A DNA stretch of 64,000 nucleotides, from NCBI GenBank assembly GCA_947630965.1, contig CANRJO010000001.1, positions 5,988 through 69,987 on the forward strand. Reading direction: 5' to 3'. Source of the DNA: an uncultured Alphaproteobacteria bacterium (lineage in GTDB: Bacteria > Pseudomonadota > Alphaproteobacteria > RF32 > CAG-239). Both the position numbers and the translations under genes were made by a program. This document shows, piece after piece, positions 1 through 64,000 of this stretch; within the stretch, counting starts at the first letter, position 1, and the number at the start of each line of letters is the position of its first letter. The notes beneath the pieces were generated by a model that worked only from the letters and a program-made list of their open reading frames with translations, was not told where the DNA came from and did no database searches.

Positions 1-441
1 AGCAAACATAGCTTTAACATACATAGTGCCAGGCGCTTTCCCTTAAAATACAGCCTTGCCGTGGTGTGCATTGATGACTATGCCAAGCTCCGGAAAGTTT
101 TTTCCAAAACTGAATTAACGGAGCTTTTAAAACTTGTTTTGATGGTTGTGCACAAAACGCCTGCCGCTTATGATATTTATCGTGATGGAGAAGATGAATT
201 TGTGCTGATTTTCCATAAAGAAGATAAAAAACAGAGCTTTCAATACTTGGAAAACATTCGCCGCGAAATTGCAGGAACAACTTTTGTGCTGAATAAAAAG
301 AAAACAGTCAAAATCACCATTTCTGCAGGCGTGTCCGAGAAAAAACGCAGCGATGCCGATGCTGAAGCCGTTTTAGCCCGCACGCGTGACGTGTTGCAAA
401 AAGCCTATAAATTTACGCAAAACATAACATCTATGGCTTAA
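1..441 (+). CDS. C-terminal fragment of a GGDEF-domain (diguanylate cyclase-like) protein. The frame is open from nt 1, so the gene starts upstream of the window
   Basis: Open frame from position 1 with no upstream stop. GGDEF-domain pattern: D-x-DhFK-like region VVCIDDYAKL, then YRDGEDEFVLIF where RYGG(D/E)EF is expected, then ISAGVS. The motif is degenerate (RDGEDEF). Confidence 0.5.
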   Translation, partial: SKHSFNIHSARRFPLKYSLAVVCIDDYAKLRKVFSKTELTELLKLVLMVVHKTPAAYDIYRDGEDEFVLIFHKEDKKQSFQYLENIRREIAGTTFVLNKKKTVKITISAGVSEKKRSDADAEAVLARTRDVLQKAYKFTQNITSMA

Positions 442-1250
442 AAGCGCTCATCAGGCTTTCTGAGTTTGAGTGTAACGTAAAGAACGCCAAGCCCCAACAC
501 AATAAACGGCAAGGAAAGAATTTGCCCCATCGTAAAGTGCAAGAACACAAAGCCAAGCTGAACGTCAGGCTCACGGAATTGTTCTAAAAATAAACGAAAA
601 CAGCCGTAACCGATTAAAAATATGGCGGAAACAAAGCCATTATGCCGCCGAACCCATTTTTTTTGCCAAAGCAAGTTGAGCACAATAAACAACAGTACCC
701 CCTCGGTTAACGCCTCGTAAATTTGCGAAGGATGCCGCGGTAGATAGCCCCCATTCGGGAACTTTACCGCCCAAGGCACATCCGTGACGCGCCCAAAAAG
801 TTCGTCATTGGCAAAGTTGGCAAGCCGTCCGCAAAAAATGCCGATGGGCGCGTAAAGCGCGGTCAAATCTGTTAAGCTTAAGAACGGATAATTTATCTTG
901 CGTGAACCATACCATAGCGCCAAAATCACGCCAATAATGCCCCCATGGAAAGACATTCCACCATGCCAGATGGCAAAAATCTCTGAGGGATTGTTCCAAA
1001 AAAAGCTTTGCCCGTAAAACAAAACATAGCCGATCCTTCCGCCCAAGACAATGCCGAGCGTGACCCAAAAAACCAAATCTTCCAGTTGGCGGGCGGATAT
1101 AGCTAACTGATATTTTTTAATATTATACTTCACTAGAAACCATGCAGCAATAATACCAAAAAGGTATGCCATAGAATACCAACGAATAGCCATAGGACCA
1201 ATAGAAAATATAATTGGCGAAATATCGGGGTAAGCAAATCCGTTCATCAT
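438..1250 (-). CDS. lgt: Prolipoprotein diacylglyceryl transferase
   Basis: 270 aa, multi-TM, with Lgt signature segments (HGGMSFHGG, GRLANF, YPSQIYE-like PRHPSQIYEAL). Confidence 0.88.
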   Translation of the reverse strand: MMNGFAYPDISPIIFSIGPMAIRWYSMAYLFGIIAAWFLVKYNIKKYQLAISARQLEDLVFWVTLGIVLGGRIGYVLFYGQSFFWNNPSEIFAIWHGGMSFHGGIIGVILALWYGSRKINYPFLSLTDLTALYAPIGIFCGRLANFANDELFGRVTDVPWAVKFPNGGYLPRHPSQIYEALTEGVLLFIVLNLLWQKKWVRRHNGFVSAIFLIGYGCFRLFLEQFREPDVQLGFVFLHFTMGQILSLPFIVLGLGVLYVTLKLRKPDERF

Positions 1251-1480
1251 AAAGTTCCTCTTTTATCGAATTATTTAAAAGTATATTAACATCAAGGTTA
1301 TAATCCACATATAAAATAAAAAATGTACACACAAAAAAATTAAGTATCTGATTTTGAATCATAAAAAAATAAAAAAAAATTTTGTTATGCGAAAAAGTGG
1401 AAAACTTTTTCAAAAAAATTGTTTCACGCGACTCGGCTGATTTATTGTGAAAACAGATTGTCAAACGAAAGGAAGCAAAA

Positions 1481-1969
1481 GTGTTGTCTGCGACTCCTAT
1501 CCAAATAGAGCTTAACCCCATTGATACGGTAGAAGCCATTTTTTTACAAAAATCATATGCTTTTGAGCGCCGCTCTGAAAATGAAGTGGCCGTAGAAATT
1601 GAGGGCAAATGGAACAATATGCTTTTGTTTGTGGCGTGGGAGCAACATTTGCGTTGCCTGCATATTTCGTGCTTAATGAATATCAATGCCGAAATTTCGG
1701 ATTGTAGCCGCATTTTTGAGCTTTTAGCACTGGTTAATGAAAACCTTTGGTTAGGGCATTTTTCATTTTGGAGCGCTCATAGAATGCCCATATTCAAGCA
1801 TTCGGTCATCATCAATCATGAGGAGCAGGATTTTTCAAAAAAACTGGAACAAATTGTGGAAATCGCGGTCAATGAGTGCGAGCAGATGTATCCGGTTTTT
1901 GACGCGGTCATCACAGGGAACATCAGCCCGCAGCAAGCGCTGATGTCCGAACGTTTATTTTTACAATAA
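1481..1969 (+). CDS. YbjN-domain-like hypothetical protein
   Basis: 162 aa soluble protein. GTG start preceded by AAGGAAG. Weak resemblance to the YbjN / putative sensory transduction regulator family. Confidence 0.4.
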   Translation: MLSATPIQIELNPIDTVEAIFLQKSYAFERRSENEVAVEIEGKWNNMLLFVAWEQHLRCLHISCLMNINAEISDCSRIFELLALVNENLWLGHFSFWSAHRMPIFKHSVIINHEEQDFSKKLEQIVEIAVNECEQMYPVFDAVITGNISPQQALMSERLFLQ

Positions 1970-3733
1970 CTAACTTTTCTTAAATTGCGCGTTATAAAGT
2001 GCCGCATAAGCGCCATTTTGCTTTAAAAGGCTTTCATGCGTGCCGGCTTCCACAATCTGCCCGTCATTAATCACGGCAATATGGTCAGCATTTTTAATGG
2101 TTGAAAGCCGGTGAGCAATAATAAAGACCGTGCGGTTTTTCATCAAATTTTCAATAGCTTTTTGCACAATAGCTTCTGATTTATTATCAAGGGCGGAGGT
2201 TGCCTCATCTAAAATAACAATTGGCGTATCTTTAATGAGGGCGCGTGCAATGGCAAGGCGTTGTTTTTGCCCGCCAGAAAGGAGTGTGCCGCGTTCCCCT
2301 ATTTCCGTATCAAGCCCCTCGGGCAAGCCTTGAACAAAATCATCTAAATAAACAAGTTTCAAAACTTTCCAAATTTCTTTTTCAGTTGCGTCAGGTTTGC
2401 CAAACAAAATATTATCGCGAATGGAGCCCGAGAACAAAAAATTATCCTGAAAAACAACGGCAATTTGCTCACGCAAAGAAGTGAGCGTATAGGTGCGGAT
2501 ATCTTTGCCGTTAATTAAAATTTGCCCGCCACAGACATCGTAAAAACGGGGCAGTAGGTTCACGAGCGTTGTTTTACCGCCGCCAGAGTTACCAACAAGA
2601 GCAATACTGGAGCCGTGTGGCACGGAAAGATTAATATCTTTCAAAACGAGTGTGTCTGGTATGTAAGAAAAATTAACATGCTCAAAAACGATAGAACCCT
2701 TTATTTTTTCAAGCTTTTGGGCATTTTTGCAATCGGTAATCTGCGGTTTCAGATACAAAAGTTCAAAAATACGCTCAATAGCTAAAAAGGAGATCTGCAC
2801 ATTATTAAAACTTTTGCCGATGTTCTTAATAGGCGTATATAAAAGAACCAAGGCGGTAATGAAAGAAACAAAATTACCGGCTGAAATTTTGTGCTCTACA
2901 ATAAGAGTGCTGCCATACCAAATAACGCCGCCGATCCCCGCGGAAACAATAATGTGCATCAACGGTGTAATCCACCCTGTTTTTTGAACAATTTTAATGG
3001 TCAACTTAAATATTTGCTTTAATGTTTCATCAAAGCGCTGGTAGATAATATTTTGCAAATTATAAGCGGAGATGGTTTTATGCCCGCTGTGCGTTTCATT
3101 ATAGACGGTAAATGTTTTGGTAGATTCCTCAACACTTTTGCTCACGCTTTTTTTAATGCGGCGCTTAACGGAGGTTAAGGGCAAAAGCGAGCAAAACAAA
3201 ACCACAATAGCAATAATGGAAAGCTGCCATGAATTATAAATCAGCACGCACACAAGCGAAAACGACGAGAAAAATTGTGTGATAAAGGTTTTAAGGTTAG
3301 CAAGCAAGCCGTTGCAGGCCGTGTCCGTATCGGAAGAAAAGCGCTGAATAATGAGCCCCGAGTTATGCGCGTCAAAAAAGGCGGTTTCCAAGGAAAGAAG
3401 TTTTTGAAACAAAACGCGCTTTAAGTCTTGGTTAATTTTGGTGCCAACCCAAGTATTCATATAATTTGCAGCATAATTTAAGCCGCCTTGGATGGTTGTG
3501 AAAGCAATAATTAAAAAAGGAATATAATCAGGCGATTGTGCTGATTTATCAACCAAAACAATATCCATATAAGGTTTGAGCGAAAGGGCAACAACCGAAT
3601 CCAGAGCGCCAATCGGAATAGAAAGCAAAACAGCCAAAATTGCCCTAAACAAATAAGGCTTAACAAAGGGCCACATGACGCGATAATGCTCTGAAAAGTT
3701 CATTTTCAAGACAGGAATATTTTCTTTAGACAT
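1970..3733 (-). CDS. ABC transporter permease/ATP-binding protein (MsbA-like exporter)
   Basis: N-terminal 6-TM domain followed by an NBD with Walker A GNSGGGKTT, ABC signature LSGGQKQR and Walker B ILDEATSALD. Start moved to the ATG at M24 (MSKENIPVL), which overlaps the stop of the upstream gene (TAATG). Confidence 0.82.
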   Translation of the reverse strand: MSKENIPVLKMNFSEHYRVMWPFVKPYLFRAILAVLLSIPIGALDSVVALSLKPYMDIVLVDKSAQSPDYIPFLIIAFTTIQGGLNYAANYMNTWVGTKINQDLKRVLFQKLLSLETAFFDAHNSGLIIQRFSSDTDTACNGLLANLKTFITQFFSSFSLVCVLIYNSWQLSIIAIVVLFCSLLPLTSVKRRIKKSVSKSVEESTKTFTVYNETHSGHKTISAYNLQNIIYQRFDETLKQIFKLTIKIVQKTGWITPLMHIIVSAGIGGVIWYGSTLIVEHKISAGNFVSFITALVLLYTPIKNIGKSFNNVQISFLAIERIFELLYLKPQITDCKNAQKLEKIKGSIVFEHVNFSYIPDTLVLKDINLSVPHGSSIALVGNSGGGKTTLVNLLPRFYDVCGGQILINGKDIRTYTLTSLREQIAVVFQDNFLFSGSIRDNILFGKPDATEKEIWKVLKLVYLDDFVQGLPEGLDTEIGERGTLLSGGQKQRLAIARALIKDTPIVILDEATSALDNKSEAIVQKAIENLMKNRTVFIIAHRLSTIKNADHIAVINDGQIVEAGTHESLLKQNGAYAALYNAQFKKS

Positions 3734-4188
3734 TAGTGCAAAAATCCTAAATAGTTCAAAATAAAATAAATGAGGCTGATTTGAAAAACAAGCATCAGCC
3801 AAAACATAGTTTGATAGCTTTTTTTCTTGGTTTTATGATGAAAAAACTTTTGTGCCAGATAAGCAAAAATCCAACCACCTAAGAGTTCCAAAGTATGCAG
3901 CCTTGCCTCGCTCACGCGCCAATCGCCACGCTTAGCGGCACGTTTATCAAGACCATATGCCAAAAAAGTGACGGCATTAATAGATACAAGGTGATATACA
4001 ATTAAAAGCAAAAAAGTTTTATATTGAAAAGGGGGCAGTTTGAAACAATATGTTTCTGTCAAATAAGCGGCACCCACGACAAGAGCAAAATGCAAAATAA
4101 AAAAAGGATTGCGTTGCAAAGGGCGGACAAGAACCAACAAAAGCCCCAAAACGGCTGTAAAAGTCAATATCATCTTAAAGAACCTCAA
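3733..4188 (-). CDS. DUF1294-family small membrane protein
   Basis: 151 aa, 3-4 TM. Carries the DKRAAKRGDWRVSE...GGW...FHHKT motif typical of DUF1294. Translationally coupled to the ABC exporter. Confidence 0.55.
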   Translation of the reverse strand: MRFFKMILTFTAVLGLLLVLVRPLQRNPFFILHFALVVGAAYLTETYCFKLPPFQYKTFLLLIVYHLVSINAVTFLAYGLDKRAAKRGDWRVSEARLHTLELLGGWIFAYLAQKFFHHKTKKKSYQTMFWLMLVFQISLIYFILNYLGFLH

Positions 4189-4309
4189 TTAAGCCCAACT
4201 CTATAATATTTTTTTGAAAAACGCAAATAGATAATTATATAAAAATAAAAATTGCATTTTGTGTCAATTTCGTTTATATTATCGCTAAAAGTATAAAAAT
4301 AAGGAGATT

Positions 4310-5053
4310 GTGATGAATAAAATTATAACCTTAAGTTTAACATTCTTGCTTGCTGCATGTGCCGCAAACCAAGGCGGTAACCAAGTTCGCCCGCTTTATT
4401 CTGAGCGCAATGATTTGGTTTTGGCTTACGCGAATCCGGCGCCAACCCAAACTTGTCAAAATTGTCAATGTCAAGGGCAAGGGAGTTCTTGTCAAAATTG
4501 TCAATATGTGCCAGATGCTTGCCGTGAGGTTTTGCGCCCACGCATTACCCAAATAACCATTAAGGAAACATGCCGCTCATGTCCTGTGGATAAACAAGCA
4601 ATCATTTGCGGTAATACCACATGCCCAACCTTTAAAGAAAAAGAGACGGTGCTTGAAACAAATCAGTTTACGGTACCGGCAATGCCTGAGGCGTATCGCT
4701 TGGCATCAAAACGCGCCTATGAGCGTATGGAAAGAGCAAATATGGGTTGGTGCACGCAAAAACCCGCCATATTCGTCCAATCCGCTCAAGTCTTAAGCGC
4801 TGATTTACCGGCAGGAACGGATAGCGGCGTTGCGGAGATGAAAAAACAAATTTCCGAAAGTTCAGCGTTTACGTTGTCTTCAGACGCTTCTAAAGCGGAT
4901 TACACCTTAGAAACAACAGTTGATTGGTTTGATACGCCCACAAAGCAGGTTCCCGCCATACAATACCGCGTGGTTGTTTACGATCAAAAACATAACCGTG
5001 TAGATGAATGGGTTGAAATTGTCAAATTTGCCGATAATCAAAGTTGGATCTAA
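4310..5053 (+). CDS. Lipoprotein with a Cys-rich N-terminal region (hypothetical)
   Basis: Lipobox LTFLLAAC. CxxC-type repeats CQNCQCQGQGSSCQNCQ. GTG start after AAGGAG. Confidence 0.5.
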   Translation: MMNKIITLSLTFLLAACAANQGGNQVRPLYSERNDLVLAYANPAPTQTCQNCQCQGQGSSCQNCQYVPDACREVLRPRITQITIKETCRSCPVDKQAIICGNTTCPTFKEKETVLETNQFTVPAMPEAYRLASKRAYERMERANMGWCTQKPAIFVQSAQVLSADLPAGTDSGVAEMKKQISESSAFTLSSDASKADYTLETTVDWFDTPTKQVPAIQYRVVVYDQKHNRVDEWVEIVKFADNQSWI

Positions 5054-5950
5054 ATGCGGTTTTGGGGACTATTCGTTTTTGTTTTAAGCATGGCGTTTTC
5101 AGCGGCGGCTGCGCCCAAAAACGCTGTGCTTGACATTAACGGTATGGCTTGTGAAGAGGCCTTAACCGGCGAGAGCCGCGCAGGTGCGCGTATTCGTGCA
5201 TCGGACAAGGCGGTTTTTAATGGCATCAAAAGGCAAGAAACGCTCAAGCCTTATTTTCAAGAATTAAATGATCATGACGCCAATGTTTTTATCTATCGTT
5301 TGGTAGATGAATATATTGAAGATTTATCCGTTCGGGTAATGCCCTCAACGGCAGATAACGTGTGTGTTGAAATTCGCGGGCATTTATCGGCATCGGCGGT
5401 CCAAGAAGCTTATGATGCTTTTGTAACGGAAAGAAGCACTTTCAAAGAAGTCAAACCCGAAGTGGTGGAAGAAATTGTTGAAAAAGTAGGCGAAGAAATT
5501 GCCTTAACACCGGATAATCCCACAGAGTTGGCGCTCATTTACATTGACAGCGTGCTCTTTTTTGATGGCACAAAATCGGCAAAGCAAAGTGAGGTTTTAA
5601 AGAAATTGTATGCTGATAACCCTTATTTTTACCTCACGGAAGATGCCGAAATAGCAGATTACGTGATTCGCCCGAAAGTTTTAACCGCAAAGGTAGATAA
5701 AACAGGCGCCAATCAAAATCGGTTGCACATGGTTGTCATGTTGGAAATTGAGGGGCTGACCGATGATCTTTCAGGTGAATATCAAAACCGCTATGTCCTT
5801 TTTGATGATAGTGAAGATAAACAAAACATTGCCAACAAAATGTTAGATAAGCTCCTTGAGTTAGCAGGGCAAAACCTTTTAGGTAAAATTGAAGATAACG
5901 AACAACGTAAACTGGAAAGAAAAGCGCTTGGAAGAGAGTTAAATTCCTGA
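5054..5950 (+). CDS. Secreted hypothetical protein
   Basis: Signal peptide [20 protein letters not shown]. The ATG immediately follows the stop of the upstream lipoprotein gene, suggesting an operon. Internal duplication-like segments. Confidence 0.5.
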
Positions 5951-6385
5951 TTTTTCAAGCATAAATGTTGCAGGTCCGTCATTAATAAGGCTCACTTTCA
6001 TATCAGCCTGAAACACGCCGTTTTGCACGCTTAAACCGTAGTTTTTCAAGAGTTTTGAAAAATAAAGATAAAGTTTTTGAGCGTCATCAGGTTTCGCGGC
6101 CAAATCAAACCCCGGTCGGTTACCGCGAGATAAATCAGCAGCAAGCGTAAATTGTGAAACAACCAAAATTTCGCCTGAAATATCCTGAACAGAAAGGTTC
6201 ATTTTGCCTTGCGGATCCTCAAAAATGCGCAAATCTTTCACTTTTCGTGCCAAATAGTCGGCGCATATAGGCGTATCATTTTTTTCAACCCCGATGAAGA
6301 GGAGCAGGCCTTTGCCGATGGCAGAAACAATTTGCCCGTCAACAGAAACAGAAGCTTGAGAAACGCGTTGGAGCAAAATCTTCAT
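5939..6385 (-). CDS. dtd: D-aminoacyl-tRNA deacylase
   Basis: [17 protein letters not shown]...SQFTL...GNRPGF matches the Dtd family. Start placed at M15 after a GAGG RBS. Confidence 0.85.
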
Positions 6386-6393
6386 TTGAAACC

Positions 6394-7620
6394 TCAATAA
6401 AACAGATAAGAAAGACAAATGGCACAAACAATGCCAACAACATCAGCAAACAACGCCAAAGGTAAGGCGCTGCGTGTTTTCACAATTTTAACGGCGCCAA
6501 AATAAACCGCCAAAACATAAAATGTTGTTTCTGTAGACCCCTGAATAACAGCAGCGGTAAATGCCTCAAAGCTGTCCGCGCCGTAGGTTTGCATGGCATC
6601 AATCATCATGGCGCGAGCGCCGCTGCCAGAAAGCGGCTTCATCAAAGCGGTCGGCAGAGCAGGGACAAAATCGGCATTCATCTGAAAGCTTTCAAGAGCG
6701 GAAGAAACAGCACCAAGTATCATATGAAGAACGCCACTGGCATTCAAAGCCGCAATGGCAGTAAGCATGGCAACAAGGTACGGAATAAGCCGCACAGCAA
6801 TTTCAAAGCCTTCTTTAGCGCCCTCAATGAATGTTTCGTATAAATTAAGCGAACGCCGTATGCCTGCTATGAAGAACAAAAAGATAAGAGCACAGAGAAC
6901 AAAATTCCCACAGCCGCCCGCAGCTTGCAGACGCGTCTCGGCGGGTAAATGGTAAAAGTATAAAACAATGCCACCGATAACGAGCACAAAAGATAAAAGA
7001 TATAAGAGAACAACCTTATCAAACACTTTAAGCTTTTGTACAAAGGCCGTTGCTAAAAAGCCGGCAAGGGTGGAGGCGGAAGTGGCAAGCAAAATCGGGA
7101 TAAAGACAGCAGCGGGGTTAATTGCGCCAAACTGCGCCCGATACATCAAAATAGAAATCGGCAGAACGGTCACGGCGGAGGCATTGATAACCATAAACAT
7201 AATTTGTGCGTTGGAAGCAGTATCTTTTTTGGGGTTAAGCTGTTGCATTTGCTCCATGGCTTTCAAACCCATCGGCGTAGCGGCATTATCCAATCCAAGC
7301 ATATTGGCGGCAATGTTCATTACAATGGAGCCCAAAGCGGGATGATGCGGCGGAATTTGCGGAAAAATTCGCTTAAAAAGGGGTGAAAGCGCTTTGGCAA
7401 GAAGGTCTGTTAAGCCGGACTTTTCGGCAATTTTAAGAAGCCCCAACCAAAACGCAAGCATACCTGTCAGTTGCAGGCAAAGCATAAACGCATTTTGCGC
7501 GGCGGTGGTCAGATCATTCACAAGCGTTGTCCAAATGGCAACGTCGCCACATAAACTTTGATAGCCCGCCGCGATAAAAGCAATAAGGAAAAAACTGCAC
7601 CAAATGATATTAAGCATCAA
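6394..7620 (-). CDS. Nucleoside-recognition (Gate) domain membrane protein, SpmA/SpmB-like fusion
   Basis: 408 aa polytopic membrane protein with two Gate-like halves. Confidence 0.55.
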
Positions 7621-7715
7621 AAAATCCTTTTCAAAGTTTAATTCAAATTAGCACTGAATTTTTAATATTTTATTATGAAATATGGAATAAAATACAAAAA
7701 AACAAAGGAGGAAAA

Positions 7716-8288
7716 ATGGAAACGAACTTACCCTGGATAATACTTGCGCTTCTGGTTTTAGGTGTTTTTTATGCCTTATATGTTTCGCTTGTGAAAAAGA
7801 AAAATAAAGTTAAAGAAGCTTCTGCAGATGTAGATGTTCAGTTAAAAAAACGTTATGATTTAATCCCGAATTTGTTAAATATGGCGGCAAAATTTATGGC
7901 GCATGAAAAATCTTTGATGGAGGAGATTGTCAAGCTCCGTGCTGATGCCTCGAGGACGGATTTCAAGACCGACCCGCGTGAAAGCATAGCTTTAGATGAA
8001 AAACTCAATCAAAAACTTAAAGATTTTTGGCTGACGGTTGAAAATTATCCGGATTTGAAATCTAATCAGACCATGGTGGAAGCCATGCAAAGGTTTAATG
8101 AAGCGGAGGAGCACATTGCCGCCGCCCGCCGTTTTTATAATGCTGCTGTCAATGAGTTAAAAAATGCAACAGAGATTTTCCCCTCTTCCCTGGTAGCATT
8201 AATGCTCGGCATCAAGGCGGATATGCCTTATTTTGAAGCGGAGCAGGAAGCCAAACAACGCATTAACGCTAATGAGTTTCTGAAATGA
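7716..8288 (+). CDS. lemA: LemA family protein
   Basis: N-terminal TM, then LKKRYDLIPNL...AARRFYNAAVNELKN, the characteristic LemA pattern. Confidence 0.85.
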   Translation: METNLPWIILALLVLGVFYALYVSLVKKKNKVKEASADVDVQLKKRYDLIPNLLNMAAKFMAHEKSLMEEIVKLRADASRTDFKTDPRESIALDEKLNQKLKDFWLTVENYPDLKSNQTMVEAMQRFNEAEEHIAAARRFYNAAVNELKNATEIFPSSLVALMLGIKADMPYFEAEQEAKQRINANEFLK

Positions 8289-9247
8289 TAATAGAAATTG
8301 ATGACATAGATAAAGAGGCATACCTTGATTCAAAAGAAAAGTTTGAAGAATATTATGCCAAGCAAATAGAGCCTGTCTTAAAAGAAAAGGAAAAAGTGCG
8401 TCAAAAGTATGTTGGGCAATTTTGGACGCTGCTTTTATTTTCAGTGTTTATCTTTCCGATGCTTATTATTGTAGCTTTTTATTTAAGTCGGTATCAGAGT
8501 ATGGAGATTAACGAAGGCATTTTCGGCATCCTTTTTGCCATACTCATATTCATCATTCGCGGACCTTATGAGAAATATAAAAAGACAGTCAAAAATGATA
8601 TCATGAATGTGTTTATCAACTTTTTTGAAGGTTTCAAATATGGCGGAAAAGGCATGAATATTGATGATTTACGTCAAAGTCGCCTTGTGCCTGATTTTGA
8701 TTATGCCCGCCCGGATGATTGCTTTGAAGGCGTGTATCAAGGTGTGCGGATAAATGTTTCAGAAGAGTTTCTAACCCGTGATGTTCAAACCCGTAAAGGC
8801 ACACGAGAGGTAACGGTGTTTCAGGGCATTATTGTGGAAATGGATATGAATAAAGCTTTTAAAGGCGAAACAATTGCCTTGGTAGATTCCGGAATTTTTA
8901 ACTTTTTCCGTAAGTTCGAAGGGCTTGAGAATGTCAAACTTGAAGATGTTGCATTTGAAAAAGCGTTTGAAATTTATTCTTCTGATCAGGTTGAAGCTCG
9001 TTATCTTTTAACACCGGCTTTTATGGAGCGGATATTTAAGTTGCAAAAATTATTTGAGAGCAAAAAAATAAGCGTTGGGTTTAAAAATCAAAAAATAACG
9101 GTGGCGATTGATACGCAGGAAGATATGTTTGAACCTTGCTCTTTCTTTAAAACAAACGTAAACAAAGCCAAAATAGATAAAGTTTTTGAAGAGTTCTGGA
9201 CGATTTTTTCAATGGTACACGTCCTTAAGCTCAATCAACACATCTAA
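8285..9247 (+). CDS. DUF3137-like membrane protein, LemA partner
   Basis: Overlaps the lemA stop (ATGA). 320 aa with a central TM pair. LemA-DUF3137 is a recurrent gene pair. Confidence 0.55.
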   Translation: MIIEIDDIDKEAYLDSKEKFEEYYAKQIEPVLKEKEKVRQKYVGQFWTLLLFSVFIFPMLIIVAFYLSRYQSMEINEGIFGILFAILIFIIRGPYEKYKKTVKNDIMNVFINFFEGFKYGGKGMNIDDLRQSRLVPDFDYARPDDCFEGVYQGVRINVSEEFLTRDVQTRKGTREVTVFQGIIVEMDMNKAFKGETIALVDSGIFNFFRKFEGLENVKLEDVAFEKAFEIYSSDQVEARYLLTPAFMERIFKLQKLFESKKISVGFKNQKITVAIDTQEDMFEPCSFFKTNVNKAKIDKVFEEFWTIFSMVHVLKLNQHI

Positions 9248-9250
9248 AAA

Positions 9251-9925
9251 TTAAGAGGCTTTCTTTGTTTTAAGAAAGTGATATTGAAGCATGATAATCA
9301 GCACAAGATAAGGTAGAAATACTTCCGAGCTTTCTTCTAAAAGTGACCATATTTCAATTTGGTTGCGCGGCAATGAAACATCATGATGCGCGCTGCGCCA
9401 ATTACCGGGGAAGCGGTCAGCAAACTTGGCAAAGACCAAGACTGTGCAAAAAACAGCAGTTGACCAGGTAATGGTGTTGAGCTTAAAGAAAGAAACAATC
9501 AAATGCTTGGCATATTTTACTCCCAGATAGAAAAGGGCGCCAAAGATAATAAGCAAAATCAGCCCGAAAATAATTTTTTCACTCAACGGGTTATCGGGGT
9601 TTAAGAAAAAGCGTGATTTAAAAGGGGTGCTATCCGTGCGTGAAAGGTGGTGCTGAATGCCGGCCTCACGCAAAAATGCGGCAATGCCCAAGAACAGATA
9701 AATTCCCCAATCGGTCATGCGGGAAGCGTAATCTTTGCTCAAAAAAAGCATACCGGCAAGCATCAAGACATAACCGAGATTTGTAAAAAATTCCAAAATT
9801 TGCCCGTCTTCCGTTATAAGAAATTTATCTTGCGGAAAATAAATAAGCACAACGCCAAGCAAGGCGCCCCAACAAAGTATGAAGAAAAGAGGGCTAAAAA
9901 AGGGGGAAAGAAAAATTTTTTTCAT
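9251..9925 (-). CDS. Hypothetical polytopic membrane protein
   Basis: 224 aa, 5-6 predicted TM segments. No recognisable motif. Confidence 0.4.
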   Translation of the reverse strand: MKKIFLSPFFSPLFFILCWGALLGVVLIYFPQDKFLITEDGQILEFFTNLGYVLMLAGMLFLSKDYASRMTDWGIYLFLGIAAFLREAGIQHHLSRTDSTPFKSRFFLNPDNPLSEKIIFGLILLIIFGALFYLGVKYAKHLIVSFFKLNTITWSTAVFCTVLVFAKFADRFPGNWRSAHHDVSLPRNQIEIWSLLEESSEVFLPYLVLIIMLQYHFLKTKKAS

Positions 9926-9940
9926 GATTTCATCCTTTCA

Positions 9941-10678
9941 TTACATTGAAAAATTATCACCCAAATAAACTTTGCGGACTTCTTTGTTGGCAACAATCTC
10001 TTCAGGTGTTCCCTCCATCAGAACACATCCGCCATGCAGAATATAGGCGCGGTCAATAATGTCAAGAGTTTCCCGCACATTATGATCCGTAATTAGCACG
10101 CCCAAACCGCGGTTTTTAAGCTGTGAAACGAGTGATCTGATTTCCCCCACAGCAATCGGGTCAATACCCGCAAGAGGTTCGTCAAGCAAAATAAAGTCGG
10201 GGTTGCTCGCCAGAGCGCGCGCAATTTCCAAACGCCGCCGCTCACCGCCCGAAAGCGCAATCGCGGGCGATTTCCGCAAATGCGCAATGGAAAACTCGCT
10301 CAAAAGTTGTTCAAGCGTGTTTTCGCGCTTGCTTTCATCATCTTCCACAATTTCCAAAATAGCTTTAATATTATCTTCCACGGAAAGCGTACGGAAGATG
10401 GAAGCCTCTTGCGGTAGATAGCCGATTCCCATTCGTGCACGCCGATACATCGGTAAGCTTGTAATATCTTGCCCGTTAATATGCACATCGCCGTAATCAG
10501 GTGTAATAAGCCCTGTCACACAGTAGAAGCAGGTTGTTTTTCCGGCGCCGTTCGGTCCCAAAAGCCCCACAGCCTCGCCACGGCGCACATGGAGCGAAAC
10601 ATTCTTAAGAACAGCACGGTTCTTATATTTTTTGCCGATATTAAAAATTTCCAAAACAGAATCTTGATTATTTTTCAT
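9941..10678 (-). CDS. lptB: LPS export ABC transporter ATP-binding protein
   Basis: 245 aa. GPNGAGKTT Walker A, LSGGERRRLEIARAL signature, ILLDEPLAGIDP. Synteny with LptC/LptA-like and kdsD genes. Confidence 0.88.
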   Translation of the reverse strand: MKNNQDSVLEIFNIGKKYKNRAVLKNVSLHVRRGEAVGLLGPNGAGKTTCFYCVTGLITPDYGDVHINGQDITSLPMYRRARMGIGYLPQEASIFRTLSVEDNIKAILEIVEDDESKRENTLEQLLSEFSIAHLRKSPAIALSGGERRRLEIARALASNPDFILLDEPLAGIDPIAVGEIRSLVSQLKNRGLGVLITDHNVRETLDIIDRAYILHGGCVLMEGTPEEIVANKEVRKVYLGDNFSM

Positions 10679-11735
10679 GATTATGTCCTTTAATAGTCTT
10701 TCCGCGAATAACGCCTGAAACGCGTTGATCAGTTTTTTCGCCTTTCAACACGCGACTGACAGAAGTTTTAAGGTTTGTAATAGCACGCTCGCCCGTAATA
10801 ATATTGCCATCTTGCATAATACGAACATGTCCGTGAAGTTCCATATCATCTTTTTGCGGCAAATAGAGCCCGTAATCACCTACAGCGGTGCCGTCTGGCG
10901 TATCGATTCGCACGTTACCGAACGATTCGGCTTTTTCAATCTCTTGTGTGGAGCCCTCTTTAAGGTAAGCAATCATTTTATCGGCGTAAAGCGTGTTAGG
11001 ATTTTCCAAAAGTTTCACATTTCCCTCGGCTTCCACGCGGTTTTCGTTTTGATAATAGCGCACTTCTTTATCAGCCCAAAGCGTGCGATCGCCGCTTACA
11101 ATTTTGGAGCGCCCCAAGAGGGTAAGCAGATTTTGGTTTTTATCATATTGAAAGCCATCTGCCCAAAGTTTACCCCAAGAGCCATAGGCATAAACTTTTT
11201 CATGCCCTTCACCGAAAGATTTTTTGAAATCATAAAGTGCTTCTTGGGTTAAAACGGTTGTATCTTGATCATAGACGGCCTTAACATTATCCACAGCTTT
11301 GAAAGTGCTTTTAATTTGGTCATAATAGCCAATTTTCGCATCGGCGTACACCATTTTATTGTCTTGCGCGGGAATTTCCCCTTTCGGGTTCACAAGTTTC
11401 ATCACCTGCGAGCCAGCTTCCGTTTCATCAATAGTATCAGCGGTAAGCGTGCTGATTTCATTATTTTCATCTGTCACCGAAAAGACGGTTTGTTCCATAT
11501 GGAGTTTTTCTAGCTCGCCTTTTTTGGGCAGTGTTACATCTAAAGTAGGGATAACGGCATTTTCTTTAAGGCTTGGCCAAATTAAGATACAGCCAATAAG
11601 AAGTGCCGCGGCAGAGGGCAACACAAGTTTAATAAAACGCAAAACTTTAACCCGGCCTGAAACAGCCACATTATCATGGGAAACCAAAGGTTTCTCACCG
11701 TTAAAAAAGGAGTCAATTTTGCGGTAATTAACCAA
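10668..11735 (-). CDS. LptC/LptA-like OstA-fold protein, an apparent fusion of a membrane-anchored LptC module and an LptA module
   Basis: 355 aa. N-terminal TM anchor (LVLPSAAALLIGCILIWP). Two successive OstA-like beta-jellyroll segments, the second with an LptA-like pattern (LYADKMIAY...GNVRIDTPDGT...GHVRIMQDGNIITGERA). Confidence 0.6.
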   Translation of the reverse strand: MVNYRKIDSFFNGEKPLVSHDNVAVSGRVKVLRFIKLVLPSAAALLIGCILIWPSLKENAVIPTLDVTLPKKGELEKLHMEQTVFSVTDENNEISTLTADTIDETEAGSQVMKLVNPKGEIPAQDNKMVYADAKIGYYDQIKSTFKAVDNVKAVYDQDTTVLTQEALYDFKKSFGEGHEKVYAYGSWGKLWADGFQYDKNQNLLTLLGRSKIVSGDRTLWADKEVRYYQNENRVEAEGNVKLLENPNTLYADKMIAYLKEGSTQEIEKAESFGNVRIDTPDGTAVGDYGLYLPQKDDMELHGHVRIMQDGNIITGERAITNLKTSVSRVLKGEKTDQRVSGVIRGKTIKGHNHEK

Positions 11736-11736
11736 A

Positions 11737-12732
11737 TTATGCAGCTCCGATTCTCAAACAATCATGAATATGAATAACACCGATTGGTTTTTTGTCTTCC
11801 ACCACAAAAAGGTTGGTAATGCCATGCCCCGTATTGTTCATCACATTCACAGCTTCAACAGCCAAGACATCCGGTGCAATGGTTTTAGGATTTTTCGTCA
11901 TGACTTTTGAAACCTTTTCCGAAATAAGGTTGGGCGACATCCAACGGCGCAAATCGCCATCTGTGATAATGCCGGTTAAGTTGCCGTCTTTATCAACAAT
12001 ACCGACACAACCGAGCATTTTGGAAGACATCGTGATAAGCGCATCTTGCATAATGGCATCTTCATGAATGAGGGGTATTTCATCACCGGTATGCATCACA
12101 TCGGAAACTTTGCGCAAAATAGCGCCGAGTTTTCCGCCCGGATGCCGTTGTTTATAATCTAATTCTGAAAATCCTTTGCGTTCCATCAGATCGATTGCCA
12201 AAATATCGCCCATCACGAGCGTTGCCGTTGTGGAAGAAGTTGGCGCCAAGCCAAGCGGGCAAGCTTCGGCATGGTTCGGAAGCTTCAAAACCAGATCGCT
12301 GTTTTTGCCGAGCGAACTTTGCGGATTTTTCGTAATGGCAATCAAGGGAATGCGGTAACGTTTGCAATAAGTCAGAATATCAGAAAGTTCTTTAGATTCG
12401 CCACCGTTAGAAATAGCAATGACAACATCATCTTCAGTGAGCATGCCCAAATCGCCATGGCTTGCTTCTCCGGGATGAATAAAGAAAGAGGGGGTGCCCG
12501 TAGAAGCTAACGTGGCGGCAATCTTGCGACCGATATGCCCAGATTTCCCCATGCCGGTCACAATAATCCGACCTTTGCAATTTTGCATCAGATCCAATGC
12601 TTTTGTTAAGTTCTCATCAAGAGCGCCGCTCATTTCTTGTAAAGCTTCAATTTCTAGATTAATGGCTCGTTTAGCAGCAACAATATCCTGATTCTCCCTC
12701 ATAAAAGTCTCCTTAAAGTTTGAAAAACACAT
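11737..12732 (-). CDS. kdsD: Arabinose-5-phosphate isomerase (KpsF/KdsD; SIS + tandem CBS domains)
   Basis: SIS domain GMGKSGHIGRKIAATLASTGT followed by two CBS domains. Located next to the lpt genes. Confidence 0.85.
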   Translation of the reverse strand: MCFSNFKETFMRENQDIVAAKRAINLEIEALQEMSGALDENLTKALDLMQNCKGRIIVTGMGKSGHIGRKIAATLASTGTPSFFIHPGEASHGDLGMLTEDDVVIAISNGGESKELSDILTYCKRYRIPLIAITKNPQSSLGKNSDLVLKLPNHAEACPLGLAPTSSTTATLVMGDILAIDLMERKGFSELDYKQRHPGGKLGAILRKVSDVMHTGDEIPLIHEDAIMQDALITMSSKMLGCVGIVDKDGNLTGIITDGDLRRWMSPNLISEKVSKVMTKNPKTIAPDVLAVEAVNVMNNTGHGITNLFVVEDKKPIGVIHIHDCLRIGAA

Positions 12733-12798
12733 AAAACAAAGCTATCTTTTTTTCTTTAAAAAAGCAAGATTTTTCTCTTTTTTATACATAAATTATGC

Positions 12799-13251
12799 TT
12801 ATTTTTCGTGCCAGGAGCCCTGATTATCCTGTTGCCAATAATGCAGCTCAAAGCCGGCAGATTTCAAAAGTTTCCAAAAAGTGCGAGCGGCATCAAGCGA
12901 TTCGGGATTGGTGCCGTCAAAAATGTTAAAAACACGTTCAAAAAGAGAAAGTTTATCAGGTTCATCCATGGCACCATCCACCAAAAACAGGAGGGTGGCG
13001 TTGTTGGGGTTGTCATCCGTTTCGGAAAGAAAAATAGGTTGGAGAGCCGTAGCACCGTCTTTTTTAGACCCATGAGGCAAAAAGCTTTCGTCTTGATAAG
13101 TCCAAAGGTGCATGTTCAAAAACTCAACGCGCTCTTCATTGCCCACTTTTATCTTGATTTTTTGATGTGTGCCGTAAGCTTTTTCAAGAAGTTTGGGCAA
13201 AACATCTTCAAGCGTATTTTTTTGGAGATGGTAAAAATCAATCCGCGTCAT
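12799..13251 (-). CDS. holC: DNA polymerase III chi subunit
   Basis: MTRIDFYHL...LLEKAY matches the HolC N-terminus. Start set at M12. Overlaps the degP 3' end by about 14 nt. Confidence 0.7.
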   Translation of the reverse strand: MTRIDFYHLQKNTLEDVLPKLLEKAYGTHQKIKIKVGNEERVEFLNMHLWTYQDESFLPHGSKKDGATALQPIFLSETDDNPNNATLLFLVDGAMDEPDKLSLFERVFNIFDGTNPESLDAARTFWKLLKSAGFELHYWQQDNQGSWHEK

Positions 13252-14545
13252 TACTTTTGGCCTTTGAAAAAAGTTCCACGGCATAAGGCTCTGAAGTCTT
13301 CACATTTTGGAGCTCAAGCTGAAGAGGCGCTTGCCCTGAGGCGGCTTCCTCAAGATAAAGCTTCAAATCATTCGGCTCGTTAAGTTTTTCGCCATTCACT
13401 TTAAGGACAATATCGCCTGATTCAATACCTTTTTGAGCGGCGGGGCTCTCAGGCTGAACGGCGACCACGGCATTGCCATCGGTCATCATGCCGGCGGCAT
13501 TAAAGGTGTTGTTTTCCTCAATGAGCGGAATAGCCACTTCTTGCGCTTCTTTTTTTTCTGTTTTTTCAAACATATAGGTTTTCACGTCTTGGAAGAAAGT
13601 TTCGCCGTTACGCAAAATAGCAAGCTTAAAAGTTGTGCCCGCGGGGCTGAGCGTAATTTTCTTCAAAAAGTCGCGTTCGGAAGGGATTTTTTCGCCATTG
13701 ACTTCAAGAATAACATCGCCCGCTTGGAGATTGTTTTCAGGGGCAATGTTTTCATTTTCAAGCGCAATAACGGTTAAATCAGAACCGTTTCGCATGCCGA
13801 AAGTAGCACCCAAGGTGGAGCGCAAAATTTTTCCGTCTGTTTTAAGATGTTCCAAAATTTCTTTTGAATCCGAGGCTGATAGGGCAAAACTAACGCCTTG
13901 GAAGCCGCCGTTGGTTGTAAGCAAGGCATTATGAATACCAATAACTTCACCTGCCGTATTAAAGAGAGGACCGCCAGAATAACCGGGGGCTAAAACCGCA
14001 TCTGTTTGGAAATATTCCTCATAGGCGTTATCCCGAAAACGGCGCGATTTCCCTGAAACAATGCCGGCACTGACACTGTTGCCGAGTCCGAAAGGGTTAC
14101 CAACGGCCAAGACCCAATCCCCAAGGCGTACATCGTCGGCTTGCCCGAACACAACAGGCGTGAGAGACGTGCTCGTCTTAATTTTCAAAACCGCCAAATC
14201 AAAAAGCGCGTCTTGCCCGATAATTTGCGCCGGATATGTTTCTCCGTTATATAAAGTAACGGAAATTTCGCTTGTTTTATCAATCACATGAGCGCAAGTG
14301 GCAATATAGCCATCAGTATCTAATATAAAGCCTGAGCCCAAAGCCGTTTGCCCGTCAGAGCCGTCAAAGAGAAGACCATTCACGGTTTCGGGGTTGTCCT
14401 GTGCAGGATCAATCTGCGCCGAGATATTAACGGCTGAGAGCAAAACGCGTTCGGCAAGGGGGGCAAAAGAAGCCGGCTGAGCCGCCGCGTTTAAAGCAAA
14501 AGAACTTAAAAAAAGACCACAAATAAAAAGTTTTAGTTTCATCAT
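13238..14545 (-). CDS. degP: Periplasmic serine endoprotease DegP/HtrA (trypsin-like domain + 2 PDZ)
   Basis: Signal peptide. Catalytic His in the TCAHV context, DLAVLKI, GYSGGPLFN. Two PDZ domains. Sits downstream of hflKC. Confidence 0.88.
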   Translation of the reverse strand: MMKLKLFICGLFLSSFALNAAAQPASFAPLAERVLLSAVNISAQIDPAQDNPETVNGLLFDGSDGQTALGSGFILDTDGYIATCAHVIDKTSEISVTLYNGETYPAQIIGQDALFDLAVLKIKTSTSLTPVVFGQADDVRLGDWVLAVGNPFGLGNSVSAGIVSGKSRRFRDNAYEEYFQTDAVLAPGYSGGPLFNTAGEVIGIHNALLTTNGGFQGVSFALSASDSKEILEHLKTDGKILRSTLGATFGMRNGSDLTVIALENENIAPENNLQAGDVILEVNGEKIPSERDFLKKITLSPAGTTFKLAILRNGETFFQDVKTYMFEKTEKKEAQEVAIPLIEENNTFNAAGMMTDGNAVVAVQPESPAAQKGIESGDIVLKVNGEKLNEPNDLKLYLEEAASGQAPLQLELQNVKTSEPYAVELFSKAKSNDAD

Positions 14546-14546
14546 A

Positions 14547-15410
14547 TTAGTTCAGACTACGATTAAAATATTTGAAAAATTCAGTTTCAGGTGAAAGCAC
14601 CATGGAGTTTTGTTTACGCCCAAGCGCTTTCCGATAAGCCTCCAACGAGCGATAAAAAGCATAAAAAGCCGGGTCAAGATTGGCAGCATTGTTCCAAATG
14701 GCGGTGGCTTCTTTATCGCCTTCACCGCGGAGCTGTTGCGCTTGTTTCTCTGCTTCGGCAATGATGATGGTGCGCTCTTTATCAGCCGTTGCGCGGATTT
14801 GCTGCGCAGCTTGCTGACCTTGCGCGCGGAATTCTTTAGCCTCGCGGTCACGCTCTGATTTCATACGGTCATTAATCGCTTGCAAAACTTCCAAGGGCAA
14901 ATCGGCGCGCCGAATACGAACTTCCGCCACATCAACGCCGATTTGTGCGGCGTCTTTTTTAACGGCGGTGGAAATATCCGACATAATCTGCTTACGTTTT
15001 TGCGACAAAAGCTCTTGGAGTGTCACGCGCCCCAAAACCTTACGCACGGACGAATTCACAATTTCCTCCAACTTGCTTCTAGCTTGTGTTTCGGTCCGAA
15101 CGGTCTGATAAAACTTCAACGGATCCACAATCCGATAACGCGTAAAACTATCCACATCCAAACGTTTTTTATCATTTAAAATCACTTCCTGCGCCGGCGG
15201 ATCCAAATTAAGCAGACGCTTGTCATAAAAAACAGCGTTTTGGATGAAGGGAACTTTAAGCTTAAGCCCGGGCTCCTTCACCACACGCATTGGCTCGCCG
15301 AATTGCAAAATCAGCGCTTGTTCGGGCTGGCGCACAACATAAACACTGCCTAAAAACAAACAGAGAACAACAAACACAACAAAGACCAAACCGTAACGTA
15401 CTTTTAACAT
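14547..15410 (-). CDS. hflC: Protease modulator HflC (SPFH domain)
   Basis: 287 aa. N-terminal TM, SPFH/band-7 domain. Follows hflK. Confidence 0.88.
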   Translation of the reverse strand: MLKVRYGLVFVVFVVLCLFLGSVYVVRQPEQALILQFGEPMRVVKEPGLKLKVPFIQNAVFYDKRLLNLDPPAQEVILNDKKRLDVDSFTRYRIVDPLKFYQTVRTETQARSKLEEIVNSSVRKVLGRVTLQELLSQKRKQIMSDISTAVKKDAAQIGVDVAEVRIRRADLPLEVLQAINDRMKSERDREAKEFRAQGQQAAQQIRATADKERTIIIAEAEKQAQQLRGEGDKEATAIWNNAANLDPAFYAFYRSLEAYRKALGRKQNSMVLSPETEFFKYFNRSLN

Positions 15411-15412
15411 GC

Positions 15413-16504
15413 TTATTCTCCTTTGTTCAGTTGCATCAAGGGCAAGACATTGCCACCTTTGGCGGACGGATCCAAAATAACGGTGTTTGATTTTGACATC
15501 ACATCTTCCAATGTTTCCAGATAAAGGCGTTTGGAGGTCACATTTTTGCCTTGTTGATAAGCTTGTAAAACCAAATTAAAGCGCTCAGCCTCGCCTTTAG
15601 CTTTATTGATAACGGCTTCTTTGTAAGCTTCCGCGTCTTTCACACGCTTCACGGCCTCACCTTTAGCTTTCGGCAAAACCTCATTGCGGTAAGCCTCCGC
15701 CTCGTTCTTAAAACGCTCCATATCAGCCTTGGCGCGCTGAACTTCGTTAAAGGCGTCAACCACTTGCTTAGGCGGATCGGCTTTTTGGAGTTTCACACGC
15801 ACAATCTGAATGCCGGCGCCGAAATCATCCAAAACACGTTGCAATTCTTCTTTTGTTTCATCTTCAACCTCGCCTCTGTCGCCAGTGATAATAGGTTGCA
15901 TTTCGGATTGTCCCACAATCTCGCGCAAAACGGACTGCGCTGCCACGCGCACGGTCACATCCGGGCTTCTGACATTAAACAAATAATCTTTGGCGTCTTT
16001 CACTTTCCACACAACGGTGAGATTAATGTCCACAATGTTTTCATCGCCCGTGAGCATGTGACTTTCCGTAAAGGGATTAAGCGCCACGCTAGCGTTGTTG
16101 GCATTCATGTAGCGCGAGGTGTTTTCGCTTGTCTCCGAAACGCCCAAATTAATACTGCGCTCTTGTGTGACATTCACTTTCAAAACTTCCTCAATCGGAT
16201 ACGGCAGATGATAATGCAAACCGGCATCGGTTGTATCCACATATTTACCAAAGCGCAAAACAACGCCTTGTTCGGAAGGCGAGACCTGATAAAACCCAGA
16301 AGCAAGCCAAAGGGCAAAAACGGCGAAAGCCGCCCATTTCCACGGAAATTTCAGATTATTTTTAATATCTTGTCCGCTTATGGTTTTAAACGGATTTTGC
16401 TTATGCTTACGCACAGCCTCGCCGCCTTCAAAAGGTTGTGGCGGAAGGTCTGTTTCCCAAGGGTTGTTTTTCTGAGTCATTTCAAACTTCCTCAACATTA
16501 ACAC
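15413..16504 (-). CDS. hflK: Protease modulator HflK (SPFH domain)
   Basis: 363 aa. TM followed by an SPFH domain and a coiled-coil tail. hflK-hflC-degP order. Confidence 0.88.
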   Translation of the reverse strand: MLMLRKFEMTQKNNPWETDLPPQPFEGGEAVRKHKQNPFKTISGQDIKNNLKFPWKWAAFAVFALWLASGFYQVSPSEQGVVLRFGKYVDTTDAGLHYHLPYPIEEVLKVNVTQERSINLGVSETSENTSRYMNANNASVALNPFTESHMLTGDENIVDINLTVVWKVKDAKDYLFNVRSPDVTVRVAAQSVLREIVGQSEMQPIITGDRGEVEDETKEELQRVLDDFGAGIQIVRVKLQKADPPKQVVDAFNEVQRAKADMERFKNEAEAYRNEVLPKAKGEAVKRVKDAEAYKEAVINKAKGEAERFNLVLQAYQQGKNVTSKRLYLETLEDVMSKSNTVILDPSAKGGNVLPLMQLNKGE

Positions 16505-16569
16505 TGTTTATAAGATAATATAAAGCGGTGCTAAAAACAATTATACTAAAAATTCTATCCACACCGCGC

Positions 16570-16600
16570 ACAAAAAAGGCGCCACACGGGCGCCCTTTGA
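16570..16600 (-). terminator. Rho-independent terminator downstream of the BI-1 family gene
   Basis: The minus strand reads CAAAGGGCGCC-CGTGT-GGCGCCTTTTTT, a GC stem followed by a T-run. Confidence 0.6.
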
Positions 16601-16611
16601 AAAAAAAAGCA

Positions 16612-17340
16612 TTAGCGCCTGTCGCCCATAATACGGAGCAAATTCAAGAATAGGTTGATAAAATCCATATAAAGCGAGAGTGCGCCGGCAACGGCTTTGC
16701 GCGTTAAGGTGTTTTCACCGTCCGCCGACATATAGAAGTTGCGGATAGCTTGCGTATCATAAGCCGTTAAGCCCACAAACACGGCAACCGAAATGTATGA
16801 AAGCGCATAATAAAGCCCTGGACTTTTCAGGAAAATATTGACAATGCTTGCAATAATAAGCCCCCAAAGCCCCATCATTAAAAACGAGCCCATACCGGTT
16901 AAATCGCGCTTGGTGGTATAGCCGTAAAGGCTCATGGCGCCGAAAGTCCCCGCCGTAATGAGAAACACACGCACCATACTGGCTGCAGTATAAAGCATTA
17001 AAACCGGTGTAATGGAAGCCCCCATCAAAGCACAAAATGCCCAAAAAACGGCTTGTACCTGTGTGGTCGTCCCTTTAAGAATAACCCAATTAAAAACAAA
17101 AACCATAATCAGAGGCGAGAGGAACATCAGCCATCCGAAACCGGAAAGCGAGACCGATTGCATGGCATTGTCCACATTGAAAAACAAATTAATCAGCGAT
17201 GTGTTAAGCACCAACCATGCTGCCAAAGCGGTCATGCAAAGCCCGCCGGCCATATAGTTATAAACCTTAATCATAAAAGCGCGCAAGCCCTCATCAATTT
17301 GAGCTTTAGCATTACTTGAAACATAAGATCTTGTTTCCAT
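16612..17340 (-). CDS. Bax inhibitor-1 / YccA family membrane protein
   Basis: 242 aa, 7 TM. BI-1/YccA family spacing and motifs. Confidence 0.8.
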   Translation of the reverse strand: METRSYVSSNAKAQIDEGLRAFMIKVYNYMAGGLCMTALAAWLVLNTSLINLFFNVDNAMQSVSLSGFGWLMFLSPLIMVFVFNWVILKGTTTQVQAVFWAFCALMGASITPVLMLYTAASMVRVFLITAGTFGAMSLYGYTTKRDLTGMGSFLMMGLWGLIIASIVNIFLKSPGLYYALSYISVAVFVGLTAYDTQAIRNFYMSADGENTLTRKAVAGALSLYMDFINLFLNLLRIMGDRR

Positions 17341-17413
17341 GATATTCTCCTTTAAAATGTTCTGTCGATAATATAGAATTTTTTTTCTTAAAAATCAATA
17401 AATATATTGTTTT

Positions 17414-17866
17414 TTATTGAGCTGTCGGTGATACCGCTTTCATGATGGCATCATAATTTTGCTGAAGCTCTTGTTGATGATTTTTTAGATCTGCTTCCAA
17501 CTGTGAAAAATCAGGCAGATCAGGTTCTTCCATCATTTCCTTTTCATCGCCGAAAGATATAAACGTAATAAACAGCATGCTGAAAATGAATGAAACAACA
17601 AACATCAGAAAATAGCCAATCATCGTTTGTACGGTGCTTTTCCAATCCACCTGAAGACCGCCCGCAAAATAAGTGCGCCTGAAAAAATTAACATAAAGCA
17701 CGGTTATAAAAAACATCAGAAGATAAAGATGATAATTTGTATAAAGCGCGTGCAATTGCTCATCGCTTAAAGTTCCCATGGCAATAAAGCCGAAGAGAAT
17801 CCCAAGCAAAACCATCGGGTTAAAAATGATACCCGTGCGAAAAAGTGCCAAAATACCCTTAATCAT
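17414..17866 (-). CDS. Hypothetical membrane protein
   Basis: Start set at MIKGIL after an AAGGAG RBS. 4 TM and an acidic C-terminal tail. Confidence 0.4.
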   Translation of the reverse strand: MIKGILALFRTGIIFNPMVLLGILFGFIAMGTLSDEQLHALYTNYHLYLLMFFITVLYVNFFRRTYFAGGLQVDWKSTVQTMIGYFLMFVVSFIFSMLFITFISFGDEKEMMEEPDLPDFSQLEADLKNHQQELQQNYDAIMKAVSPTAQ

Positions 17867-17921
17867 TGTTTCATCTCCTTTAAAGATGCACAAATGATAG
17901 AAAAGTTAAGTAAAAAAAACT

Positions 17922-19274
17922 TTAAGGTTGCTGAAATTTTTGAACGGCGGCAAGCAAATCTTTCGCTGTTTGAGAAACCAAAGCGGCATCTTCGCCCTCA
18001 ACTCTAATTTTAACAACAGGCTCCGTGCCCGATTTCCTCACAATCACCGATCCTTGCCCCGCCATTTTTTGGGAGGCTGCGTCAAGAGCATTTTGCACGC
18101 TCGATTCGTTTAAAGCATCGGCAGCTTGTTGCGGCGTTTTGAAACGCACGTTGCTGATTTCGCAGGGACATTTTTCGAACAGGGGAAAAATATCGCTCAT
18201 TTTTTTGCCGCTTTTTTGCAAGCCGTAACAAATCACAAGCGCTGTTAAAAGCGCATCGCCCGTTTTAGCATAATCCGAAAGCACCATGTGCCCCGATTCC
18301 TCACCACCGATATTAACGCCCGTTTCTTTCATTTTTTCAATCACATAACGTTCTCCAACGGGTGTGCGATAAAATTGAAGCCCGAGTTTGTTCAAATATT
18401 TTTCAAGCCCCAAATTAGACCACACGGTCGCCACCGCGGCGTTACCTTTCAAAAGCCCTTGTTTTTGAAAGTAGGTGGCAAGAAAAGCAATAATCTGGTC
18501 GCCATCGATTCGCACGCCGTTTTCATCACAAATAATGATACGATCTCCATCGCCGTCAACGGCAATGCCCAAATGCGCATGGCTATCTCGCACAACCTGC
18601 TGCATTTTTTCGGTGTGCTGCGAACCACAATCTTGGTTGATGTTGCGCCCGTCAGGCGTATTGGAAAGCGTGAGGATACCTGCGCCCAAGGACTTAAAAA
18701 CCTGAGGCATAATTTCATAAAACGCGCCGTTGGCACAATCCAATACCACGCGCAAACCCTTCAAAGCATCAGCATTTGGCGCTGTTGAAAGGGCATTTTG
18801 AATGTAGTTTGCTTTGCATTGCATTTCATAAGAAACGCGCCCGATTCGCTCCGAATCTACCTTAAAAACCTCATCACTTAACAAAAGCTTTTCAATCTCA
18901 GCTGTTTCAGTATCGGAAAATTTATCGCCTTTGGCATTGATGAGCTTAATGCCGTTGTCTTGGTAAGGGTTGTGAGAAGCGGTAATCATGACTGACATAT
19001 CAACATCAAGCTTTTCGGTTTGTGCTGTAAGTAAGGGGGTAGGCACCACGCCACACAAACAAACATCAACGCCTTGCGCACAAAAGCCGGCAGTTAAAGC
19101 GGCTTCAAGCATATCGCACGAAAGGCGCGTATCTTTACCGATAGCCACTTTGTGCTTTTGAGTGCACACCAAACGGCTTAAAGCCTGCGCCAACCGAAAA
19201 GAAAATTCGGCAGTCATGGGGTAGGTGTTGGCAATGCCGCGTACACCATCAGTTCCAAAAAGTTTATGAGACAT
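17922..19274 (-). CDS. glmM: Phosphoglucosamine mutase
   Basis: 450 aa. Active-site TASHNP, plus the GDGDRII and GEESGH motifs. Confidence 0.9.
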   Translation of the reverse strand: MSHKLFGTDGVRGIANTYPMTAEFSFRLAQALSRLVCTQKHKVAIGKDTRLSCDMLEAALTAGFCAQGVDVCLCGVVPTPLLTAQTEKLDVDMSVMITASHNPYQDNGIKLINAKGDKFSDTETAEIEKLLLSDEVFKVDSERIGRVSYEMQCKANYIQNALSTAPNADALKGLRVVLDCANGAFYEIMPQVFKSLGAGILTLSNTPDGRNINQDCGSQHTEKMQQVVRDSHAHLGIAVDGDGDRIIICDENGVRIDGDQIIAFLATYFQKQGLLKGNAAVATVWSNLGLEKYLNKLGLQFYRTPVGERYVIEKMKETGVNIGGEESGHMVLSDYAKTGDALLTALVICYGLQKSGKKMSDIFPLFEKCPCEISNVRFKTPQQAADALNESSVQNALDAASQKMAGQGSVIVRKSGTEPVVKIRVEGEDAALVSQTAKDLLAAVQKFQQP

Positions 19275-19286
19275 GAAGTTCCTCCT

Positions 19287-19937
19287 TTAAGATGCCCGTT
19301 TCAAAATTTCTGCCACGGGGCGGTAAGTTTTGCGATGCTCGGGACAAACACCAAAGTTTTGAAGCCCTTCTATATGAGCTTTTGTGCCGTAACCCGCATT
19401 TTTTTCAAACCCATAATGAGGATATTGTTCAGCCAGATGGCACATCAGGCGGTCGCGGTAAACTTTGGCAACAATGGAAGCCGCTGCCACGGATAAAGAC
19501 TTGCCATCGCCGCCGATAATGGTTTGCACAGGGCAGGGAAAGCCAACGGGTGTTCGGTTGCCATCAACAAGGGCAAAATCCGGCTGTCGCGAAAGTTTTT
19601 CAACCGCGCGGCGCATGGCCAAAAAAGTAGCTTGCAAAATATTGAGCGTATCAATCTCTTGAGCCGAAGCCTCGCCAATGCCATATAAAACATTGCCTTT
19701 TTGAGCTTCTTCCGTCAAAAGCATGAAAAGTTCCTCGCGTTTTTTTGGGGAAAGTTTTTTAGAATCATTGAGTGTCGATAACAGATAAGCATTGCAATTT
19801 CTGTTCAAAAAAACAACGGCAGCGGCCACAACAGGTCCCGCCCATGGACCGCGTCCGGCTTCGTCCACGCCCGCAACAACACCGTTGTATTTATTTTCAA
19901 AGTCAAAGTCCGGCATAAGTTCCCTCACAAATAACAT
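19287..19937 (-). CDS. rnhB: Ribonuclease HII
   Basis: GVDEAGRGPWAGPVVAAAV N-terminal signature and RNase HII fold motifs. Confidence 0.9.
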   Translation of the reverse strand: MLFVRELMPDFDFENKYNGVVAGVDEAGRGPWAGPVVAAAVVFLNRNCNAYLLSTLNDSKKLSPKKREELFMLLTEEAQKGNVLYGIGEASAQEIDTLNILQATFLAMRRAVEKLSRQPDFALVDGNRTPVGFPCPVQTIIGGDGKSLSVAAASIVAKVYRDRLMCHLAEQYPHYGFEKNAGYGTKAHIEGLQNFGVCPEHRKTYRPVAEILKRAS

Positions 19938-19981
19938 ATGCCAGAATATAACCGAACAAGAAAATAGGCAAGCTTTATTTA

Positions 19982-20293
19982 CTAGTTGCGGACAATCGGC
20001 AGCCCCTCATAATCAGCTTCAATAATGCCGCCAATCACAACCGCCACATTTTTATACCCGTTTTTTTCAAACATCTGCGCCGCTTGGGAAGAGCGCCCGC
20101 CCGAAGAACAGATAATATTAATGGTTTGCTCACCCGTTAAATGGTGATCTTGAATAAAAATTTCGGGTCTTAATGTTTTAAGAGGTTGAAAAATATGAGG
20201 AAACGCTAAACTTTCTTTTTGATATTCGTCTTCATCACGCACATCAAGAATAAGCGAATTTTGAGTTAAATCTTTTGGTTTTATAAAGCGCAT
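19982..20293 (-). CDS. Single-domain rhodanese (sulfurtransferase)
   Basis: Start moved to MRFIKP after an AAGGAGGG RBS. Active-site loop CSSGGRS. Confidence 0.7.
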   Translation of the reverse strand: MRFIKPKDLTQNSLILDVRDEDEYQKESLAFPHIFQPLKTLRPEIFIQDHHLTGEQTINIICSSGGRSSQAAQMFEKNGYKNVAVVIGGIIEADYEGLPIVRN

Positions 20294-20354
20294 TTGACCC
20301 TCCTTTTTTAAGAAGATATAATTTGCGCGCACGGCATTTAAATCAAACCAAAGT

Positions 20355-20387
20355 ATAAAAAAACGGCGGCTAAGTAAGCCACCGTTT
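20355..20387 (-). terminator. Rho-independent terminator after the lipoprotein gene
   Basis: The minus strand reads AAACGGTGGCTTACTTAGCCGCCGTTTTTTTAT, a stem followed by a T-run. Confidence 0.55.
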
Positions 20388-20405
20388 AAGGAAGATAAGA
20401 TAATC

Positions 20406-21188
20406 TTAATTGACAATATAAGATATCTGACCATAATCCACATCTAAGATGTCAATATTCAAGCCCTGAATTTCAATATGACACTCATCTAGTGGGAATG
20501 AGTATTGTTCAACCTCTAAGTCTTTATCAAAATTATCATCAAGCCAGACATAAGAGAAAGTCATTTCATTACCACTGATGCCGGTATAATATAACTCAAA
20601 GCCGTTAATTCTTTGTTCTGTTTGGATAGTTGTTTGCATCGCGGGCAAAATCCGCACATCTTCGGGTTCAATAAAGAAATAAGTGTCTAAAATGGCAAGA
20701 CGGTCGCCTTTCATTCTGCCAATATGGTTAAAAATGCGTCCCTGACCGTCTATAAGCAAAATATCACCTCTATCACCTTGTTGGACAAGCATATACCGCT
20801 CTTTACCTAACTGAACTTCGCCAAACGGTGTGAAAACATCATCCCGATGAATGTAAAAAGGCGAGTAACTGGAGCTCAAAACAGCATTTTTCGTGGCTTT
20901 CAAAACTTCGGTTTCCAAAGTATTGTAAACATCTGTTTTGCTTGAAACCATCAATGCCCCGGTGCGGGTTGTTTTGGCAATGCCGCGGTCAACATCATCA
21001 AATGTAACTTCCTCTACGCCCACCAGATAACCTGAATATTCATCGCTATCAATATAATAATCAACCTTTTGGTCTTTCCATGACGAAAAGAATTGATTTT
21101 TGGGTTTCATAAGTCTAATATCACCGCCATAAACGCAAGCTGTTAAAAAACAAAGTGTCGCAAGTAAAGAAATTTTTTTCATGGACAT
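20406..21188 (-). CDS. Hypothetical lipoprotein
   Basis: Lipobox LLATLCFLTAC. 260 aa with no recognisable domain. Confidence 0.45.
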   Translation of the reverse strand: MSMKKISLLATLCFLTACVYGGDIRLMKPKNQFFSSWKDQKVDYYIDSDEYSGYLVGVEEVTFDDVDRGIAKTTRTGALMVSSKTDVYNTLETEVLKATKNAVLSSSYSPFYIHRDDVFTPFGEVQLGKERYMLVQQGDRGDILLIDGQGRIFNHIGRMKGDRLAILDTYFFIEPEDVRILPAMQTTIQTEQRINGFELYYTGISGNEMTFSYVWLDDNFDKDLEVEQYSFPLDECHIEIQGLNIDILDVDYGQISYIVN

Positions 21189-21261
21189 AATCTCTTGATA
21201 AAGGTTTAAACAAAAACATACCTATGTTATAACTTGATTTGGTAAACAAAAAGATAACGAA

Positions 21262-22125
21262 ATGAAAAACACATGTAATTTAATTAAATTTATCCCCACA
21301 AAAAATATGCCCGAAGAAATTATTGCTTTTTTGGAGCAAAATTTTGCGGTTGTTAGCATTGATTACAAAGAAAACGGCAAAGAACAATACGTTTGTTATG
21401 CCCAAAAAGGGTTTAACAAAAGAGCTTTTGAGGCAAAAGCCGCAAAGCAAGGGCTAACTTTGCCAAGCTTTACAATAGAAGAGTTAAAGGAAGAAGAGTG
21501 GCTAGACCCTTCAACGGGCGGTTTTGAGCCGATGGAAACAAAAATGTTTTGCATTGCAAGCGCCTTATTGCCACCACCAACAACAAATAAAATTTTATTA
21601 AGCATAAACGCCGCCTCAGCGTTTGGTTCCACGCACCCGACCACGCAAATGTGTTTGCAAAGCATGGAAGATCTTTTTTCTCAAAACTTTATCCCGAAAG
21701 CGGTTTTGGATATGGGCACGGGTTCGGGCATATTAGCGTTGGCAGCAGAAAAGCTTTGGCAAAAGGAAAAAGCGAGGATTGTGGCAGTTGATATCGATTC
21801 GCAGGCCACACGTTCAGCAAGGGAAAATTTTAAGAAAAACGGTGCCAAAATTAAAGTGGCGCACGGAGATGGTTTTAAAACACAACAAGTGGTGCAAAAC
21901 ATGCCGTATGATCTTATCCTTGCTAACATTTTGGCGCGCCCCTTGCGTGAAATGGCGCCGGCTTTGTATGCATGCTTAAATGCGGGAGGTAAGGCGGTCT
22001 TATCAGGCTTTGTGGATAATCAGGTGGAATGGGTGGCGGAAGTTTATGAGCCGCTTGGTATGAAAATTTTAAGAATTTATGATGTAAATAATTGGCATGC
22101 TATTTTAATGGAGAAAACAAGATGA
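21262..22125 (+). CDS. prmA: Ribosomal protein L11 methyltransferase
   Basis: 287 aa. SAM-binding VLDMGTGSGILA. PrmA family architecture. Confidence 0.82.
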   Translation: MKNTCNLIKFIPTKNMPEEIIAFLEQNFAVVSIDYKENGKEQYVCYAQKGFNKRAFEAKAAKQGLTLPSFTIEELKEEEWLDPSTGGFEPMETKMFCIASALLPPPTTNKILLSINAASAFGSTHPTTQMCLQSMEDLFSQNFIPKAVLDMGTGSGILALAAEKLWQKEKARIVAVDIDSQATRSARENFKKNGAKIKVAHGDGFKTQQVVQNMPYDLILANILARPLREMAPALYACLNAGGKAVLSGFVDNQVEWVAEVYEPLGMKILRIYDVNNWHAILMEKTR

Positions 22126-23795
22126 CCTTAAAGGAATTTCAAAAGAAACTCAAAGATAACGCCATTAAAGCCTTTCTTGTGACGCATGACAATATGTTTT
22201 TGGGGCAGGATATTTTAGAATCTGAAAACAAAATTTTAGAGCTCACAGGTTTTACGGGCTCGGCGGGCATACTTCTTGTGACGCCCTCAAAAGCTTGGCT
22301 TTTGGTGGATGGTCGTTATGCCATTCAAGCGCGTCTTGAAACAGATCCAAAAAAAATAACGGTTATAGAAAGCAAAAGCTTTACGGTAGATGTTGTTGTG
22401 CTTTGCGTAAAATATAAAATTAGCACGCTTTGTTATAATCCATGGTGTATATCAGTCTCAGATGTCAACTTTTATGCGCCCAAAATAACCCTCAAACCCG
22501 TTGAAAACATTTTGCCCTGTACGATTGTGCCACCTGCAAAAGTTTATCAACACGCCCTAAAATATACCCAACTAAGCGCGAAGGAAAAATGTGAAACCGT
22601 TGCAAAATCTTTGCTTCAAGGGGCGGATGCTTTGCTTATTTGTGCGGCTGATGATGTTTCGTGGCTATGCAATTTGCGTTCGGTTTTGCTTCCCTATACA
22701 CCCGTTTTAAGAGCTTACGCTTTGTTAAACCGCCAAGGCGGCATTCAGCTTTTTGCCGATGATGTTAAGGGGTTTGGCATAATATTGCCGATGAAAGCGC
22801 TTCCAAAAGTCTTGGAAAAATATAAAGGCAAAACCGTTTTATATAACGCTGATACCACGCCCCAGAAAATGCTAGACATGGTCCAAGGTATAAATTTTAA
22901 ACGATTGTTTTTTAATACGCTTTTAGATATGAAAGCCTCAAAAAACAAAACGGAGTTGAAAGGTTATCGGGATGCGCATTTAGAAGATGGCATCGCGGTG
23001 ACCAAATTTTTATATTGGCTTCATCAACAAAAAGGGAAGGTCTCCGAGCTTGATGTGGTTAAAAAACTTCATGAATTTCGTGCAAGCCGAAAGTTGTTTG
23101 TATCGGAAAGTTTTGCAACCATTGCTGCTGCAGGGGCACACGCCGCCATTGTGCATTATCAGCCGACCGAAGAAACCAATATACCATTAAAGAAAAATTC
23201 GGTGTTGCTTTTAGATAGCGGCGGGCAATATTTAAACGGCACCACCGATGTGACGCGTACAATTGCTATTGGCGAGCCCTCAAAACAGATGATAAATGAT
23301 TTCACACTGGTTTTAAAAGCGCATTTGAGGCTTATTTCAGCGGTTTTCCCTGAAAATACGTCAGGGCAGGCGCTTGATACATTAGCACGCTCTGTTTTGT
23401 GGCAAGAGGGCAAAGATTATAGCCACGGTACAGGGCATGGCGTGGGGCATTTCTTAAATGTGCATGAAGGACCTTTCGGCATGAAGGTAAGAACAACATC
23501 GCACATCAAGGCGGATTATGTTACATCGGTTGAACCGGGATATTACTTGGAAAACAAATACGGCATCCGCATTGAAAACTTGGTTTATAGTGTGCCTGCC
23601 AAGCAAAAAGGCTTTTTGAAATTTGAGAACCTAACCTTAATTCCTATTGATAAAACGCTCATTAATCCATACCTCTTAAGCGTCGGGGAACGGGATGCAC
23701 TAAACAATTATCACCAAAGAGTGTGGCATTGTTTAGCGCCTTATATGGATAAAAATGAAGCCAAATGGTTGAAAGCTGCCTGTTCCCCGCTTTAA
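22122..23795 (+). CDS. pepP: Xaa-Pro aminopeptidase (aminopeptidase P, M24B)
   Basis: Start at MTLKEF (ATGA overlap with prmA). Creatinase N-terminal domain plus the M24 metal ligands HGTGHGVGHFLNVHE and EPGYY. Confidence 0.82.
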   Translation: MTLKEFQKKLKDNAIKAFLVTHDNMFLGQDILESENKILELTGFTGSAGILLVTPSKAWLLVDGRYAIQARLETDPKKITVIESKSFTVDVVVLCVKYKISTLCYNPWCISVSDVNFYAPKITLKPVENILPCTIVPPAKVYQHALKYTQLSAKEKCETVAKSLLQGADALLICAADDVSWLCNLRSVLLPYTPVLRAYALLNRQGGIQLFADDVKGFGIILPMKALPKVLEKYKGKTVLYNADTTPQKMLDMVQGINFKRLFFNTLLDMKASKNKTELKGYRDAHLEDGIAVTKFLYWLHQQKGKVSELDVVKKLHEFRASRKLFVSESFATIAAAGAHAAIVHYQPTEETNIPLKKNSVLLLDSGGQYLNGTTDVTRTIAIGEPSKQMINDFTLVLKAHLRLISAVFPENTSGQALDTLARSVLWQEGKDYSHGTGHGVGHFLNVHEGPFGMKVRTTSHIKADYVTSVEPGYYLENKYGIRIENLVYSVPAKQKGFLKFENLTLIPIDKTLINPYLLSVGERDALNNYHQRVWHCLAPYMDKNEAKWLKAACSPL

Positions 23796-23812
23796 TCATA
23801 AAGGGGGAGAAC

Positions 23813-24268
23813 ATGAAACAGCTTATGTTGGTTGCCATTTTGGTTGCCACAGCATATTTAGCGGTATGGGCGCAGCCGGCGTTTGAAGGCAATGTTCCGG
23901 CGTCCGAGCCTTTAGAGGAATATTTTGCCGAACAGGACGGCAATGAAAACAAATCCATCATTTATATATTCTACAATGGTGATGCTTGTTATCAATGCCC
24001 GGAAACAATAGCCTTAACTGAGCAGATTTATAACCGGTATTATAACGGCAAATACAGCCTTTTTGTGATAGATTATGAAGACGATGAAGAATATGATTTC
24101 ATCAGCGCCTACAACTTAAATGCGCCACTTTCAATCGTGCTTGTTAAAATTGAACAGGGGCAAACTTTAGGTTACCAAAAAATAGCCAACCCACAATATT
24201 TAATCGAGTCGCCCGAGGATTATACCCAATATTTAACCGAGCGCATTAATGATTATTTAGGCAGCTGA
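23813..24268 (+). CDS. Secreted hypothetical protein
   Basis: Signal peptide MKQLMLVAILVATAYLAVWA after a GGGGAG RBS. Confidence 0.4.
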   Translation: MKQLMLVAILVATAYLAVWAQPAFEGNVPASEPLEEYFAEQDGNENKSIIYIFYNGDACYQCPETIALTEQIYNRYYNGKYSLFVIDYEDDEEYDFISAYNLNAPLSIVLVKIEQGQTLGYQKIANPQYLIESPEDYTQYLTERINDYLGS

Positions 24269-26713
24269 TTATTCGCTCATCACGCCGTGCGTTTCTTGCG
24301 CAAAGCGGACATAAGCCCGATAATAATCTTCAAGCTTGTCAGCAACAAGCCTGTTGACGGAATCTTTCGGATATTGCCCGTTTTTATCAGGTTTACCGGC
24401 CTTGACGCCTGTCAAAATTTCAATACCGTCATCAACGGTATCCACCGCCCAGATGTGGAACATGTTGTTTTCAACGGCTTCCACAATTTCTTCTTTGAGC
24501 ATCAGATTAGAGATATTGGTGCGCGGAATAATGACGCCTTGTTTACCAGTTAAGCCGTTATACTTGCAGACTTCAAAGAAACCTTCAATTTTTTCATTCA
24601 CGCCGCCAATCGGTTGAACCTCGCCGAACTGATTGATAGATCCCGTCACGGCAATGCTTTGCTTAATCGGTAATTCAGAAATGGCGGAAAGCAAACAATA
24701 ATACTCGGTGGAAGAGGCGCTGTCACCGTCCACGCCACCGTAAGATTGCTCAAACACAATGGAAGCAGAAAGGGAAAGCGGCCGGCGCTTGGCAAAGCGG
24801 TTGGAAAGGAGCGCTTGCAAAATCAACACGCCTTTGGTGTGTATCGGACCACTCATTTCAATTTCACGTTCAATATCCACAAACTCGCCACCGCCCATGC
24901 GAACTTGCGTTGTAATACGTGCAGGCTTGCCAAAGGAATTGCGCGAAAAATTATAAACGACCAAACCGTTAATTTGTCCCACGCGCTCGCCTTTCACGTC
25001 CATTAAAATCGTGCCTTTATCAATTTGCTCTAACATAGCTTTATTGATACGGTCCGAGCGATAAATTTGAGCATCAATGGCCTGAATGATATGATTTTTC
25101 CCAATCTGCTTGGCATTAGATTTACTTGCCCAATAATCTGCCTCACGCAACAGATCACCAATAGAGGTGATGTGCGCGGTAAGCTTTTCGGAATCATCTG
25201 CCAAACGCGAGGCATATTCAATCACTTTGGCAACGGCTTGCTTATTAAGCGAGCGCAGATTTTTCTTTTTAGAAAGCGAGCCGATAAGCTTGGCATATTC
25301 CAACTCATTTTCAGGTGTTCTGTCCATGACGGTGCCAAAATCGGCTTCCACTTTGAAATAATCCGAAAAGTCCGGATCTTTTTCGGACAGAAGCTCATAA
25401 AGATCTTCATCACCGGTCAAAATAACTTTTACATCTAAGGGGATTGGTTCAGGATCCAAAGAAATGGTTGTAAAGGTGGTTTCATCGCCGGGTGTTTCAA
25501 TTTTAATAGATTTTGAAGCAAGCGCCCGTTTTAATGAATCCCAAGAGAACGGTTGCAACAAAAGCTTACGGGCATCAATCAAAAGGAACCCGCCGTTAGC
25601 CTGATGTAAAGCGCCGGCTTTAATAAGGGTAAAGTCTGTGAGTAAGGCGCCGTACTGTTGAATGCGCTCCACCTTACCCACCAGATTACCTTGTGTCGGA
25701 TGATCAAGCAAAACAATCGGCGCGCCGGAATCAGGCACATTTTTCACCACCACGTTGACCTTGAATTTTGCCCACTTGTCCTCTTCATTTTTATTCATAC
25801 GGCTCAAAAGCAGGCTTAAAGGATCATCTTCAGAGGGTGTAGTGGCATTTTCAGAGGTTTGCGGCATAAAGTCATCAATCGAATCCAAAATATTTTTTTG
25901 AATGGATTTTAAAAATTCACATGCTTGTCGATAAGATTTATATTTTTTGCGGAGTTCATCAATCGGCGCACAAATAATATTTTTAGCAAGTTTTTTGCGC
26001 AGATTTTCGGTTTCTTCACGTTGTTGTTCTTCCCAACGGGGCATCTTTTGCGCCGTGCTTTCAATTTCAGCTTGCATCAAAGAAAGATCGGCATTAATTT
26101 TTTGCTTTTCTTTTTCTGAGAGCTGATCAAAAGCTTCAGGACTTAAAACTTCGCCGTCTTTAATGGGTGCCACGACAAGCCCGACAGGCATGTGCAGCAA
26201 TGAAACGCTTTTCCCTTTGGCTTTCTTTTGCAAAATTTTGATATAGTCATCTTTTTTGCTTTTGTATTTTTGGTTAATAATTTCAAGGGTTGTCTTATAT
26301 TCCTCGCTATCCATCACTTCCGGCAGAGCGGAACTCAAATTTTCAATCAGCTCATCAATATCTTTGGAAAAATCGGTGGCGGTGCCAGCAGCAAAATTTA
26401 TGGCAATCGGCTTATGAGGTTCTTCAAAATTATAAACATAGGCCCAATCATCGGGCGTTTTGCGAAGTTTGGCCTCTTTTTCCAAAATGCGCTTAACAAG
26501 GCTGATTTTCCCTGTACCTTCCGGGCCGAAACAAAACAAATTATACCCTTTGGATTTAATGTTAATGCCCAACTCTACGGCGCTGATGGCGCGGTCTTGC
26601 CCGAGTGCCGACAAACGTTCTTCCAAATCAGCGGTAGAGTTAAAGTCAAACTTGGAAGTATCGCATTTTTTATAAAGTTGTTTAGGCGATAATTTTGTAA
26701 TAGACATTTTCAA
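24269..26713 (-). CDS. Stand-alone Lon-like ATP-dependent protease (AAA_32-type ATPase + S16 Lon proteolytic domain)
   Basis: 814 aa. N-terminal P-loop FGPEGTGKIS, a long coiled-coil insert, and a C-terminal Lon protease domain (SYGGVDGDSASS with the catalytic Ser, and a KIEGFF Lys context). Confidence 0.78.
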   Translation of the reverse strand: MKMSITKLSPKQLYKKCDTSKFDFNSTADLEERLSALGQDRAISAVELGINIKSKGYNLFCFGPEGTGKISLVKRILEKEAKLRKTPDDWAYVYNFEEPHKPIAINFAAGTATDFSKDIDELIENLSSALPEVMDSEEYKTTLEIINQKYKSKKDDYIKILQKKAKGKSVSLLHMPVGLVVAPIKDGEVLSPEAFDQLSEKEKQKINADLSLMQAEIESTAQKMPRWEEQQREETENLRKKLAKNIICAPIDELRKKYKSYRQACEFLKSIQKNILDSIDDFMPQTSENATTPSEDDPLSLLLSRMNKNEEDKWAKFKVNVVVKNVPDSGAPIVLLDHPTQGNLVGKVERIQQYGALLTDFTLIKAGALHQANGGFLLIDARKLLLQPFSWDSLKRALASKSIKIETPGDETTFTTISLDPEPIPLDVKVILTGDEDLYELLSEKDPDFSDYFKVEADFGTVMDRTPENELEYAKLIGSLSKKKNLRSLNKQAVAKVIEYASRLADDSEKLTAHITSIGDLLREADYWASKSNAKQIGKNHIIQAIDAQIYRSDRINKAMLEQIDKGTILMDVKGERVGQINGLVVYNFSRNSFGKPARITTQVRMGGGEFVDIEREIEMSGPIHTKGVLILQALLSNRFAKRRPLSLSASIVFEQSYGGVDGDSASSTEYYCLLSAISELPIKQSIAVTGSINQFGEVQPIGGVNEKIEGFFEVCKYNGLTGKQGVIIPRTNISNLMLKEEIVEAVENNMFHIWAVDTVDDGIEILTGVKAGKPDKNGQYPKDSVNRLVADKLEDYYRAYVRFAQETHGVMSE

Positions 26714-26776
26714 GAATCCCTTTGCAATTATTTATATTTTTTATCATAATAATTTCCAAAGATAAATTTAGAGTAA

Positions 26777-27778
26777 ATGACAATGAAATATTTTATCATT
26801 TTTTTATGGTTGGCAGTCATGGCTTTTGTCTTGGGCAAAGCCTTGAGCGTGTATAGACGTTTAAGAAAAAAATTGCGCCAATCCGTCATTTTAAAGTTAA
26901 AAGAAAAGGGGCAGAGTGCGGAGTTTTTTTCAAATTATCTCTTTGAGCAAATTGCGGATATAATCTTTAAGGCGCCGCGTTCAACAAGAAAAAAACTTTT
27001 AGCCGACATACATAATGCTGAAAATAAAGAAATCTCGGCTTATTTAAAAACAAAAAATAAAGCTTTATATCAAGCCTTCAAAGGCAAATACATAATACCT
27101 GAAAAAACATCCGGAAAAGCGGGGCAATTTTTGGCAGCGTGGTATTTTTACAAAAGCGGTGCCGTTCATAAGCTTGAAAAAGCGCTTCAAAAAATTCCGG
27201 CACTTAAACTGACGGCTTTTGAAAAAAATTTGAAAAAAATTTTTGAAGCCGCACGCGCCATGTATGGTGGCGATCTCAAAAAAGCGGCGGAAAAGGCACA
27301 ATCTGCGGCAGATTGGTTTCATAAAAACAATTTTGTTGAAGAAGAGGCAGAAACAGCGCTTTTGCTGTGTGAAGTTTTCAGAATGGCGGGCATGGAAGAC
27401 GCTGCATATTTGTATACGGCGCATGCCAAGAACATTTATGAACAAAAAAACATTAAAACAGGCATAGCAAAAATCAAAGCCTTAAAAGGTGTTGAAGAGC
27501 GTCTTGTGCAAAATTTTGAAGCAGCAGAAAAATCTCTGAGCGAAGCCTTAAAAGTGGCAAGAAAGAATAAACAAGCTGTTCTGGAATGTCAAATTTTAAG
27601 TCAATTGTTGGCACTTTGTGCAGAGACAGGAAATAACAGAAAAAAAGCAACTTACTTAAAAAGCTTGCAACGGCAGGTTAAAAAAATTAATGATAAAGAT
27701 ATTGAAAAGCGCATTCAAAAACAATGCAAAGAGATGAAGAAAAAACGTTTAAATCATATGGGAAAGGGCAAAAGATGA
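26777..27778 (+). CDS. Membrane-anchored TPR-like hypothetical protein
   Basis: N-terminal TM MKYFIIFLWLAVMAFVLG. Helical-repeat (TPR-like) composition. Divergent from the Lon-like gene. Confidence 0.4.
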   Translation: MTMKYFIIFLWLAVMAFVLGKALSVYRRLRKKLRQSVILKLKEKGQSAEFFSNYLFEQIADIIFKAPRSTRKKLLADIHNAENKEISAYLKTKNKALYQAFKGKYIIPEKTSGKAGQFLAAWYFYKSGAVHKLEKALQKIPALKLTAFEKNLKKIFEAARAMYGGDLKKAAEKAQSAADWFHKNNFVEEEAETALLLCEVFRMAGMEDAAYLYTAHAKNIYEQKNIKTGIAKIKALKGVEERLVQNFEAAEKSLSEALKVARKNKQAVLECQILSQLLALCAETGNNRKKATYLKSLQRQVKKINDKDIEKRIQKQCKEMKKKRLNHMGKGKR

Positions 27779-28896
27779 ACATTATCAACATCGTGGAAAA
27801 TTTTTTGTTAAACCCGCAAAATTTGCATCTTTTACTTGCAATTTTGATGTTAATGCCGTTTACCCTTTTTGTAATTTTAACAAGCTTTTTCTCATGGATA
27901 AAGGGAAAAGATCATCAAGAAGAACCTGTCAGGAAAATACCTCCCGATTATAAAAATCTGGAAGACGAGCTTAAGCGCGAGCTTGATTCATATCAAAAAA
28001 AGCGCGCCGAGATTGAGGAAGAAAAAAGAAAAAAAGCCTTAGAAGCGGAAGAAAACCGGAAAAAGCGCGAAAAAACCATTAAGCAATCTGAAAATATGAT
28101 GGATAGCATCAAGGACTTTGCGTTTAATGAGAAAAGCGGGGAGTATGCGACTCTTTTTGCCCTGATTTTAGATCTCATTTCGCGCGACGTGCCCGCAACA
28201 AAAATTGCGCAAATTTTAAAATCTCGCTTTGCATTTATGAGCGAAGATGAGCCCTTAGAAACGGTTGCCGCCTTTGAGGATTTCATTGCTCAACTTCATA
28301 AAGATCAGGAAAATTCAGAAGAAAAATCTAAAAAAATATTAAAGTCTGTTGCCAATGGTGATGTTTCGTCGGTCTTGGAGTTTCTGCATGATAAAGCTAA
28401 GAAAATCACGAAGATTGCTGATACTGAAGCACAGCCCACATTAAAAAGCACGCTTTATGACCAAGTGGCGCAGTTGGCTTGTATTTATAGTATTTTTGCA
28501 CATTTTGAAGAAGATGCTCTGGCATATAAACCATTATCTTTGGCGCTGAAATTTTCGCCCTCAAATGTTGTGGCGTGGAATTTGCTTGGCAATTTTTATT
28601 TGCGGGAGCTTAAGGAAAAAGAGGCTTTTGATGCCTTTGAAAATGTTTTGCAATATGAGGCAGAAACGCCTTTCCAAAGCGCAAATGCGCACAAGTTTTT
28701 ATCATTAAAATCTTATAAAGAGGGGGATTTTTCGTCAGCTTTGAAACATTTTCAAATAGCGCATAATTTTTATGAAACGGTTAAAATAAACCACGAATTA
28801 AGCGCGGAAGACGCTCAAGCCTTGGATATCATTTTATTCCGCCAAAACGTTTCCGCGCTTGTAGATAAGCTTATGGCAAAACAGGGTGGCTATTAA
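27775..28896 (+). CDS. Membrane-anchored coiled-coil/TPR hypothetical protein
   Basis: Start MNIINIV overlaps the upstream stop (ATGA). TM segment, a charged coiled-coil (ELKRELDSYQKKRAEIEEEKRKK), and C-terminal TPR-like repeats. Confidence 0.4.
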   Translation: MNIINIVENFLLNPQNLHLLLAILMLMPFTLFVILTSFFSWIKGKDHQEEPVRKIPPDYKNLEDELKRELDSYQKKRAEIEEEKRKKALEAEENRKKREKTIKQSENMMDSIKDFAFNEKSGEYATLFALILDLISRDVPATKIAQILKSRFAFMSEDEPLETVAAFEDFIAQLHKDQENSEEKSKKILKSVANGDVSSVLEFLHDKAKKITKIADTEAQPTLKSTLYDQVAQLACIYSIFAHFEEDALAYKPLSLALKFSPSNVVAWNLLGNFYLRELKEKEAFDAFENVLQYEAETPFQSANAHKFLSLKSYKEGDFSSALKHFQIAHNFYETVKINHELSAEDAQALDIILFRQNVSALVDKLMAKQGGY

Positions 28897-29783
28897 ACCA
28901 AAATAGTGTCTAAAAGTTCTTTGGCATAAGCGCGCATTTTTTCGTCTTGCATCAATGTCAAACGCAAATTAGATTTTGCAAGATCTTCATTGGTGCCGCA
29001 ATCCAAACGGATAGCACTACACAAAACACCTGTGAGCGGAACGCCGCGTTGAGCCGCCAAATTCATGGCATCAGTGAGGTTAATTTCGCCATTGGACCCT
29101 TTTTGAACTTCCGGCAAAATATCCATAATCACATTGGGCAGAATGTAAGGACCCATACTGGCATAATTAGAGGGCACTTCTTCAAGCTTGGGTTTTTCAA
29201 CCAAGCCCTGCGCCTGAACGGTGCGACCATCGCGCACGGCACCAATAAGCGCGCCATAGCGCACCATTTGTTCGCGCGGAAATTCCATAATATTTTCCAC
29301 CATACCGCCGGTTTCTTTATACACATCACAAAGTTGTTTTAAAATGCCTTCACCGTGAAAATTGATATAAACATCATCAGGCCACATCACAATAAAATCG
29401 CGCTTGCCGACAATCTCTTTTGCCATCAGAATAGCATGCCCATTACCCAAAGGTTCTTTTTGCTCGGCAAAGGAAAATTTCATATCTTTCGGAATGATGT
29501 TTAACATAGATTGCAATAATTCATGCTTGCCTTTCTTTTGCAGATGTTCTTCCAACCAAGGATAGGGTGCAAAATATTTTTCAAACAAATGCTTACATGA
29601 TTGATCGCTGTAAATAAAGATAATTTCCTTAATCCCGATCTCGCGGCAACATTCAACGGCATATTGTATAATCGGCAGATTATTAAGCGTTAAAAAGCCT
29701 TTATGCAAAACTTTCGTTGCCGGCAAATTGCGTGTAGATAAACCCGCAACCGGTAAAATACAAACCTCTGGTTTTTGAAACAT
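28893..29783 (-). CDS. galU: UTP-glucose-1-phosphate uridylyltransferase
   Basis: N-terminal PVAGLSTR where GalU has PVAGLGTR. Nucleotidyltransferase fold. 296 aa. Confidence 0.82.
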   Translation of the reverse strand: MFQKPEVCILPVAGLSTRNLPATKVLHKGFLTLNNLPIIQYAVECCREIGIKEIIFIYSDQSCKHLFEKYFAPYPWLEEHLQKKGKHELLQSMLNIIPKDMKFSFAEQKEPLGNGHAILMAKEIVGKRDFIVMWPDDVYINFHGEGILKQLCDVYKETGGMVENIMEFPREQMVRYGALIGAVRDGRTVQAQGLVEKPKLEEVPSNYASMGPYILPNVIMDILPEVQKGSNGEINLTDAMNLAAQRGVPLTGVLCSAIRLDCGTNEDLAKSNLRLTLMQDEKMRAYAKELLDTILV

Positions 29784-29889
29784 ATAAAAAACTCCAAATA
29801 ATAATGTTAACCTTATACCGAAAATATATACTACTTTTTAGTTAAAACAAGTTTAATCAAATGAATTTTACATAACGTTTTATAGAAAA

Positions 29890-32800
29890 TTATTTTTTCT
29901 TAATTGTGCCTCCGGAGATAAGAGTTTTTCGGGCTGTCGGGCGTAAAAGCCGAGGTTTCTCAGCGGCTTTTTCCTCCAAGACAGAGCTTGAGCCTTGTTT
30001 CTGAATATTCCCTGTCGGAACGCTTTGTGAACGGTAAGAAATAATATTTTCATTTTCTGTAACTGGCTGATCTGCACTTTCATTTGCTTGTGAGAGCAAA
30101 GCAACTTCCGGTTTAGGCTCCACCGCTTCCGGAGTAGGAACACTCATTGGTTCCTTATCTGATTCAATAATTTGGATTCGTTCTTTAATTTTAGGTTGTT
30201 CGCCGTCTGTCGGAACAACTTCGCCATATTCTTCAACATAAACAAGTTTTTTGACATAGGCAAACAAGTTCTCAAGCTGTGTTGTTAAAATTTGAAGTCG
30301 TTCTTGAGTCTGCGTTAAAATGTCAGCCATTTTTTCTTTTTGTTTTTCCAAAACCGCCACATCGGTACTTTGTTCCGCAATATTTTTAACATTTTCGGCA
30401 TCGGTATGGAGTTGATTGACTTGTGAAATGGCGGCCTCAATTTTATGAAGAAAATCTTGTGCCAACGGATCATTATCCAAATCAACGGCGGATTCCAATT
30501 GTTTCAAGCGGATAACATAGGCATTAAGCGTTGTTTTATAGTTCACGGATTTTGTTTGCACATTGTTCACAATATCCATAATTTTTTTATAACTTTGCGC
30601 GGTAGCCGTTTTCAAATCATAGGCATAAATATCAAGAATAGCTTGCTTAATGGTCTGAATTTGCGGTTCGGTGTTTTCTACAAAGGCATTAATTTCAATA
30701 ATATCCTGATCATCAAACTCCTGGTCAGGTTTATGAAGCATAATCTCGAGTCTATTATTCATATCCACAAGCTGCATTTGCTCGACATTGTATCTGTCTC
30801 TGATTTGAGATGTCAGGCTGAGCGGTTTGTATTTTTCAATTAAAGGCATCACATTTTCAACAATCTCTGTTTTCAAACGCTTCACATCTTGTTGCGCCAA
30901 GTCCATTTTTTCATTTAACGCGTTAATTCGAGCATTTTCGGCTTCTTGTTTTTGCCGTTCGATATTTGCCCAATGAGAATCATATTTTTCTTTAAGGGCA
31001 TCCGCTTCAATAATCATATTAGGCATAGAAAGCGTGCCGGTCCATTTAAACAAAATCGGAACAATTCTATCGCTCAAATTTTTAAGTGTTAATTTAAAGT
31101 CTGCCAAAATATCCCAATTTGAAATAACGCCGGAGCCAGTGGCTTCAACGGTAGCCTCTGCGGAATCCATAGCCAAGCTGTTCAATCTGTAATTGCCGTT
31201 TTCAAAAGTCAGATCAGCATTTATTTGTGAAAAGGAAGTTTGACCGGTTGTCAGTTTTTCGCGCAACATATCAAATAAATTATCGGAATAAATGCGGGAG
31301 GTTAAGTCCGTTTCAATATCAGAAAGGTTCCACCCAGTAAAGGTTGGCTGATCAAGCGTCATTTTTAAGTTGCCATTTAAGCCGGAAACAAAATCAGCTT
31401 CTGAAGCGGCAGGTGCATCAAATTCCGCATTTGCGGAAAGCTTGCCCGAAACCCGATAACGACTGCCGCCGACATTATCCAAATCATAATTCTGAATATC
31501 AGCCTGTCCCTTAATCCGAGGTGTTTCAGTCAAATCAAGATCAAATTGGAGCTTGACAGGTGCCTGATGATAATCAGCTGTAAAATCAGCCACATGAATA
31601 GCATTATCCTTAATTCTCAGATTTGTTCGGACATTTTGAAAATCAGTCTGCCCAAAGCTTAAGGTATCCATGGTCAAATTGGCTTCCAAATCAAAAGTTT
31701 TGAAAAAATCAAAGTCATGTGCCGTGGCATTAAAGAGCGGTCTTTCCAAAAACAGGGTATCATTTGTGGTGCCTCGTTTCAAAACAACGCCTTTGGGCTG
31801 ATTGATATTATAAAAGAAGCGCGAGAAGTCAAAATTATTAATGCTTAAATCCGTCATAATAGAGGGACGTTCTGCCATACGGTCAACATTAACAATGCCC
31901 GTAAAGCGGCTAGACCCCACAAAAGTTTCCATATTATCCAAACGCCAGTTTTGGCTATTCCCCGAAACATTGCCTTTTAGGGTAAAAATGTTGATAGCCG
32001 TATTTTGCGGCTTATAATCATACCCCAAGTCTTTAACAAAACTTGTAAAATCAGGGGTCTTAAGTTCTAAGCTGCCGTTAAAGCCAAATGTCTCGGCATC
32101 AGTAAGCGAGCCGGTATAAATAACATGATGCTCATCAAGATTAAATTTTGTATCAACATTGGCCTGTTCAAAGGTTCCATTTAATGTACCTTCCGCATTG
32201 AGTGTTTTGGCTTTATAAATAAGAGGCCAACGAGGCAAAGTGCTTTCAACAAGCGGTAAAAGCGCTGAAAAATCTTGGCTTGAAAGATTAAATTTCAAAT
32301 CCTTAAAATTCGGCACTGTGCCCAGACCGGAAATTTCCGCTTGAGCGTTTAAAGAAGAAGACAAAATGTTATCAATGGTCAATTTGGTAAGATTAATAGC
32401 GCCCTTTTGAGCATCAAAGACAAAATTTAAATTTTCAAACGGTGTTTTATTGTAAATACCAAAGTTGAGCTTTCCGTCAAAATGCACAGTGAGGTCATTT
32501 AAGAAAGATAGCTTATTAAGAAGCGCATTAAGCTTTTGCGTAAAAGGCAAAGCTTGTTCTTCTTCGGTAAGTTGCGGTAAGTAGTTATCCAAGTTGATAT
32601 TATCAGCTTGCACCGCAATAAAATAGCGCAGTTCCGGTTTCCTTACAATCCCTAACAAACCTTGCAGGGCAGATTTATCAACGTTGATAAGATAAGGCTG
32701 TACCCTGATTTGATTAAGGTTACCTGACAGATCAAATTGAGTGGAAGCGTTTTTAAATGTGGAAGGCGCGTATGTTTCCGGTTTAAGCCCGAGCCAAGTT

Positions 32801-34104
32801 AACAAGGCAAGAAAATCTTGTGAAAAAGTTTGCACTTGGAATTTGTAAGAAAGAACTTCATCATTTTCAAAAACATCACCGGTGATGGTGGTTTCTGTAT
32901 CGCCCGGGAGCAAAGCGTTAAAGTCTTTGATGGTCAAAATATCATTTATATATTGAGCGCTCAAATTAAGATTACGCAGATTTTCACCCCGATAAACAGC
33001 TTTAACGGCGCGAATATCAGCCACAATATCATAATCCAAATAAGGGTGGTACAATTTGCCGTTGTCATAAAGTTTTAATTGTTCCATAATCATACCGGCA
33101 ATCGGATCAAGATCCAAATTTGTCATATCAAACTGAATGTTAATAACTCTTTTTTCATTTTTATTAGCGGGTTTTATCAGCGGAATTAAAATATTGCCGG
33201 CACCGGCTGTTTTATCGCCGTATTTAATAATAAAGCTTGATAACCCGATCTGCTGATTGTTAATATTAAGTTCCACGGAGCTTTCCAACGGATAATTATA
33301 TTCTTCCGGCAGAATAAGCTGATTAGCCAAATCATTAATAAACAAAGACGGATTTTTTGATTCCATCGTAAAGTTACCCTTAATTTCATTGGTGCTCACT
33401 TGCACGGAGCCATCAAAGCGGGCATACGACGAGCTTGTCGGGTGCGTAATGGCCAAATTAACGGAGGTGGCAAAACTTTCGGTAATGTTGCCAATGTTCA
33501 AAGCAAAACCGGCAGGGTTATCATCTTTCACAAAATTGCCGTCAATCCGATACGGTCCGTTAAGGCTTTGGGCAGAAATCTCTGCATTCACTTTTTCCAT
33601 AGTTATATCAGCTTCCAGAGCTGGGTTCACAATATGGATAACGGCATCATCAAGCATAATGCTGTTAAAGGCCACATTAAAAGCAGGGGCAAAGTCATCA
33701 TCGCCCACATTTTTTTCAGGTTGCCAATTAAATTTTCCGTCCTTTGAAAACTCAATCAAAATCTTTGGTTTACGCAGCACCATTTTGTTAACTTCAAAAG
33801 AGCCTTTCAAAAGCTCAAGCAGACTTAAATCGCTGACCAACTCTTCAATAGAGGCAAGGGGTGTTTGATCTTGCGCCTGTTTAGGATTAAAAATTTTAAT
33901 ATCTTGCGCCGTAAGTGTCGGTTTTGGGAAAAAGTCAAGTGAAACAGGCCCGTTAAAGACAATTTTTTTACCTGTAATTTGTTCAAACTGCAAAGCAATT
34001 TTATCTTTGTGTAAATTCCAATCAATCGTTGAAACGTAAAACGAAACACCAACCGACGCCAAAACAGCAAGCACCGCAAATGTGAGAAATATTTTTTTAA
34101 ACAC
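29890..34104 (-). CDS. Giant AsmA-family (AsmA/TamB-like) envelope protein with a C-terminal coiled-coil and Pro/Glu-rich tail
   Basis: About 1400 aa. N-terminal TM anchor, a long beta-rich body typical of the AsmA-like superfamily, and a C-terminal coiled coil of about 300 aa. Start set at a GTG preceded by AGGAGA (the track ATG at 34233 would run into the divergent cdd promoter). The start is uncertain. Confidence 0.55.
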   Translation of the reverse strand: MFKKIFLTFAVLAVLASVGVSFYVSTIDWNLHKDKIALQFEQITGKKIVFNGPVSLDFFPKPTLTAQDIKIFNPKQAQDQTPLASIEELVSDLSLLELLKGSFEVNKMVLRKPKILIEFSKDGKFNWQPEKNVGDDDFAPAFNVAFNSIMLDDAVIHIVNPALEADITMEKVNAEISAQSLNGPYRIDGNFVKDDNPAGFALNIGNITESFATSVNLAITHPTSSSYARFDGSVQVSTNEIKGNFTMESKNPSLFINDLANQLILPEEYNYPLESSVELNINNQQIGLSSFIIKYGDKTAGAGNILIPLIKPANKNEKRVINIQFDMTNLDLDPIAGMIMEQLKLYDNGKLYHPYLDYDIVADIRAVKAVYRGENLRNLNLSAQYINDILTIKDFNALLPGDTETTITGDVFENDEVLSYKFQVQTFSQDFLALLTWLGLKPETYAPSTFKNASTQFDLSGNLNQIRVQPYLINVDKSALQGLLGIVRKPELRYFIAVQADNINLDNYLPQLTEEEQALPFTQKLNALLNKLSFLNDLTVHFDGKLNFGIYNKTPFENLNFVFDAQKGAINLTKLTIDNILSSSLNAQAEISGLGTVPNFKDLKFNLSSQDFSALLPLVESTLPRWPLIYKAKTLNAEGTLNGTFEQANVDTKFNLDEHHVIYTGSLTDAETFGFNGSLELKTPDFTSFVKDLGYDYKPQNTAINIFTLKGNVSGNSQNWRLDNMETFVGSSRFTGIVNVDRMAERPSIMTDLSINNFDFSRFFYNINQPKGVVLKRGTTNDTLFLERPLFNATAHDFDFFKTFDLEANLTMDTLSFGQTDFQNVRTNLRIKDNAIHVADFTADYHQAPVKLQFDLDLTETPRIKGQADIQNYDLDNVGGSRYRVSGKLSANAEFDAPAASEADFVSGLNGNLKMTLDQPTFTGWNLSDIETDLTSRIYSDNLFDMLREKLTTGQTSFSQINADLTFENGNYRLNSLAMDSAEATVEATGSGVISNWDILADFKLTLKNLSDRIVPILFKWTGTLSMPNMIIEADALKEKYDSHWANIERQKQEAENARINALNEKMDLAQQDVKRLKTEIVENVMPLIEKYKPLSLTSQIRDRYNVEQMQLVDMNNRLEIMLHKPDQEFDDQDIIEINAFVENTEPQIQTIKQAILDIYAYDLKTATAQSYKKIMDIVNNVQTKSVNYKTTLNAYVIRLKQLESAVDLDNDPLAQDFLHKIEAAISQVNQLHTDAENVKNIAEQSTDVAVLEKQKEKMADILTQTQERLQILTTQLENLFAYVKKLVYVEEYGEVVPTDGEQPKIKERIQIIESDKEPMSVPTPEAVEPKPEVALLSQANESADQPVTENENIISYRSQSVPTGNIQKQGSSSVLEEKAAEKPRLLRPTARKTLISGGTIKKK

Positions 34105-34207
34105 CCTGATAATTCTCCTGTAACAAACGCAAAAAGTCTTTGCCAAACACAAGATTATTTTATAATATTCAAAGTATAAATCAACAAGTTTTTGAAAGGA
34201 AGTTAAA

Positions 34208-34609
34208 ATGACAACCCTTGAACAACTTTTCACGGCGGCACTTGAGGTGCGTCAAAAGGCTTATGCGCCATATTCCAAGTTTGCGGTTGGCGCGGCGCTA
34301 AAGGGCACAAACGGCAAAATTTATACAGGCTGTAATGTTGAAAACGTTTCATTTCCTTGCGGAACTTGTGCCGAAGCGGGCGCTGTTGCAAGTATGAACG
34401 CCGATGCTTGCCGCCTGATAAAAGAGATTGTGATTGTGGCGGATTCTCAAACACTAATCACCCCTTGTGGGGCATGCTTGCAACGCTTGGCTGAGTTTTC
34501 GGATTCAAAAACAAAAATCCATTTGGCAAATTTGAAAGGTGTTCAAAAATCTTGCACGCTTACGGAGCTTTTGCCGATGTCTTTCGCGGAAAAGGGACTG
34601 AAGAAATGA
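34208..34609 (+). CDS. cdd: Cytidine deaminase
   Basis: 133 aa. Zinc ligands CAE and PCGTC (CGNVENVSFPCGTCAEAG; second site PCGAC). Confidence 0.9.
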   Translation: MTTLEQLFTAALEVRQKAYAPYSKFAVGAALKGTNGKIYTGCNVENVSFPCGTCAEAGAVASMNADACRLIKEIVIVADSQTLITPCGACLQRLAEFSDSKTKIHLANLKGVQKSCTLTELLPMSFAEKGLKK

Positions 34610-35409
34610 TCAAAAAATATGTTCAAAACCTGAAATCTTTTTTAAAAAATCACAAGCCCGAAACGCTGATTATTTTGGGCTCCGGTTTGGGTGCCTTAGC
34701 ACAGAATATTGAGCATGCCCAAAAAATTTCTTATGAAAATTTAGGCTTCCCGAAGATTAATGTGAGTGGTCATGCGGGGCAACTAACGCTCGGGCGTGTC
34801 GGCGGTAAAGACGTACTTTTAATGGAAGGGCGTTATCATCTTTATGAAGGGCACCAACCGGAGCTGATTAAAGATCTTTTAAGTGCTTTTGCCGCTGTCG
34901 GTATCAAGAGGCTTGTTGTCACAAATGCTGCGGGCTCGCTTAACCCCAAGATAAAAGCCGGCAGTGTGGTTATTATCAAAGACCACATCAATTTAAGCGG
35001 CAAAAATCCGTTAATCGGCGTTAATAATGATTCTTTGGGACCGCGCTTCCCGAGCATGAATAATGTTTATGACGTCTCTGAGCGGAAAAAACTCAAGAAA
35101 ATAGGGGCGCGTATGGGGCTGAAATTAAGAGAGGGGGTTTACATGATGGTTTTAGGACCAAATTTTGAGACGCCCTCGGAAGTTCGAGCATTCAGACGCT
35201 TGGGGGCTGACATGGTCGGGATGTCCACGGTAACGGAGGTTATCACGGCGGCATATTTATCTATGCCTGTGACGGGGCTATCGGTTATCACCAACATGGC
35301 GGCGGGCTTGCAAAAAACGGCGCCCTCGCATGCCGAAACGCTTGAAATGGCTCAAAAAGCTTCCCAAACATTAGTCGCCTTATTACATGCTTATTTAGAG
35401 GAGTTATAA
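34606..35409 (+). CDS. Purine nucleoside phosphorylase (PNP/MTAP family I)
   Basis: Start MIKKYV overlaps the cdd stop (ATGA). LIILGSGLG, HAGQL and VTNAAGSL motifs of trimeric PNP. Confidence 0.82.
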   Translation: MIKKYVQNLKSFLKNHKPETLIILGSGLGALAQNIEHAQKISYENLGFPKINVSGHAGQLTLGRVGGKDVLLMEGRYHLYEGHQPELIKDLLSAFAAVGIKRLVVTNAAGSLNPKIKAGSVVIIKDHINLSGKNPLIGVNNDSLGPRFPSMNNVYDVSERKKLKKIGARMGLKLREGVYMMVLGPNFETPSEVRAFRRLGADMVGMSTVTEVITAAYLSMPVTGLSVITNMAAGLQKTAPSHAETLEMAQKASQTLVALLHAYLEEL

Positions 35410-35410
35410 G

Positions 35411-36706
35411 ATGTTTCCGCAGGAGATTATTCGTCAAAAACGCGATAAAAAAACATTAACAGCGGATGAAATTCGTTTTTTTATCAAAGGCGTTGCCGAT
35501 GCTTCCATTGCTGATTGTCAAGCTTCTGCCTTAACAATGGCAATTTTTTTAAACGGCTTAAACAAGGCGGAAACGGTGGCACTTACCTTAGCCATGCGTG
35601 ATTCGGGCGATGTCTTAAAATGGCACTTGAACGGTCCAGTCATTGATAAACACTCCACCGGTGGCGTGGGCGATAAAGTAAGTTTGATGTTGGCACCGAT
35701 CTTGGCGGTATGCGGTGGCTATGTCCCGATGATTGCGGGCAAAGGGCTCGGACATACGGGCGGCACCATAGATAAGCTCGATTCTATCAAGGGCTACCAA
35801 ACCTTAGCGGATAACAAAACATTTCAAAAAACGGTCAAAGAAGTAGGTTGCGCCATTGTCGGGCAGACGGCAAATTTAGCTCCTGCGGATAAAAAACTTT
35901 ATGCCCTGCGCGATGTTTGTGGCACGGTAGAATCAATCCCGCTGATTACGGCCTCCATTCTTTCCAAAAAGTTAGCGGCCGGTCTTGAATATCTGGTCAT
36001 GGATCTCAAATGCGGCAAAGGTGCTTTTATGCCTGATTTAAAACACGCCAAAGCGCTTGCAAAAACAATTGAGGAAACGGCAAATGACGCAGGAACAAAA
36101 ACCACGGCGCTCATTACGGACATGAATGAAGTTTTGGGCAATTCTGTCGGCAACGCCATAGAAGTGCGCGAGGCTTTGGCTTACTTAAAAGGCGAAACGC
36201 CGGAACATCGTTTAGATGAAGTCACGCGGTCATTAGCGGTCAATCTGCTTGTAAGCGCCAAACTTTATAAAACGAAAAATGAGGCGGCGGCGAATGTCGA
36301 AAAAGCCATCAAAAGCGGTGCGGCGCTTGAAAAATTTGCACAAATGGTGAGGGCGTTGGGCGGTGCATCTGATTTTATTGAGAAGCCTGAAAAATATTTG
36401 CCCCAAGCCAAAATTGTGCGCCCTGTTTTTGCCAAGAAAGAAGGTTTTGTGGAAGAAATGGACATTCGCGAAATCGGCATGCTATTGGTAGGCTTAAAAG
36501 GCGGTCGCACACATCCGGATCAAAAGCTTGATTACGCAACGGGGTTGAGCGCGTTTTGCCACATTGGCGATAAGCTAGATGCCAAAACACCTTTAGCTTT
36601 CGTTCATGCCCAAACGGAAGAAGATTTTACAAAAACGGCAAGCGCCTTGCAAAAGCTTATCAAGGTTGGTTCTCAAAAGCGCCAAAGCAAAGTTATTTTG
36701 TCTTAG
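35411..36706 (+). CDS. deoA: Thymidine (pyrimidine-nucleoside) phosphorylase
   Basis: 431 aa. DKHSTGGVGDKVSL glycosyltransferase family 3 motif, GHTGGT. Confidence 0.9.
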   Translation: MFPQEIIRQKRDKKTLTADEIRFFIKGVADASIADCQASALTMAIFLNGLNKAETVALTLAMRDSGDVLKWHLNGPVIDKHSTGGVGDKVSLMLAPILAVCGGYVPMIAGKGLGHTGGTIDKLDSIKGYQTLADNKTFQKTVKEVGCAIVGQTANLAPADKKLYALRDVCGTVESIPLITASILSKKLAAGLEYLVMDLKCGKGAFMPDLKHAKALAKTIEETANDAGTKTTALITDMNEVLGNSVGNAIEVREALAYLKGETPEHRLDEVTRSLAVNLLVSAKLYKTKNEAAANVEKAIKSGAALEKFAQMVRALGGASDFIEKPEKYLPQAKIVRPVFAKKEGFVEEMDIREIGMLLVGLKGGRTHPDQKLDYATGLSAFCHIGDKLDAKTPLAFVHAQTEEDFTKTASALQKLIKVGSQKRQSKVILS

Positions 36707-39113
36707 ATTTGCTTGACTTTTGAACTTCAGGCTCAGCAGGTTGATCGCCATTATGAAGCACAATTTGCTGAAACGGAATTTCAATGCCTTCTTCTTCAAA
36801 GCGGCGGTTGATTTCATAACGCAACTCGCTTGGCAAAACCCAACCTGACCAAATGTTGTTGGAATAACAACGCAATTCGAAATCAAGCGAACTAGCACCG
36901 AAGTCTTGGAACAAAACATAAGGTGCGGGCACTTTCAAAACTTTTTTATTGTTGCGCGCACATTCAAGCAAAATTTCCGTCACTTTATTAACATCTGTGC
37001 CATACGCCACGCCAACCTTAACGGATTGACGTGTCCAGTTGTTGCCATGCGTCAAATTTTTCATGGACGAGGAAATCAAAGTGGCGTTCGGGATAATAAC
37101 GCTTGTTTTGTTAAACGTTTCAAGCTCCGTGGAGCGGATATTGATTTGTTTAATTTGCCCTTCTTCACCGTTTAAGATGACCCAATCGCCAATTTTAAAG
37201 GGGCGTTCAAACAAGATGATAATACCCGAAACAAAGTTATTAATGATGTTTTGCAACCCGAAACCGATACCAACCGAGAGCGCACCGGCAATAACCGCAA
37301 GGCTTGTGAGATCGCCGCCCATCACCACAATAGCCAACAGCGAGGAAAGGATAAACCCGACAAAGCTGACCCCTGATGAGAGCGAATGCTTAATGCCATC
37401 ATCAATATCAAGCTGTGAAAAGACATTAACCGTCAGCCGATTCTTCAGATATTTCACCAAAGCAAGCGAACCGAAAAAGACCACCACGCCAAAAACAATA
37501 GCGATCAAAGAAATTGTTACACCGCCAACTTTAAAGCCGAAGAGCAGTTTGCGGGCAATGTGCAGAATGAATGTTCCCGAAAATCCCCAAATATTTAAGA
37601 GCGCGAAAATAAAAAGCAGACTGATAAGCGGTGTCAAAAATAAGTTTAGCCCGAAGTTAATTTTTCTTAAAAGCTTGCGCCGCAGTCTGAAAGTTTTGCT
37701 CCAAAAGCCCATGAGCAACAATCGTTTCAAAAGTTCTGCTGAAAGTTTATTAACAATAATCAAAAGCCCAAGCAAAACAGCGGTTGAAACAATTCGGTTC
37801 AAAATAAAGGAAGCAAGCCAAATGTAGCCGAACAAAGAGAGTGAAAACGTAATAAAAGCAACAAAGAAAGTCAGGAAAATAACTTTAAATGATGTACTGA
37901 AATGCCCATCATCGTCATCATCATCTTCCGCATTAGCGGAGGTGCTTTCTGTCGCATTATCAACGGATTGTTCAGTTTCATTTTCCGCAAAAATGCGCGT
38001 AATCAGGAGTGCCACGGAAAACGCCTTAACCGCACAAGCAATCATGACCAAAAAGTTTGTTAAAATGGTGGAGTAACCCTCTGAAAGTGCAATGTGCTCC
38101 AAGAGCGAAATTGCGCCAATCATCACAATGGCAATATAGAGCGCATACACAATACCGATGGCTTTGGGTGTTTTTACATTAATCAGACGCCACCTTTCAT
38201 TATAAGGCGCAAAGGTCACGCGAGCAAGCGCTTTGGCAAGAAAAACGTACAGAAGATAATAAAGCGTACTGGTCACAACTGTCCCAAAGAAAGTGCCCTC
38301 AAAAATCTGTGACCCGATGATTGTGGCCAAAAAGCCACCGATGATTGTGGAAGGGATAACGCCATACCCAATCGCAACGGCAATAGCCGCCAAAATCTTT
38401 TGACCATAGCGCGGGTTATCAATGTCAGAGCGATACCCGAATGCACGCATAATAAGCCGCCGCAGCATAAACCCAATCCAAAACGTGCCAATCAAAAGGA
38501 AGAGTGCAGGCAAAATATAATTTAAAACATGGTTTTGAGTTTCAGTATCAAGAGTCCTAAACCACACAAGGGGCGATTTTGCGATATCCCATATAAAGGC
38601 AATTAAGGCTTTAAGCCCTGTCAGAAAAGTGGAGGGCTGAATATATATTTCCTGCCGGAGTAAAAGTTTACCCAAAACATTTTGATTGCGCGCATTAATA
38701 AATGCCAAATTCAAATCATCAATACGCACCTGCAATACGTCAGCCTCAGCTATACGGCTGCGCACAAGAGCAAGTTCATCAGAAAGTTCTTTACGTTTTT
38801 GTGCAATAATCGGTAATTCTTTTGTGCCGTCTTTCGGTTCTTCGCCCATAGCATCGAGTTGTTTTTGCAGACTGCGGGCGCGGCGTTCATTTTCTTGCTT
38901 GGAAGCGGCAAGTTGGTTGGAAACATCATAAAGATAAGAAGTATTTTCCTCAAGCCCTGAAAGGTTAAAAGAATTATCTTTCAGCTTATTTTCAAGATCG
39001 CTCAAGCCCTTGGAAAATTCAACAAACTTTGCGTCTTCGGTGGTTTGGGCAGCCAATGCCGGCATACTTATCAAAAACAGCGCTAAAAGACAAAACCTGA
39101 AATATTGAAGCAT
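36693..39113 (-). CDS. MscS-family mechanosensitive channel (MscK/KefA-like, large N-terminal extension)
   Basis: 806 aa. Signal peptide, periplasmic coiled coil, multiple TM segments, a C-terminal MscS pore/vestibule domain (PFKIGDWV...G.V..I..R.T..RT), and a poly-Asp stretch. Confidence 0.78.
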   Translation of the reverse strand: MLQYFRFCLLALFLISMPALAAQTTEDAKFVEFSKGLSDLENKLKDNSFNLSGLEENTSYLYDVSNQLAASKQENERRARSLQKQLDAMGEEPKDGTKELPIIAQKRKELSDELALVRSRIAEADVLQVRIDDLNLAFINARNQNVLGKLLLRQEIYIQPSTFLTGLKALIAFIWDIAKSPLVWFRTLDTETQNHVLNYILPALFLLIGTFWIGFMLRRLIMRAFGYRSDIDNPRYGQKILAAIAVAIGYGVIPSTIIGGFLATIIGSQIFEGTFFGTVVTSTLYYLLYVFLAKALARVTFAPYNERWRLINVKTPKAIGIVYALYIAIVMIGAISLLEHIALSEGYSTILTNFLVMIACAVKAFSVALLITRIFAENETEQSVDNATESTSANAEDDDDDDGHFSTSFKVIFLTFFVAFITFSLSLFGYIWLASFILNRIVSTAVLLGLLIIVNKLSAELLKRLLLMGFWSKTFRLRRKLLRKINFGLNLFLTPLISLLFIFALLNIWGFSGTFILHIARKLLFGFKVGGVTISLIAIVFGVVVFFGSLALVKYLKNRLTVNVFSQLDIDDGIKHSLSSGVSFVGFILSSLLAIVVMGGDLTSLAVIAGALSVGIGFGLQNIINNFVSGIIILFERPFKIGDWVILNGEEGQIKQINIRSTELETFNKTSVIIPNATLISSSMKNLTHGNNWTRQSVKVGVAYGTDVNKVTEILLECARNNKKVLKVPAPYVLFQDFGASSLDFELRCYSNNIWSGWVLPSELRYEINRRFEEEGIEIPFQQIVLHNGDQPAEPEVQKSSKSKTK

Positions 39114-39124
39114 CGTTACAATCC

Positions 39125-40126
39125 TTATTTTGTAAAGAGAAGTTTCATAACCTTAAAAGCATTTTGAGCCGTTGTGGCGCGCAAATTATCTGCCACGCAC
39201 CAAAAACTAAAACCGTTTTCGGTGGAAAGATCCTGCCGTAAACGGCTGATGTAAACAGCATCTTCGCCTTGCACATCATTAAGACTGACATATCCGGCAT
39301 CAACTTGCTTGTCAAAAACAACCACGCCGTCTGTTTCCGACATCAACTTGCGCGCGGCGTCAATATCTGTTTCAGTGGCGCATTCCACATTTACAAACGC
39401 ACCCAAGCCGATAAACGCCGGGACAAAAGCCGCGTTGGCATGCACTTTCAAATTACCGCCCAAAACCTTTTTAATTTCCGCGTTAAACGCCCACTCAAAA
39501 TCGGTATCTTCACCGATAAATTTGCCCACTTGCGGCAACACATTAAAAGCAATTTGCTTGTGAAACACATTTTCATCATCGGCAAGCGTTGCATTCATAA
39601 AAATCTTACGTGTCTGATTAAAAAGTTCATCCATGGCGGGCTTGCCGTAAACGGAAGTGGAGGCATAAGCCGAAATCACAAGTCGCACAATCGGAAATTG
39701 CGCATTCACCTTGGCAAGCGGAAGCAAAACCTGTGTGGTAAGCGCCGAGGGCACGGCAATCACCTTTGCGCCTTTGGCAGCCTGATTATTTAGCCCAGCA
39801 ACAACCATTGGCACGCCAGAATCTGAAAATGTGGCAGCGCTCATATCAATAACCACATTGGAGGAAGCGGCGGCTTTGGAAATATACTTTTTCGCAACAT
39901 CAGCTTCAGTTGCAAAAAACACGCATTCAGTTTGAGAAAAGTCAAATTCTTCCGGAGCATAGACGTCTAATTCATCATCTTCGCCGTATGAAACCATATT
40001 CCCCATCGGGCTTTTGGGCTCAAGCGCAAAAACATCAGAGGCGGCAACGCCGTTTTCACTTAAAAGGGAAAGCAACTCGCGTCCCGTATTATCCATGGCA
40101 CCGACAACAGCAAATTTTGTCATCAT
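39125..40126 (-). CDS. Aspartate-semialdehyde dehydrogenase homolog with a degenerate active site (probable pseudoenzyme)
   Basis: Asd family blocks MDELFNQTR, IAFNVLP and AVYISRLRQD...DNLR are conserved. The catalytic Cys motif I-A-N-P-N-C-S-T reads IAVPSALT. GATGNVG reads GAMDNTG. The His block is lost. Confidence 0.7.
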   Translation of the reverse strand: MMTKFAVVGAMDNTGRELLSLLSENGVAASDVFALEPKSPMGNMVSYGEDDELDVYAPEEFDFSQTECVFFATEADVAKKYISKAAASSNVVIDMSAATFSDSGVPMVVAGLNNQAAKGAKVIAVPSALTTQVLLPLAKVNAQFPIVRLVISAYASTSVYGKPAMDELFNQTRKIFMNATLADDENVFHKQIAFNVLPQVGKFIGEDTDFEWAFNAEIKKVLGGNLKVHANAAFVPAFIGLGAFVNVECATETDIDAARKLMSETDGVVVFDKQVDAGYVSLNDVQGEDAVYISRLRQDLSTENGFSFWCVADNLRATTAQNAFKVMKLLFTK

Positions 40127-40173
40127 TTTTTCCTTTCTTTGGAAACGTATTATAAATACAAATTCTTTAAATT

Positions 40174-40725
40174 TTATTTATCTTCTGCGTGAATGATTTT
40201 AAATTCAAGTGCAGGCAACAAACTTCTGCCGCCGGCTTTCATATCAGTAACATAAAAAGTGGCGTTCCAGATGTCGGCGCAGGTATAAGGGCTTAAGTAT
40301 TGCAGTGTGCCGACATTCACGGTTTCGCCCACGGGTACTTTGATGTTGTTTTTCACTAAATTTGAGCCATACGGCTTACGTTCTTCGGTTTTACCGCGTC
40401 CTGAAAAGCGGATACGTGTTTGCTCAAACGATTTCGCCCAGTCATAATCGCCTTTTTGGGCGGTTTTATAGATATTGAGCGTAAATTTAATATCTTTAAT
40501 ACGCTTGTTGGAAACGCATTGCGGCGAGCTTGGCAACAAATCGGAAATATTAAACAAGAGCTCCACCTCATATTTTTGATTAACAGCGCGGATGGTTGTA
40601 TCGCTTTTCATGGAAACTTCCCAATCGGTGCTTTGGGAAACAACATCCGGAAACCCGCTTTCTTGTGCCGAAAGCGCAAAAGGGCTGAAAATGAGAGTAA
40701 AAAGAAAAAGGCAAAATTTTTTCAT
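40174..40725 (-). CDS. Secreted hypothetical protein
   Basis: Signal peptide MKKFCLFLFTLIFSPFALSA. Start set at the second Met. Confidence 0.4.
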   Translation of the reverse strand: MKKFCLFLFTLIFSPFALSAQESGFPDVVSQSTDWEVSMKSDTTIRAVNQKYEVELLFNISDLLPSSPQCVSNKRIKDIKFTLNIYKTAQKGDYDWAKSFEQTRIRFSGRGKTEERKPYGSNLVKNNIKVPVGETVNVGTLQYLSPYTCADIWNATFYVTDMKAGGRSLLPALEFKIIHAEDK

Positions 40726-40897
40726 AACAATCTCCTTTGGAAAACACAGCATTCAATTTAAAATTAATTTACCCGTTTCGCAACAAAAAAGAATTCAAAA
40801 ATCAGATTCTTTTCAAAATTCAGAAAATTAAGTTTACAAACCGCTCAAAAATCTGCTTTCAAGTAAAAAAGGGCACAAAGAAATCATCGATTCGCTT

Positions 40898-40930
40898 ACA
40901 AAAAAACACGGCACTGAAAGTACCGTGTTA
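40898..40930 (-). terminator. Rho-independent terminator after rplQ
   Basis: The minus strand reads AACACGGTAC-TTTC-AGTGCCGTGTT followed by a T-run. Confidence 0.55.
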
Positions 40931-40961
40931 AAGTTGGAACAATAAAGACTTAGCAATAAAA

Positions 40962-41507
40962 TTATTCAGCTTTCGCTTTTTTAGTTTTTGTTGCCTTTTT
41001 CTCTGCTTTTTCCGATTGAGTTTCTTCTTTAGAAGCTTTTTTCTCAGCTTTCACTTCTTCAGCAGGAGCCTCTAAAGCAGCTTCTGCGGCAGCGGCGGCA
41101 GCCTTTTCAGCAGCAACGCGAGCCAAATCTTTAGCGCCTTTCACGTTGACATCACGGTCAACAAGCTCAATAATGGCCATCGGAGCGCAATCGCCGTATC
41201 TAAAACCGGCTTTCACAACGCGTGTATAACCGCCTTTGCGGTCTTTATAGCGTTCTGCCAAAGTGGAGAAAAGCTTGGAAACAACTTCATTATCGCGTAA
41301 AAAGGCAAGAGCCAAGCGACGGCTGTTCAGATCGCCTTTTTTGGCATAAGTGATCATACCGTCAGCAAAAGTGCGGAGCTCTTTTGCACGGGTTAAAGTT
41401 GTGCTGATTTGTTCATGCGTCAGCAAAGCATTTGTTAAGTTAGAGAACAAAGCTCTGCGTTGGCTTTTCGGCATATTAAAGCGTCTATGTTGATCGCCGT
41501 GTTTCAT
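40962..41507 (-). CDS. rplQ: 50S ribosomal protein L17 with an Ala/Lys/Glu-rich C-terminal extension
   Basis: MKHGDQHRRFNMPKSQRRALFSNL matches the L17 N-terminus. Start moved to this Met, which follows an AAGGAA RBS. Standalone: there is no rpoA upstream. Confidence 0.88.
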   Translation of the reverse strand: MKHGDQHRRFNMPKSQRRALFSNLTNALLTHEQISTTLTRAKELRTFADGMITYAKKGDLNSRRLALAFLRDNEVVSKLFSTLAERYKDRKGGYTRVVKAGFRYGDCAPMAIIELVDRDVNVKGAKDLARVAAEKAAAAAAEAALEAPAEEVKAEKKASKEETQSEKAEKKATKTKKAKAE

Positions 41508-41674
41508 GGTATATTCCTTTCTTTTCTCAAATGTCTTGATGGTCAAGACGGGTAAACACAAGGTCTTTACCACAGCACTTTAGGTTGAAGAGCTTCAAAC
41601 CAAGGCGCTATGTATAAAAACCACATTTGTAGCGCGCTTTTACCACACCTTTTTCAAAATTGCAACACCTTTTT

Positions 41675-42772
41675 TCATAAATTTGAACGCACAAGCTCTT
41701 TCGTGAGATAATTAAGAACCAAAAAGCCTTTGGAAGTGGCGCGTAAGGCGGTGTCTGTTTCCTCTAAAAAGCCTTCATTTTTCAAGCTGTTGAGCCTGTT
41801 TAAATCAAGCACTTCTTCAAGTTTTAAGCCTGTGATGTCATGAAAACGTTTTTTATCAAGACCTTGACGAAGCCTCAACCCCGTTATAACAAGCTCTTCC
41901 GCGCGTTCAAAGGCGGAGAGTTCTTCCGCTTTAAATCCATATTGAAGCGCATAAAACCGCCCCAGATGTTTTAAGCGCCCATGCGCCGATTGCCCAATCC
42001 CGATATAATCGCCACCTTGCCAATAAACCTTATTATGCGCCGATTCGTACGCTGTCGGGGCATAGTTTGAAACCTCGTAAAAAGGGTAACCAAAGCTTTC
42101 CGTCAGGGTGTTTGTCGCCTGATACATCAGGGCGGCGGTTTCATCGTCGGGGAGGGGGAGCTTGCGCTTGGCAAAAGGCGTGTTTTCCTCAATGGTCAGC
42201 TGATAAAGCGATAAATGCTTAAACCCAAGCTGAACGGCTTGTTCAAGCTCTTGCGCCCAAGCCTCGGGTGTTTGGTTTGGGCGTGCATAAATCAAATCCA
42301 TGGAGTGGTTATCAAAGTTTTTCAGAACATTTTCAATCGCGTGCATCGCCTGCTTCAAGTTATGCGTCCGCCCCAAAGCACGTAAATCAGGGTCATTAAG
42401 AGCTTGCACGCCCAAGGAAAGCCTGTTGATACCCGCGTTATGAAGGGCTGAAAACATATCAGGATATTCCGTGTTTGGGTTGGCCTCCAAACTAATTTCG
42501 GGCTTCTCTGCATAGCCCCAAAGATTGCCGATTGTTTCTAAAATCAGCGCCACATACTTGGGCTCTATTAACGACGGCGTGCCGCCCCCGAAAAAGACAG
42601 AGCCAATTTTGCGCTCGGGCAAAAGCTGATGATAATTTTTTAAGGCCTCAAGATATGTTTGAACAACCGCCTGTTGGTCAACATTTTTCTCAACTTTTTT
42701 AAAAAAATCGCAATATGGGCACTTGCTTTTGCACCAAGGCCAATGGATATAGACGGCAAGATTTGCGGGCAT
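41675..42772 (-). CDS. hemW: Radical SAM heme chaperone HemW (HemN-like)
   Basis: Radical SAM CxxxCxxC cluster (CKSKCPYCDF), GGGTPS, and a HemN C-terminal domain. Start at MPANLAV after a GGAGGA RBS. Confidence 0.78.
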   Translation of the reverse strand: MPANLAVYIHWPWCKSKCPYCDFFKKVEKNVDQQAVVQTYLEALKNYHQLLPERKIGSVFFGGGTPSLIEPKYVALILETIGNLWGYAEKPEISLEANPNTEYPDMFSALHNAGINRLSLGVQALNDPDLRALGRTHNLKQAMHAIENVLKNFDNHSMDLIYARPNQTPEAWAQELEQAVQLGFKHLSLYQLTIEENTPFAKRKLPLPDDETAALMYQATNTLTESFGYPFYEVSNYAPTAYESAHNKVYWQGGDYIGIGQSAHGRLKHLGRFYALQYGFKAEELSAFERAEELVITGLRLRQGLDKKRFHDITGLKLEEVLDLNRLNSLKNEGFLEETDTALRATSKGFLVLNYLTKELVRSNL

Positions 42773-42881
42773 TTTTTCCTCCACAAAAATTTTAGGCGTC
42801 TTAAAAGATTTGTCAACGAGTTTGCAAAAATAATCAGAAAAAACCCTGCTTAAAGCAGGGCTTTTTGTAAAGCAAGCTAAA

Positions 42882-43367
42882 TTAGGCTTGCGTGAAGGCT
42901 TTTTCCTGCTTGCCGGCTTCATCAGCGGTTCTGGCAACATTAATCAGAATCGTTTGTGAAACTTCAGGGTGCAGGTTAATTCTCACTTGGTAAACGCCCA
43001 AATCTTTAATGGGTTTTTCCAAATAAATATAACGGCGCTCCACATCAAAGCCAGCCTCTTTAATAGCGGCGGCAATGTCGCGGATAGTAACTGACCCGTA
43101 AAGCTGACCAGTTTCAGCCGCCTGACGGATAAGAACAGCCTTAAAGCCTTGCAAAGCCTCAGCTTTTTTAGAGGCATCGTCAAACAAAGCTTTATTATGT
43201 GCTTCCAACTCGGCTTTTTGTTTCTCAAAATAAGCCACATTAGCCTCTGTTGCGCGCAGAGCCTTGTTTTGGGGCAAAAGATAATTACGAGCGTAGCCGT
43301 TTTTAACATTGACTTTATCGCCCATTTTACCCAATTTATCAACGTGTTCAAGCAAAATGACTTCCAT
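42882..43367 (-). CDS. rplI: 50S ribosomal protein L9
   Basis: MEVILLEHVDKLGKMGDKVNVKNGYARNYLLP is a canonical L9 N-terminus. GAGGAGA RBS. Confidence 0.85.
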   Translation of the reverse strand: MEVILLEHVDKLGKMGDKVNVKNGYARNYLLPQNKALRATEANVAYFEKQKAELEAHNKALFDDASKKAEALQGFKAVLIRQAAETGQLYGSVTIRDIAAAIKEAGFDVERRYIYLEKPIKDLGVYQVRINLHPEVSQTILINVARTADEAGKQEKAFTQA

Positions 43368-43380
43368 CTTCATTCTCCTC

Positions 43381-43611
43381 TTACTGTGCCACATACGGCA
43401 ACAAGCCGATGTAACGCGCACGTTTAATGGCGCGGGCGAGTTCACGTTGTTTTTTAGCCGAAACGGAAGTGATACGGCTCGGGATAATTTTACCTTTTTC
43501 GGAAATAAAGCGTGAAAGCAACTTCACATCTTTATAATCGATTCTCAACCCATTTTCACCGGAAAAGGGGCATGTTTTTCTTTTGAAAAAAGTTTGTTTT
43601 GCCATCATCAT
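43381..43611 (-). CDS. rpsR: 30S ribosomal protein S18
   Basis: [10 protein letters not shown]...IDYKDVKLL...[21 protein letters not shown] matches S18. Confidence 0.9.
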
Positions 43612-43616
43612 TCTCC

Positions 43617-43961
43617 TTAAGCGGTTTCTTCTTCAACAGCGGCAATGTCTTCATCGGAAGTCATTTCGTTGTTAAATTCATCAACTCTGATGGTCATATA
43701 GCGAATAATATCTTCGTTAAGGCGCATCAAGCGTTCATATTCAAAAATTGCTTTGGCAGGAGCGGTAATGTTTAACAAAACATAGTGCCCTTTGCGGTTT
43801 TTCTTAATGCGATAAGCGAGGTTTTTAAGCCCCCAGTTATCAACTTTTACAACTTCGCCGCCTTCTTTTTTCAAAGCATCGCTCAAGGTTGAAACAATGC
43901 TATTGACTTGTGAGGCGCCGAGATCTTGACGTGCAATAAGCACGCTTTCATAGTTTGCCAT
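43617..43961 (-). CDS. rpsF: 30S ribosomal protein S6
   Basis: [14 protein letters not shown]...[12 protein letters not shown] matches S6. Confidence 0.9.
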
Positions 43962-44139
43962 ATAAAATCTCCTTATGGATTCTCAACAAATCAGGCGTTT
44001 TCACGCCATCGGTTAATGTATAGCCGCGCCCTAAAACGCGGCAAGGAACGGTGCCACTATACACAAAAACTTTCCAAATGCAAGCATTTTTTATAAAGAT
44101 TATTTTAATAAATTTGTTATAATCTTCGCATAAAGCAGA

Positions 44140-44508
44140 TTGAAAGGTAAAAAAATGAGAAAAATGAAGCTCTTGGCAATGTTTTTGACGGCGGTGACTT
44201 TGGCAGGCTGTGCAAGAGTTAATTTATGGGGAAATTCAGAACAAGAATATCCCCGACAAAAAGCCGTTTATGAAGTTATGCCGCCCCGAGCAGATGTCAT
44301 AGCATTGCAAAACCTTAAAAATCGGATTGTCATCTACTGTGCCGATTCTCCATATGCCACTGCAGAAATGTGCGCAAAGAATTACGAACGTTCGGGCTAT
44401 GTGCGTTTAACAAACATTCCTTCACAGCCAGCAGACAAAGATTTTCTAAAGGCAGACACTTATCCCACACGCCGTTGGCGTAAGGACGAACTGGTTCCAA
44501 GGTGGTAA
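44140..44508 (+). CDS. Small hypothetical lipoprotein
   Basis: Lipobox AVTLAGC. 3-nt gap to yifB. Confidence 0.45.
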   Translation: MKGKKMRKMKLLAMFLTAVTLAGCARVNLWGNSEQEYPRQKAVYEVMPPRADVIALQNLKNRIVIYCADSPYATAEMCAKNYERSGYVRLTNIPSQPADKDFLKADTYPTRRWRKDELVPRW

Positions 44509-44511
44509 AAG

Positions 44512-46029
44512 ATGCAGGCGCACATCAGCACAATCGTCTTAAAAGGGCTTGAGGTTTTTGATGTTGATCTTCAAATTCAGGTAACTTCCGGCATACCGGC
44601 ATTTACCATTGTAGGCTTGCCGGACAAAACGGTTGCCGAAAGCAAAGAGCGTGTCCGCGCGGCATTTTCAGCCTTAAACATTTCTTTTCCGGCCAAGAGG
44701 GTAACGGTTAATTTAGCACCCGCGGATTTGCTCAAAGAGGGCGCACACTTTGATTTACCGATTGCCGTTGCCATTTTGTGCTGTATGCAGATTTTGCCGC
44801 AGGAAGAATTTAACGATTATATCGTTTTAGGCGAGCTCGGGCTTGACGCATCTATCATGCCGGTGGCGGGCGTTTTGCCTGTGGCGGTGCACGCTAACCG
44901 CCTTGGTAAAGGGCTGATATGCCCGGCATCTCAAGGAAGTGAGGCTGTTTGGGGCGGTTTAAAAAGCATTATTGCTGTGCCGGATTTACTTTCATTGATT
45001 AATCATTTCAAAGGCGTTCAAACACTGCCTTTCCCAACGGCAAAACAAGTTCAAAATTCAAACTCAAAGCTTGATTTATCAGATATCAAAGGGCAAGAAG
45101 CAGCCAAGCGTGCTTTAGAAATTGCGGCGGCTGGCGGGCATAATATGCTGATGATTGGTCCGCCCGGTTCGGGCAAATCTATGCTTGCCGAGCGTTTAAC
45201 AACCATTTTGCCACCTTTGTCGGCAGAAGAAGCGCTTGAAACTTCCATGATTCATTCTGTGGCAGGCGCCTTAAAAGATGGTGCGCTTGATTTAAGCCGT
45301 CCTTACCGCAACCCGCATCACAATGCCTCAACGCCGGCGCTTGTTGGTGGTGGCAAAAAGGCAATTCCCGGCGAAATTTCGTTAGCGCATAACGGTGTAT
45401 TGTTTTTAGATGAGTTGCCTGAGTTTAACCGTAGTGCGCTTGAATCGTTGCGTCAGCCGCTTGAAAACGGCAAAATAACGGTTTCCAGAGCGGAATATCA
45501 CCACACATATCCGGCGCATTTTCAACTGATTGCCGCCATGAACCCATGTCGGTGCGGATTTTTCGGGCTCGCGGGGCAGGAATGCAACAAAGCGCCCAAA
45601 TGTGCCGCTGAATATCAGGCAAAGCTTTCAGGACCGTTGCTTGACCGCATAGATATCCACATCTTTGTGCCGCCGGTAAGCCCTTGGGACATTTTCGAAA
45701 AACAAAAGGGAGAATCCTCTAAAACTGTTCTAAAACGTGTAATTGCGGCAAGGAAAATTCAGCGTGAAAGATTTATAAAAATGGGCAGACCGGAGCTTTA
45801 TACCAATGCGGAGCTCACGGCAGATTTATTAGATATGGCATCTTGGCTTGACAACGATGCAAAAAATATGTTAATAAGTTCAGCAGAGAAGTTAAAACTT
45901 TCGGCGCGCGGTTATCACCGCACTTTACGGTTGGCAAGAACAATTGCTGACTTGCAAAACGAATCGAACGTGCTTAAAATGCATATAGCAGAAGCACTCA
46001 ATTACCGTAGAATAAAGCCGATGGGATAA
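44512..46029 (+). CDS. yifB: Mg-chelatase-like AAA+ ATPase YifB/ComM family
   Basis: 505 aa. N-terminal Lon-like/ChlI domain, Walker A GPPGSGKSM, ChlI-type sensor motifs. Confidence 0.85.
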   Translation: MQAHISTIVLKGLEVFDVDLQIQVTSGIPAFTIVGLPDKTVAESKERVRAAFSALNISFPAKRVTVNLAPADLLKEGAHFDLPIAVAILCCMQILPQEEFNDYIVLGELGLDASIMPVAGVLPVAVHANRLGKGLICPASQGSEAVWGGLKSIIAVPDLLSLINHFKGVQTLPFPTAKQVQNSNSKLDLSDIKGQEAAKRALEIAAAGGHNMLMIGPPGSGKSMLAERLTTILPPLSAEEALETSMIHSVAGALKDGALDLSRPYRNPHHNASTPALVGGGKKAIPGEISLAHNGVLFLDELPEFNRSALESLRQPLENGKITVSRAEYHHTYPAHFQLIAAMNPCRCGFFGLAGQECNKAPKCAAEYQAKLSGPLLDRIDIHIFVPPVSPWDIFEKQKGESSKTVLKRVIAARKIQRERFIKMGRPELYTNAELTADLLDMASWLDNDAKNMLISSAEKLKLSARGYHRTLRLARTIADLQNESNVLKMHIAEALNYRRIKPMG

Positions 46030-46041
46030 AGGGAGAATATA

Positions 46042-48519
46042 ATGAAGAAAAATAAAATGTCAAAAATTTTGCTTGGCGTGTTAACAGCGCTGTTTGTGGG
46101 CGTTGTTGGCATGAGCGCGGCATCAGCGACAAGTTTTTATCAATCACGCTCCGTCAGTGAGATGATGGATCGTCGCCGCAATGCCGTACCTTACCAGACA
46201 ATCGGGGTGACGCAGCCTGATAGAATATTTGTATATCAAGCACCAGACGGGCAAGTACAAAGAAGCATTATTCACCCACAGTTAAGAAGAAGCGTTATTC
46301 AGCCGCGGGCAAGAAGAAACCTGTCAAAATGTGCCCAATCTCGCCAATCTCCCCAATCTCCCCAAAAACTTTGCAAACATTCGGTTGCTATGGAGCAAGT
46401 GCAACCGGTTGAGCGGGAAGTTTCCATTGAATTGGAATCCGAGCCGGAGCCTTTGATGCCAGTAGTAAAAAGAAAGCACGGCTACAAAAAGGCTGAACGT
46501 CCGCTCCCGAAGTCCAAGCCGATTGCCTTTTCAAAGCATAGAATTCCCGTTGAAGAAGACTTCGAAGAAGATTTAATGGTTCAGGATCTTGAACCTTATG
46601 AAATAAAAGACAATGAGAGCGAGATGGAGGCTTTTATTGTTAATGAGCCTGAAGAAGAGAGTGGTTGGGGGATCTTCTCTTTCCTCAAGCCTAAAAATAA
46701 AGACGGCAGTCTTTTCCCCGGAGGCGGTTGTGCAAATTGCCAAAAGAGCGGACCTTTGATTGATACGGGTCCGTGTACTTCATGCGATGACGGTCCGTTA
46801 TTGTATGCCGAACCGTGCGAATCCTGCGGCGCTTTAATTGATGATGGTCCGTGCGAAACATGTGAAGAGCCTTTGTTGTACGCAGAGCCGTGCGAATCCT
46901 GCCCGACTGTCTTAGAACCCGGCACATGCGAATCCTGCCCAACTGTCTTAGACCCCGGCACATGCGAATCCTGCCCGACGGTTTTTGAGGGTGGATCTTG
47001 CGAATCTTGTGGCAGCGTCTTAGGTGGCGGCTGTTGCGGCTGTTCTTGCCCGACCAAGGTTGAAATGCCTGACTGTTGCTCATTGGCGCCGCTTTATTTA
47101 GCGCATGTTGATTTCAACTTGGGCGATGGCGGAATAGCTCAAACCAAAGTTGGTGACTATCGGTTCCGTATTTTCGGTTGCCGTCGTTATGATCGGAACG
47201 CCGTTTTGAATCAGGGACGTGTTTTGCAAAAGAACATGGATTTTGCCAAGGTGTTTGAGCAAACAACGGGCGATTGCTATAATATTGTCAAACTCCCGGA
47301 TGACTTATGCTTACAAAAAGAGCCTTCGCCATTACCGGAATATATTTTAACGGCAGAAATTAACAACGTTTACATGGATATTTGTGACGGCTATGATTGG
47401 GATAATGCCAAAGCAAGTGGCACGCGTTCAGGTTCGGCAGAAATAACCGTTCACTGGAAGCTCTCAAACCTCACAAGAGATAAAATCTTGTGGCAGGGCA
47501 CCACCACAGGTTATGCTGACTTAAAAGATGGCGTTGAAAACGGCGAAATTCAGCTCATTGAAGACGCTTTTGCCGATGCTTCAAGCAACTTGCGTATGCT
47601 CCCCGAGTTTGAAACGCAGCTCGCCAAGCGTTTAACGCCTGAAGAGTTAACGGCTGAGCGCCAAGCCTTAATTGATGAAGAAGTGGCGCTTGATCCGGCA
47701 AAATGCAATTACAAGCCGAATTTTGATCAATGCACACCTGAGGCACCGTGCGAAGTTGTAGATGACGCATGGGCACAAACACAGGTTGTGGATACCATGT
47801 GCATCATTGATCGTCCGCCTTATGAGAGCCTGACACCTGAAAATCTTTACAAAGTCAGAGCTTCCGTTGTAGAGATTAATGCTCCAAACGGCAAGAAAGG
47901 CTCAGGGCTGATTATCAGTGAAAACTTTGTTTTAACCTCGGCGGATTTAGCCGATGATGAGGCGGAAACCGTTTGGCTCAAGACCATTAACGGCAAGAGC
48001 TTAACGGGGCGTATTGTTCGCGTCAATACCGGCAAGAACATTGCGCTGATCAAGCTTGATGAGCCCACGGATTATACGCCGCTGTCGCTGAACCTTGATC
48101 TGCCAAAAGTCAACCAAGAAGGCTTTATGGTGTTAGGTATGCTCAATGTTGATAACTTTGCCGATGGTGAAAATTACATTGACAACAAAGGTAAAGTGAC
48201 GGGCTATCGTTACAGCCAAGACAAAGGCACCGAGATCATGCTTGATACGGATGTCCAAAACATGACCATTGGTGGTGTTTTGGTGGACGAGCATGGCACA
48301 GTCAACGGTGTGGCGCACACGGGGCAAAAGACCGAAAATGGTAAAGATTTGTTCCTGCCGACTGAAACGGCGTTGCGCAGTGTTGGGCTTTCCATCTGTG
48401 AAAAGCTTTACGATAAGCCAAGCCCGTGGCAACGGACAGTATCTAAAGCCATAACGGTGAAGATTATGGACTCCAAGCCGCAAGCGCCAGAAGCTTTGCC
48501 TGTTGCAGAGCGTAAATAA
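46042..48519 (+). CDS. Secreted Cys-rich tandem-repeat protein with a C-terminal trypsin-like (S1/DegP-like) domain lacking the catalytic His and Ser
   Basis: Signal peptide. SQSPQSPQ low-complexity region. Block of CxxC repeats (PCESCPTVLEPGTCESCPTVLDPG...). C-terminal GSGLIISENFVLTSADL...NIALIKLD...IGGVLVDEHG resembles DegP blocks, but the His is replaced by Asp and GNSGGP by IGGV. 12 nt downstream of yifB. Confidence 0.55.
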   Translation: MKKNKMSKILLGVLTALFVGVVGMSAASATSFYQSRSVSEMMDRRRNAVPYQTIGVTQPDRIFVYQAPDGQVQRSIIHPQLRRSVIQPRARRNLSKCAQSRQSPQSPQKLCKHSVAMEQVQPVEREVSIELESEPEPLMPVVKRKHGYKKAERPLPKSKPIAFSKHRIPVEEDFEEDLMVQDLEPYEIKDNESEMEAFIVNEPEEESGWGIFSFLKPKNKDGSLFPGGGCANCQKSGPLIDTGPCTSCDDGPLLYAEPCESCGALIDDGPCETCEEPLLYAEPCESCPTVLEPGTCESCPTVLDPGTCESCPTVFEGGSCESCGSVLGGGCCGCSCPTKVEMPDCCSLAPLYLAHVDFNLGDGGIAQTKVGDYRFRIFGCRRYDRNAVLNQGRVLQKNMDFAKVFEQTTGDCYNIVKLPDDLCLQKEPSPLPEYILTAEINNVYMDICDGYDWDNAKASGTRSGSAEITVHWKLSNLTRDKILWQGTTTGYADLKDGVENGEIQLIEDAFADASSNLRMLPEFETQLAKRLTPEELTAERQALIDEEVALDPAKCNYKPNFDQCTPEAPCEVVDDAWAQTQVVDTMCIIDRPPYESLTPENLYKVRASVVEINAPNGKKGSGLIISENFVLTSADLADDEAETVWLKTINGKSLTGRIVRVNTGKNIALIKLDEPTDYTPLSLNLDLPKVNQEGFMVLGMLNVDNFADGENYIDNKGKVTGYRYSQDKGTEIMLDTDVQNMTIGGVLVDEHGTVNGVAHTGQKTENGKDLFLPTETALRSVGLSICEKLYDKPSPWQRTVSKAITVKIMDSKPQAPEALPVAERK
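46889..47032 (+). repeat. Four tandem 36-nt coding repeats (12-aa C-E-S-C-P-T-V-L-x-P-G-T units) inside the Cys-rich protein gene
   Basis: CCGTGCGAATCCTGCCCGACTGTCTTAGAACCCGGC and ACATGCGAATCCTGCCCAACTGTCTTAGACCCCGGC are read directly in the sequence. Two additional longer related units lie upstream (46790-46890). Confidence 0.8.
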
Positions 48520-48522
48520 ATC

Positions 48523-48552
48523 AAAGCCCCGAGTTTTCTCGGGGCTTTTTTC
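48523..48552 (+). terminator. Rho-independent terminator of the lipoprotein-yifB-Cys-rich protein operon
   Basis: AAAGCCCCGAG-TTTTC-TCGGGGCTTTTTT. Confidence 0.8.
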
Positions 48553-48649
48553 ATGGAATCAAAAACGCCCACAAAAGTGGACGTTTTTTGTTGCTTAACT
48601 AAAGCAAAAAAAAGGTACCTTAAAATTTTCTACTTGTCAAGCTCTAAAA

Positions 48650-48705
48650 CCCGCAGTTTCGCGTTGGTTAACGCGTTGCATTTAAAGGTACCTTTAAATT
48701 GCTAT
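48650..48705. repeat. Direct repeat copy X (related to 50322-50410)
   Basis: Shares GTTTCGCGTTGGTTAACGCG / AAAGGTAC / AAATTGCT blocks with copy Y. Confidence 0.5.
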
Positions 48706-48861
48706 GGTTCGACAGCCGTCGAATGTCATCCTGAACTTTGGCGCTTTAGCGCCATTCGTGAAGGATCCAGGAAAAAAGTAGCTAATTTGTTGTCCTGGAT
48801 TCTTCGGCTTCGCCTCAGAATGACGTTAAGAGGCTGTTGCAAGTTAAGAGAGGAAAAGAAA

Positions 48862-49905
48862 ATGCGATACATGATGTTTTTGTTAGGCTTGATGTTTGCA
48901 AATGTGGCAAATGCGATTGATTGTGAGAAGGTGCCGACTTGTGAAGAATTAGGTTATTCTACCGAAGATGATCCTTATTGTGCAGACAACGGTTATATGT
49001 ATTGCCCTTTAGATTATTCTTATAAAAAGTGCGTTAACTATGATTGCGCCAAAATGGGTTTTACCGATTCGGACAAAACATCGTGGTGTGGGAAGCTCAT
49101 CAAATGCAAAGGCAACGAAAGTTTCACAGCCTGTGCTTGTATTGAACCACAGCCGGAACCTTGCGCTGTCGGAAGCGTTTACTATGCCAACGGCGCATGT
49201 TCTTCTGTCGAAAAATATCAAGGTTGCGGCATACCCGTCGGTGTTGTGTATTATGTGACTGATAACGGCACTCATGGCAAGGTCATTAACTTAAAAGATT
49301 TGGGCAAAAGCGCGGGCGGTAAGTTTAATCCGGCTGATCCGTACAATAATTCTGTTTCTAAGGCTTTTGTATGGGGAATTGAAAATGATATTTCTAACCT
49401 GAAAAACTGGTATTGTAATAGCTTTAAATCTGTTGCACAAACAGAAGACAGAACGGCTGGTTTTTGGTCAGAGGGAAAAAATTATACCAATATTATTGCA
49501 AGCTATCAAAACGATGACTTGCAATATCCGGCGCCGGCAGCAAAAAAGTTTTATCCGCCGGAAGTTGAGCCGAAAAATCCGATTGTTGGGCAAGAAAAAT
49601 GGTATTTACCGACCATCGGTGAGCTTATGGACTTGTTCGGGTACGATTATCAAAACTTGGGCATAGACGTAGGTTGCGATGAGATTAACACAGGCGCAAC
49701 AGGAGAAATCAAGAAAATTGTCAATAACACTTTAAGCACGTTAAAGAATAATGGCGTGGATGCTGAAGAGCTTACCGAGAAAAAATATTCATCCTCATCA
49801 GAGTTTGATGCAAAGTACTCTTGGACACTTGATATGAAAGACGGAACAAGAACCTTCCACAGTAAGCATTACGGATTTTCTGTTCGCACAAGCCTAGCAT
49901 TTTAG
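48862..49905 (+). CDS. Secreted Cys-rich hypothetical protein
   Basis: The signal peptide MRYMMFLLGLMFANVANA begins at an internal ATG of the track ORF. The upstream part of that ORF is a leader full of repeats and terminator-like hairpins. 19 Cys. No recognisable domain. Confidence 0.55.
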   Translation: MRYMMFLLGLMFANVANAIDCEKVPTCEELGYSTEDDPYCADNGYMYCPLDYSYKKCVNYDCAKMGFTDSDKTSWCGKLIKCKGNESFTACACIEPQPEPCAVGSVYYANGACSSVEKYQGCGIPVGVVYYVTDNGTHGKVINLKDLGKSAGGKFNPADPYNNSVSKAFVWGIENDISNLKNWYCNSFKSVAQTEDRTAGFWSEGKNYTNIIASYQNDDLQYPAPAAKKFYPPEVEPKNPIVGQEKWYLPTIGELMDLFGYDYQNLGIDVGCDEINTGATGEIKKIVNNTLSTLKNNGVDAEELTEKKYSSSSEFDAKYSWTLDMKDGTRTFHSKHYGFSVRTSLAF

Positions 49906-49947
49906 AAGAAATGAGACGATTGAAACTTGCAAGGTAGCGACCTCCTC

Positions 49948-50120
49948 ATGACGTCATGCTGAACGAAGTGTAGCATCCAGGACAACAAACTCATCCATAT
50001 TGTCATTCCGAACTTGTTTCGGAATCTCGTCAAACAGATGCTGAAACGAGTTCAGCATGACGATTCGGATATTTTTCCTCCTGGATTCTTCGGCTTTCTT
50101 GCTCATAAGATGTACGTGAG
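49948..50120. repeat. Imperfect palindromic element of about 170 nt, with a central hairpin and arms related to the 48779-48826 segment
   Basis: CGTCATGCTGAAC...ATCCAGGACAACAAA on the left arm and GAGTTCAGCATGACG...TCCTGGATTCTTCGGCTTT on the right arm. Central CATTCCGAA-CTTGTTT-CGGAATC. A third, direct copy TTTGTTGTCCTGGATTCTTCGGCTTCGCC lies at 48787-48815. Confidence 0.6.
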
Positions 50121-50216
50121 GACACTTCTTTATTTTTTGCACCCAAGCCGAGGAATGCGGAGAGCGTGTGCAGATAGAGTGATTTTAAGCCCGAAAGTAC
50201 CGCAGCGCGCGAGGAT

Positions 50217-50243
50217 AAAAACAACCCCGACGGGTTGTTTTTA
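50217..50243. terminator. Terminator-like GC hairpin flanked by an A-run and a T-run (possible bidirectional terminator)
   Basis: AAAAACAACCCCGACGGGTTGTTTTT. Confidence 0.5.
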
Positions 50244-50321
50244 CCACAAGCGGCGTAGCTTTGTTAAAGTTGTGAGGAAGTGACAACAACCGATACAACT
50301 TTTACAAAGCAAGTGACCGAA

Positions 50322-50410
50322 ACGAGTTAGTTTTGCGGTTAACGCAAAGCTTACGAGTAAGACCATAAAGGTACATGAGGAAACTTTCGGGCTTGAAATT
50401 GCTCTAGGTG
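50322..50410. repeat. Direct repeat copy Y (related to 48650-48705)
   Basis: GTTTTGCGGTTAACGCA / AAAGGTAC / GAAATTGCT blocks in the same order as copy X. Confidence 0.5.
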
Positions 50411-50426
50411 CCAGCTATACGCATTC

Positions 50427-50873
50427 CTAGTAGGCAACAAGGCGGGCGGGGTTGCCTTGCAACAACATACACCTCTGCCCTGGGCTTAAAAGTGTGCCTG
50501 TTCCTTGGGTGATGGTCATCGTTTGACCACTGTCAAGTTTCACAATATATTCATAGCCACCTTGTTTGGAAAGGGCATCTTGCGCCATACCACCGGCCGC
50601 GCCGCCTAAAACCGCGCCACCTAAACCGCCCAACAAGTGCGCCGTGCTGCCGCTACCGATAGAGTAGCCCGCAATGCCACCGCCGGCAGCGCCGATAAGT
50701 GTGCCAAGCTCGTTGCCGCTCTTAACTTGAACTTGACGAACCGATAAAACGGTGCAGGGGCTTGCCGCCGAGGCTTGTCCGACAGAGCCGGTTGTATATT
50801 GATAGCTGTCAATATCTGATTGGCATGAAGCAAGCATGGCTGCCACGCCCAAGAGTGTTAAAATCTGTTTCAT
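50427..50873 (-). CDS. Glycine-zipper outer-membrane lipoprotein (SlyB / Rickettsia 17-kDa surface-antigen family)
   Basis: Lipobox AAMLASC. GxxxG glycine-zipper stretch LIGAAGGGIAGYSIGSGSTAHLLGGLGGAVLGGAAGG. Confidence 0.7.
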   Translation of the reverse strand: MKQILTLLGVAAMLASCQSDIDSYQYTTGSVGQASAASPCTVLSVRQVQVKSGNELGTLIGAAGGGIAGYSIGSGSTAHLLGGLGGAVLGGAAGGMAQDALSKQGGYEYIVKLDSGQTMTITQGTGTLLSPGQRCMLLQGNPARLVAY

Positions 50874-51010
50874 ATTCGTCCTCCAAAATTAAGATTTCAT
50901 ACCTTATAATTTATATCCATAAATTTTCTTGTCAATACTGGACATTTCGGAATAATTGTTTTATAGTACGCAAAGTTTTAAAATTTTGATAATTTTTGAG
51001 GTCAAGAAAG

Positions 51011-52399
51011 ATGTTAAAAAGAACAAAGATTGCGGCATTATTATCTTCTGCCGCGCCAATGGAAAAAGTTTTGCTCAAAGGTTGGGTGCGCACCCGCCGC
51101 GATGCGAAAGACTTCAGCTTTATTGAAGTCAATGACGGCTCCTGCTTAAAAAATATGCAAGTGATTGCTAATCAAGACCTTGAAAATTATGAAGAAATCA
51201 AAAAGCTTTCCACCGGCTCATCTGTGGCGGTTGAAGGCGCTTTAGTGCCAAGCCAAGGTGGCAATCAGAAGTTTGAAGTGAAGGCTGAAAAAATAGAAGT
51301 TTACAGCCTTGCACCGGACGATTTCCCGCTTCAAAAGAAAAAACACACGGACGAATTTTTGCGGTCTATCGCGCATTTACGCCCGCGCACCAACAAATAT
51401 GGCGCGGCGTTTCGGATTCGCTCAGAACTTTCTTTTGCGATTCACAAGTTTTTCCACGAGCGCGGTTTCCGTTATGTCCACACGCCGATTATCACGGGCG
51501 CCGACTGCGAGGGAGCGGGCGAGATGTTTCAGGTCACAACACTTGATTTGAACAATCCACCCCGCGATAAAAACGGCAAAATTGATTATACGCGTGACTT
51601 TTTCGGGAAAGAGGCGCACTTAACCGTTTCGGGGCAATTAAATGGCGAGATGTACGCCACCGCCTTGGGCGATATTTACACCTTCGGCCCCACGTTTAGA
51701 GCCGAAAACTCAAACACACAGCGCCACGCCGCCGAGTTTTGGATGATTGAGCCTGAAATGGCATTTGCCGACATTCATGATGATATGGATTTGGCAGAAG
51801 ATATGGTGCGTTATTGCGTTTTGCATATTATGGAAAACTGTGCCGAAGATTTAGAGTTGTTTGAAAAATTTGTTGACCCGACCTTAAAGCAAACGCTTGA
51901 AAACATTGCGCACAATAGCTTTGCGCGCATAACTTACACGGAAGCGATTGAAATTATGAAAAAATCGGGCAAAAAGTTTGAATATGAACCGGTTTACGGC
52001 ATTGATATGCAAACAGAACACGAGCGCTTTTTAGCGGAAGAACATTTCAAAAAGCCGGTGATTGTGCGCGATTACCCTAAAGAGATTAAGGCGTTTTATA
52101 TGCGGCTTAATGATGACGGCAAAACCGTGGCGGCGATGGATGTTTTAGTGCCGCGGATTGGCGAGCTGATTGGTGGTTCGCAACGTGAAGAGCGTTATGA
52201 TGTTTTGGTTCAAAAAATTAAAGATTTGGGCATGAACATTGCAGATTATGACTGGTACCTCGATTCGCGTAAATACGGATCCGTACCGCACGCGGGTTTT
52301 GGCTTGGGCTTTGAGCGCATGATGATGCTTGTCACGGGCATTGCGAACATTCGCGATGTTTTGCCTTTCCCGCGGACCCCGAAATCAATCAATTTTTAG
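51011..52399 (+). CDS. asnS: Asparaginyl-tRNA synthetase
   Basis: Class II aaRS motifs. N-terminal OB fold. FRAE motif 2 and GLGFERMMM motif 3. Start at MLKRTK (ATG) rather than the upstream TTG. Confidence 0.88.
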
Positions 52400-52408
52400 G
52401 AGAAAAAG

Positions 52409-52933
52409 ATGTTGTTCAAATTGGCTTTGGCGACTTTTATCATTGCTTTGCCCCTCGGTGCGCACGCGGAGGAACAGCCTGCGTTTGAGGCGCTTCCGAG
52501 TGTTTCGGACACGTCTTTTGAAAACCCCGATGAAGCCTTGGGAAAGGCGGAAGAAATTACCATGCCGTTATGCGATGACGCCAAGCTTTATCAAAAAATC
52601 TTGGGTGAGGTGCGCGCTTTTTTAACAAGTGACGGCGAAATTTCCGTGATGGCCAAACGCCGCAACGCGCTGATTGGCGCCAACATTGAGGGCTTTGAAG
52701 AAATCCCTGTCGCAAATTTTTCACCCGAAACGGATAATAACACGGCAAACGCCTTGATAACACTTAAAATCAATCAAAAAGTGAGAGAGGAAGACATCAG
52801 ACTTTGCCGCCAAAAGGGCGAGGGGAATTTGTATGTCATTTTGTACCCGTATCAAGATAATGTTAAAGGGCACATCATTAACTTGAACCGTTATGACACC
52901 ACCAATGAGGGCGTGAGTTTTATTTATCCTTAG
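52409..52933 (+). CDS. Secreted hypothetical protein
   Basis: Signal peptide MLFKLALATFIIALPLGAHA. 10 nt downstream of asnS. Confidence 0.4.
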   Translation: MLFKLALATFIIALPLGAHAEEQPAFEALPSVSDTSFENPDEALGKAEEITMPLCDDAKLYQKILGEVRAFLTSDGEISVMAKRRNALIGANIEGFEEIPVANFSPETDNNTANALITLKINQKVREEDIRLCRQKGEGNLYVILYPYQDNVKGHIINLNRYDTTNEGVSFIYP

Positions 52934-52988
52934 GGGTTGATTTTTTGAAAAAATTTATCTAAATCTTACAAAGAGGATAAGTTGAAGA

Positions 52989-53888
52989 ATGAGCGAAAAT
53001 AAGAATTTAGTTGTCATAAAGCCGCAGAGCAATTTACCTGCCGTCATAGATGAGGGCGGGCTATATTCTTATTTGGAGCAAATTAAGAAGTTTCCGGTTT
53101 TAACACAGGAAGAAGAAGATTCTTTAATAACGGATTTCAAACATAATGGCAATTTGCAGGCGGCGCAAAAGCTCATTACATCGCATTTACGTTTGGCAGC
53201 AAAAATTGCTTTAACATACAAGCGTTACGGTTTGCCGATGTCGGATATCATTTCGGAAGCAAACATCGGGTTGATGCAGGCGGTAAAAAAGTTTGATGAA
53301 AACAAAAAAGTCCGCTTGGCAACATATGCCATGTGGTGGATTAAGGCGGCGATTCATGATTATATTTTACGCTCTTGGTCTTTGGTCAAAATTGGCACGG
53401 TTGCGGCGCAGAAGAAGCTTTTTTATAATTTAGGGCGCATTAAGGCGCGCTTGGGGCTTTATGAAAACAAAGAGTTGGAGCCAAAAGTGGTCAAGCAGAT
53501 TGCGGGCGAGTTGGTGGTTGATGAAAAGGACGTTGTGGAGATGAACCGCCGTCTGGCAGGCGATTCGTCGTTGAATACCGCTGTTTACACCGGCGATGAT
53601 GAAAGCAAAGAAAAAATAGATATGCTAGCTGATAGCCGCCAAAACATAGAAGCGCGCTTGGCAAACAAGCAAGAAGCGGAATATAAGCGGCAAATTTTGC
53701 TTTCATGCTTAAAAACCTTGAATGAGCGCGAACAATATGTGCTTAAAAACCGCATGATGACCGAAAACCCGCAAACGCTTGATGAAATTGGCGAAAAATT
53801 TCAAATCAGCCGTGAGCGCGTGCGCCAGATTGAAAAACGTGCTTTTGAAAAACTTTCCGAACAGGTCAAAGCAAAAATAGCGGCTTAA
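52989..53888 (+). CDS. rpoH: RNA polymerase sigma-32 (heat-shock sigma factor)
   Basis: Sigma-70 regions 2-4 with an RpoH box-like QKKLFYNLGRIK. 299 aa. Confidence 0.88.
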   Translation: MSENKNLVVIKPQSNLPAVIDEGGLYSYLEQIKKFPVLTQEEEDSLITDFKHNGNLQAAQKLITSHLRLAAKIALTYKRYGLPMSDIISEANIGLMQAVKKFDENKKVRLATYAMWWIKAAIHDYILRSWSLVKIGTVAAQKKLFYNLGRIKARLGLYENKELEPKVVKQIAGELVVDEKDVVEMNRRLAGDSSLNTAVYTGDDESKEKIDMLADSRQNIEARLANKQEAEYKRQILLSCLKTLNEREQYVLKNRMMTENPQTLDEIGEKFQISRERVRQIEKRAFEKLSEQVKAKIAA

Positions 53889-53893
53889 GGGAA

Positions 53894-54697
53894 ATGGATT
53901 TCGATTCTTTAATTCAAAAATTAAGTACGGCGGGCATCGAGTCGCCCCGCTTGGAAGCTAGGCTTTTGAAAGAAAATGCCTCTGACGAAAAAAAACTTGA
54001 ACAAATGCTTCAGGCGCGCTTAAAACATCAGCCGTTAGATAAAATTTTAGGTCGGAAAGAGTTTTATAAATACACTTTTAAAGTAAATGCCGATGTCTTA
54101 TCGCCCCGTCCTGATACGGAAACATTGGTGGAAGCCGCCGCAAAGCTTATTGAGCAAAATAAAATTAAAAACATTTTGGAGTTAGGTGTTGGCTCAGGGT
54201 GCATCTTGCTTTCATTGTTGGCAGATTTTCCCAATTTAAAAGGCAAGGGCATTGATAGAAGCGCTTCGGCACTAAAAATTGCGGCGGAAAATGCAAAATG
54301 TTTGGGCGTTGAAAGCCGTTGCTCTTTGCAAGAGGCGGATTGGTTTGACGAAGCGTTTATAAATCAAATCGGGGGTGGTTTTGAGATGGTTGTTTCTAAC
54401 CCGCCTTACATCCCGCACCACGAAATTGAAACTTTGGAAACAGAAGTTAAAAAATATGATCCTTGGCTTGCTTTAGACGGCGGTCTTGACGGTCTTGAAA
54501 GTTATCGACGCATTGCAGATTTAGCCCCGAAGCTTGTCAAAGATGGTGGCTTTTTGCTTTTAGAAGCAGGAGTTCATCAGGCGGCGGATATCATCAAGAT
54601 CATATGTTCAAAGGGGCTGCAACATTTCAAAACCGAGAAAGATTTAAGTGGCATTGAAAGGTGTATAATTTTTCAAAAAAGGGGTTGCAATTTATAA
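53894..54697 (+). CDS. prmC: Release-factor glutamine N5-methyltransferase PrmC/HemK
   Basis: SAM motif LELGVGSGCI and the catalytic NPPY motif (VVSNPPYIP). Confidence 0.8.
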   Translation: MDFDSLIQKLSTAGIESPRLEARLLKENASDEKKLEQMLQARLKHQPLDKILGRKEFYKYTFKVNADVLSPRPDTETLVEAAAKLIEQNKIKNILELGVGSGCILLSLLADFPNLKGKGIDRSASALKIAAENAKCLGVESRCSLQEADWFDEAFINQIGGGFEMVVSNPPYIPHHEIETLETEVKKYDPWLALDGGLDGLESYRRIADLAPKLVKDGGFLLLEAGVHQAADIIKIICSKGLQHFKTEKDLSGIERCIIFQKRGCNL

Positions 54698-54815
54698 AGA
54701 AGGGTATATTATCCCTAATTGTTGCACAGAATGTTTTTTGTTTGATGCACTTTTTTCCGTTTAATTGTTTTTAGTTTTAACTCGAGCATTTTGCTTAAAT
54801 AATGGTTGTATAAAT

Positions 54816-55313
54816 ATGAAAAAAAATAACAAGTTTCGTGGTGGCGGAAGCAATACTTTTTCGCTCAATTATAAATTTGACAGTGTCAGTCCCGCCGGTA
54901 AATATAACGGCACCGCGCTTGATCTGATCAAGCGTTACAATGATTTAGCCAAAGAAGCCCACAGCATGGGCGATTTTGTGGAAATGGAAGTATTCCGTCA
55001 ATATGCGGAGCATTACCGCAAGGTTGTCACCGAGATTAACGAACGGCGCGGCTTTAAGCCGGAAAATCAGGCACAAAACGAAAAAGCTGAAGCACCGGTT
55101 GAACAAAAAGCGCCGGAAACATCTGCGGCGCAAAGTGTTTCGGAGCCTGTTTCAGTGCCTGCTTCAGAGCCTGTTCCGGAAGCACCGAAACCGCAGAAAA
55201 AATCGTTTAAGGTCATAGAGCTTTCATCTGCTGCGGCAGCGGAAGCCCCAACGCCCGAAAAGCCCAAACGCGCACCGCGCCGTAAGGCTCAAGCTGAAGA
55301 AACGGCTGTCTAA
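54816..55313 (+). CDS. DUF4167-like protein (basic N-terminus, Ala/Pro/Glu-rich tail)
   Basis: MKKNNKFRGGGSN...YNDLAKEAHSMGDFVEMEVFRQYAEHYRKV resembles the alphaproteobacterial DUF4167 core. Start moved to this Met. Confidence 0.5.
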   Translation: MKKNNKFRGGGSNTFSLNYKFDSVSPAGKYNGTALDLIKRYNDLAKEAHSMGDFVEMEVFRQYAEHYRKVVTEINERRGFKPENQAQNEKAEAPVEQKAPETSAAQSVSEPVSVPASEPVPEAPKPQKKSFKVIELSSAAAAEAPTPEKPKRAPRRKAQAEETAV

Positions 55314-55327
55314 AAACGAGGTGCATC

Positions 55328-56452
55328 ATGGCTTTTATGCTTGCCTTTTTGATTGTAACGGTTTCCTGTATTGCCATTACATATAAAATTATGGCAGGTT
55401 ACAGCGGTTTCCCCGTGGCAATGCGTTTAATTGTTTTGTTGCTCTTAACAGTGGCGTGGTTTGGGCCGTTTATTTTGCGCTTTATTAAAAATCAGGGCTT
55501 CATAGCGTCTTCCATATATCCGCTTTTATCCAAAGTGAGCTATTTTTTCATGGGCTTTGCTTTTATTGTGATGATGCTTTTGGTGCTGCGTGAAGTGGTC
55601 TGGTACATTGTTTATTTCATTGCACGCAAGCCAAGCCTCAGTCCGGATAATGTGGCACTTTTAAATAAGTTAAATATCGGGGTGTTGGTTTTAGGATTTG
55701 TTATTTCTCTTTATAGTGTATGGGAAGCCAACAAAACGCCCGCCGTTCGCACCTTAAAAATTGAAGATCCGCGGATTACGGAAAACACAAAGCTTGTGGT
55801 TGCCTCTGATTTTCATATTGATCAGGCAACCCCGATGTTCCAAATTCGGCAGATTATAGATTTAATCAATGCGCAAAACCCTGATTATGTTTTGCTTGTG
55901 GGTGATATTGTTGACGGTACACCGGAGGAATTGGGCAGTAAAATTGATGAGCTCAAAAACTTAAAAGCCAAAAGAGTATATGTGAGTTTGGGTAATCACG
56001 AATTTTATCATGGGCACGCGAAGTGGATGATCAAATTTACCAAAATGGGCTTTGAAGTGTTGCATAATACGGGCACGGCCATAGGTGAAACGGGCATTTT
56101 CTTAGGTGGTGTGCCTGACGCAAATTCAGCAAAGGTTAATTTGAATTTTGCGGCGTATGGTTCCAAGCCCGATCAATACAAAATTTTGCTCTCGCACGCA
56201 CCAACAGTTGCCGAAAGCTTGGCAGCAGGCGAGTTTGACTTGCAGCTTTCAGGTCATACGCACGGCGGGCAGATTTTCCCGTTTCATTATTTTGCCAAAC
56301 AGTCTAATAACAACCATTTAGCCGGCAAATATACAGTTAACGGCAACACGTTGTTCATCACGCGTGGTGCCGGTTATTGGGGGCCACCGATGCGCCTTTT
56401 TGCCCCGTCTGACATCACGGTTGTAGAGTTAAGCGGAAAAAATAATGACTAA
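55328..56452 (+). CDS. Membrane-anchored calcineurin-like metallophosphoesterase
   Basis: 4 N-terminal TM helices followed by the MPE motifs DFHID, GDIVDG, GNHE and GHTHGG. Confidence 0.7.
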   Translation: MAFMLAFLIVTVSCIAITYKIMAGYSGFPVAMRLIVLLLLTVAWFGPFILRFIKNQGFIASSIYPLLSKVSYFFMGFAFIVMMLLVLREVVWYIVYFIARKPSLSPDNVALLNKLNIGVLVLGFVISLYSVWEANKTPAVRTLKIEDPRITENTKLVVASDFHIDQATPMFQIRQIIDLINAQNPDYVLLVGDIVDGTPEELGSKIDELKNLKAKRVYVSLGNHEFYHGHAKWMIKFTKMGFEVLHNTGTAIGETGIFLGGVPDANSAKVNLNFAAYGSKPDQYKILLSHAPTVAESLAAGEFDLQLSGHTHGGQIFPFHYFAKQSNNNHLAGKYTVNGNTLFITRGAGYWGPPMRLFAPSDITVVELSGKNND

Positions 56453-56906
56453 AAGACAAGTCCAGGTTTTAGACTGTGATGTTTTTATACCCGGCTTCCA
56501 TGCGGAAATAAAAGCAAAAATGCAAAAGTTTGAGCAGATGATTAACTCGGCAGATGAAAATTTAGCTGAAGAGTTGATTGCACCGGAAGCATCTTTTTCA
56601 ACACCCGCCGCGAAGGAGCTTTTGTATGGCGCAAAAGGTTATTTATCGGTTGTGCATTGGATGCGCAGTGGTTTTAGTGATGTCCAATGGCATGCTCAAG
56701 AGATGATTGCCGAGGGCAACAAAGTGGCGGTGCGTTGGGTTTTAACCGGCACGCACGATGGTGTCTTTTTGGGCAAAAAGCCGACTGGTGTGAAAATAAA
56801 AACCACAGTCATGAATTTTTACACGTTTAATCAAGAGGGCAAAATCACACAAGATATTGCCGCTGAAGGCATGATTGGGATTTTAAAACCCCTAGGCCTG
56901 TGCTGA
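56445..56906 (+). CDS. SnoaL-like / ester cyclase (NTF2-fold) protein
   Basis: 153 aa. Ester-cyclase family pattern (WHAQEMIAEGNKVAVRW...GTHDGVFLG). Start overlaps the upstream stop. Confidence 0.55.
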   Translation: MTKRQVQVLDCDVFIPGFHAEIKAKMQKFEQMINSADENLAEELIAPEASFSTPAAKELLYGAKGYLSVVHWMRSGFSDVQWHAQEMIAEGNKVAVRWVLTGTHDGVFLGKKPTGVKIKTTVMNFYTFNQEGKITQDIAAEGMIGILKPLGLC

Positions 56907-56912
56907 AAAACG

Positions 56913-57287
56913 TTAATAACAAGCGTTGCCGTCATATTTCCAATTCACGACATAGCCGTTTTGAAGTGAAAAAGTAACGTCGCAAAACCTGTTCACAAGA
57001 TAACCGCCGCGGGTTGTTGTGGTGGCCTGCATATAGGGTGAAAAGCCGTCAAACGAGGTTATCTGCGTTTGAGGGGTAACATACAGCTTTTGATCTGTAT
57101 AGAGCAAAAGCTTAACATTATTGACCTGATACGTTTTTTGCGGAATGCCCAAAGTCTGCACAAGTTCTGCCTCTGACATACCGAGCATGGTGTTATATTT
57201 TGTTTCAAAACGTGTTTTCGGAAGCATAAAATGCCCACAGGCGCTTAAAACGATGAGCCCGAAAGGTAAAAAGAAAATTTTTTTCAT
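56913..57287 (-). CDS. Small hypothetical lipoprotein
   Basis: Lipobox LIVLSAC. Confidence 0.4.
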   Translation of the reverse strand: MKKIFFLPFGLIVLSACGHFMLPKTRFETKYNTMLGMSEAELVQTLGIPQKTYQVNNVKLLLYTDQKLYVTPQTQITSFDGFSPYMQATTTTRGGYLVNRFCDVTFSLQNGYVVNWKYDGNACY

Positions 57288-57460
57288 GTTTTCTCCTCAA
57301 AATCTGAATTAAATTTAAGGCAATAGCGTTAAAATTCAATTAAAAGCCGAGATTTTGGCAAAAAAATTTATTTTTGTCATTTTTTACTTGCATGAGGGAT
57401 AAAAATGTGATATAAAGAAAATATTCAAGTATTATTTTAACTATTAAAAAATTTATAATT

Positions 57461-57823
57461 ATGAGTAAAAAAACAGTCGTATCGTTGGAAAACATCAATA
57501 TGATGATTCTTTCTGAAAAAGTAAACAACGCAATTGAAGCCAATGCTCTTTCGGCACAAGAAACCCAAGCTCGTTTGGTGCAGATGTGCCTCCGGCATGA
57601 CATACATCACTTCCCCAAAAACATTCCGTTTGTTGCGGTTGTGCGTCATTGTGCAGATGGTAAGAGTGTTGTTTATAATGTCAAACGTTCAAAGATAGCC
57701 GTCATTGATCAAGACAGTATCTCTTCGGAGACAAACATCGGCAAGCGGTTCAAAATCGGAGGCGTGGACTACATCTTGAAAGATACAATCAACGGTTTTC
57801 CGCGTTATGCACCAAGATTTTAA
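57461..57823 (+). CDS. Hypothetical protein
   Basis: 120 aa with no motif. Followed by a strong terminator. Confidence 0.35.
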   Translation: MSKKTVVSLENINMMILSEKVNNAIEANALSAQETQARLVQMCLRHDIHHFPKNIPFVAVVRHCADGKSVVYNVKRSKIAVIDQDSISSETNIGKRFKIGGVDYILKDTINGFPRYAPRF

Positions 57824-57855
57824 CACAACGTATATGATGATTGGTTGAGTTGATA

Positions 57856-57883
57856 AAAACCTCGCTTGAAGCGAGGTTTTTTG
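57856..57883. terminator. Bidirectional Rho-independent terminator
   Basis: AAAACCTCGC-TTGAA-GCGAGGTTTTTT. Lies between convergent genes. Confidence 0.8.
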
Positions 57884-57887
57884 CGTT

Positions 57888-58355
57888 TTAAACCACAATG
57901 TGCTTCAAAATATGCTCAAGCACCTCTGGAGCAGATTGTTTAAAATCTATGGATATGCCTGTGCTTTGACAACTTTGGGAGCGGTTATTATAAAGGCAAA
58001 AAGGCGTTTCAAATGTTTCGCCATAAAGAGGCGAATCATCAATATGGAAAGCAATGCCTTCTTTAAGACAAAATTGAGCTTTTGCCTTATTCCAAAGATC
58101 GTCATCAACCTTAAAAGAGCCGTCTGCCAAAAAAGAAACCTTATGTTGCGCATCATAAAAGTCCAGGATGGAAAAAATTTCAGAATAGGGAATTTTTTGC
58201 GCCAAAAGATATTTTTGAATTTCCGCTTTGCGCCCGCCGCTCAAAATATAAATGCGAATACCTTTTTGCAAAGCAAGGGTATTAAATTCTCTAAAAAAAG
58301 CGGGATTATCGGTAATCACTCCATGGTAATCTATGCCGATTTTAAGGTTCATCAT
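57888..58355 (-). CDS. HAD-superfamily (5'-nucleotidase-like) small hydrolase, tentative
   Basis: An N-terminal IDYHGVI stretch where HAD motif I (DxDGT) is expected. About 155 aa. Weak assignment. Confidence 0.4.
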   Translation of the reverse strand: MMNLKIGIDYHGVITDNPAFFREFNTLALQKGIRIYILSGGRKAEIQKYLLAQKIPYSEIFSILDFYDAQHKVSFLADGSFKVDDDLWNKAKAQFCLKEGIAFHIDDSPLYGETFETPFCLYNNRSQSCQSTGISIDFKQSAPEVLEHILKHIVV

Positions 58356-61300
58356 ACCCTCCCGATGGCTCTGAAAACAAATCTTTAATAGAGTTCGGAC
58401 TCAAGACGGAAAGCGGATTAATTTCAATTTTAGGATTATCCAATTTCCCTTCCACGGCATAATTAACGGCAAAAATTGTGCCGTCTTTGCCCGCCAATGC
58501 TGTACCAACAAGAGGTATTCTGCCCAAAAACTGATTAATGCTATACGCCGGTGAGACAATCCCTTTGAGCTTAACATCCTGCGTTGTTTTGTTCACGGTG
58601 CCGTTAGCATTAATTCCCAAAACATTGCCGAACATATTAGCGTTTTTCAAGAACAGGATGCTGTTTTTATATTCAAACGGGGCGTCAAAGTGTGAAAATG
58701 ATAAGCCTTCGCCGGTCAGCAAATCCACAATACCGCTAAAGGAAGCCACAGTTAAGACTTTGGCAAGAAGCGGTGTGTTATGTATGCTGAAATCGCGGAT
58801 ACGGGCATGCCCGATAAAGTTTTTATTTTGATCGCGTTTTGCCTCAATTTTCAAAATACCGCCGGTCATATTGTCGTAAAGGCGCAACACGCGCAAGGTG
58901 CTTCCAGCATTATTACTGTCAATAAAGAGCATGTGCTCATTATTCGGGCGCGGGGCATAGTCAAGCTTGAGCTTAATAGATTTATCCGTACCAAAATTAC
59001 CAAAAACATGCATTTCATCAAGCCCGATACCGTTTTTGAAATTAGCACTCGCTGCCACGTTGCGGATGGAAGTTTTAGGGTTTGTCCAAAGTTTTTGAAC
59101 GGAAATGAACACATCTGTATCAGGCATATTTTCAAGCGCGTCAGCGGAATCCGTAGCTGTTTCGGGTGTTTTTTGAGCAAGAGTATCTTTTTTCTCAAGG
59201 TTTTCATAAAGAGGCGTCAGGTCATAACTTTTACCGTTCACATCAATTTTAACCAGACTTTGCGCACCATTTTCTTTATATGACAAATCTATTTTAGCTT
59301 TAGCAGACGTGCGGGGTCCCTCAATTTTTTCAATGTTGATACTTTTTAACAATCCTTGTTGGTTAATGTCCAACTTACCGGCTAAATCAAATTCATTTTT
59401 ATGGAGTGCAAACATCGGTACGGCGGATAATTTTTCATCAATAAATTCAATTTTGGCTTTTATTTGCCCGCTTTCTTCCAAAGGTTTAACAAAGCCCAAA
59501 AAGGCATAATCAATGGCAGCGTGTGTTAAATCAGCCTCAGCGTCAATATAAGTGTGTTGCTCATCTAAAACGGTAATATCGGCAGTTACATCAGCATAAC
59601 CTTCAATATACGGGGCGCGTAAAATGGCAGATTGAAAACCGAGCTTTTTCTCAACTTCCTCATCAAGACGGAATTTTACTTGCGCCTTACTTTTATAATC
59701 GCGCGGTTTAAAAGATTCGTCCACTTCAAGCGCAAAGGAAATTTCATCTAAAGAGGCATTACCTTTTACAAAAAAGCCCTGATTGTCAACCGTAAGCTCT
59801 AAATCAGAGGCTTTGGCATGATGCCCCTTAATTTCCTTTAAGAGTTCCACATCGGTTAGCTTAGCTTTCACATCAACCTTCACATCATCCGGCTTAAGAT
59901 CGTGAGAAAGTTCAAAATCAAGCCCGAGGTCAATATCAACATCGCCCTTAATTTCGTTCGGATTAATCCCCATTTCTTTGGTAAAGTTCAGCGGCGGATT
60001 ATCAATATACCGAAGCGCATCGGTAATGGTAGAATTTCCCTGCAGATTGATTTTGATAAAGTTATGAGTTTTGTTCAAATCATAAAGCAAAACGTTGCCA
60101 TCCGTTAAGATAATGCCATCTGAAACGCCCTTATCTGCATGGATATCAATGCTTGATTCATCAAAAAGGGCAGTTCCGTAAACATGTTCAACGGCAGGCA
60201 GCCCCTCTAAATAAGAGATAGAGGCATCAGAGGCGTATGCTTTGCCGTCAAGCTTTTGAAGCCCAAAGGTACGTGTTTTGTCAGAAAAACCGAATTCAAA
60301 AGTAAAACGCCCGTCAGTTGCCGTACCGGCATACAGATTTTTTTGGCACCATTCCCAAGCAGGCTCAGCCAGATACCGTGGCCAAAACTTAGATAAATCA
60401 GGCAAAGAAAACTGATCAATCTCGGCAGTAAAGATAATTTTGAGATCATCTAAAGCGCGTTCAAACAAAAATTTGCGATAACCGCTGATATCTAGGCTTA
60501 AGCGCGTTTTTTGCCCGCCTGTTTCAAAATCAGCGTTTTGAATGCTGATTTTGTTCATATCACCCGTGATAGAGCCATCCAGAACAAACGAATCAATCGC
60601 GTAATTAAATTTTTCTTCTTCATTAAACACCACTTCGCCGGCATGCCCATGAATATTGAAGTTAATTTTTTTTATGGCGGTGTCTAGTTCCTCGGTCAAA
60701 TTATCGCGGTGTTGCAAAATCTGATTAAAATCCATTAAAGCCGTGATGGAGCCGTCAATCGGCACATTAATCCGAAAAGTGGAATCCGGTTCAGGGGTCA
60801 CCAAATCGGCAGGCAAAAAGTCGGCAAAAGAGGTTTTCACGGTCAGCCCGTTATTTAAGGGGCTATAGATAGCCTTAACCCCCAAAGAAGCAAGCCTATC
60901 TTTCAAATCAAGCACACCGTCCGCTTGAAGTTCCAGATTAAGTAGGTTGCGCTTAAAATTAAAAGCCACATCTTTGAATTGCCATTGGCGAGCCAAATCC
61001 ACTTCATGAAATTCAACTTCCGCCTCTTCAATCGAAATTTCATTAATGTAGCTTTCGGGATAGATTTTTTCATCAGCATTAAAACGCTCCAAAAAGCCCT
61101 CAAACCAATCCACATAGAGTTCAAATTTTTTCTTATTCAGTTCGTTTGTTTTGCCTTCTTCCAAGCCATAAGTTGTGAAAATGGAAACTTTCGGATGATA
61201 AACATGCACAGTACTTGGGGCAATAATACCGTTTAAGAGTGCACGCACGCTAAACGAAAGTGAAAGGTTTGGCGTATAAACGGCAAAGGTATCATCATTT

Positions 61301-61572
61301 TTCCGAAAGTTTACGTCTTTGGCAATAATTTTAACCGGTTGAATAGAGCGCACAAGCTCCAGATTAACATCACCGATACTCATGGTATATTGTGTATCTT
61401 CGGAGTTTAACGCCTGCATAATATAAGGCTTCAAAAACGGCACGGAAAGAGGACCTTGGTATAAAACCCAAAGGCAATATAAAAGACCTAAAAACAAAAC
61501 AACGCCGAAATAATCAAACGTTTTGCGTACGTAATAAAAACGCCCTTTTTTCTTTACTTTGTTTTGAGCCAT
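58342..61572 (-). CDS. Large AsmA-like / YhdP-like envelope protein
   Basis: 1076 aa. N-terminal TM anchor (FGVVLFLGLLYCLWVL). A long beta-rich body. The C-terminal region resembles the AsmA_2/DUF3971 arrangement. Confidence 0.55.
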   Translation of the reverse strand: MAQNKVKKKGRFYYVRKTFDYFGVVLFLGLLYCLWVLYQGPLSVPFLKPYIMQALNSEDTQYTMSIGDVNLELVRSIQPVKIIAKDVNFRKNDDTFAVYTPNLSLSFSVRALLNGIIAPSTVHVYHPKVSIFTTYGLEEGKTNELNKKKFELYVDWFEGFLERFNADEKIYPESYINEISIEEAEVEFHEVDLARQWQFKDVAFNFKRNLLNLELQADGVLDLKDRLASLGVKAIYSPLNNGLTVKTSFADFLPADLVTPEPDSTFRINVPIDGSITALMDFNQILQHRDNLTEELDTAIKKINFNIHGHAGEVVFNEEEKFNYAIDSFVLDGSITGDMNKISIQNADFETGGQKTRLSLDISGYRKFLFERALDDLKIIFTAEIDQFSLPDLSKFWPRYLAEPAWEWCQKNLYAGTATDGRFTFEFGFSDKTRTFGLQKLDGKAYASDASISYLEGLPAVEHVYGTALFDESSIDIHADKGVSDGIILTDGNVLLYDLNKTHNFIKINLQGNSTITDALRYIDNPPLNFTKEMGINPNEIKGDVDIDLGLDFELSHDLKPDDVKVDVKAKLTDVELLKEIKGHHAKASDLELTVDNQGFFVKGNASLDEISFALEVDESFKPRDYKSKAQVKFRLDEEVEKKLGFQSAILRAPYIEGYADVTADITVLDEQHTYIDAEADLTHAAIDYAFLGFVKPLEESGQIKAKIEFIDEKLSAVPMFALHKNEFDLAGKLDINQQGLLKSINIEKIEGPRTSAKAKIDLSYKENGAQSLVKIDVNGKSYDLTPLYENLEKKDTLAQKTPETATDSADALENMPDTDVFISVQKLWTNPKTSIRNVAASANFKNGIGLDEMHVFGNFGTDKSIKLKLDYAPRPNNEHMLFIDSNNAGSTLRVLRLYDNMTGGILKIEAKRDQNKNFIGHARIRDFSIHNTPLLAKVLTVASFSGIVDLLTGEGLSFSHFDAPFEYKNSILFLKNANMFGNVLGINANGTVNKTTQDVKLKGIVSPAYSINQFLGRIPLVGTALAGKDGTIFAVNYAVEGKLDNPKIEINPLSVLSPNSIKDLFSEPSGGYDEP

Positions 61573-62405
61573 GCCAAAATCTCTTTATAATTTTGAAGAT
61601 AGTAAAGGTTTTCATGAATACCGCTTTGGTAGCTTACAAGCGTTTTGGGCGCCTTCGCCAAGGCATACAAATCCTTAGCCTGTTGTGGCGGAACAAGCCA
61701 ATCGCTTTCCGTCATCATCACCAACACGCGTGACTGAAGCTCAGGCATGATCGCGGTGTTATCATAAGCATCTCTAATTAACAAATCAAGGGGCAGGGGA
61801 ATAGGCGGAAGATTTCCCCAGCCGAGCCTGCTTTGAATGGTGTCTAAAAAGCTTGTGAAAGGCACTTCCAAAACAACGCCTTCAAAAAGCCCTTCATCTT
61901 CGGTATGAACAGCGGCATAAAGCGCCTGATGTGTGCCCAAAGACATACCGTAAACAACAATATCTTTGTTTTCAAACCCAAGCTGATGCAAATAAGAAAC
62001 GGCTTTCAGACTGTCTTCTTCCAAAAAACGTTGGCGGATTTTGTTTCCTTGCCCGCCAAACCCGCGGTGCTCGGGCAAAAAGACAGAATAACCGGCTTCA
62101 TAAAAAGGCACAACTTTGTGATAATAATGCCCCAAATTAAACGCGTTACCATGCAAAAACAACACGATTTTCCCGTTGTTTTCAGGCGTTTTGTTAAGAG
62201 CGAGCCAACCTTTCACTTCCTGCCCGTCAGGATAAATATGGTAAAGAACTTCTTCGGCATCAAAACCATCGGCGCGCACTTTTTCCAAATCCGCCTGAAA
62301 GTCAAAGGGCAGAAAGAAAAACTTTTCCGGCATAAAATAAACCGCCGCGCACAAAAGAACATAAAGCCCCGCTAAAAGAAGTATAATTTTTTTAAGAAGT
62401 CGCAT
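61554..62405 (-). CDS. Alpha/beta hydrolase
   Basis: Signal/TM N-terminus. HG oxyanion motif (LFLHGNAF). Nucleophile elbow GMSLG. Confidence 0.72.
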   Translation of the reverse strand: MRLLKKIILLLAGLYVLLCAAVYFMPEKFFFLPFDFQADLEKVRADGFDAEEVLYHIYPDGQEVKGWLALNKTPENNGKIVLFLHGNAFNLGHYYHKVVPFYEAGYSVFLPEHRGFGGQGNKIRQRFLEEDSLKAVSYLHQLGFENKDIVVYGMSLGTHQALYAAVHTEDEGLFEGVVLEVPFTSFLDTIQSRLGWGNLPPIPLPLDLLIRDAYDNTAIMPELQSRVLVMMTESDWLVPPQQAKDLYALAKAPKTLVSYQSGIHENLYYLQNYKEILAWLKTK

Positions 62406-63499
62406 TATTCCCTACCTTGGCAGCTAATGCCGCCGCTAAAAACAAATCAATTTCACCGTCCAAAACCGCTTGGCAATCAGAGGTTTCGGCATTGGTGCGC
62501 AAATCTTTAACCAACCGATATGGTTGCAACACATACGAACGAATTTGATATCCCCAACCATTATCGCCTTGGGCATCGCGTTGTTCAGAGGCGGCATCGG
62601 CGCGCTTTTGCATTTCGCGTTCATAAAGCCGCGCTTTCAACATTTTCCATGCGTTATCGCGGTTTTGAAATTGCGAGCGTTGGGTTTGGCTTTGCACCAC
62701 AATTCCTGTTGGTAAGTGCGTGATGCGCACGGCAGAATCAGTTTTGTTAATATGTTGCCCACCGGCGCCTGATGACCGATAAGTATCAATTCGGCAATCC
62801 GCCTCATTAATTTCAATATGAATAGAGTCATCAATCACGGGAAACACATTAACCGAGGCAAAGCTGGTGTGCCGACGTGCCGCGCTGTCAAAAGGAGAAA
62901 TCCGTACCAAGCGGTGCACGCCACTTTCGGATTTCAGCCAGCCGTAAGCATTATGCCCCGAAATTTTGATGGTCACGGACTTAATGCCGGCAACATCGCC
63001 TTCGGTTTCTTCCTGATATTCCACTTTGTACGAATGTTTCTCGGCATAGCGCGTATACATACGCAGAAGCATTTCCGCCCAATCTTGCGCTTCTGTGCCG
63101 CCACTACCGGCATGAATTTCCAAATAAGCGTCATTAGCGTCCGCCTTGCCAGAGAGTAAAGCTTCAAGCTCCCCACGGCGCGTTTGTGCGCGCAAATCTT
63201 CCAGATGATGTAAAATATCGGTTTGCAAAGCCTCATCCGTATCGGCAAGTTCTGCCATTTCCTTATCATCGGCAAGGGCTTGGGCCATTTCCTGATATTG
63301 ATGAATAGCCGTTTCCAGATTGTTTTTTTCACTCATTAGCTTTTGAGCCGCCGCGGCGTTTTGCCACAAATCCGGATTTTGAGAAAGCGCCGTTAATTCT
63401 TCCAGACGCAGGAGGGCATTATCATAATCAAAGAGACCTCCTCAGCAGGCTCAAAGACTGCTCAATCTCTTCTATAACATTTAACAATTCGGCTTTCAT
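62392..63499 (-). CDS. prfB: Peptide chain release factor 2, made by a programmed +1 frameshift
   Basis: Frame 0 reads ATG...AGG AGG TCT CTT TGA T, which matches the canonical prfB shift site. The +1 frame continues with DYDNALLRLEEL... and carries the SPF tripeptide-region motif and GGQ (SGAGGQHINKTDSAVRITH). Confidence 0.9.
63428..63446 (-). other. prfB +1 programmed frameshift site (internal SD-like AGGAGG, CUU UGA U)
   Basis: The minus strand reads CTGAGGAGGTCTCTTTGATTATG. Confidence 0.85.
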
Positions 63500-64000
63500 T
63501 AATATTCTCCTCCAACTTGGAAAGTATTATCTTCCGCTTCAATTTGGATCCCTTCACCAATCACGCGTTGTTCAGTGCTGTCAAAGTTATAATCAGGCTT
63601 AATAGCCTCTGTAATGACGGTTTCATCGCCAGGCTGTGAAAGTTTACCTGTCTTGGGGTTAATACGCACGAGCTTAATGCCCTGCGGAATCCGAAACGGC
63701 GTGTCGGGCACATCTTTAAGGGCATCTGCCATGAAATAATCAAAAATCGGCAACGCCGCGGCGGCACCTGTTTCCACGCGCCCCAAACTCACAGGCTCGT
63801 CATAGCCCACATAAACACCCGCCACCAAATCGGGTGAAAAGCCGATAAACCAAGCGTCTTTATTTTCATTGGTCGTGCCGGTTTTACCCGCCAAATGCTT
63901 GTTTAAGTGCCGGAGCCTTGCGCCTGTGCCGCGCACGGCAACGCCTTCCAAAATGGAAGTCATCTGATAAGCGGTGAGGGGGTCAATAATTTGCTCACGC
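63499..64000 (-). CDS. mrcA: Penicillin-binding protein 1A, C-terminal part (gene continues beyond the window end)
   Basis: KTGTT motif and the C-terminal region of class A PBP. The frame is open to the window edge. The stop overlaps the prfB ATG. Confidence 0.78.
   Translation of the reverse strand, partial: REQIIDPLTAYQMTSILEGVAVRGTGARLRHLNKHLAGKTGTTNENKDAWFIGFSPDLVAGVYVGYDEPVSLGRVETGAAAALPIFDYFMADALKDVPDTPFRIPQGIKLVRINPKTGKLSQPGDETVITEAIKPDYNFDSTEQRVIGEGIQIEAEDNTFQVGGEY

Follow-up and report, generated by a model that had tools for sequence, protein, structure and literature searches.

The gene at the centre of this report, which we label asdL, encodes a degenerate, 333-amino-acid protein of the aspartate-semialdehyde dehydrogenase (Asd) type in an uncultured alphaproteobacterium. 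The encoded protein has lost the catalytic, substrate-binding and NADP-binding residues of the enzyme, the gene is held under purifying selection, and it has been paired, since a single origin, with a channel gene that lies directly downstream in a conserved operon. We lean towards the view that AsdL is a pseudoenzyme that is kept as a functional partner of this co-encoded channel. All positions refer to the window, which is the whole 64,000-nucleotide (64-kb) stretch of DNA that was analysed. The gene and its diagnostic segments are the following:

39125..40126, minus strand: asdL; the 333-aa product has the Asd fold, and its catalytic, substrate-binding and NADP-binding residues are all replaced
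40082..40102, minus strand: GAMDNTG, residues 9-15, the former GxxGxxG dinucleotide loop, with the central Gly changed to Asp
39737..39760, minus strand: IAVPSALT, residues 123-130, the former IANPNCST active-site loop, with Cys128 changed to Ala and Asn127 to Ser
39485..39505, minus strand: TDFEWAF, residues 208-214, formerly TKEEWKM, with the substrate-binding Glu210 changed to Phe and Lys213 to Ala
39434..39448, minus strand: KVHAN, residues 227-231, in which K227, H229 and N231 are newly constrained
39395..39433, minus strand: AAFVPAFIGLGAF, residues 232-244, in which the substrate-binding Arg (of RVP) has become Phe234 and the catalytic His (of GH) Leu241

The open reading frame starts with ATG and runs without an internal stop codon over its 333 codons, so that it is intact and of full length, as the initial annotation had stated. 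The strings on which that annotation was based are all found in the translation, namely GAMDNTG (9-15), IAVPSALT (123-130), MDELFNQTR (165-173), IAFNVLPQ (192-199), FIGLGAF (238-244), AVYISRLRQD (290-299) and DNLR (313-316). AsdL retains the two-domain architecture of Asd (Semialdhyde_dh plus Semialdhyde_dhC), as seen from the Pfam matches to PF01118 (2.8e-14) and PF02774 (2.4e-25) and from an AF2 model (pLDDT 85, pTM 0.84), which has the Asd fold and a TM score of 0.86 to Vibrio cholerae Asd2 (2qz9). It scores above the cutoff of the NCBIfam Asd equivalog PRK14874 (240.7, cutoff 223) and below that of TIGR01296 (210, cutoff 324.2). In fold and length it resembles canonical Asd (EC 1.2.1.11; asd_B; TIGR01296/PRK14874; V. 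cholerae Asd2, 2qz9 and 2r00), and it is 38-45% identical to the alphaproteobacterial enzymes, with 62 shared positions that include MDELF.Q, K.IAFN..P, SR.R.D and DN.R. Canonical Asd differs in that its catalytic, substrate and NADP residues are intact, and its gene commonly follows leuB and has no channel gene downstream.

The loss of the functional residues was examined in a phmmer alignment to 2qz9 (E 5e-39) and in MAFFT alignments. In the former, IAVPSALT falls on IANPNCST, which replaces the catalytic Cys by Ala, FIGLGAF falls on FYGHAEA, which replaces the catalytic His by Leu, and GAMDNTG is aligned with GATGAVG. This register is the one assumed in the initial annotation; that both residues and the glycine motif are absent is borne out by the phmmer and MAFFT alignments alike. 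In the latter, the residues G12, R100, N127, C128, Q155, G159, E210, K213, R234, H241 and K317 are present in 54 of 54 canonical alphaproteobacterial Asd sequences, whereas C128, R100, Q155, E210, K213, R234 and H241 occur in none of the 67 members of the clade to which AsdL belongs. Position 128 is occupied by Ala (52 members), Pro (8) or Ser (7) and never by Cys, and where the dinucleotide loop had its central Gly, 47 of the 67 members have Glu, 10 Asp and 6 Asn. AsdL itself carries Ala128, has Leu241 in place of a His that is found in 0/67 clade members, and has Phe in place of R100, E210 and R234 and Ala in place of K213; Q155, G159 and K317 are all replaced as well. In total, eleven functional positions have been lost. 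The loss is therefore wider than had first been listed, as it also extends to the residues that bind phosphate and substrate and to the cofactor motifs SGxG and KGAA. The old pocket is occupied by variable hydrophobic residues, and Cys is conserved at no position of the family. According to the titles of PDB entries, Haemophilus influenzae Asd has been mutated at R103, C136, E243, K246, R270 and H277, the counterparts of residues lost in AsdL, which marks these positions as the functional set.

A catalytic rescue by Ser127 was considered and ruled out, as this residue is not conserved in the sister clade described below, where R, S, S, H and A are found. Judged from its sequence, AsdL is incapable of the Asd reaction and of canonical NADP binding, and as a homologue of an active enzyme without the essential catalytic residues it is a pseudoenzyme. 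Public databases (nr and the NCBI pipeline) label the family "aspartate-semialdehyde dehydrogenase". This name is almost certainly wrong, and a protein that lacks every residue-level hallmark of Asd should not be filed under it.

The degenerate protein is widespread. Among 5.8 billion proteins searched, at least 120 homologue clusters of 58-96% identity share the same substitutions and have a length of 332-338 aa or slightly more, and a scan of GTDB species genomes found degenerate asdL in 25 species of uncultured Alphaproteobacteria. The hosts of these bacteria are human, mouse, chicken and ruminant guts, including the rumen, and the genome titles include "Azospirillum sp. 51_20" as well as RUG, RGIG and HGM MAGs. 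The lineage is presumably the GTDB order RF32. A clear gap separates the clade, with 54-66% identity, from the canonical Asd of Rhodospirillales, SAR116, Micavibrio and Rhizobiales, with 38-45%. Among clusters at 50% identity, the family is covered by a single full-length representative, and the next match scores 268 bits as compared to 429.

The gene is also well kept. In comparison with its closest relatives, dN/dS of asdL is 0.035 at a dS of 0.72 (L081, 96% identical) and 0.08 (L082, 79% identical), while the same comparisons give 0.054 for L17, 0.10 for thymidine phosphorylase and 0.054-0.076 for the channel gene, so that asdL is about as constrained as the neighbouring housekeeping genes. 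This measurement on relatives, which the initial annotation had proposed as a check, shows strong purifying selection, as is expected of a pseudoenzyme that is maintained. That annotation had left two readings side by side, a pseudoenzyme retained for a non-catalytic role and an early-stage pseudogene. The first holds, given that the losses are fixed across a deep clade, that dN/dS is 0.035-0.08 and that 18 positions have come under new constraint. The second fails, because more than 150 relatives show neither frameshifts nor stop codons and selection is not relaxed.

The pattern of constraint has changed as well. Forty diverse members have a mean column identity of 67%, and a comparison of conserved columns between clade and canonical Asd gives 62 that keep the same residue, 40 that have become variable, 18 that are newly conserved and 5 that have switched residue. 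Clade members share 51% identity in the former NADP domain as compared to 70% in the C-terminal domain; towards the sister clade, the N-domain of AsdL drops to 24% identity, and in the sister clade itself Pfam no longer recognises this domain. The new constraints common to the sister clade (K227, H229, N231, R173, E207, N215, D284, Q298 and S307) lie in the C-terminal domain, away from the face of the old active site. K227, H229 and N231 are invariant in the core clade, in the sister clade and in a partly degenerate homologue (P0123) and are variable in canonical Asd. Judged by beta-strand periodicity, the three residues should point to the side away from the former active-site Arg, and a K-x-H-x-N strand in this orientation is more easily understood as a protein-protein surface than as a remodelled pocket. 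Residues 165-199, which are the most conserved in the family, are also those modelled with the lowest confidence in the monomer; this would suit a segment that is ordered only once a partner is bound, but could equally reflect a shallow alignment.

On the downstream side of asdL lies the channel gene, and the following features define the surroundings:

36693..39113, minus strand: MscK/MscM-like mechanosensitive channel, 806 aa, with a signal peptide, a periplasmic domain of about 170 aa and about 11 hydrophobic segments
39114..39124, minus strand: asdL-channel junction of 11 nt, reading TAA-GGATTGTAACG-ATG
40174..40752, minus strand: predicted secreted protein, 192 aa, without a family match
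40905..40929, minus strand: terminator-like hairpin with an 11-bp stem, after rplQ

The channel protein has the MscS core of pore helix, beta domain and alpha/beta cytoplasmic domain. Its pore helix is GALSVGIGFGLQNIINNFVSG (given also as GALSVGIGFGLQN) and its cytoplasmic MscS domain comprises approximately residues 627-790. Residues 532-804 match the NCBIfam MscK, MscM and MscS models, and orthologues with 93.5% and 78% amino acid identity carry PF00924 and PF21082. The best solved relative is MscK of Escherichia coli (7uw5), to which residues 533-793 align with an E value of 5e-45. Like MscK and MscM (E. coli kefA and yjeP; PDB 7uw5 and 11sm), the channel combines a signal peptide with a periplasmic domain and numerous transmembrane segments, and its C-terminal 260 residues align to MscK 840-1100. 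It differs in its length of 806 aa as compared to 1120 for MscK, with a much shorter periplasmic domain, and in its score with the MscK equivalog NF008438, which is 218.8 against a cutoff of 991, only the C-terminal third being aligned; the MscM equivalog cutoff is likewise missed by far. The asdL-paired channels form a distinct clade that is defined by this pairing. Channels of the MscS family are heptameric in every solved entry. Few residues are specific to the paired channels: eight are conserved in these only, several of them representing conservative changes, and five of the eight, including N692 and W758, lie in the cytoplasmic domain. Residues such as N692 and W758 give weak support to a cytoplasmic partnership.

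The operon with the MscK-like channel gene had gone unmentioned in the initial annotation, and its conservation is the strongest clue to the role of AsdL. In 23 of the 25 GTDB species, the channel gene lies directly downstream on the same strand, and both closest relatives (L081 and L082) have the adjacent channel. The next most shared neighbour in the GTDB asdL loci is found in 7 loci only, and synteny is otherwise scrambled. Among 47 distinct pairs, the gap between the genes has a median of 19 nt and is at most 42 nt in 45, with 5 overlaps, a spacing compatible with translational coupling. A reverse scan of metagenomes with the channel alignment found asdL directly upstream in 26/26 informative loci, in which the channel shares 41% identity or more and the sequence continues upstream. 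Channels of 40% identity or less had no asdL upstream; they comprise 8 loci from guts and more than 20 from the environment, where 1.2 kb or more of the preceding DNA was available.

The pairing reaches beyond the core clade. A sister clade of approximately 40% identity (P0124, P0134, P0162, P0167 and P0203) is followed by the same kind of channel in 5/5 cases, some of these pairs with 4-nt overlaps, and asdL core and sister sequences form one clade in a neighbour-joining tree (bootstrap 0.98). Likewise, 45/45 paired channels and that of locus L022 fall into a single clade (bootstrap 1.00), with the 28 unpaired channels outside it. The two trees also match internally, as the loci L019 and L024 adjoin the sister clade in both. 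In contrast, no such channel was found within 10 kb of canonical asd in 55 loci. The co-directional adjacency is thus conserved across deep divergence, and the pairing is ancient, of single origin and marked by co-descent with one channel clade. It is not obligatory, as seen from the exceptions: one locus (L020) has an intact asdL and no channel within 10 kb, in L022 the channel is one ORF away from asdL, and L022 and L126-128 have larger gaps. A fusion of asdL and channel gene was not seen among the loci. Part of the tight adjacency could persist since a spacer of 10-40 nt leaves little room for rearrangement.

In the window, an AAGGA Shine-Dalgarno sequence straddles the asdL stop codon, and no terminator-like site was found at the junction. 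The hairpin after rplQ is probably the upstream limit of the transcription unit, and the 192-aa secreted protein may be encoded on the same transcript as asdL; it is conserved only in L082, the closest relative examined, and therefore stands outside the conserved module. Pfam and NCBIfam searches over the whole 64 kb revealed only housekeeping genes. Rfam gave no matches in the window, so that there is no lysine riboswitch, and tRNAs were not found in it either.

Regarding the origin of asdL, there are hints that it descended from a resident asd. Canonical asd immediately follows leuB in 17 of 55 loci. The partly degenerate P0123, which keeps the FR-Arg, Gln and Glu and has lost the Cys, the RVP-Arg, the His and the central Gly, has a divergent leuB-like gene on one side and the N-terminus of an MscK-like ORF (HMM E 3e-13) on the other, and it is alone among asdL-like genes in following an Iso_dh gene. 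This leuB-asd-like context hints at a resident asd as the source, with the placement of P0123 in the tree being unsupported. The initial annotation had called asdL a paralog, which presupposes a second asd in the same genome. This is unproven, as the search covered the asdL loci only; tblastn with Thalassospira Asd and a broad Asd HMM found no second canonical asd within 10 kb of any of them. The 64-kb window contains no aspartate-pathway genes. Probes with the E. coli sequences of DapA, DapB, DapD, DapE, DapF, LysA, LysC, ThrB, ThrC and MurE found nothing in 787 kb of clade DNA, which covers a fraction of any genome, with the one exception of a generic M20 hydrolase that is below all DapE cutoffs. 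The same probes detected dapF in 15 of the canonical loci.

We propose the following scheme for the role of AsdL. An Asd of the alphaproteobacterial type would have given rise to asdL, keeping the fold and losing NADP(H) binding, substrate binding and the thioacyl intermediate. The gene and that of the channel would be transcribed as one message with coupled translation. As AsdL possesses neither a signal peptide nor a membrane segment, it is predicted to be cytoplasmic and could meet the channel on the cytoplasmic side only, most likely binding at the C-terminal vestibule or at loops. There it could serve as an accessory subunit with an influence on gating, assembly or stability, and selection would keep asdL through its joint work with the channel encoded downstream. 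A direct contact between the two proteins is a tentative element of this scheme, on which we would not insist. With similar reserve, and somewhat doubtfully, we suggest that AsdL might represent the first accessory or regulatory subunit of an MscS-family channel, that is, a dehydrogenase stripped of its chemistry and docked on the heptameric vestibule of an MscK-like channel, where it would set gating or assembly in gut Alphaproteobacteria, possibly having arisen from the resident asd after aspartate semialdehyde synthesis had ended. To our knowledge, no accessory subunit has been described for a channel of the MscS family. Asd is a dimer, and the symmetry mismatch between a dimer and a heptamer has no precedent known to us. 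Both points speak against the scheme, as do the L020 locus and the lack of fused genes.

Analogies exist for other parts of the scheme. In KefF-KefC and KefG-KefB of E. coli and in Kv-beta-Kv1, proteins of oxidoreductase fold serve as cytoplasmic accessory subunits of ion channels. The Kef accessory gene is located directly upstream of the channel gene, with frames that overlap or closely abut. Both the cofactor and some enzyme activity are retained in KefF and Kv-beta, whereas AsdL has lost the cofactor site. Its putative partner, unlike KefC or Kv1, belongs to the MscS family. Closer to AsdL in fold is the USG-1/Usg family (E. coli usg; Pseudomonas aeruginosa 2hjs; PRK08040 and PRK05671), which also has the Asd fold without the canonical His and has no assigned function, and whose P-C-A motif is in the same register as the P-S-A of AsdL. 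A USG-1 homologue differs in that it keeps GATGSVG and a Cys. An assignment of AsdL to USG-1 was rejected, as its scores of 167.4 and 148.7 are below the respective cutoffs of 284 and 273. The gene usg lies in a pdxB-usg-truA operon and is not known to adjoin a channel gene.

Among the alternatives, one would give AsdL a moonlighting or structural role that has nothing to do with the channel, for example in the regulation of another protein, the adjacency being an inherited operon without meaning beyond co-expression. The locus that keeps asdL far from any channel (L020) speaks for this, as do the many other Asd-like clusters without Cys or His, one of which (P0127) has no adjacent channel. 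Indeed, among the nearest full-length Asd-like representatives at 50% identity, 78 of 141 lack Cys, His or both. Those outside the asdL clade come from unrelated lineages, and their grouping is unsupported; since such proteins are common in metagenomes, residue loss alone does not make AsdL unique. Against an unrelated role, the pairing persists from 96% down to about 40% identity while other neighbours are shuffled, both gene trees define matching clades, and the spacing is that of translational coupling. We therefore regard it as unlikely.

It has also to be considered that AsdL could be a neofunctionalised enzyme or small-molecule binder, as its conserved polar residues could mark a new catalytic or ligand site instead of a binding surface. 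Such a site might have formed around K227, H229, N231, R173 and D284, for example, for a ligand linked to osmoregulation or to the cargo of the channel, and the protein would then be co-expressed with the channel and need not bind it. The 18 positions that gained constraint and the 5 that switched, several of them polar or charged and common to the sister clade, would suit such a site, and so would the very strong conservation (dN/dS 0.035). However, the dinucleotide loop is destroyed, the N-domain drifts fast, to the point of escaping Pfam in the sister clade, and the old pocket is hydrophobic and variable. The sole candidate nucleophile, Ser127, is not conserved in the sister clade. In the literature, aspartate semialdehyde is tied to mechanosensitive channels only via ectoine gene clusters, and neither ectoine nor other pathway genes were found near asdL. 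On this evidence we think that a new enzymatic or binding function is quite improbable.

The two remaining readings hardly need to be entertained. A decaying pseudogene in a host-dependent bacterium that has lost the aspartate pathway would agree with the missing pathway genes in the window and in the 787 kb of clade DNA, but it is refuted by the selection analysis and by reading frames that are intact in all relatives examined, over a deep clade with a fixed length of 332-338 aa and newly constrained positions. Equally far-fetched is a working Asd whose residue loss is an alignment artefact, for although the PRK14874 score and the database name of the family would allow it, three independent alignments (phmmer to PDB, MAFFT twice) agree, conserved anchors flank every motif, no Cys is conserved in the family and the TIGR01296 score falls well short of its cutoff (210 against 324), so that this reading is refuted by the phmmer and MAFFT alignments.

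The literature searched on Asd pseudoenzymes, on operons of Asd and mechanosensitive channels, on USG-1 and on RF32 metabolism held nothing relevant. An operon of an Asd-like gene and an MscK-like channel gene was found in no paper searched, and the other Asd-like clusters without Cys or His were absent from that literature too. As a functional partner of the channel, AsdL would represent a new case of a pseudoenzyme recruited to a channel.

The finding first concerns the metabolism that is ascribed to these bacteria. By way of the Asd label, metabolic reconstructions are bound to credit these abundant but uncultured gut and rumen Alphaproteobacteria with the branch-point enzyme of lysine, diaminopimelate (DAP), threonine and methionine synthesis, which is probably lacking at the asdL locus. 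AsdL is furthermore a clean bacterial case of an enzyme of central metabolism that has been converted wholesale, under selection as strong as that on ribosomal proteins. Finally, MscS-family channels are thought to act alone, and a partner that has co-descended with its channel would open the testable question of a cytoplasmic regulation in this family. The small size of the asdL and channel genes should make their joint expression straightforward in E. coli strains without such channels.

The genes around asdL, which encodes a 333-aa protein of the Asd fold without the catalytic and cofactor residues, and around the MscK/MscS-family channel gene that follows it include these features of the window:

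29890-34233 (-), AsmA-family protein, 1447 aa, very large envelope protein
34208-36706 (+), nucleoside-salvage cluster
37903-37923 (-), six-Asp run AEDDDDDDG in the channel (channel residues ~397-403)
40174-40752 (-), predicted secreted protein, 192 aa, no Pfam or NCBIfam match
40962-41573 (-), ribosomal protein L17 (rplQ)
58342-61572 (-), YhdP-family protein, 1076 aa, very large envelope protein

The predicted secreted protein lies directly upstream of asdL, and its counterpart in L082, the locus that carries a 79%-identical asdL relative, is 74% identical with a dN/dS of 0.14. Further upstream, rplQ is preceded by hemW, not by rpoA, and is followed on its 3' side by a strong terminator-like hairpin (40905-40929); its product carries a C-terminal extension of ~70 residues that is rich in Ala, Lys and Glu. 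On the other side, the nucleoside-salvage cluster runs convergently towards the 3' end of the channel gene, with which it shares 14 nt; L082 shows this overlap as well. This cluster consists of a purine-nucleoside phosphorylase, a thymidine phosphorylase and a 133-aa ORF, which, judged by its position relative to L082, is likely a cytidine deaminase. The six-Asp run of the channel sits in the loop that joins hydrophobic segments 5 and 6, and the sequence of this loop varies across the channel family.

The window also encodes LptB, LptC/LptA-like proteins, KdsD and Lgt, and together with the AsmA- and YhdP-family proteins these indicate that the envelope of the organism is that of a typical diderm. 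Several ORFs of 190-390 aa gave no match in Pfam and NCBIfam (4310-5950 (+), 26777-28896 (+) and 40174-40752 (-)), and positions 1-64000 contain neither tRNA genes nor Rfam matches at the gathering threshold.

In the sister clade of channel-paired degenerate Asd-like proteins, asdL and the channel gene are followed in three loci by genes for a MurL-like epimerase and a MurD-like ligase (L084:8001-13894, L170:2125-8047 and L171:6001-11825). All four genes share one strand, their reading frames overlap, and a divergent hisS is located upstream of them. They may form a four-gene operon that ties the asdL-channel module to cell-wall synthesis.

The partly degenerate Asd-like P0123 is preceded by a divergent Iso_dh gene (L088:530-1651 and L087:3018-3503), whose top match is leuB, although the score of 141 bits does not reach the cutoff of 353. 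It shares 25-28% identity with canonical LeuB and is shortened to 161 aa in L087. Possibly it represents a second biosynthetic gene of the P0123 lineage that is degenerating or has been repurposed.

Another Asd-like gene is found in the cultured alphaproteobacterium Caenispirillum salinarum AK4 (NZ_ANHY01000008.1, L045:10001-11002). Its product lacks the Cys (VATPSTIT), has the dinucleotide loop GATSNVG and retains the His and the FR-Arg; no channel gene occurs in its neighbourhood, and it represents an independent, degenerate relative of Asd.

For clusters at 50% identity, the 141 full-length representatives closest to asdL (within P0121-P0270) include 49 that lack both Cys and His, 25 that lack the Cys alone and 4 that lack the His alone, with the register of the most divergent taken as aligned. 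Asd-like proteins with degenerate residues seem to be widespread and undescribed.

What the first reader, a model, noticed from the sequence alone, without database searches (positions are those of the whole stretch)
46042..48519. Secreted Cys-rich tandem-repeat protein with a catalytically dead trypsin-like domain, co-transcribed with yifB
The sequence shows several things directly. There is a signal peptide. There is an SQSPQSPQ low-complexity stretch. There is an array of CxxC units encoded by near-identical 36-nt tandem repeats (four perfect-frame copies at 46889-47032, plus longer related units upstream). The C-terminal domain aligns block-wise to DegP-type S1 proteases, but has Asp where the catalytic His sits (LTSADL) and IGGV where GNSGGP carries the Ser. 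This protein is therefore probably a non-catalytic, protease-derived binding module fused to a metal- or disulfide-rich repeat scaffold. It sits 12 nt after yifB and 3 genes into a lipoprotein-yifB operon that ends in a strong terminator. Near-identical tandem nucleotide repeats in a surface or secreted protein are a classic substrate for slipped-strand or recombinational length variation.
Basis: partly seen in the sequence, partly recalled or inferred. Interest (0 to 1): 0.62.

Follow-up and report, generated by a model that had tools for sequence, protein, structure and literature searches.

The report
Exported dead-protease envelope protein beside yifB
This gene encodes an exported protein whose HtrA-type protease domain has lost all its catalytic residues but is still strongly conserved. 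It belongs to an unnamed family from uncultured gut and rumen Alphaproteobacteria that nearly always sits in a three-gene cassette after a small lipoprotein gene and yifB/comM. That makes it a real but only moderately surprising new bacterial pseudoprotease.

Summary
ORF 46042-48519 (825 aa) has a Sec signal peptide, a poorly conserved low-complexity stretch, nine CxxC units and a C-terminal Trypsin_2/HtrA-fold domain. In that domain His, Asp and Ser are replaced by Asp, Asn and Ile, and the oxyanion-hole Gly by Met.

The dead site is ancestral. All 121 aligned family members lack the triad, yet this domain is the best-conserved part (63% mean identity).

Both domains align colinearly with about 450-aa lipoproteins of Rhodospirillales that keep an intact triad. 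The family is therefore a degenerate offshoot of a two-domain lipoprotein protease.

The cassette of small lipoprotein, yifB and pseudoprotease, with gaps of 3-25 nt, recurs in 9 of the 10 loci examined, although the flanking genes differ.

Only two of the four 36-nt repeats are near-identical. Repeat number varies from 0 to 9 among lineages, but strain-level variation could not be tested.

Most likely it is a non-catalytic, periplasmic binding or scaffold protein on a flexible Cys-rich tether. Its function is inferred, not shown. I rate it a new variant of a known kind, of moderate interest.

The parts
44155..44508 (+). Small lipoprotein gene and first gene of the cassette. It has a lipobox (LAGC) and a conserved C-terminus GYVRL...YPTRRWRxxExxPRW.
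   Evidence: Found as an ORF. tblastn detects it in 6 related genome loci, and it is homologous in the deep-branching loci L014 and L016. No Pfam match.
44512..46029 (+). yifB/comM, a Mg-chelatase-like AAA+ ATPase and second gene of the cassette.
   Evidence: TIGR00368 at 546 bits, with Pfam Mg_chelatase, ChlI and Mg_chelatase_C.
46030..46035 (+). Ribosome-binding site AGGGAG, 6 nt before the ATG and inside the 12-nt yifB-target spacer.
   Evidence: Read directly from the sequence. Equivalent GGAG sites and gaps of 13-25 nt occur in all 7 genome loci.
46042..48519 (+). Whole target ORF, 825 aa.
   Evidence: More than 1000 homologues were found, all unnamed or 'hypothetical protein'.
46042..46128 (+). 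Sec-type signal peptide (aa 1-29, with ASA before the predicted cleavage site and no lipobox).
   Evidence: It is the only hydrophobic segment of the protein and is conserved in homologues. No dedicated signal-peptide predictor was available.
46129..46686 (+). Variable, probably disordered region (aa 30-215). It includes the conserved SVxEMMxRRR motif and the 9-nt SQSPQSPQ repeat at 46334-46365.
   Evidence: Mean identity 0.10 and aligned in only 24% of homologues. The repeat was found by Tandem Repeats Finder. Indels against the closest relative are shown.
46687..47058 (+). Cys-rich repeat region (aa 216-339) with the KDGSLFPGG-CxxC unit and GPLxDxGPCxxC-type units, nine CxxC in all.
   Evidence: AlphaFold2 pLDDT is 33-41, so there is no confident fold. 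No Pfam match even at E<=10.
46891..47034 (+). Four in-frame 36-nt tandem units (CESCPTVLEPGT type). Identity to the first copy is 100, 94, 72 and 61%.
   Evidence: The closest relative has only two of these units.
47059..47706 (+). Conserved middle domain (aa 340-555) with an LptE/CsgG/PelC-like alpha/beta lipoprotein fold. Its invariant motifs are GNYRFRIFGCRR, LPEYxLTAEI and AFADA.
47707..47781 (+). Short Cys/Pro linker (aa 556-580). It is 26 aa here and up to 217 aa in other family members.
47782..48396 (+). HtrA/S1C-fold pseudoprotease domain (aa 581-785; Pfam Trypsin_2 covers aa 620-757, nt 47899-48312).
47944..47946 (+). Codon for Asp635, at the position of the catalytic His.
   Evidence: Alignments. 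Across the family this position is D 101, N 16, G 2 and S 2 of 121.
48037..48039 (+). Codon for Asn666, at the position of the catalytic Asp.
   Evidence: Asn in 121 of 121 sequences.
48268..48270 (+). Codon for Ile743, at the position of the catalytic Ser. Met741 replaces the oxyanion-hole Gly.
   Evidence: This position is Ile 86 and Val 35 of 121.
48397..48516 (+). Conserved C-terminal tail (aa 786-825) ending in ...APExxxxxERK.
   Evidence: The last three residues are [ED]RK in 115 of 121 sequences. Mean identity 0.49.
48523..48552 (+). Intrinsic terminator: a GC-rich hairpin followed by TTTTTT.

Best explanation
**What is shown**
- The gene encodes an exported, multi-domain pseudoenzyme.
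- After a Sec signal peptide come about 310 residues of poorly conserved, probably flexible sequence that ends in a variable array of CxxC repeats.
- Two well-conserved globular domains follow: an LptE/CsgG/PelC-type 'periplasmic lipoprotein' domain, and an HtrA-type (S1C) chymotrypsin-fold domain.
- In the S1C domain His, Asp, Ser and the oxyanion-hole Gly are all replaced.
- The two-domain core is inherited from about 450-aa lipoprotein S1C proteases of Rhodospirillales that still have an intact triad.
- In this lineage of uncultured gut and rumen Alphaproteobacteria the catalytic site was lost once, early, and the domain was kept under strong purifying selection.
- The gene is the third member of a tight, conserved cassette: small lipoprotein, yifB/comM, pseudoprotease.

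**What is inferred**
- The protein stays in the periplasm or at the inner face of the envelope.
- The dead HtrA-like domain serves as a peptide- or protein-binding (holdase, adaptor or regulator) module, not as an enzyme.
- The LptE/CsgG-like domain mediates envelope association or oligomerisation.
- The Cys-rich and low-complexity segments act as length-variable tethers, whose sequence matters less than their presence.
- It may work together with the co-encoded small lipoprotein.
For: **The protease domain is real and dead**
- Pfam Trypsin_2 scores above its cut-off.
- Triad and oxyanion substitutions appear in the alignments and are fixed family-wide in 121 of 121 sequences.
- The pseudoprotease and middle domains are the most conserved regions, at 0.63 and 0.60 mean identity, against 0.10-0.40 for the N-terminal parts.

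**Middle domain and origin**
- The middle-domain fold matches OM-lipoprotein-type domains: Cj1090c, CsgG, PqiC, PelC, LptE, LpoB and the TolB N-terminal domain.
- A profile search of 1.84 billion representatives finds about 40 core clusters, plus about 430-460-aa lipobox proteins with the same N-domain and an intact TNHHV / RDVA / GNSGGP protease.
- The alignment across both domains is colinear (hhalign probability 99.3, E 1.7e-20).
- Deep-branching dead members carry lipoboxes.

**Cassette and location**
- The cassette is conserved with 3-25 nt gaps in 7 genome loci and 2 deep-branching loci, although the flanks differ.
- The window carries AsmA-like and YhdP-like genes, which indicates a diderm.

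**Tethers**
- Tether and linker lengths vary widely and are negatively correlated.
- Repeat units turn over independently in different lineages.

**Precedents for non-catalytic bacterial S1C domains**
- MamO (PMC4794232).
- RsgI9, a cellulose-binding S1C-like sensor (PMC12203970; PDB 7sjy).
Against: - No ligand, partner, localisation or phenotype is known for any family member. All are unnamed or 'hypothetical'.
- The window protein has no lipobox, so membrane attachment is not shown.
- The Cys repeats could have a specific chemistry (metal or redox) and need not be simple tethers.
- The most conserved motif of the middle domain (GNYRFRIFGCRRYD) is modelled with low confidence, so part of the fold assignment is uncertain.
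- The negative length correlation is not corrected for phylogeny.
- Why an envelope protein is kept next to a cytoplasmic AAA+ helicase is unexplained.
Confidence: 0.55

Rival explanations
1. It is a MamO-like periplasmic metal-binding or metal-handling protein. The CxxC array, and possibly the dead protease domain, would chelate transition metals (Zn, Cu or Fe) for storage, buffering or delivery.
For: - The mature protein has nine CxxC units and 33 Cys in total.
- MamO shows that an alphaproteobacterial HtrA-type pseudoprotease can be repurposed for direct metal binding, and it also has a non-Gly residue at position 193 (PMC4794232).
Against: - The CxxC number ranges from 0 to 9, is most often 3 (an odd number), and degenerates to a single Cys in some members, for example P0036, P0026 and P0028.
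- The NCBIfam MamO model does not hit the protein.
- There is no TauE domain and no magnetosome context.
- No di-His site was identified.
- The repeat region is the less conserved part of the protein (0.40).
Confidence: 0.15
2. It is a surface-exposed or secreted variable protein (adhesin or antigen). Its in-frame tandem repeats would change in number by slipped-strand mispairing or recombination to vary length within populations.
For: - Tandem 36-nt units are present.
- The closest relative differs by two units and by indels in the low-complexity region.
- 40 of 121 members have recent lineage-specific duplications.
- A Sec signal peptide is present.
Against: - Only two copies are 94% alike, and the longest exact repeat is 23 nt.
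- The units are in-frame, so they cannot act as an on/off switch.
- No outer-membrane translocation signal or autotransporter, T1SS or T9SS feature was found.
- The conserved domains are of periplasmic lipoprotein and HtrA type.
- The variation seen is between species-level lineages (81% aa identity or less), not between strains.
Confidence: 0.07
3. It is an envelope component functionally coupled to YifB/ComM. For example, the small lipoprotein and the pseudoprotease could form a periplasmic part of a DNA-uptake or transformation-related pathway whose cytoplasmic step is ComM-driven branch migration.
For: - The three-gene cassette is conserved with 3-25 nt gaps even where the flanking genes differ.
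- ComM is the transformation-specific helicase of Gram-negative bacteria (PMC6158740; PMC11612176).
Against: - Adjacency alone does not show a shared pathway.
- YifB is widespread without this neighbour, going by my own knowledge of proteobacterial genomes.
- Active relatives of the protein are not linked to yifB, and neither is the P0153 subfamily.
- The Rad52-type hits score well below the lipoprotein hits.
- No competence genes were examined.
Confidence: 0.08
4. It is still an enzyme and uses non-canonical residues. For example, the invariant Ser633 and Asp635 of the LTSAD motif could act in place of the classical triad.
For: Thr632, Ser633 and Asn666 are invariant, and Asp635 is nearly so (101 of 121). 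All lie at the former active site.
Against: - The nucleophile position is Ile or Val.
- The oxyanion-hole Gly is replaced by a bulky hydrophobic residue.
- Position 635 is N, G or S in 20 of 121 members.
- I know of no precedent for such a site in the chymotrypsin fold.
Confidence: 0.03

Closest known systems
Unnamed two-domain lipoprotein S1C proteases of Rhodospirillales (for example 'S1C family serine protease' of Shumkonia mesophila, and P0168)
   Same: They share the same N-terminal LptE/CsgG-like domain followed by a PDZ-less HtrA-type domain. The homology is colinear over both domains (hhalign probability 99.3).
   Different: - They are about 450 aa, carry a lipobox and keep an intact His-Asp-Ser triad and GNSGGP motif.
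- They have no Cys-repeat region and no long linkers.
- They are stand-alone genes that are not next to yifB.
- They are uncharacterised themselves.
MamO (magnetosome HtrA-type pseudoprotease, Magnetospirillum)
   Different: - MamO is fused to a TauE-like membrane domain and sits in the magnetosome island.
- It binds metal through a di-His site and activates MamE.
- The NCBIfam MamO model does not match the window protein.
- Its pseudoprotease state probably arose independently.
RsgI9 S1C-NTF2 sensor domain of Clostridium thermocellum (PDB 7sjy)
   Different: It is a Gram-positive anti-sigma factor with a transmembrane helix. Its partner domain is NTF2 and not LptE/CsgG-like, and it has no Cys repeats.
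HtrA/DegP/DegQ/DegS periplasmic proteases
   Same: The protease-domain fold is the same, with conserved blocks (GSGxxI, LTxxxL, ALIKL, GGxLxD, FxP...AL) and a periplasmic setting.
   Different: The window protein has no PDZ domains, no catalytic triad and no oxyanion hole. It has an extra N-terminal domain and repeat regions.
LptE / CsgG / PelC / PqiC / LpoB-type outer-membrane lipoprotein domains
   Different: There is no sequence-level relationship and no lipobox in the window protein. No barrel or PBP partner is known. Ring formation was not tested.

Membership tests
Peptidase family S1C / Pfam Trypsin_2 (PF13365) | Sequence match to the family HMM above the curated cut-off | tested here: met
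   43.1 bits against a gathering score of 27.6, E 9e-11, aa 620-757.
Peptidase family S1C / Pfam Trypsin_2 (PF13365) | Chymotrypsin-type double beta-barrel fold | tested here: met
Peptidase family S1C / Pfam Trypsin_2 (PF13365) | His-Asp-Ser catalytic triad | tested here: not met
   Asp635, Asn666 and Ile743 occupy the three positions. No family member of 121 has the triad.
Peptidase family S1C / Pfam Trypsin_2 (PF13365) | Oxyanion hole (Gly193 equivalent in GNSGG) | tested here: not met
   Met741 is aligned to the Gly. The family has V, L, I or M at this position (contexts).
HtrA/DegP proper | One or two C-terminal PDZ domains | tested here: not met
   No PDZ hit in Pfam at E<=1. A 40-aa conserved tail follows the protease domain instead.
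LptE/CsgG/PelC-like lipoprotein domains | Shared alpha/beta fold | tested here: met
LptE/CsgG/PelC-like lipoprotein domains | Sequence membership in a described family (Pfam or PDB sequence search) | tested here: not met
   No Pfam hit at E<=10. The profile search against PDB sequences gave nothing meaningful.
LptE/CsgG/PelC-like lipoprotein domains | N-terminal lipobox (lipid anchor) | tested here: not met
   The window protein has ASA/TS and no Cys near the signal peptide. A lipobox-like motif occurs in 6 of 121 close members, and lipoboxes occur in the deep-branching members and the active relatives.
LptE/CsgG/PelC-like lipoprotein domains | Oligomeric ring or complex with an outer-membrane partner | not testable with these tools
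   No multimer prediction and no coordinates were available.
MamO-type pseudoprotease | Degenerate triad with a non-Gly residue at position 193 | tested here: met
   The criterion is taken from PMC4794232.
MamO-type pseudoprotease | Match to the NCBIfam MamO model, a TauE domain and a magnetosome-island context | tested here: not met
   There is no MamO hit among the NCBIfam matches. The neighbours are a lipoprotein gene and yifB.
MamO-type pseudoprotease | Surface di-histidine metal site | not tested
   No structural superposition on MamO H148 and H263 could be made without model coordinates.
Contingency (repeat-variable) locus | Long tracts of identical tandem units | tested here: inconclusive
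   Four units at 100, 94, 72 and 61% identity, with a longest exact repeat of 23 nt.
Contingency (repeat-variable) locus | Length heterogeneity among strains or within populations | not testable with these tools
   The closest sequence available is 86% identical at the nucleotide level. An exact 29-mer scan of metagenome contigs found nothing. Variation between lineages is shown.

The most novel reading that the evidence does not exclude
The small lipoprotein and the two-domain pseudoprotease could form a previously unrecognised envelope module that works with YifB/ComM. This would be, for example, a periplasmic arm of a DNA-uptake or recombination pathway, or an envelope signal feeding this AAA+ ATPase. 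It would give the first functional handle on why yifB is conserved in non-model, apparently non-competent bacteria.
Probability: 0.08. Interest if true: 0.7.

Novelty: new variant of a known kind. Interest (0 to 1): 0.45.

Why it matters
Bacterial pseudoproteases are few, and only a handful (MamO, RsgI9) have an assigned role.

This family is large, with more than 1000 sequences and about 40 clusters at 50% identity. It is entirely unannotated and comes from uncultured gut and rumen Alphaproteobacteria. The catalytic site was lost once and then frozen (Asn in 121 of 121), while the domain stayed the best-conserved part of the protein.

Active two-domain ancestors still exist. That makes a clean natural experiment for how an envelope protease becomes a binding module.

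The invariant linkage to yifB/comM and a lineage-specific lipoprotein gives a testable lead for a poorly understood, widely conserved AAA+ protein.

If the function turns out to be a simple chaperone or adaptor, the finding is a useful annotation and not a surprise.

Tried and rejected
- **AFDB50 fold search.** The library was not installed, so no UniProt-level annotation of structural neighbours was obtained.
- **Strain-level repeat comparison.** The best database relative is only 81% identical in protein and 86% in DNA. An exact 29-mer scan of JGI metagenome contigs found nothing. The single genome-contig scan returned relatives with 38-55% best-segment identity.
- **Positional orthology with the active proteases.** I asked whether the active two-domain relatives sit next to yifB. 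They do not, so the dead family is not simply their positional orthologue.
- **Decaying relic.** Rejected, because the pseudoprotease domain is the most conserved region.
- **Zinc-knuckle reading of the CxxC pairs (DnaJ-like).** Weakened by odd and zero CxxC counts and by single-Cys variants.
- **RNA families.** Rfam found nothing in the window.
Full report
**1. The observation**

The window holds an 825-aa ORF at 46042-48519 on the + strand. Directly upstream are two genes:
- a 117-122-aa lipoprotein gene (44155-44508, lipobox LAGC);
- yifB/comM (44512-46029; TIGR00368 at 546 bits, with Pfam Mg_chelatase, ChlI and Mg_chelatase_C).

The spacers are 3 nt and 12 nt. An AGGGAG ribosome-binding site lies 6 nt before the ATG. 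A GC-rich hairpin followed by TTTTTT sits 4 nt after the stop codon.

The N-terminus is MKKNKMSKILLGVLTALFVGVVGMSAASA/TS. It contains the only hydrophobic segment of the protein and has no lipobox.

Tandem Repeats Finder detects the 9-nt SQSPQSPQ repeat (46334-46365) and a 36-nt repeat. The repeat finder resolves four in-frame 36-nt units at 46891-47034. Their identity to the first copy is 100, 94, 72 and 61%. 'Near-identical' therefore holds for only two copies, and the longest exact direct repeat is 23 nt. The protein has nine CxxC units and 33 Cys.

**2. The C-terminal domain is a dead HtrA-type protease**

Pfam Trypsin_2 matches aa 620-757 above its gathering score (43.1 against 27.6 bits, E 9e-11).

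An AlphaFold2 model of aa 215-825, built with 80 homologues, has pLDDT of about 85 over this domain. Its structural matches are:
- Foldseek: HtrA1, HtrA2, DegS, DegQ, MucD and MarP at E about 1e-9 and probability 1.0;

The alignments to HtrA1 and to an active relative place these residues at the catalytic positions:

| Catalytic position | Residue here | Across 121 family sequences |
|---|---|---|
| His | Asp635 | D 101, N 16, G 2, S 2 |
| Asp | Asn666 | N 121 |
| Ser | Ile743 | I 86, V 35 |
| Oxyanion-hole Gly | Met741 | hydrophobic |

The loss is therefore ancestral and complete. Even so, this domain is the best-conserved part of the protein. Mean identity to the query is 0.63, against 0.60 for the middle domain, 0.40 for the Cys repeats and 0.10 for the variable region. 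A relic would not behave like this, so the domain has a non-catalytic function.

**3.

Residues 340-555 are as conserved as the protease domain. Their invariant motifs are GNYRFRIFGCRR, LPEYxLTAEI and AFADA. They have no Pfam or PDB sequence match.

- a flagellar LPHT-ring protein (8.5), PqiC (8.3), PelC (8.3);
- LptE (7.4), TraT (6.1), LpoB (5.8), TolB N-terminal domain (5.0).

Many of these form rings or dock onto envelope machines. Whether this domain does so could not be tested.

One oddity is that the most conserved motif is modelled with pLDDT below 50 in both runs. That would fit an interface that needs a partner.

**4. Where the architecture comes from**

I searched a profile of the middle domain against 1.84 billion representative proteins. 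It found 208 hits, 40 of them at E<=1e-30; these form the core family of about 530-1180 aa.

The weaker hits (E 1e-22 to 1e-5) are mostly proteins of about 430-460 aa. In those inspected:
- most have a lipobox and all have the same N-terminal domain;
- they have a PDZ-less Trypsin_2 domain with an intact triad (TNHHV, RDVA, GNSGGP).

hhalign of the family alignment against one of them (P0168) gives a single colinear alignment over both domains (probability 99.3, E 1.7e-20, 377 columns).

Their sources call them only 'serine protease' or 'S1C family serine protease'. They come from Rhodospirillales such as Shumkonia mesophila and from MAGs. They match no specific NCBIfam model and are stand-alone genes not linked to yifB.

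Deep-branching members of the dead-triad family (P0149, P0151, P0152, P0155, P0143, P0145, P0148) still have lipoboxes. Only 6 of the 121 closest sequences, which include the window protein, have a lipobox-like motif, and the window protein itself has none.

The most economical history has three steps:
1. a two-domain lipoprotein S1C protease;
2. loss of catalysis in one lineage;
3. later acquisition of Cys-rich and low-complexity insertions and, in the window's clade, replacement of the lipid anchor by a cleavable signal peptide.

**5. Genomic context**

A scan of one genome per species found seven loci. All are gut or rumen MAGs labelled uncultured Alphaproteobacteria, 'Azospirillum sp.' or Rhodospirillales.
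- In every locus where the upstream sequence is present, the order is rplI and rpsF (leftwards), then small lipoprotein, yifB and target (rightwards).
- The gap from yifB to the target is 13-25 nt with a GGAG site.
- Two deep-branching members are also directly after yifB (gaps of 3 and 10 nt) and after a homologous small lipoprotein.
- Their flanks differ: rsmI-yraN upstream in L014 and hslVU downstream in L016.

The three-gene cassette is therefore the conserved unit. One subfamily (P0153) is not linked to yifB.

The small lipoprotein has only about 35 detectable homologues.

ComM/YifB is known as a hexameric branch-migration helicase of natural transformation (PMC6158740, PMC11612176). No link between it and envelope proteins is known to me, so the meaning of the cassette is open.

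**6. The repeats**

AlphaFold2 gives the Cys-repeat region no confident fold (pLDDT 33-41). Across the family:
- the number of N-terminal CxxC units runs from 0 to 9, with a median of 3; the window protein is the maximum;
- some members keep only a single Cys per unit, for example P0036;
- 40 of 121 members carry recent tandem duplications (at least 85% aa identity), with lineage-specific units of 12, 14, 15, 19 or 21 aa;
- the closest relative (86% nucleotide identity) has two fewer 36-nt units and lacks the SQSPQSPQ segment.

Repeat turnover is therefore a real evolutionary habit of this family. Hypervariability within a species is not shown and could not be tested.

N-terminal length and inter-domain linker length are negatively correlated (Spearman -0.43, n=120). 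The variance of their sum is half the sum of their variances. This hints that total tether length is constrained, but the test is not corrected for phylogeny.

**7. Interpretation**

*Shown:* the protein is an exported multi-domain pseudoenzyme with two conserved domains. It is derived from active lipoprotein proteases and sits in a conserved cassette.

*Inferred, with about 0.55 confidence:* it stays in the periplasm of a diderm (the window has AsmA-like and YhdP-like genes). There it acts as a non-catalytic binding, adaptor or holdase protein:
- the dead HtrA cleft provides the peptide- or protein-binding site;
- the LptE/CsgG-like domain provides envelope docking or oligomerisation;
- the variable Cys-rich segments serve as tethers.

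Precedents for non-catalytic S1C domains are MamO (metal binding and activation of MamE; PMC4794232) and RsgI9 (cellulose-binding sensor; PMC12203970).

The rivals are, in order of confidence:
- a metal-handling role of the CxxC array (0.15);
- a ComM-coupled envelope function (0.08);
- a surface variable antigen (0.07);
- residual non-canonical catalysis (0.03).

**8. Verdict**

It missed the middle domain, the loss of the Asp and of the oxyanion Gly, and the family context. It also went too far on 'secreted or surface' and on 'near-identical' repeats.

This is a new, unannotated variant of a known kind (bacterial HtrA-type pseudoprotease) with an unusual and stable genomic partnership. Interest is moderate at 0.45. 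It is a good annotation and a testable lead, not a categorical novelty.

Noticed in passing
window 48553-49905 (+), probable true start 48862: The downstream gene encodes a signal-peptide protein (MRYMMFLLGLMFANVANA...) of 347 aa. It has a Cys-rich N-terminal part and a sub-threshold Lcl_C/DUF1566 match (28.8 bits against a gathering score of 34.9). It lies after the terminator, so it is a separate transcription unit. About 300 nt between the terminator and this start are probably non-coding.
   Followed up: partly
window 44155-44508 (+); L014 1609-1962; L016 about 100-416: The small lipoprotein that heads the cassette is lineage-restricted (about 35 unnamed homologues). Its C-terminus is strikingly conserved: CAKxxExxGYVRL...YPTRRWRxxExxPRW. 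It has no Pfam match. It is a candidate partner of the pseudoprotease.
   Followed up: partly
window 47152-47193 (aa 371-384, GDYRFRIFGCRRYD): This is the most conserved motif of the middle domain and is nearly invariant in the family. AlphaFold2 models it with pLDDT below 50 in both runs. It is possibly an interface that needs a partner or an oligomer.
   Followed up: no
family alignment (query plus P0001-P0120): The length of the N-terminal tether and the length of the inter-domain linker are negatively correlated (Spearman -0.43, n=120). The window clade has the longest N-terminus (343 aa) and the shortest linker (26 aa). The test is not corrected for phylogeny.
   Followed up: partly
window 48397-48516 (aa 786-825): The conserved C-terminal tail ends in [ED]RK in 115 of 121 family members and is preceded by APE. 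It resembles no C-terminal sorting signal known to me.
   Followed up: no
P0063, P0045, P0144 (homologues): In other lineages the inter-domain linker, not the N-terminus, has expanded by its own tandem repeats. An example is the approximately 33-aa CPCGETKTVTLPDGSE...ATVEIL units in P0063. P0144 and P0143 reach 1040-1176 aa.
   Followed up: no
window 29890-34233 (-), 58342-61572 (-), 24269-26713 (-): The window carries large AsmA-like and YhdP-like genes (envelope lipid transport) and a LonC/LonB-like AAA+ protease gene. Window GC is 42.5%. Rfam finds no RNA family above threshold anywhere in the 64 kb.
   Followed up: no

Follow-up and report, generated by a model that had tools for sequence, protein, structure and literature searches.

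Why is the gene at 48862-49905, which encodes a secreted, cysteine-rich protein, surrounded by so many repeats? An earlier note on this DNA (the window, by which we mean the whole 64-kb stretch analysed, from an uncultured gut alphaproteobacterium) held that two direct repeats, X and Y, bracket the gene and mark it as an inserted or recombining cassette. Our analysis leads to a different answer. One copy of the duplicated AAAGGTACC motif ahead of the gene sits in each arm of what appears to be a small flippable promoter, an element of a well-known type, and we consider it likely that the element at 48597-48709 is an invertible promoter (inverton), acting as a phase-variation switch for the lectin-like protein encoded downstream.

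Results

An inverted-repeat element upstream of the gene

The intergenic region upstream of the gene is 342 nt long and, as had been noticed, contains two terminator-like hairpins and a duplicated AAAGGTACCTT motif (Table 1). This 12-mer sits at 48611-48622 and at 48684-48695; with at most one mismatch allowed, these two are its only occurrences in the 64 kb, where 0.16 would be expected. Its two copies lie in a pair of 30-nt arms, IRL and IRR, which are 80% complementary to each other and 53 nt apart, each arm being palindromic in itself (TTTAAAGGTACCTTTAAA). No further copy of the element was found within the window.

Table 1. Features at and around the gene, in window coordinates; the strand is left empty where none is assigned.
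Feature	Position	Strand	Remarks
Terminator hairpin belonging to the trypsin-like protease gene upstream	48523-48548		11-bp stem, 7 GC pairs
Second hairpin, AAAAACGCCCAC-AAAA-GTGGACGTTTTTT	48561-48589	-	Reads like an intrinsic terminator on the minus strand, some 25 nt beyond the putative leftward promoter
Left inverted repeat arm, IRL	48597-48626		30 nt; palindromic core GGTACC at 48614-48619
Putative sigma-70-type promoter	48612-48640	-	-35 TTGACA (complement of 48635-48640), 17-nt spacer, -10 TACCTT (complement of 48612-48617)
Putatively invertible interior between the two GGTACC cores	48620-48686		67 bp; small hairpin at 48660-48675
Right inverted repeat arm, IRR	48680-48709		30 nt; core GGTACC at 48687-48692
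REP/MITE-like element, a nested palindrome, within the 5' leader	48725-48824		Copies in L002, L022-24, L038 and L040, in both orientations
Ribosome-binding region, GAGAGGAAAAG	48848-48858	+	4 nt upstream of ATG
Gene for a 347-aa secreted protein	48862-49905	+	Signal peptide, Cys-rich N-terminal module, hypervariable middle, Lcl_C/DUF1566 C-type-lectin-like fold
Cluster of REP-like palindromes beyond the gene	49950-50098		Related to the leader element
Separate palindromic element, about 280 bp	50150-50428		Terminal inverted repeats of 46-49 nt (50150-50198, 50383-50428); contains "copy Y"
Core of "copy Y"	50313-50364		A different dispersed repeat (GTGACCGAAGCGAGTTAGTTTTGCGATTAACGCAAAACTTACGAGCAAG), with two copies in L002 and others in L003/L004

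A perfect TTGACA lies on the minus strand of the interior, and the TACCTT that follows it falls inside the repeat core. TACCTT matches the -10 consensus at only 3 of 6 positions and a consensus promoter scan made no call there, so that our reading of TTGACA-N17-TACCTT as a promoter is drawn from the arrangement of the sequence. This putative promoter faces away from the gene, which we read as the OFF state. After inversion IRR would provide the -10 TACCTT for rightward transcription toward the gene. The consensus scan found no plus-strand promoter between 48520 and 48862. We also considered, and discarded, a rightward promoter in the present orientation beginning with TTGCAT: after the 17-18 nt that follow there is no -10 of the form TAnnnT, and the arrangement is not conserved.

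The hairpin at 48561-48589 would insulate the promoter in the OFF state, and in 9 of 10 copies a counterpart hairpin directly adjoins the element on its left side. The hairpin at 48523-48548, having A-tracts and T-tracts on both sides, could act bidirectionally.

Copies of the unit elsewhere

The same unit, a terminator followed by inverted repeat, promoter and inverted repeat, stands upstream of at least nine paralogous genes; it is seen ahead of family genes at 10 distinct places, on contigs of one sample set, and to judge from shared samples and coverage these contigs probably come from the same organism. The interiors fall into two classes of 67 and 78 nt, otherwise different from each other, and the core-to-core spacing is accordingly 73 nt or, in the second class, 84-85 nt. 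TTGACA-N17-TACC(T/C)T is invariant in all 10 copies and thus in both classes. The arrangement is also found in L002, which belongs to another MAG and carries the unit with the variant core ACGTAC, and L015 has TTGATT-N17-TACCTT. In alphaproteobacterial MAGs from rumen and mouse gut, remoter forms precede genes for other signal-peptide proteins, and one with the core CGATCG precedes a family member of 38% identity. A scan of a genome collection with the exact inverted-repeat pattern gave 15 matches, of which only L012, L015 and L016 were relevant, the window's own genome being apparently absent from that collection; scans of JGI metagenomes with the DNA pattern and with a protein profile were essentially empty.

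The interior in the window is 85-93% identical to those of paralog copies in the same orientation, and it matches the copies in L004, at 82-85% identity, only when reverse-complemented. Ahead of the paralog P0010, the L004 copy carries an interior that runs opposite to the one preceding the close paralog P0009 (on L022), with the left context and the 5'UTR of the two loci still collinear; flipping the interior alone raises the global alignment score of the two from 203 to 286. At a second L004 copy, 29 of 30 nt of the left flank are as in the window and the interior is again inverted.

Nearly all gene-associated copies share one orientation, the one that we read as OFF, and the same is expected of a fixed, non-switching element. 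In the 2-4 assemblies available per locus we saw no case of opposite orientations at one and the same locus: 3 assemblies show no difference at the window locus, and the 2-4 assemblies for each of the P0009, P0005, P0075 and P0078 loci all agree. This agreement is weakly informative, since coverage is 3-4x and the assemblies possibly represent one clone. Nor did any member of the protein cluster have an alternative extension at its N-terminus of the sort that an assembly in the flipped state would produce. Two contigs that are broken within the element, L026 and L028, begin in the same orientation, which indicates repeat-induced breaks.

Which enzyme could carry out the inversion? The window offers none, in agreement with the earlier statement that it contains no integrase or transposase. 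Pfam scans of 30 ORFs in it gave no match to Resolvase or Phage_integrase, no recombinase motif was found in the 64 kb or in any of the family loci retrieved, and the Pfam annotation of these loci lists no recombinase.

The gene and its protein

The ORF at 48862-49905 does encode the Sec-type signal peptide previously described (MRYMMFLLGLMFANVANA, followed by IDC). The cysteine count has to be amended from 19: the product has 15, with 10 of them in the first 100 residues, the conserved N-terminal module, and the over-extended ORF of 450 aa has 21. All 38 homologues begin at the same Met as the 48862 start, and the 450-aa ORF from 48553 is an over-extended call, an artefact of reading through the switch, so that the database annotation of the 450-aa ORF is hereby corrected.

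The protein had also been said to lack any recognisable domain. It matches Pfam Lcl_C (PF07603) at E=9.9e-7 (1e-6 when rounded), with 29.5 bits against a gathering cut-off of 34.9 and hence below threshold, and many homologues carry a precomputed PF07603 annotation. In an AlphaFold (AF2) model with a pLDDT of 88.8, about 240 C-terminal residues adopt the Lcl_C fold. Foldseek matches this model to 4eps (E=1.9e-6) and to 8q4e, the C-terminal domain of Legionella Lcl (E=1.6e-3), both with probability 1.00; C-type lectin domains rank lower in the list. A profile search of PDB sequences also returned 8q4e, at E=0.0055. The Cys-rich N-terminal module is common to other proteins of about 400 aa with different C-termini.

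No paralog of the gene lies inside the window. There is likewise no sign of a diversity-generating retroelement (DGR) acting on it, in that the window holds no second copy of its 3' end and the scanned ORFs include no RT. A distant family member, P0084 on L033, is a DGR target, with an RT nearby and a template repeat (TR) that corresponds to the 3' end of its gene and from which it differs at TR adenines. In favour of a switch, the family as a whole, with its many secreted paralogs, their hypervariable middle and their CTLD-like Lcl_C fold, is typical cargo of phase-variable systems.

Alternative explanations

As a first alternative, the unit could be a small promoter cassette, mobile or duplicated and MITE-like with terminal inverted repeats, that landed or was copied either way round and is now fixed without switching. 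The unit with its arms does form a dispersed repeat of about 125 nt among other REP/MITE-like repeats, its orientation is invariant among the assemblies of each locus, an orphan copy lies between convergent genes in L004, and no recombinase is nearby. However, the first L004 copy is reversed only between its GGTACC cores, with the homologous 5'UTR and gene collinear with the paralog; insertion of a whole element would reverse the arms as well and would not place the breakpoints exactly at the cores. Moreover, the constant order of terminator, element, leader and family gene fits duplication together with the gene rather than independent insertion, and a promoter aimed into a terminator in at least 8 copies makes little sense unless it can flip. 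We therefore regard a fixed cassette as unlikely.

A second alternative would take the two AAAGGTACCTTT palindromes as static operators for a dimeric transcription factor, set 73 bp or seven helical turns apart, with DNA looping at a fixed promoter and with the L004 flip as an old rearrangement. The palindromic nature of each arm, the constant 73-bp spacing in one class and the lack of any orientation change within a locus would all be explained in this way. On the other hand, the one good promoter match is directed into a terminator, away from the gene, the 84-85-bp spacing of the second interior class is out of helical phase, the arms are as long as 25-30 nt, and the paralog interior is flipped precisely at the cores. 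Static operators seem to us distinctly improbable.

There remains the proposal that X and Y are att-like direct repeats bounding an inserted or replaceable gene cassette. The strings quoted for X and Y are indeed found at roughly the coordinates given. As direct repeats of about 70 nt they do not hold up: the best local alignment covers only 17/20 nt (AGTTTCGCGTTGGTTAACGC against AGTTTTGC and GGTTAACGC, with a gap of three positions between the latter two), a score equalled in a fraction of 0.005 of shuffles; when the window is cut into 111-nt chunks, 0.8% of them match X just as well; and MAFFT aligns the two differently. The similarity is thus at chance level, and we reject the direct-repeat model. 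"Copy X" is the interior and right arm of the element at 48597-48709, and "copy Y" is a mosaic of other dispersed repeat families and is no inverton arm.

The repeats themselves are real enough, palindromic ones crowding both sides of the gene as had been pointed out. The leader element is optional, an L025 paralog being without one; the element of about 280 bp downstream has an internal terminator-like hairpin at 50217-50242; and 50270-50362 matches positions 2899-2990 of L002. The supposed GC-richness of the region is not borne out, its GC content being 0.422 against a window mean of 0.425, which places it at the 43rd percentile of windows of the same size. The gene is if anything AT-richer than its flanks: its GC3 is 0.41, that of the immediate neighbours 0.45-0.54 and that of prmC, further downstream, 0.38. 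No tRNA or tmRNA able to serve as an att site was found, and Rfam searches of the whole window at gathering thresholds and of 48450-50500 at E<=1 gave only sub-threshold, terminator-like matches and no known RNA family.

What became of the insertion and recombination that had been suggested? Two relatives, L046 and L047, retain rpsF-rpsR-rplI, ComM and the trypsin-like protease and have no family gene downstream of the protease, so the gene is non-syntenic, and family copies elsewhere occupy unrelated housekeeping sites. The whole neighbourhood downstream of the protease differs from the window in both; since the relatives are distant (50-60% protein identity), the absence is weak evidence for a recent insertion. 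The idea of a recombination target survives in another form, for the duplicated AAAGGTACCT motif does resemble the target of a site-specific recombinase, one that would invert a 67-bp promoter segment and not insert or replace a gene. Thus, even with the gene absent at the equivalent site in two relatives and slightly AT-richer than its neighbours, and with a family gene between two directly oriented inverton copies in L004, L022-24 and L038, an att-bounded cassette is very improbable given that X and Y are alike only at chance level, that Y is part of unrelated repeats, that Pfam scans of 30 ORFs and a recombinase motif scan yielded no integrase, that there is no GC anomaly, and that relatives this remote do not allow an empty site with shared boundaries to be delimited.

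Discussion

How would an inverton of this kind work? In our model the -35 TTGACA in the interior would pair, in either orientation, with a -10 supplied by the adjacent arm. In the present state the promoter would fire leftward, straight into the hairpin at 48561-48589, with the terminator of the upstream gene stopping read-through, and the gene would be OFF. Acting on the two cores, a site-specific recombinase with its gene somewhere else in the genome would flip the segment, whereupon transcription beginning near 48700 would cross the REP-containing leader and enter 48862-49905. With many paralogs each behind such a unit, the likely outcome would be a repertoire of variable surface or secreted ligand-binding proteins in which one or a few are ON and many are OFF.

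That arms with the GGTACC core recur at 10 or more places, on contigs which shared samples and coverage suggest belong to one genome, would fit a global, Mpi-like invertase regulon. One may go further and speculate, tentatively, that this gut/rumen alphaproteobacterial lineage practises genome-wide antigenic variation, in which one trans-acting invertase would serve at least a dozen miniature (67-78 bp) promoters with the -10 in the recombination core, a Cys-rich lectin-like family would be expressed one-ON/many-OFF, and DGR hypermutation would be added in some lineages. That one protein family is linked with putative promoter inversion and, in a relative, with a DGR suggests that host immunity or phages exert strong diversifying pressure on it.

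Should the switch prove genuine, promoter inversion would be a means by which these organisms vary their secreted or surface lectin-like proteins. To our knowledge the host-associated, uncultured Alphaproteobacteria of gut and rumen metagenomes are almost unstudied. The motif, AAAGGTACCTTT, 73 nt and AAAGGTACCTTT again, is compact and easy to recognise, and with it ON and OFF states could be counted in metagenomic reads.

Comparison with known systems

Invertons are well known in Bacteroidales and in some enterobacteria. In E. coli fimS (type 1 fimbriae) and Salmonella hin/H, as would be the case here, a promoter segment is inverted between short inverted repeats and turns a surface structure ON or OFF. 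These are single loci with adjacent recombinase genes, whereas here there are many copies and no adjacent recombinase; fimS measures 314 bp with 9-bp repeats and hin about 1 kb, and the segment described here 67-78 bp with arms of 25-30 nt.

On the side of the protein, the modelled C-terminal fold is shared with Lcl_C/DUF1566 proteins, among them the C-terminal domain of Legionella Lcl, the fimbrial protein BACOVA_04982 and DGR variable proteins. The window protein differs from these in scoring below the Pfam gathering threshold, in its distinctive Cys-rich N-terminal module and in having no DGR nearby. In human microbiomes no other domain is a DGR target as often as DUF1566 (PMC4159848).

A close parallel is found in the fin regions and PS loci of Bacteroides fragilis, controlled by master invertases such as the serine recombinase Mpi, where dispersed short promoter segments with one inverted-repeat consensus likewise lie upstream of genes for surface molecules, the recombinase need not adjoin them, and copies are often OFF in assemblies. 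The Mpi-type consensus ARACGTWCGT presumably bears a resemblance to the AAACGTACGT core in L002. In contrast to B. fragilis, the host here is an uncultured gut alphaproteobacterium and not a member of the Bacteroidales, the putative promoter is sigma-70-like (TTGACA) and not of the Bacteroides -33/-7 type, its -10 lies inside the repeat core so that the promoter would be assembled across the recombination site, and the cargo, made up of polysaccharide operons in B. fragilis, is here a lectin-like protein family of single genes. In B. fragilis master invertases control many dispersed promoters (PMC4747536), and one invertible promoter of that kind is OFF in all three sequenced genomes (PMC3090145), as are, in our reading, nearly all of the gene-associated copies here.

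Results

Our analysis indicates that the region 5' of the gene at 48862-49905, which encodes a secreted lectin-like protein, contains a well-formed, conserved, promoter-bearing inverted-repeat switch, and that 48597-48709 is probably an inverton. The duplicated AAAGGTACCTT motif that an earlier note had seen upstream of the gene is indeed present, and each of its two copies forms the centre of one arm of a 30-nt inverted repeat; with up to one mismatch allowed, the 12-mer has just these two sites in the window, where chance predicts 0.16. On the minus strand of the 67 bp between the GGTACC cores stands a perfect TTGACA (complement of 48635-48640), exactly 17 nt from a TACCTT (complement of 48612-48617) that lies inside the repeat core. 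Together they would form a sigma-70-type promoter directed leftward, away from the gene, which we call putative because a generic consensus scan left it unlisted, its -10 fitting just the three key positions TAnnnT. On the plus strand, the same scan found no promoter anywhere from the upstream gene up to the ATG. Within about 25 nt the leftward putative promoter meets the second of the two terminator-like hairpins that the earlier note had rightly placed in the long spacer (342 nt) 5' of the gene, and read on the minus strand this hairpin makes a good intrinsic terminator. Presumably, judging from sequence, the switch in the window is in the OFF state.

Coordinates of features at the switch locus and at the DGR of the homologous protein P0084
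Feature	Sequence	Coordinates	Remarks
Inverted-repeat arms	window	48597-48626 and 48680-48709	80% complementary; 53 nt between arms
Terminator-like hairpins	window	48523-48548 and 48561-48589	
Leader element	window	48725-48824	REP/MITE-like palindrome
Downstream block	window	49950-50098	REP/MITE-like palindromes
Palindromic element	window	50150-50428	about 280 bp; arms 50150-50198 (left) and 50383-50428 (right), 46-49 nt
Terminator-like hairpin	window	50217-50242	internal to palindromic element
RT	L033	5769-7103	adjoins P0084 gene
bAvd gene	L033	7106-7450	adjoins P0084 gene
TR	L033	~5605-5725	matches VR
VR	L033	~5030-5146	3' end of P0084 gene

On the contigs encoding six paralogs, the unit lies upstream of family genes at 10 distinct places, in the order terminator hairpin, left arm, TTGACA-bearing interior, right arm. 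These contigs stem from one sample set with similar 3-4x coverage, and we infer that they belong to one organism. The interiors fall into two otherwise dissimilar classes, of 67 nt and 78 nt, across which TTGACA-N17-TACC(T/C)T does not vary. The design recurs in a further MAG, GCA_947588655.1, with a core of the ACGTAC type, and an analogous inverted-repeat pair 5' of P0084 (L033 3848-3957) has the core CGATCG (ACTTTAAACGATCGTTTAAAGTCC twice, about 60 nt apart), which suggests that the recognition core differs from lineage to lineage and the design persists. Two MAGs, one from buffalo rumen and one from mouse gut, also have GGTACC-core pairs 5' of other proteins with signal peptides; the mouse-gut copy again has a -35-like hexamer, 17 nt and TACCTT. 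An exact-pattern genome scan also matched Firmicutes (Listeria, Lacrimispora, Robinsoniella, Clostridiales; L007, L008, L009, L017) with AAAGGTACCTTA, 60-65 nt containing TTGACA, and AAGGTACCTTT; such matches could reflect chance or a regulatory palindrome of an unrelated kind.

Does the unit invert? The copy 5' of P0010 on contig L004 has its interior opposite to the window's, with TTGACA toward the gene, while the copy 5' of the close paralog P0009 on L022 has it in the window's orientation. The 5'UTR and gene start of these two loci are homologous and collinear, and when the between-core stretch alone is reverse-complemented the global alignment score rises from 203 to 286, the interior becoming nearly identical. 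Breakpoints exactly at the palindromic cores are the mark of site-specific inversion and not of a whole element inserted reversed, and they thus speak against a fixed, MITE-like promoter cassette, which we consider unlikely. Another copy on L004 has a left flank identical to the window's at 29 of 30 nt, and an inverted interior; this orphan is less informative because its right flank is also terminator-like.

Among the assemblies compared, no locus was seen in both orientations: the window locus is identical in three, orientation at other loci agrees in two to four each, and contigs broken inside the element begin in the same orientation. No alternative N-terminal extension occurs within the protein cluster. 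Such uniformity is what a fixed cassette, or static operator palindromes, would also give, yet as evidence against switching it is weak, because the assemblies are shallow and possibly clonal. Static operators would have to accommodate the reversed interior as well, and are less probable still than a fixed cassette.

Contig L004 carries three switch copies (L004 2499-2577 and 4116-4205). The orphan stands between two family genes that converge on it and has a terminator at either side; a copy of the 84-nt class lies 5' of a minus-strand 425-aa gene in which the Cys-rich N-terminal module is all that is shared. Were cores of different copies to recombine, whole genes could be inverted or deleted. 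At the P0078 locus (L042 3691-3862, also L043-L045) the inner half of the right arm resembles an 'outer-left' arm, CCATAGCAATTTTAA|GGTACC|CTTTTTTT, so that arms look as if exchanged between copies, and a third ACGTACC-like site follows 81 nt further on. In L038 (1232-1840) an OFF-orientation switch precedes a 127-aa ORF comprising the C-terminal Lcl_C part of the family only, probably a truncated pseudogene with the switch retained.

The original att model, in which direct repeats X (about 48650-48705) and Y (about 50322-50410) bound a cassette, is unsupported as written, and we give it hardly any weight. The quoted strings occur in the sequence, but MAFFT gives no alignment of the proposed kind; the best local alignment is 17/20 nt (AGTTTCGCGTTGGTTAACGC vs AGTTTTGC---GGTTAACGC), a score that 0.5% of shuffles and 0.8% of all the window's 111-nt chunks also reach, which is chance level for a pair chosen by eye out of 64 kb. 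Copy X is the interior and right arm of the inverted-repeat element. The core of copy Y (50313-50364) belongs to a dispersed repeat that occurs twice in L002 and also in L003/L004, and the "GAAATTGCT" end of Y lies inside the right terminal inverted repeat of the palindromic element; that element may be a MITE, and its arms are found again close to family genes in L002, L025/27 and L042-45. The dense palindromic repeats reported on both sides of the gene are real: the REP/MITE-like ones recur around family genes in both orientations, are optional (missing in L025) and match no Rfam family. The supposed GC-richness is not found, 48553-50426 having GC 0.422 vs 0.425 for the window (43rd percentile among same-size windows); the gene is slightly AT-richer (GC3 0.41 vs 0.45-0.54 in neighbours).

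Of the "inserted cassette", the direct-repeat boundaries thus fall, while non-synteny of gene plus switch has some support from distant relatives. Two of these keep the rpsF-rpsR-rplI / small ORF / ComM / trypsin-like protease block, and in both the family gene is absent downstream. One has ApaG in its place; the other (L047 8196-14196, GCA_947588655.1) has an OMP and then directly the YhdP-hydrolase-PrfB block, which in the window (48500-58300) is separated from the protease by about 10 kb holding the family gene, a glycine-zipper lipoprotein, AsnS, RpoH, PrmC and others. The switch and its gene thus lie where synteny breaks. Since family genes of those and other genomes lie at unrelated housekeeping sites, the unit is not syntenic. 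The upstream 825-aa protein (46042-48519) combines a Trypsin_2 domain with a repetitive Cys/Pro-rich segment (CESCPTVL... repeats); its homologues in gut Alphaproteobacteria-like MAGs number more than 1000.

The product has the signal peptide claimed for it and 15 Cys rather than 19. In 38/38 aligned homologues the protein begins at the Met of 48862 and has a signal peptide. This Met is therefore the true start, and the deposited 450-aa ORF from 48553 (P0001, P0230) was called too long, its first 103 codons crossing the switch and the REP-like leader. Nearly all of the roughly 107 homologues, several of them paralogs sharing contigs, belong to MAGs or metagenomes that carry the label Alphaproteobacteria. 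Across the family, the Cys-rich N-terminal module is highly conserved, the middle hypervariable, and the C-terminal part, which bears a W-Y-L-P-x-x-G-E-L motif, again conserved. Pfam Lcl_C (DUF1566) matches at E=1e-6, under the curated cut-off. A confident AlphaFold model from the family alignment (pLDDT 88.8) best matches 4eps, a fimbrial protein of Bacteroides ovatus (E=1.9e-6), and 8q4e, the C-terminal domain of Legionella Lcl (E=1.6e-3), with C-type lectin domains ranking after.

Discussion

Among the DGR target domains of human microbiomes, DUF1566 is the most frequent (PMC4159848), and the distant family member P0084, which shares 38% identity with the window protein, is itself a DGR target (L033, GCA_017464685.1, JAFTYO010000052.1, region 4001-7450) with a textbook TR/VR pair in which all mismatches fall at TR adenines. 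The family is therefore a variable ligand-binding scaffold, a typical cargo of phase variation.

In Pfam scans, which covered 30 ORFs of the window, and a recombinase motif scan, neither the window nor any family locus showed a recombinase gene, and the window, as the earlier note said, has no integrase or transposase; we thus assume that the inverton would be served by a trans-acting recombinase. Precedent exists in Bacteroides fragilis, whose master invertases, such as Mpi, individually act on many distant promoters (PMC4747536); one invertible promoter of that species was OFF in 3/3 sequenced genomes (PMC3090145). The system is of a known kind in a little-studied host lineage, its small novelty being that the putative -10 element belongs to the recombination core.
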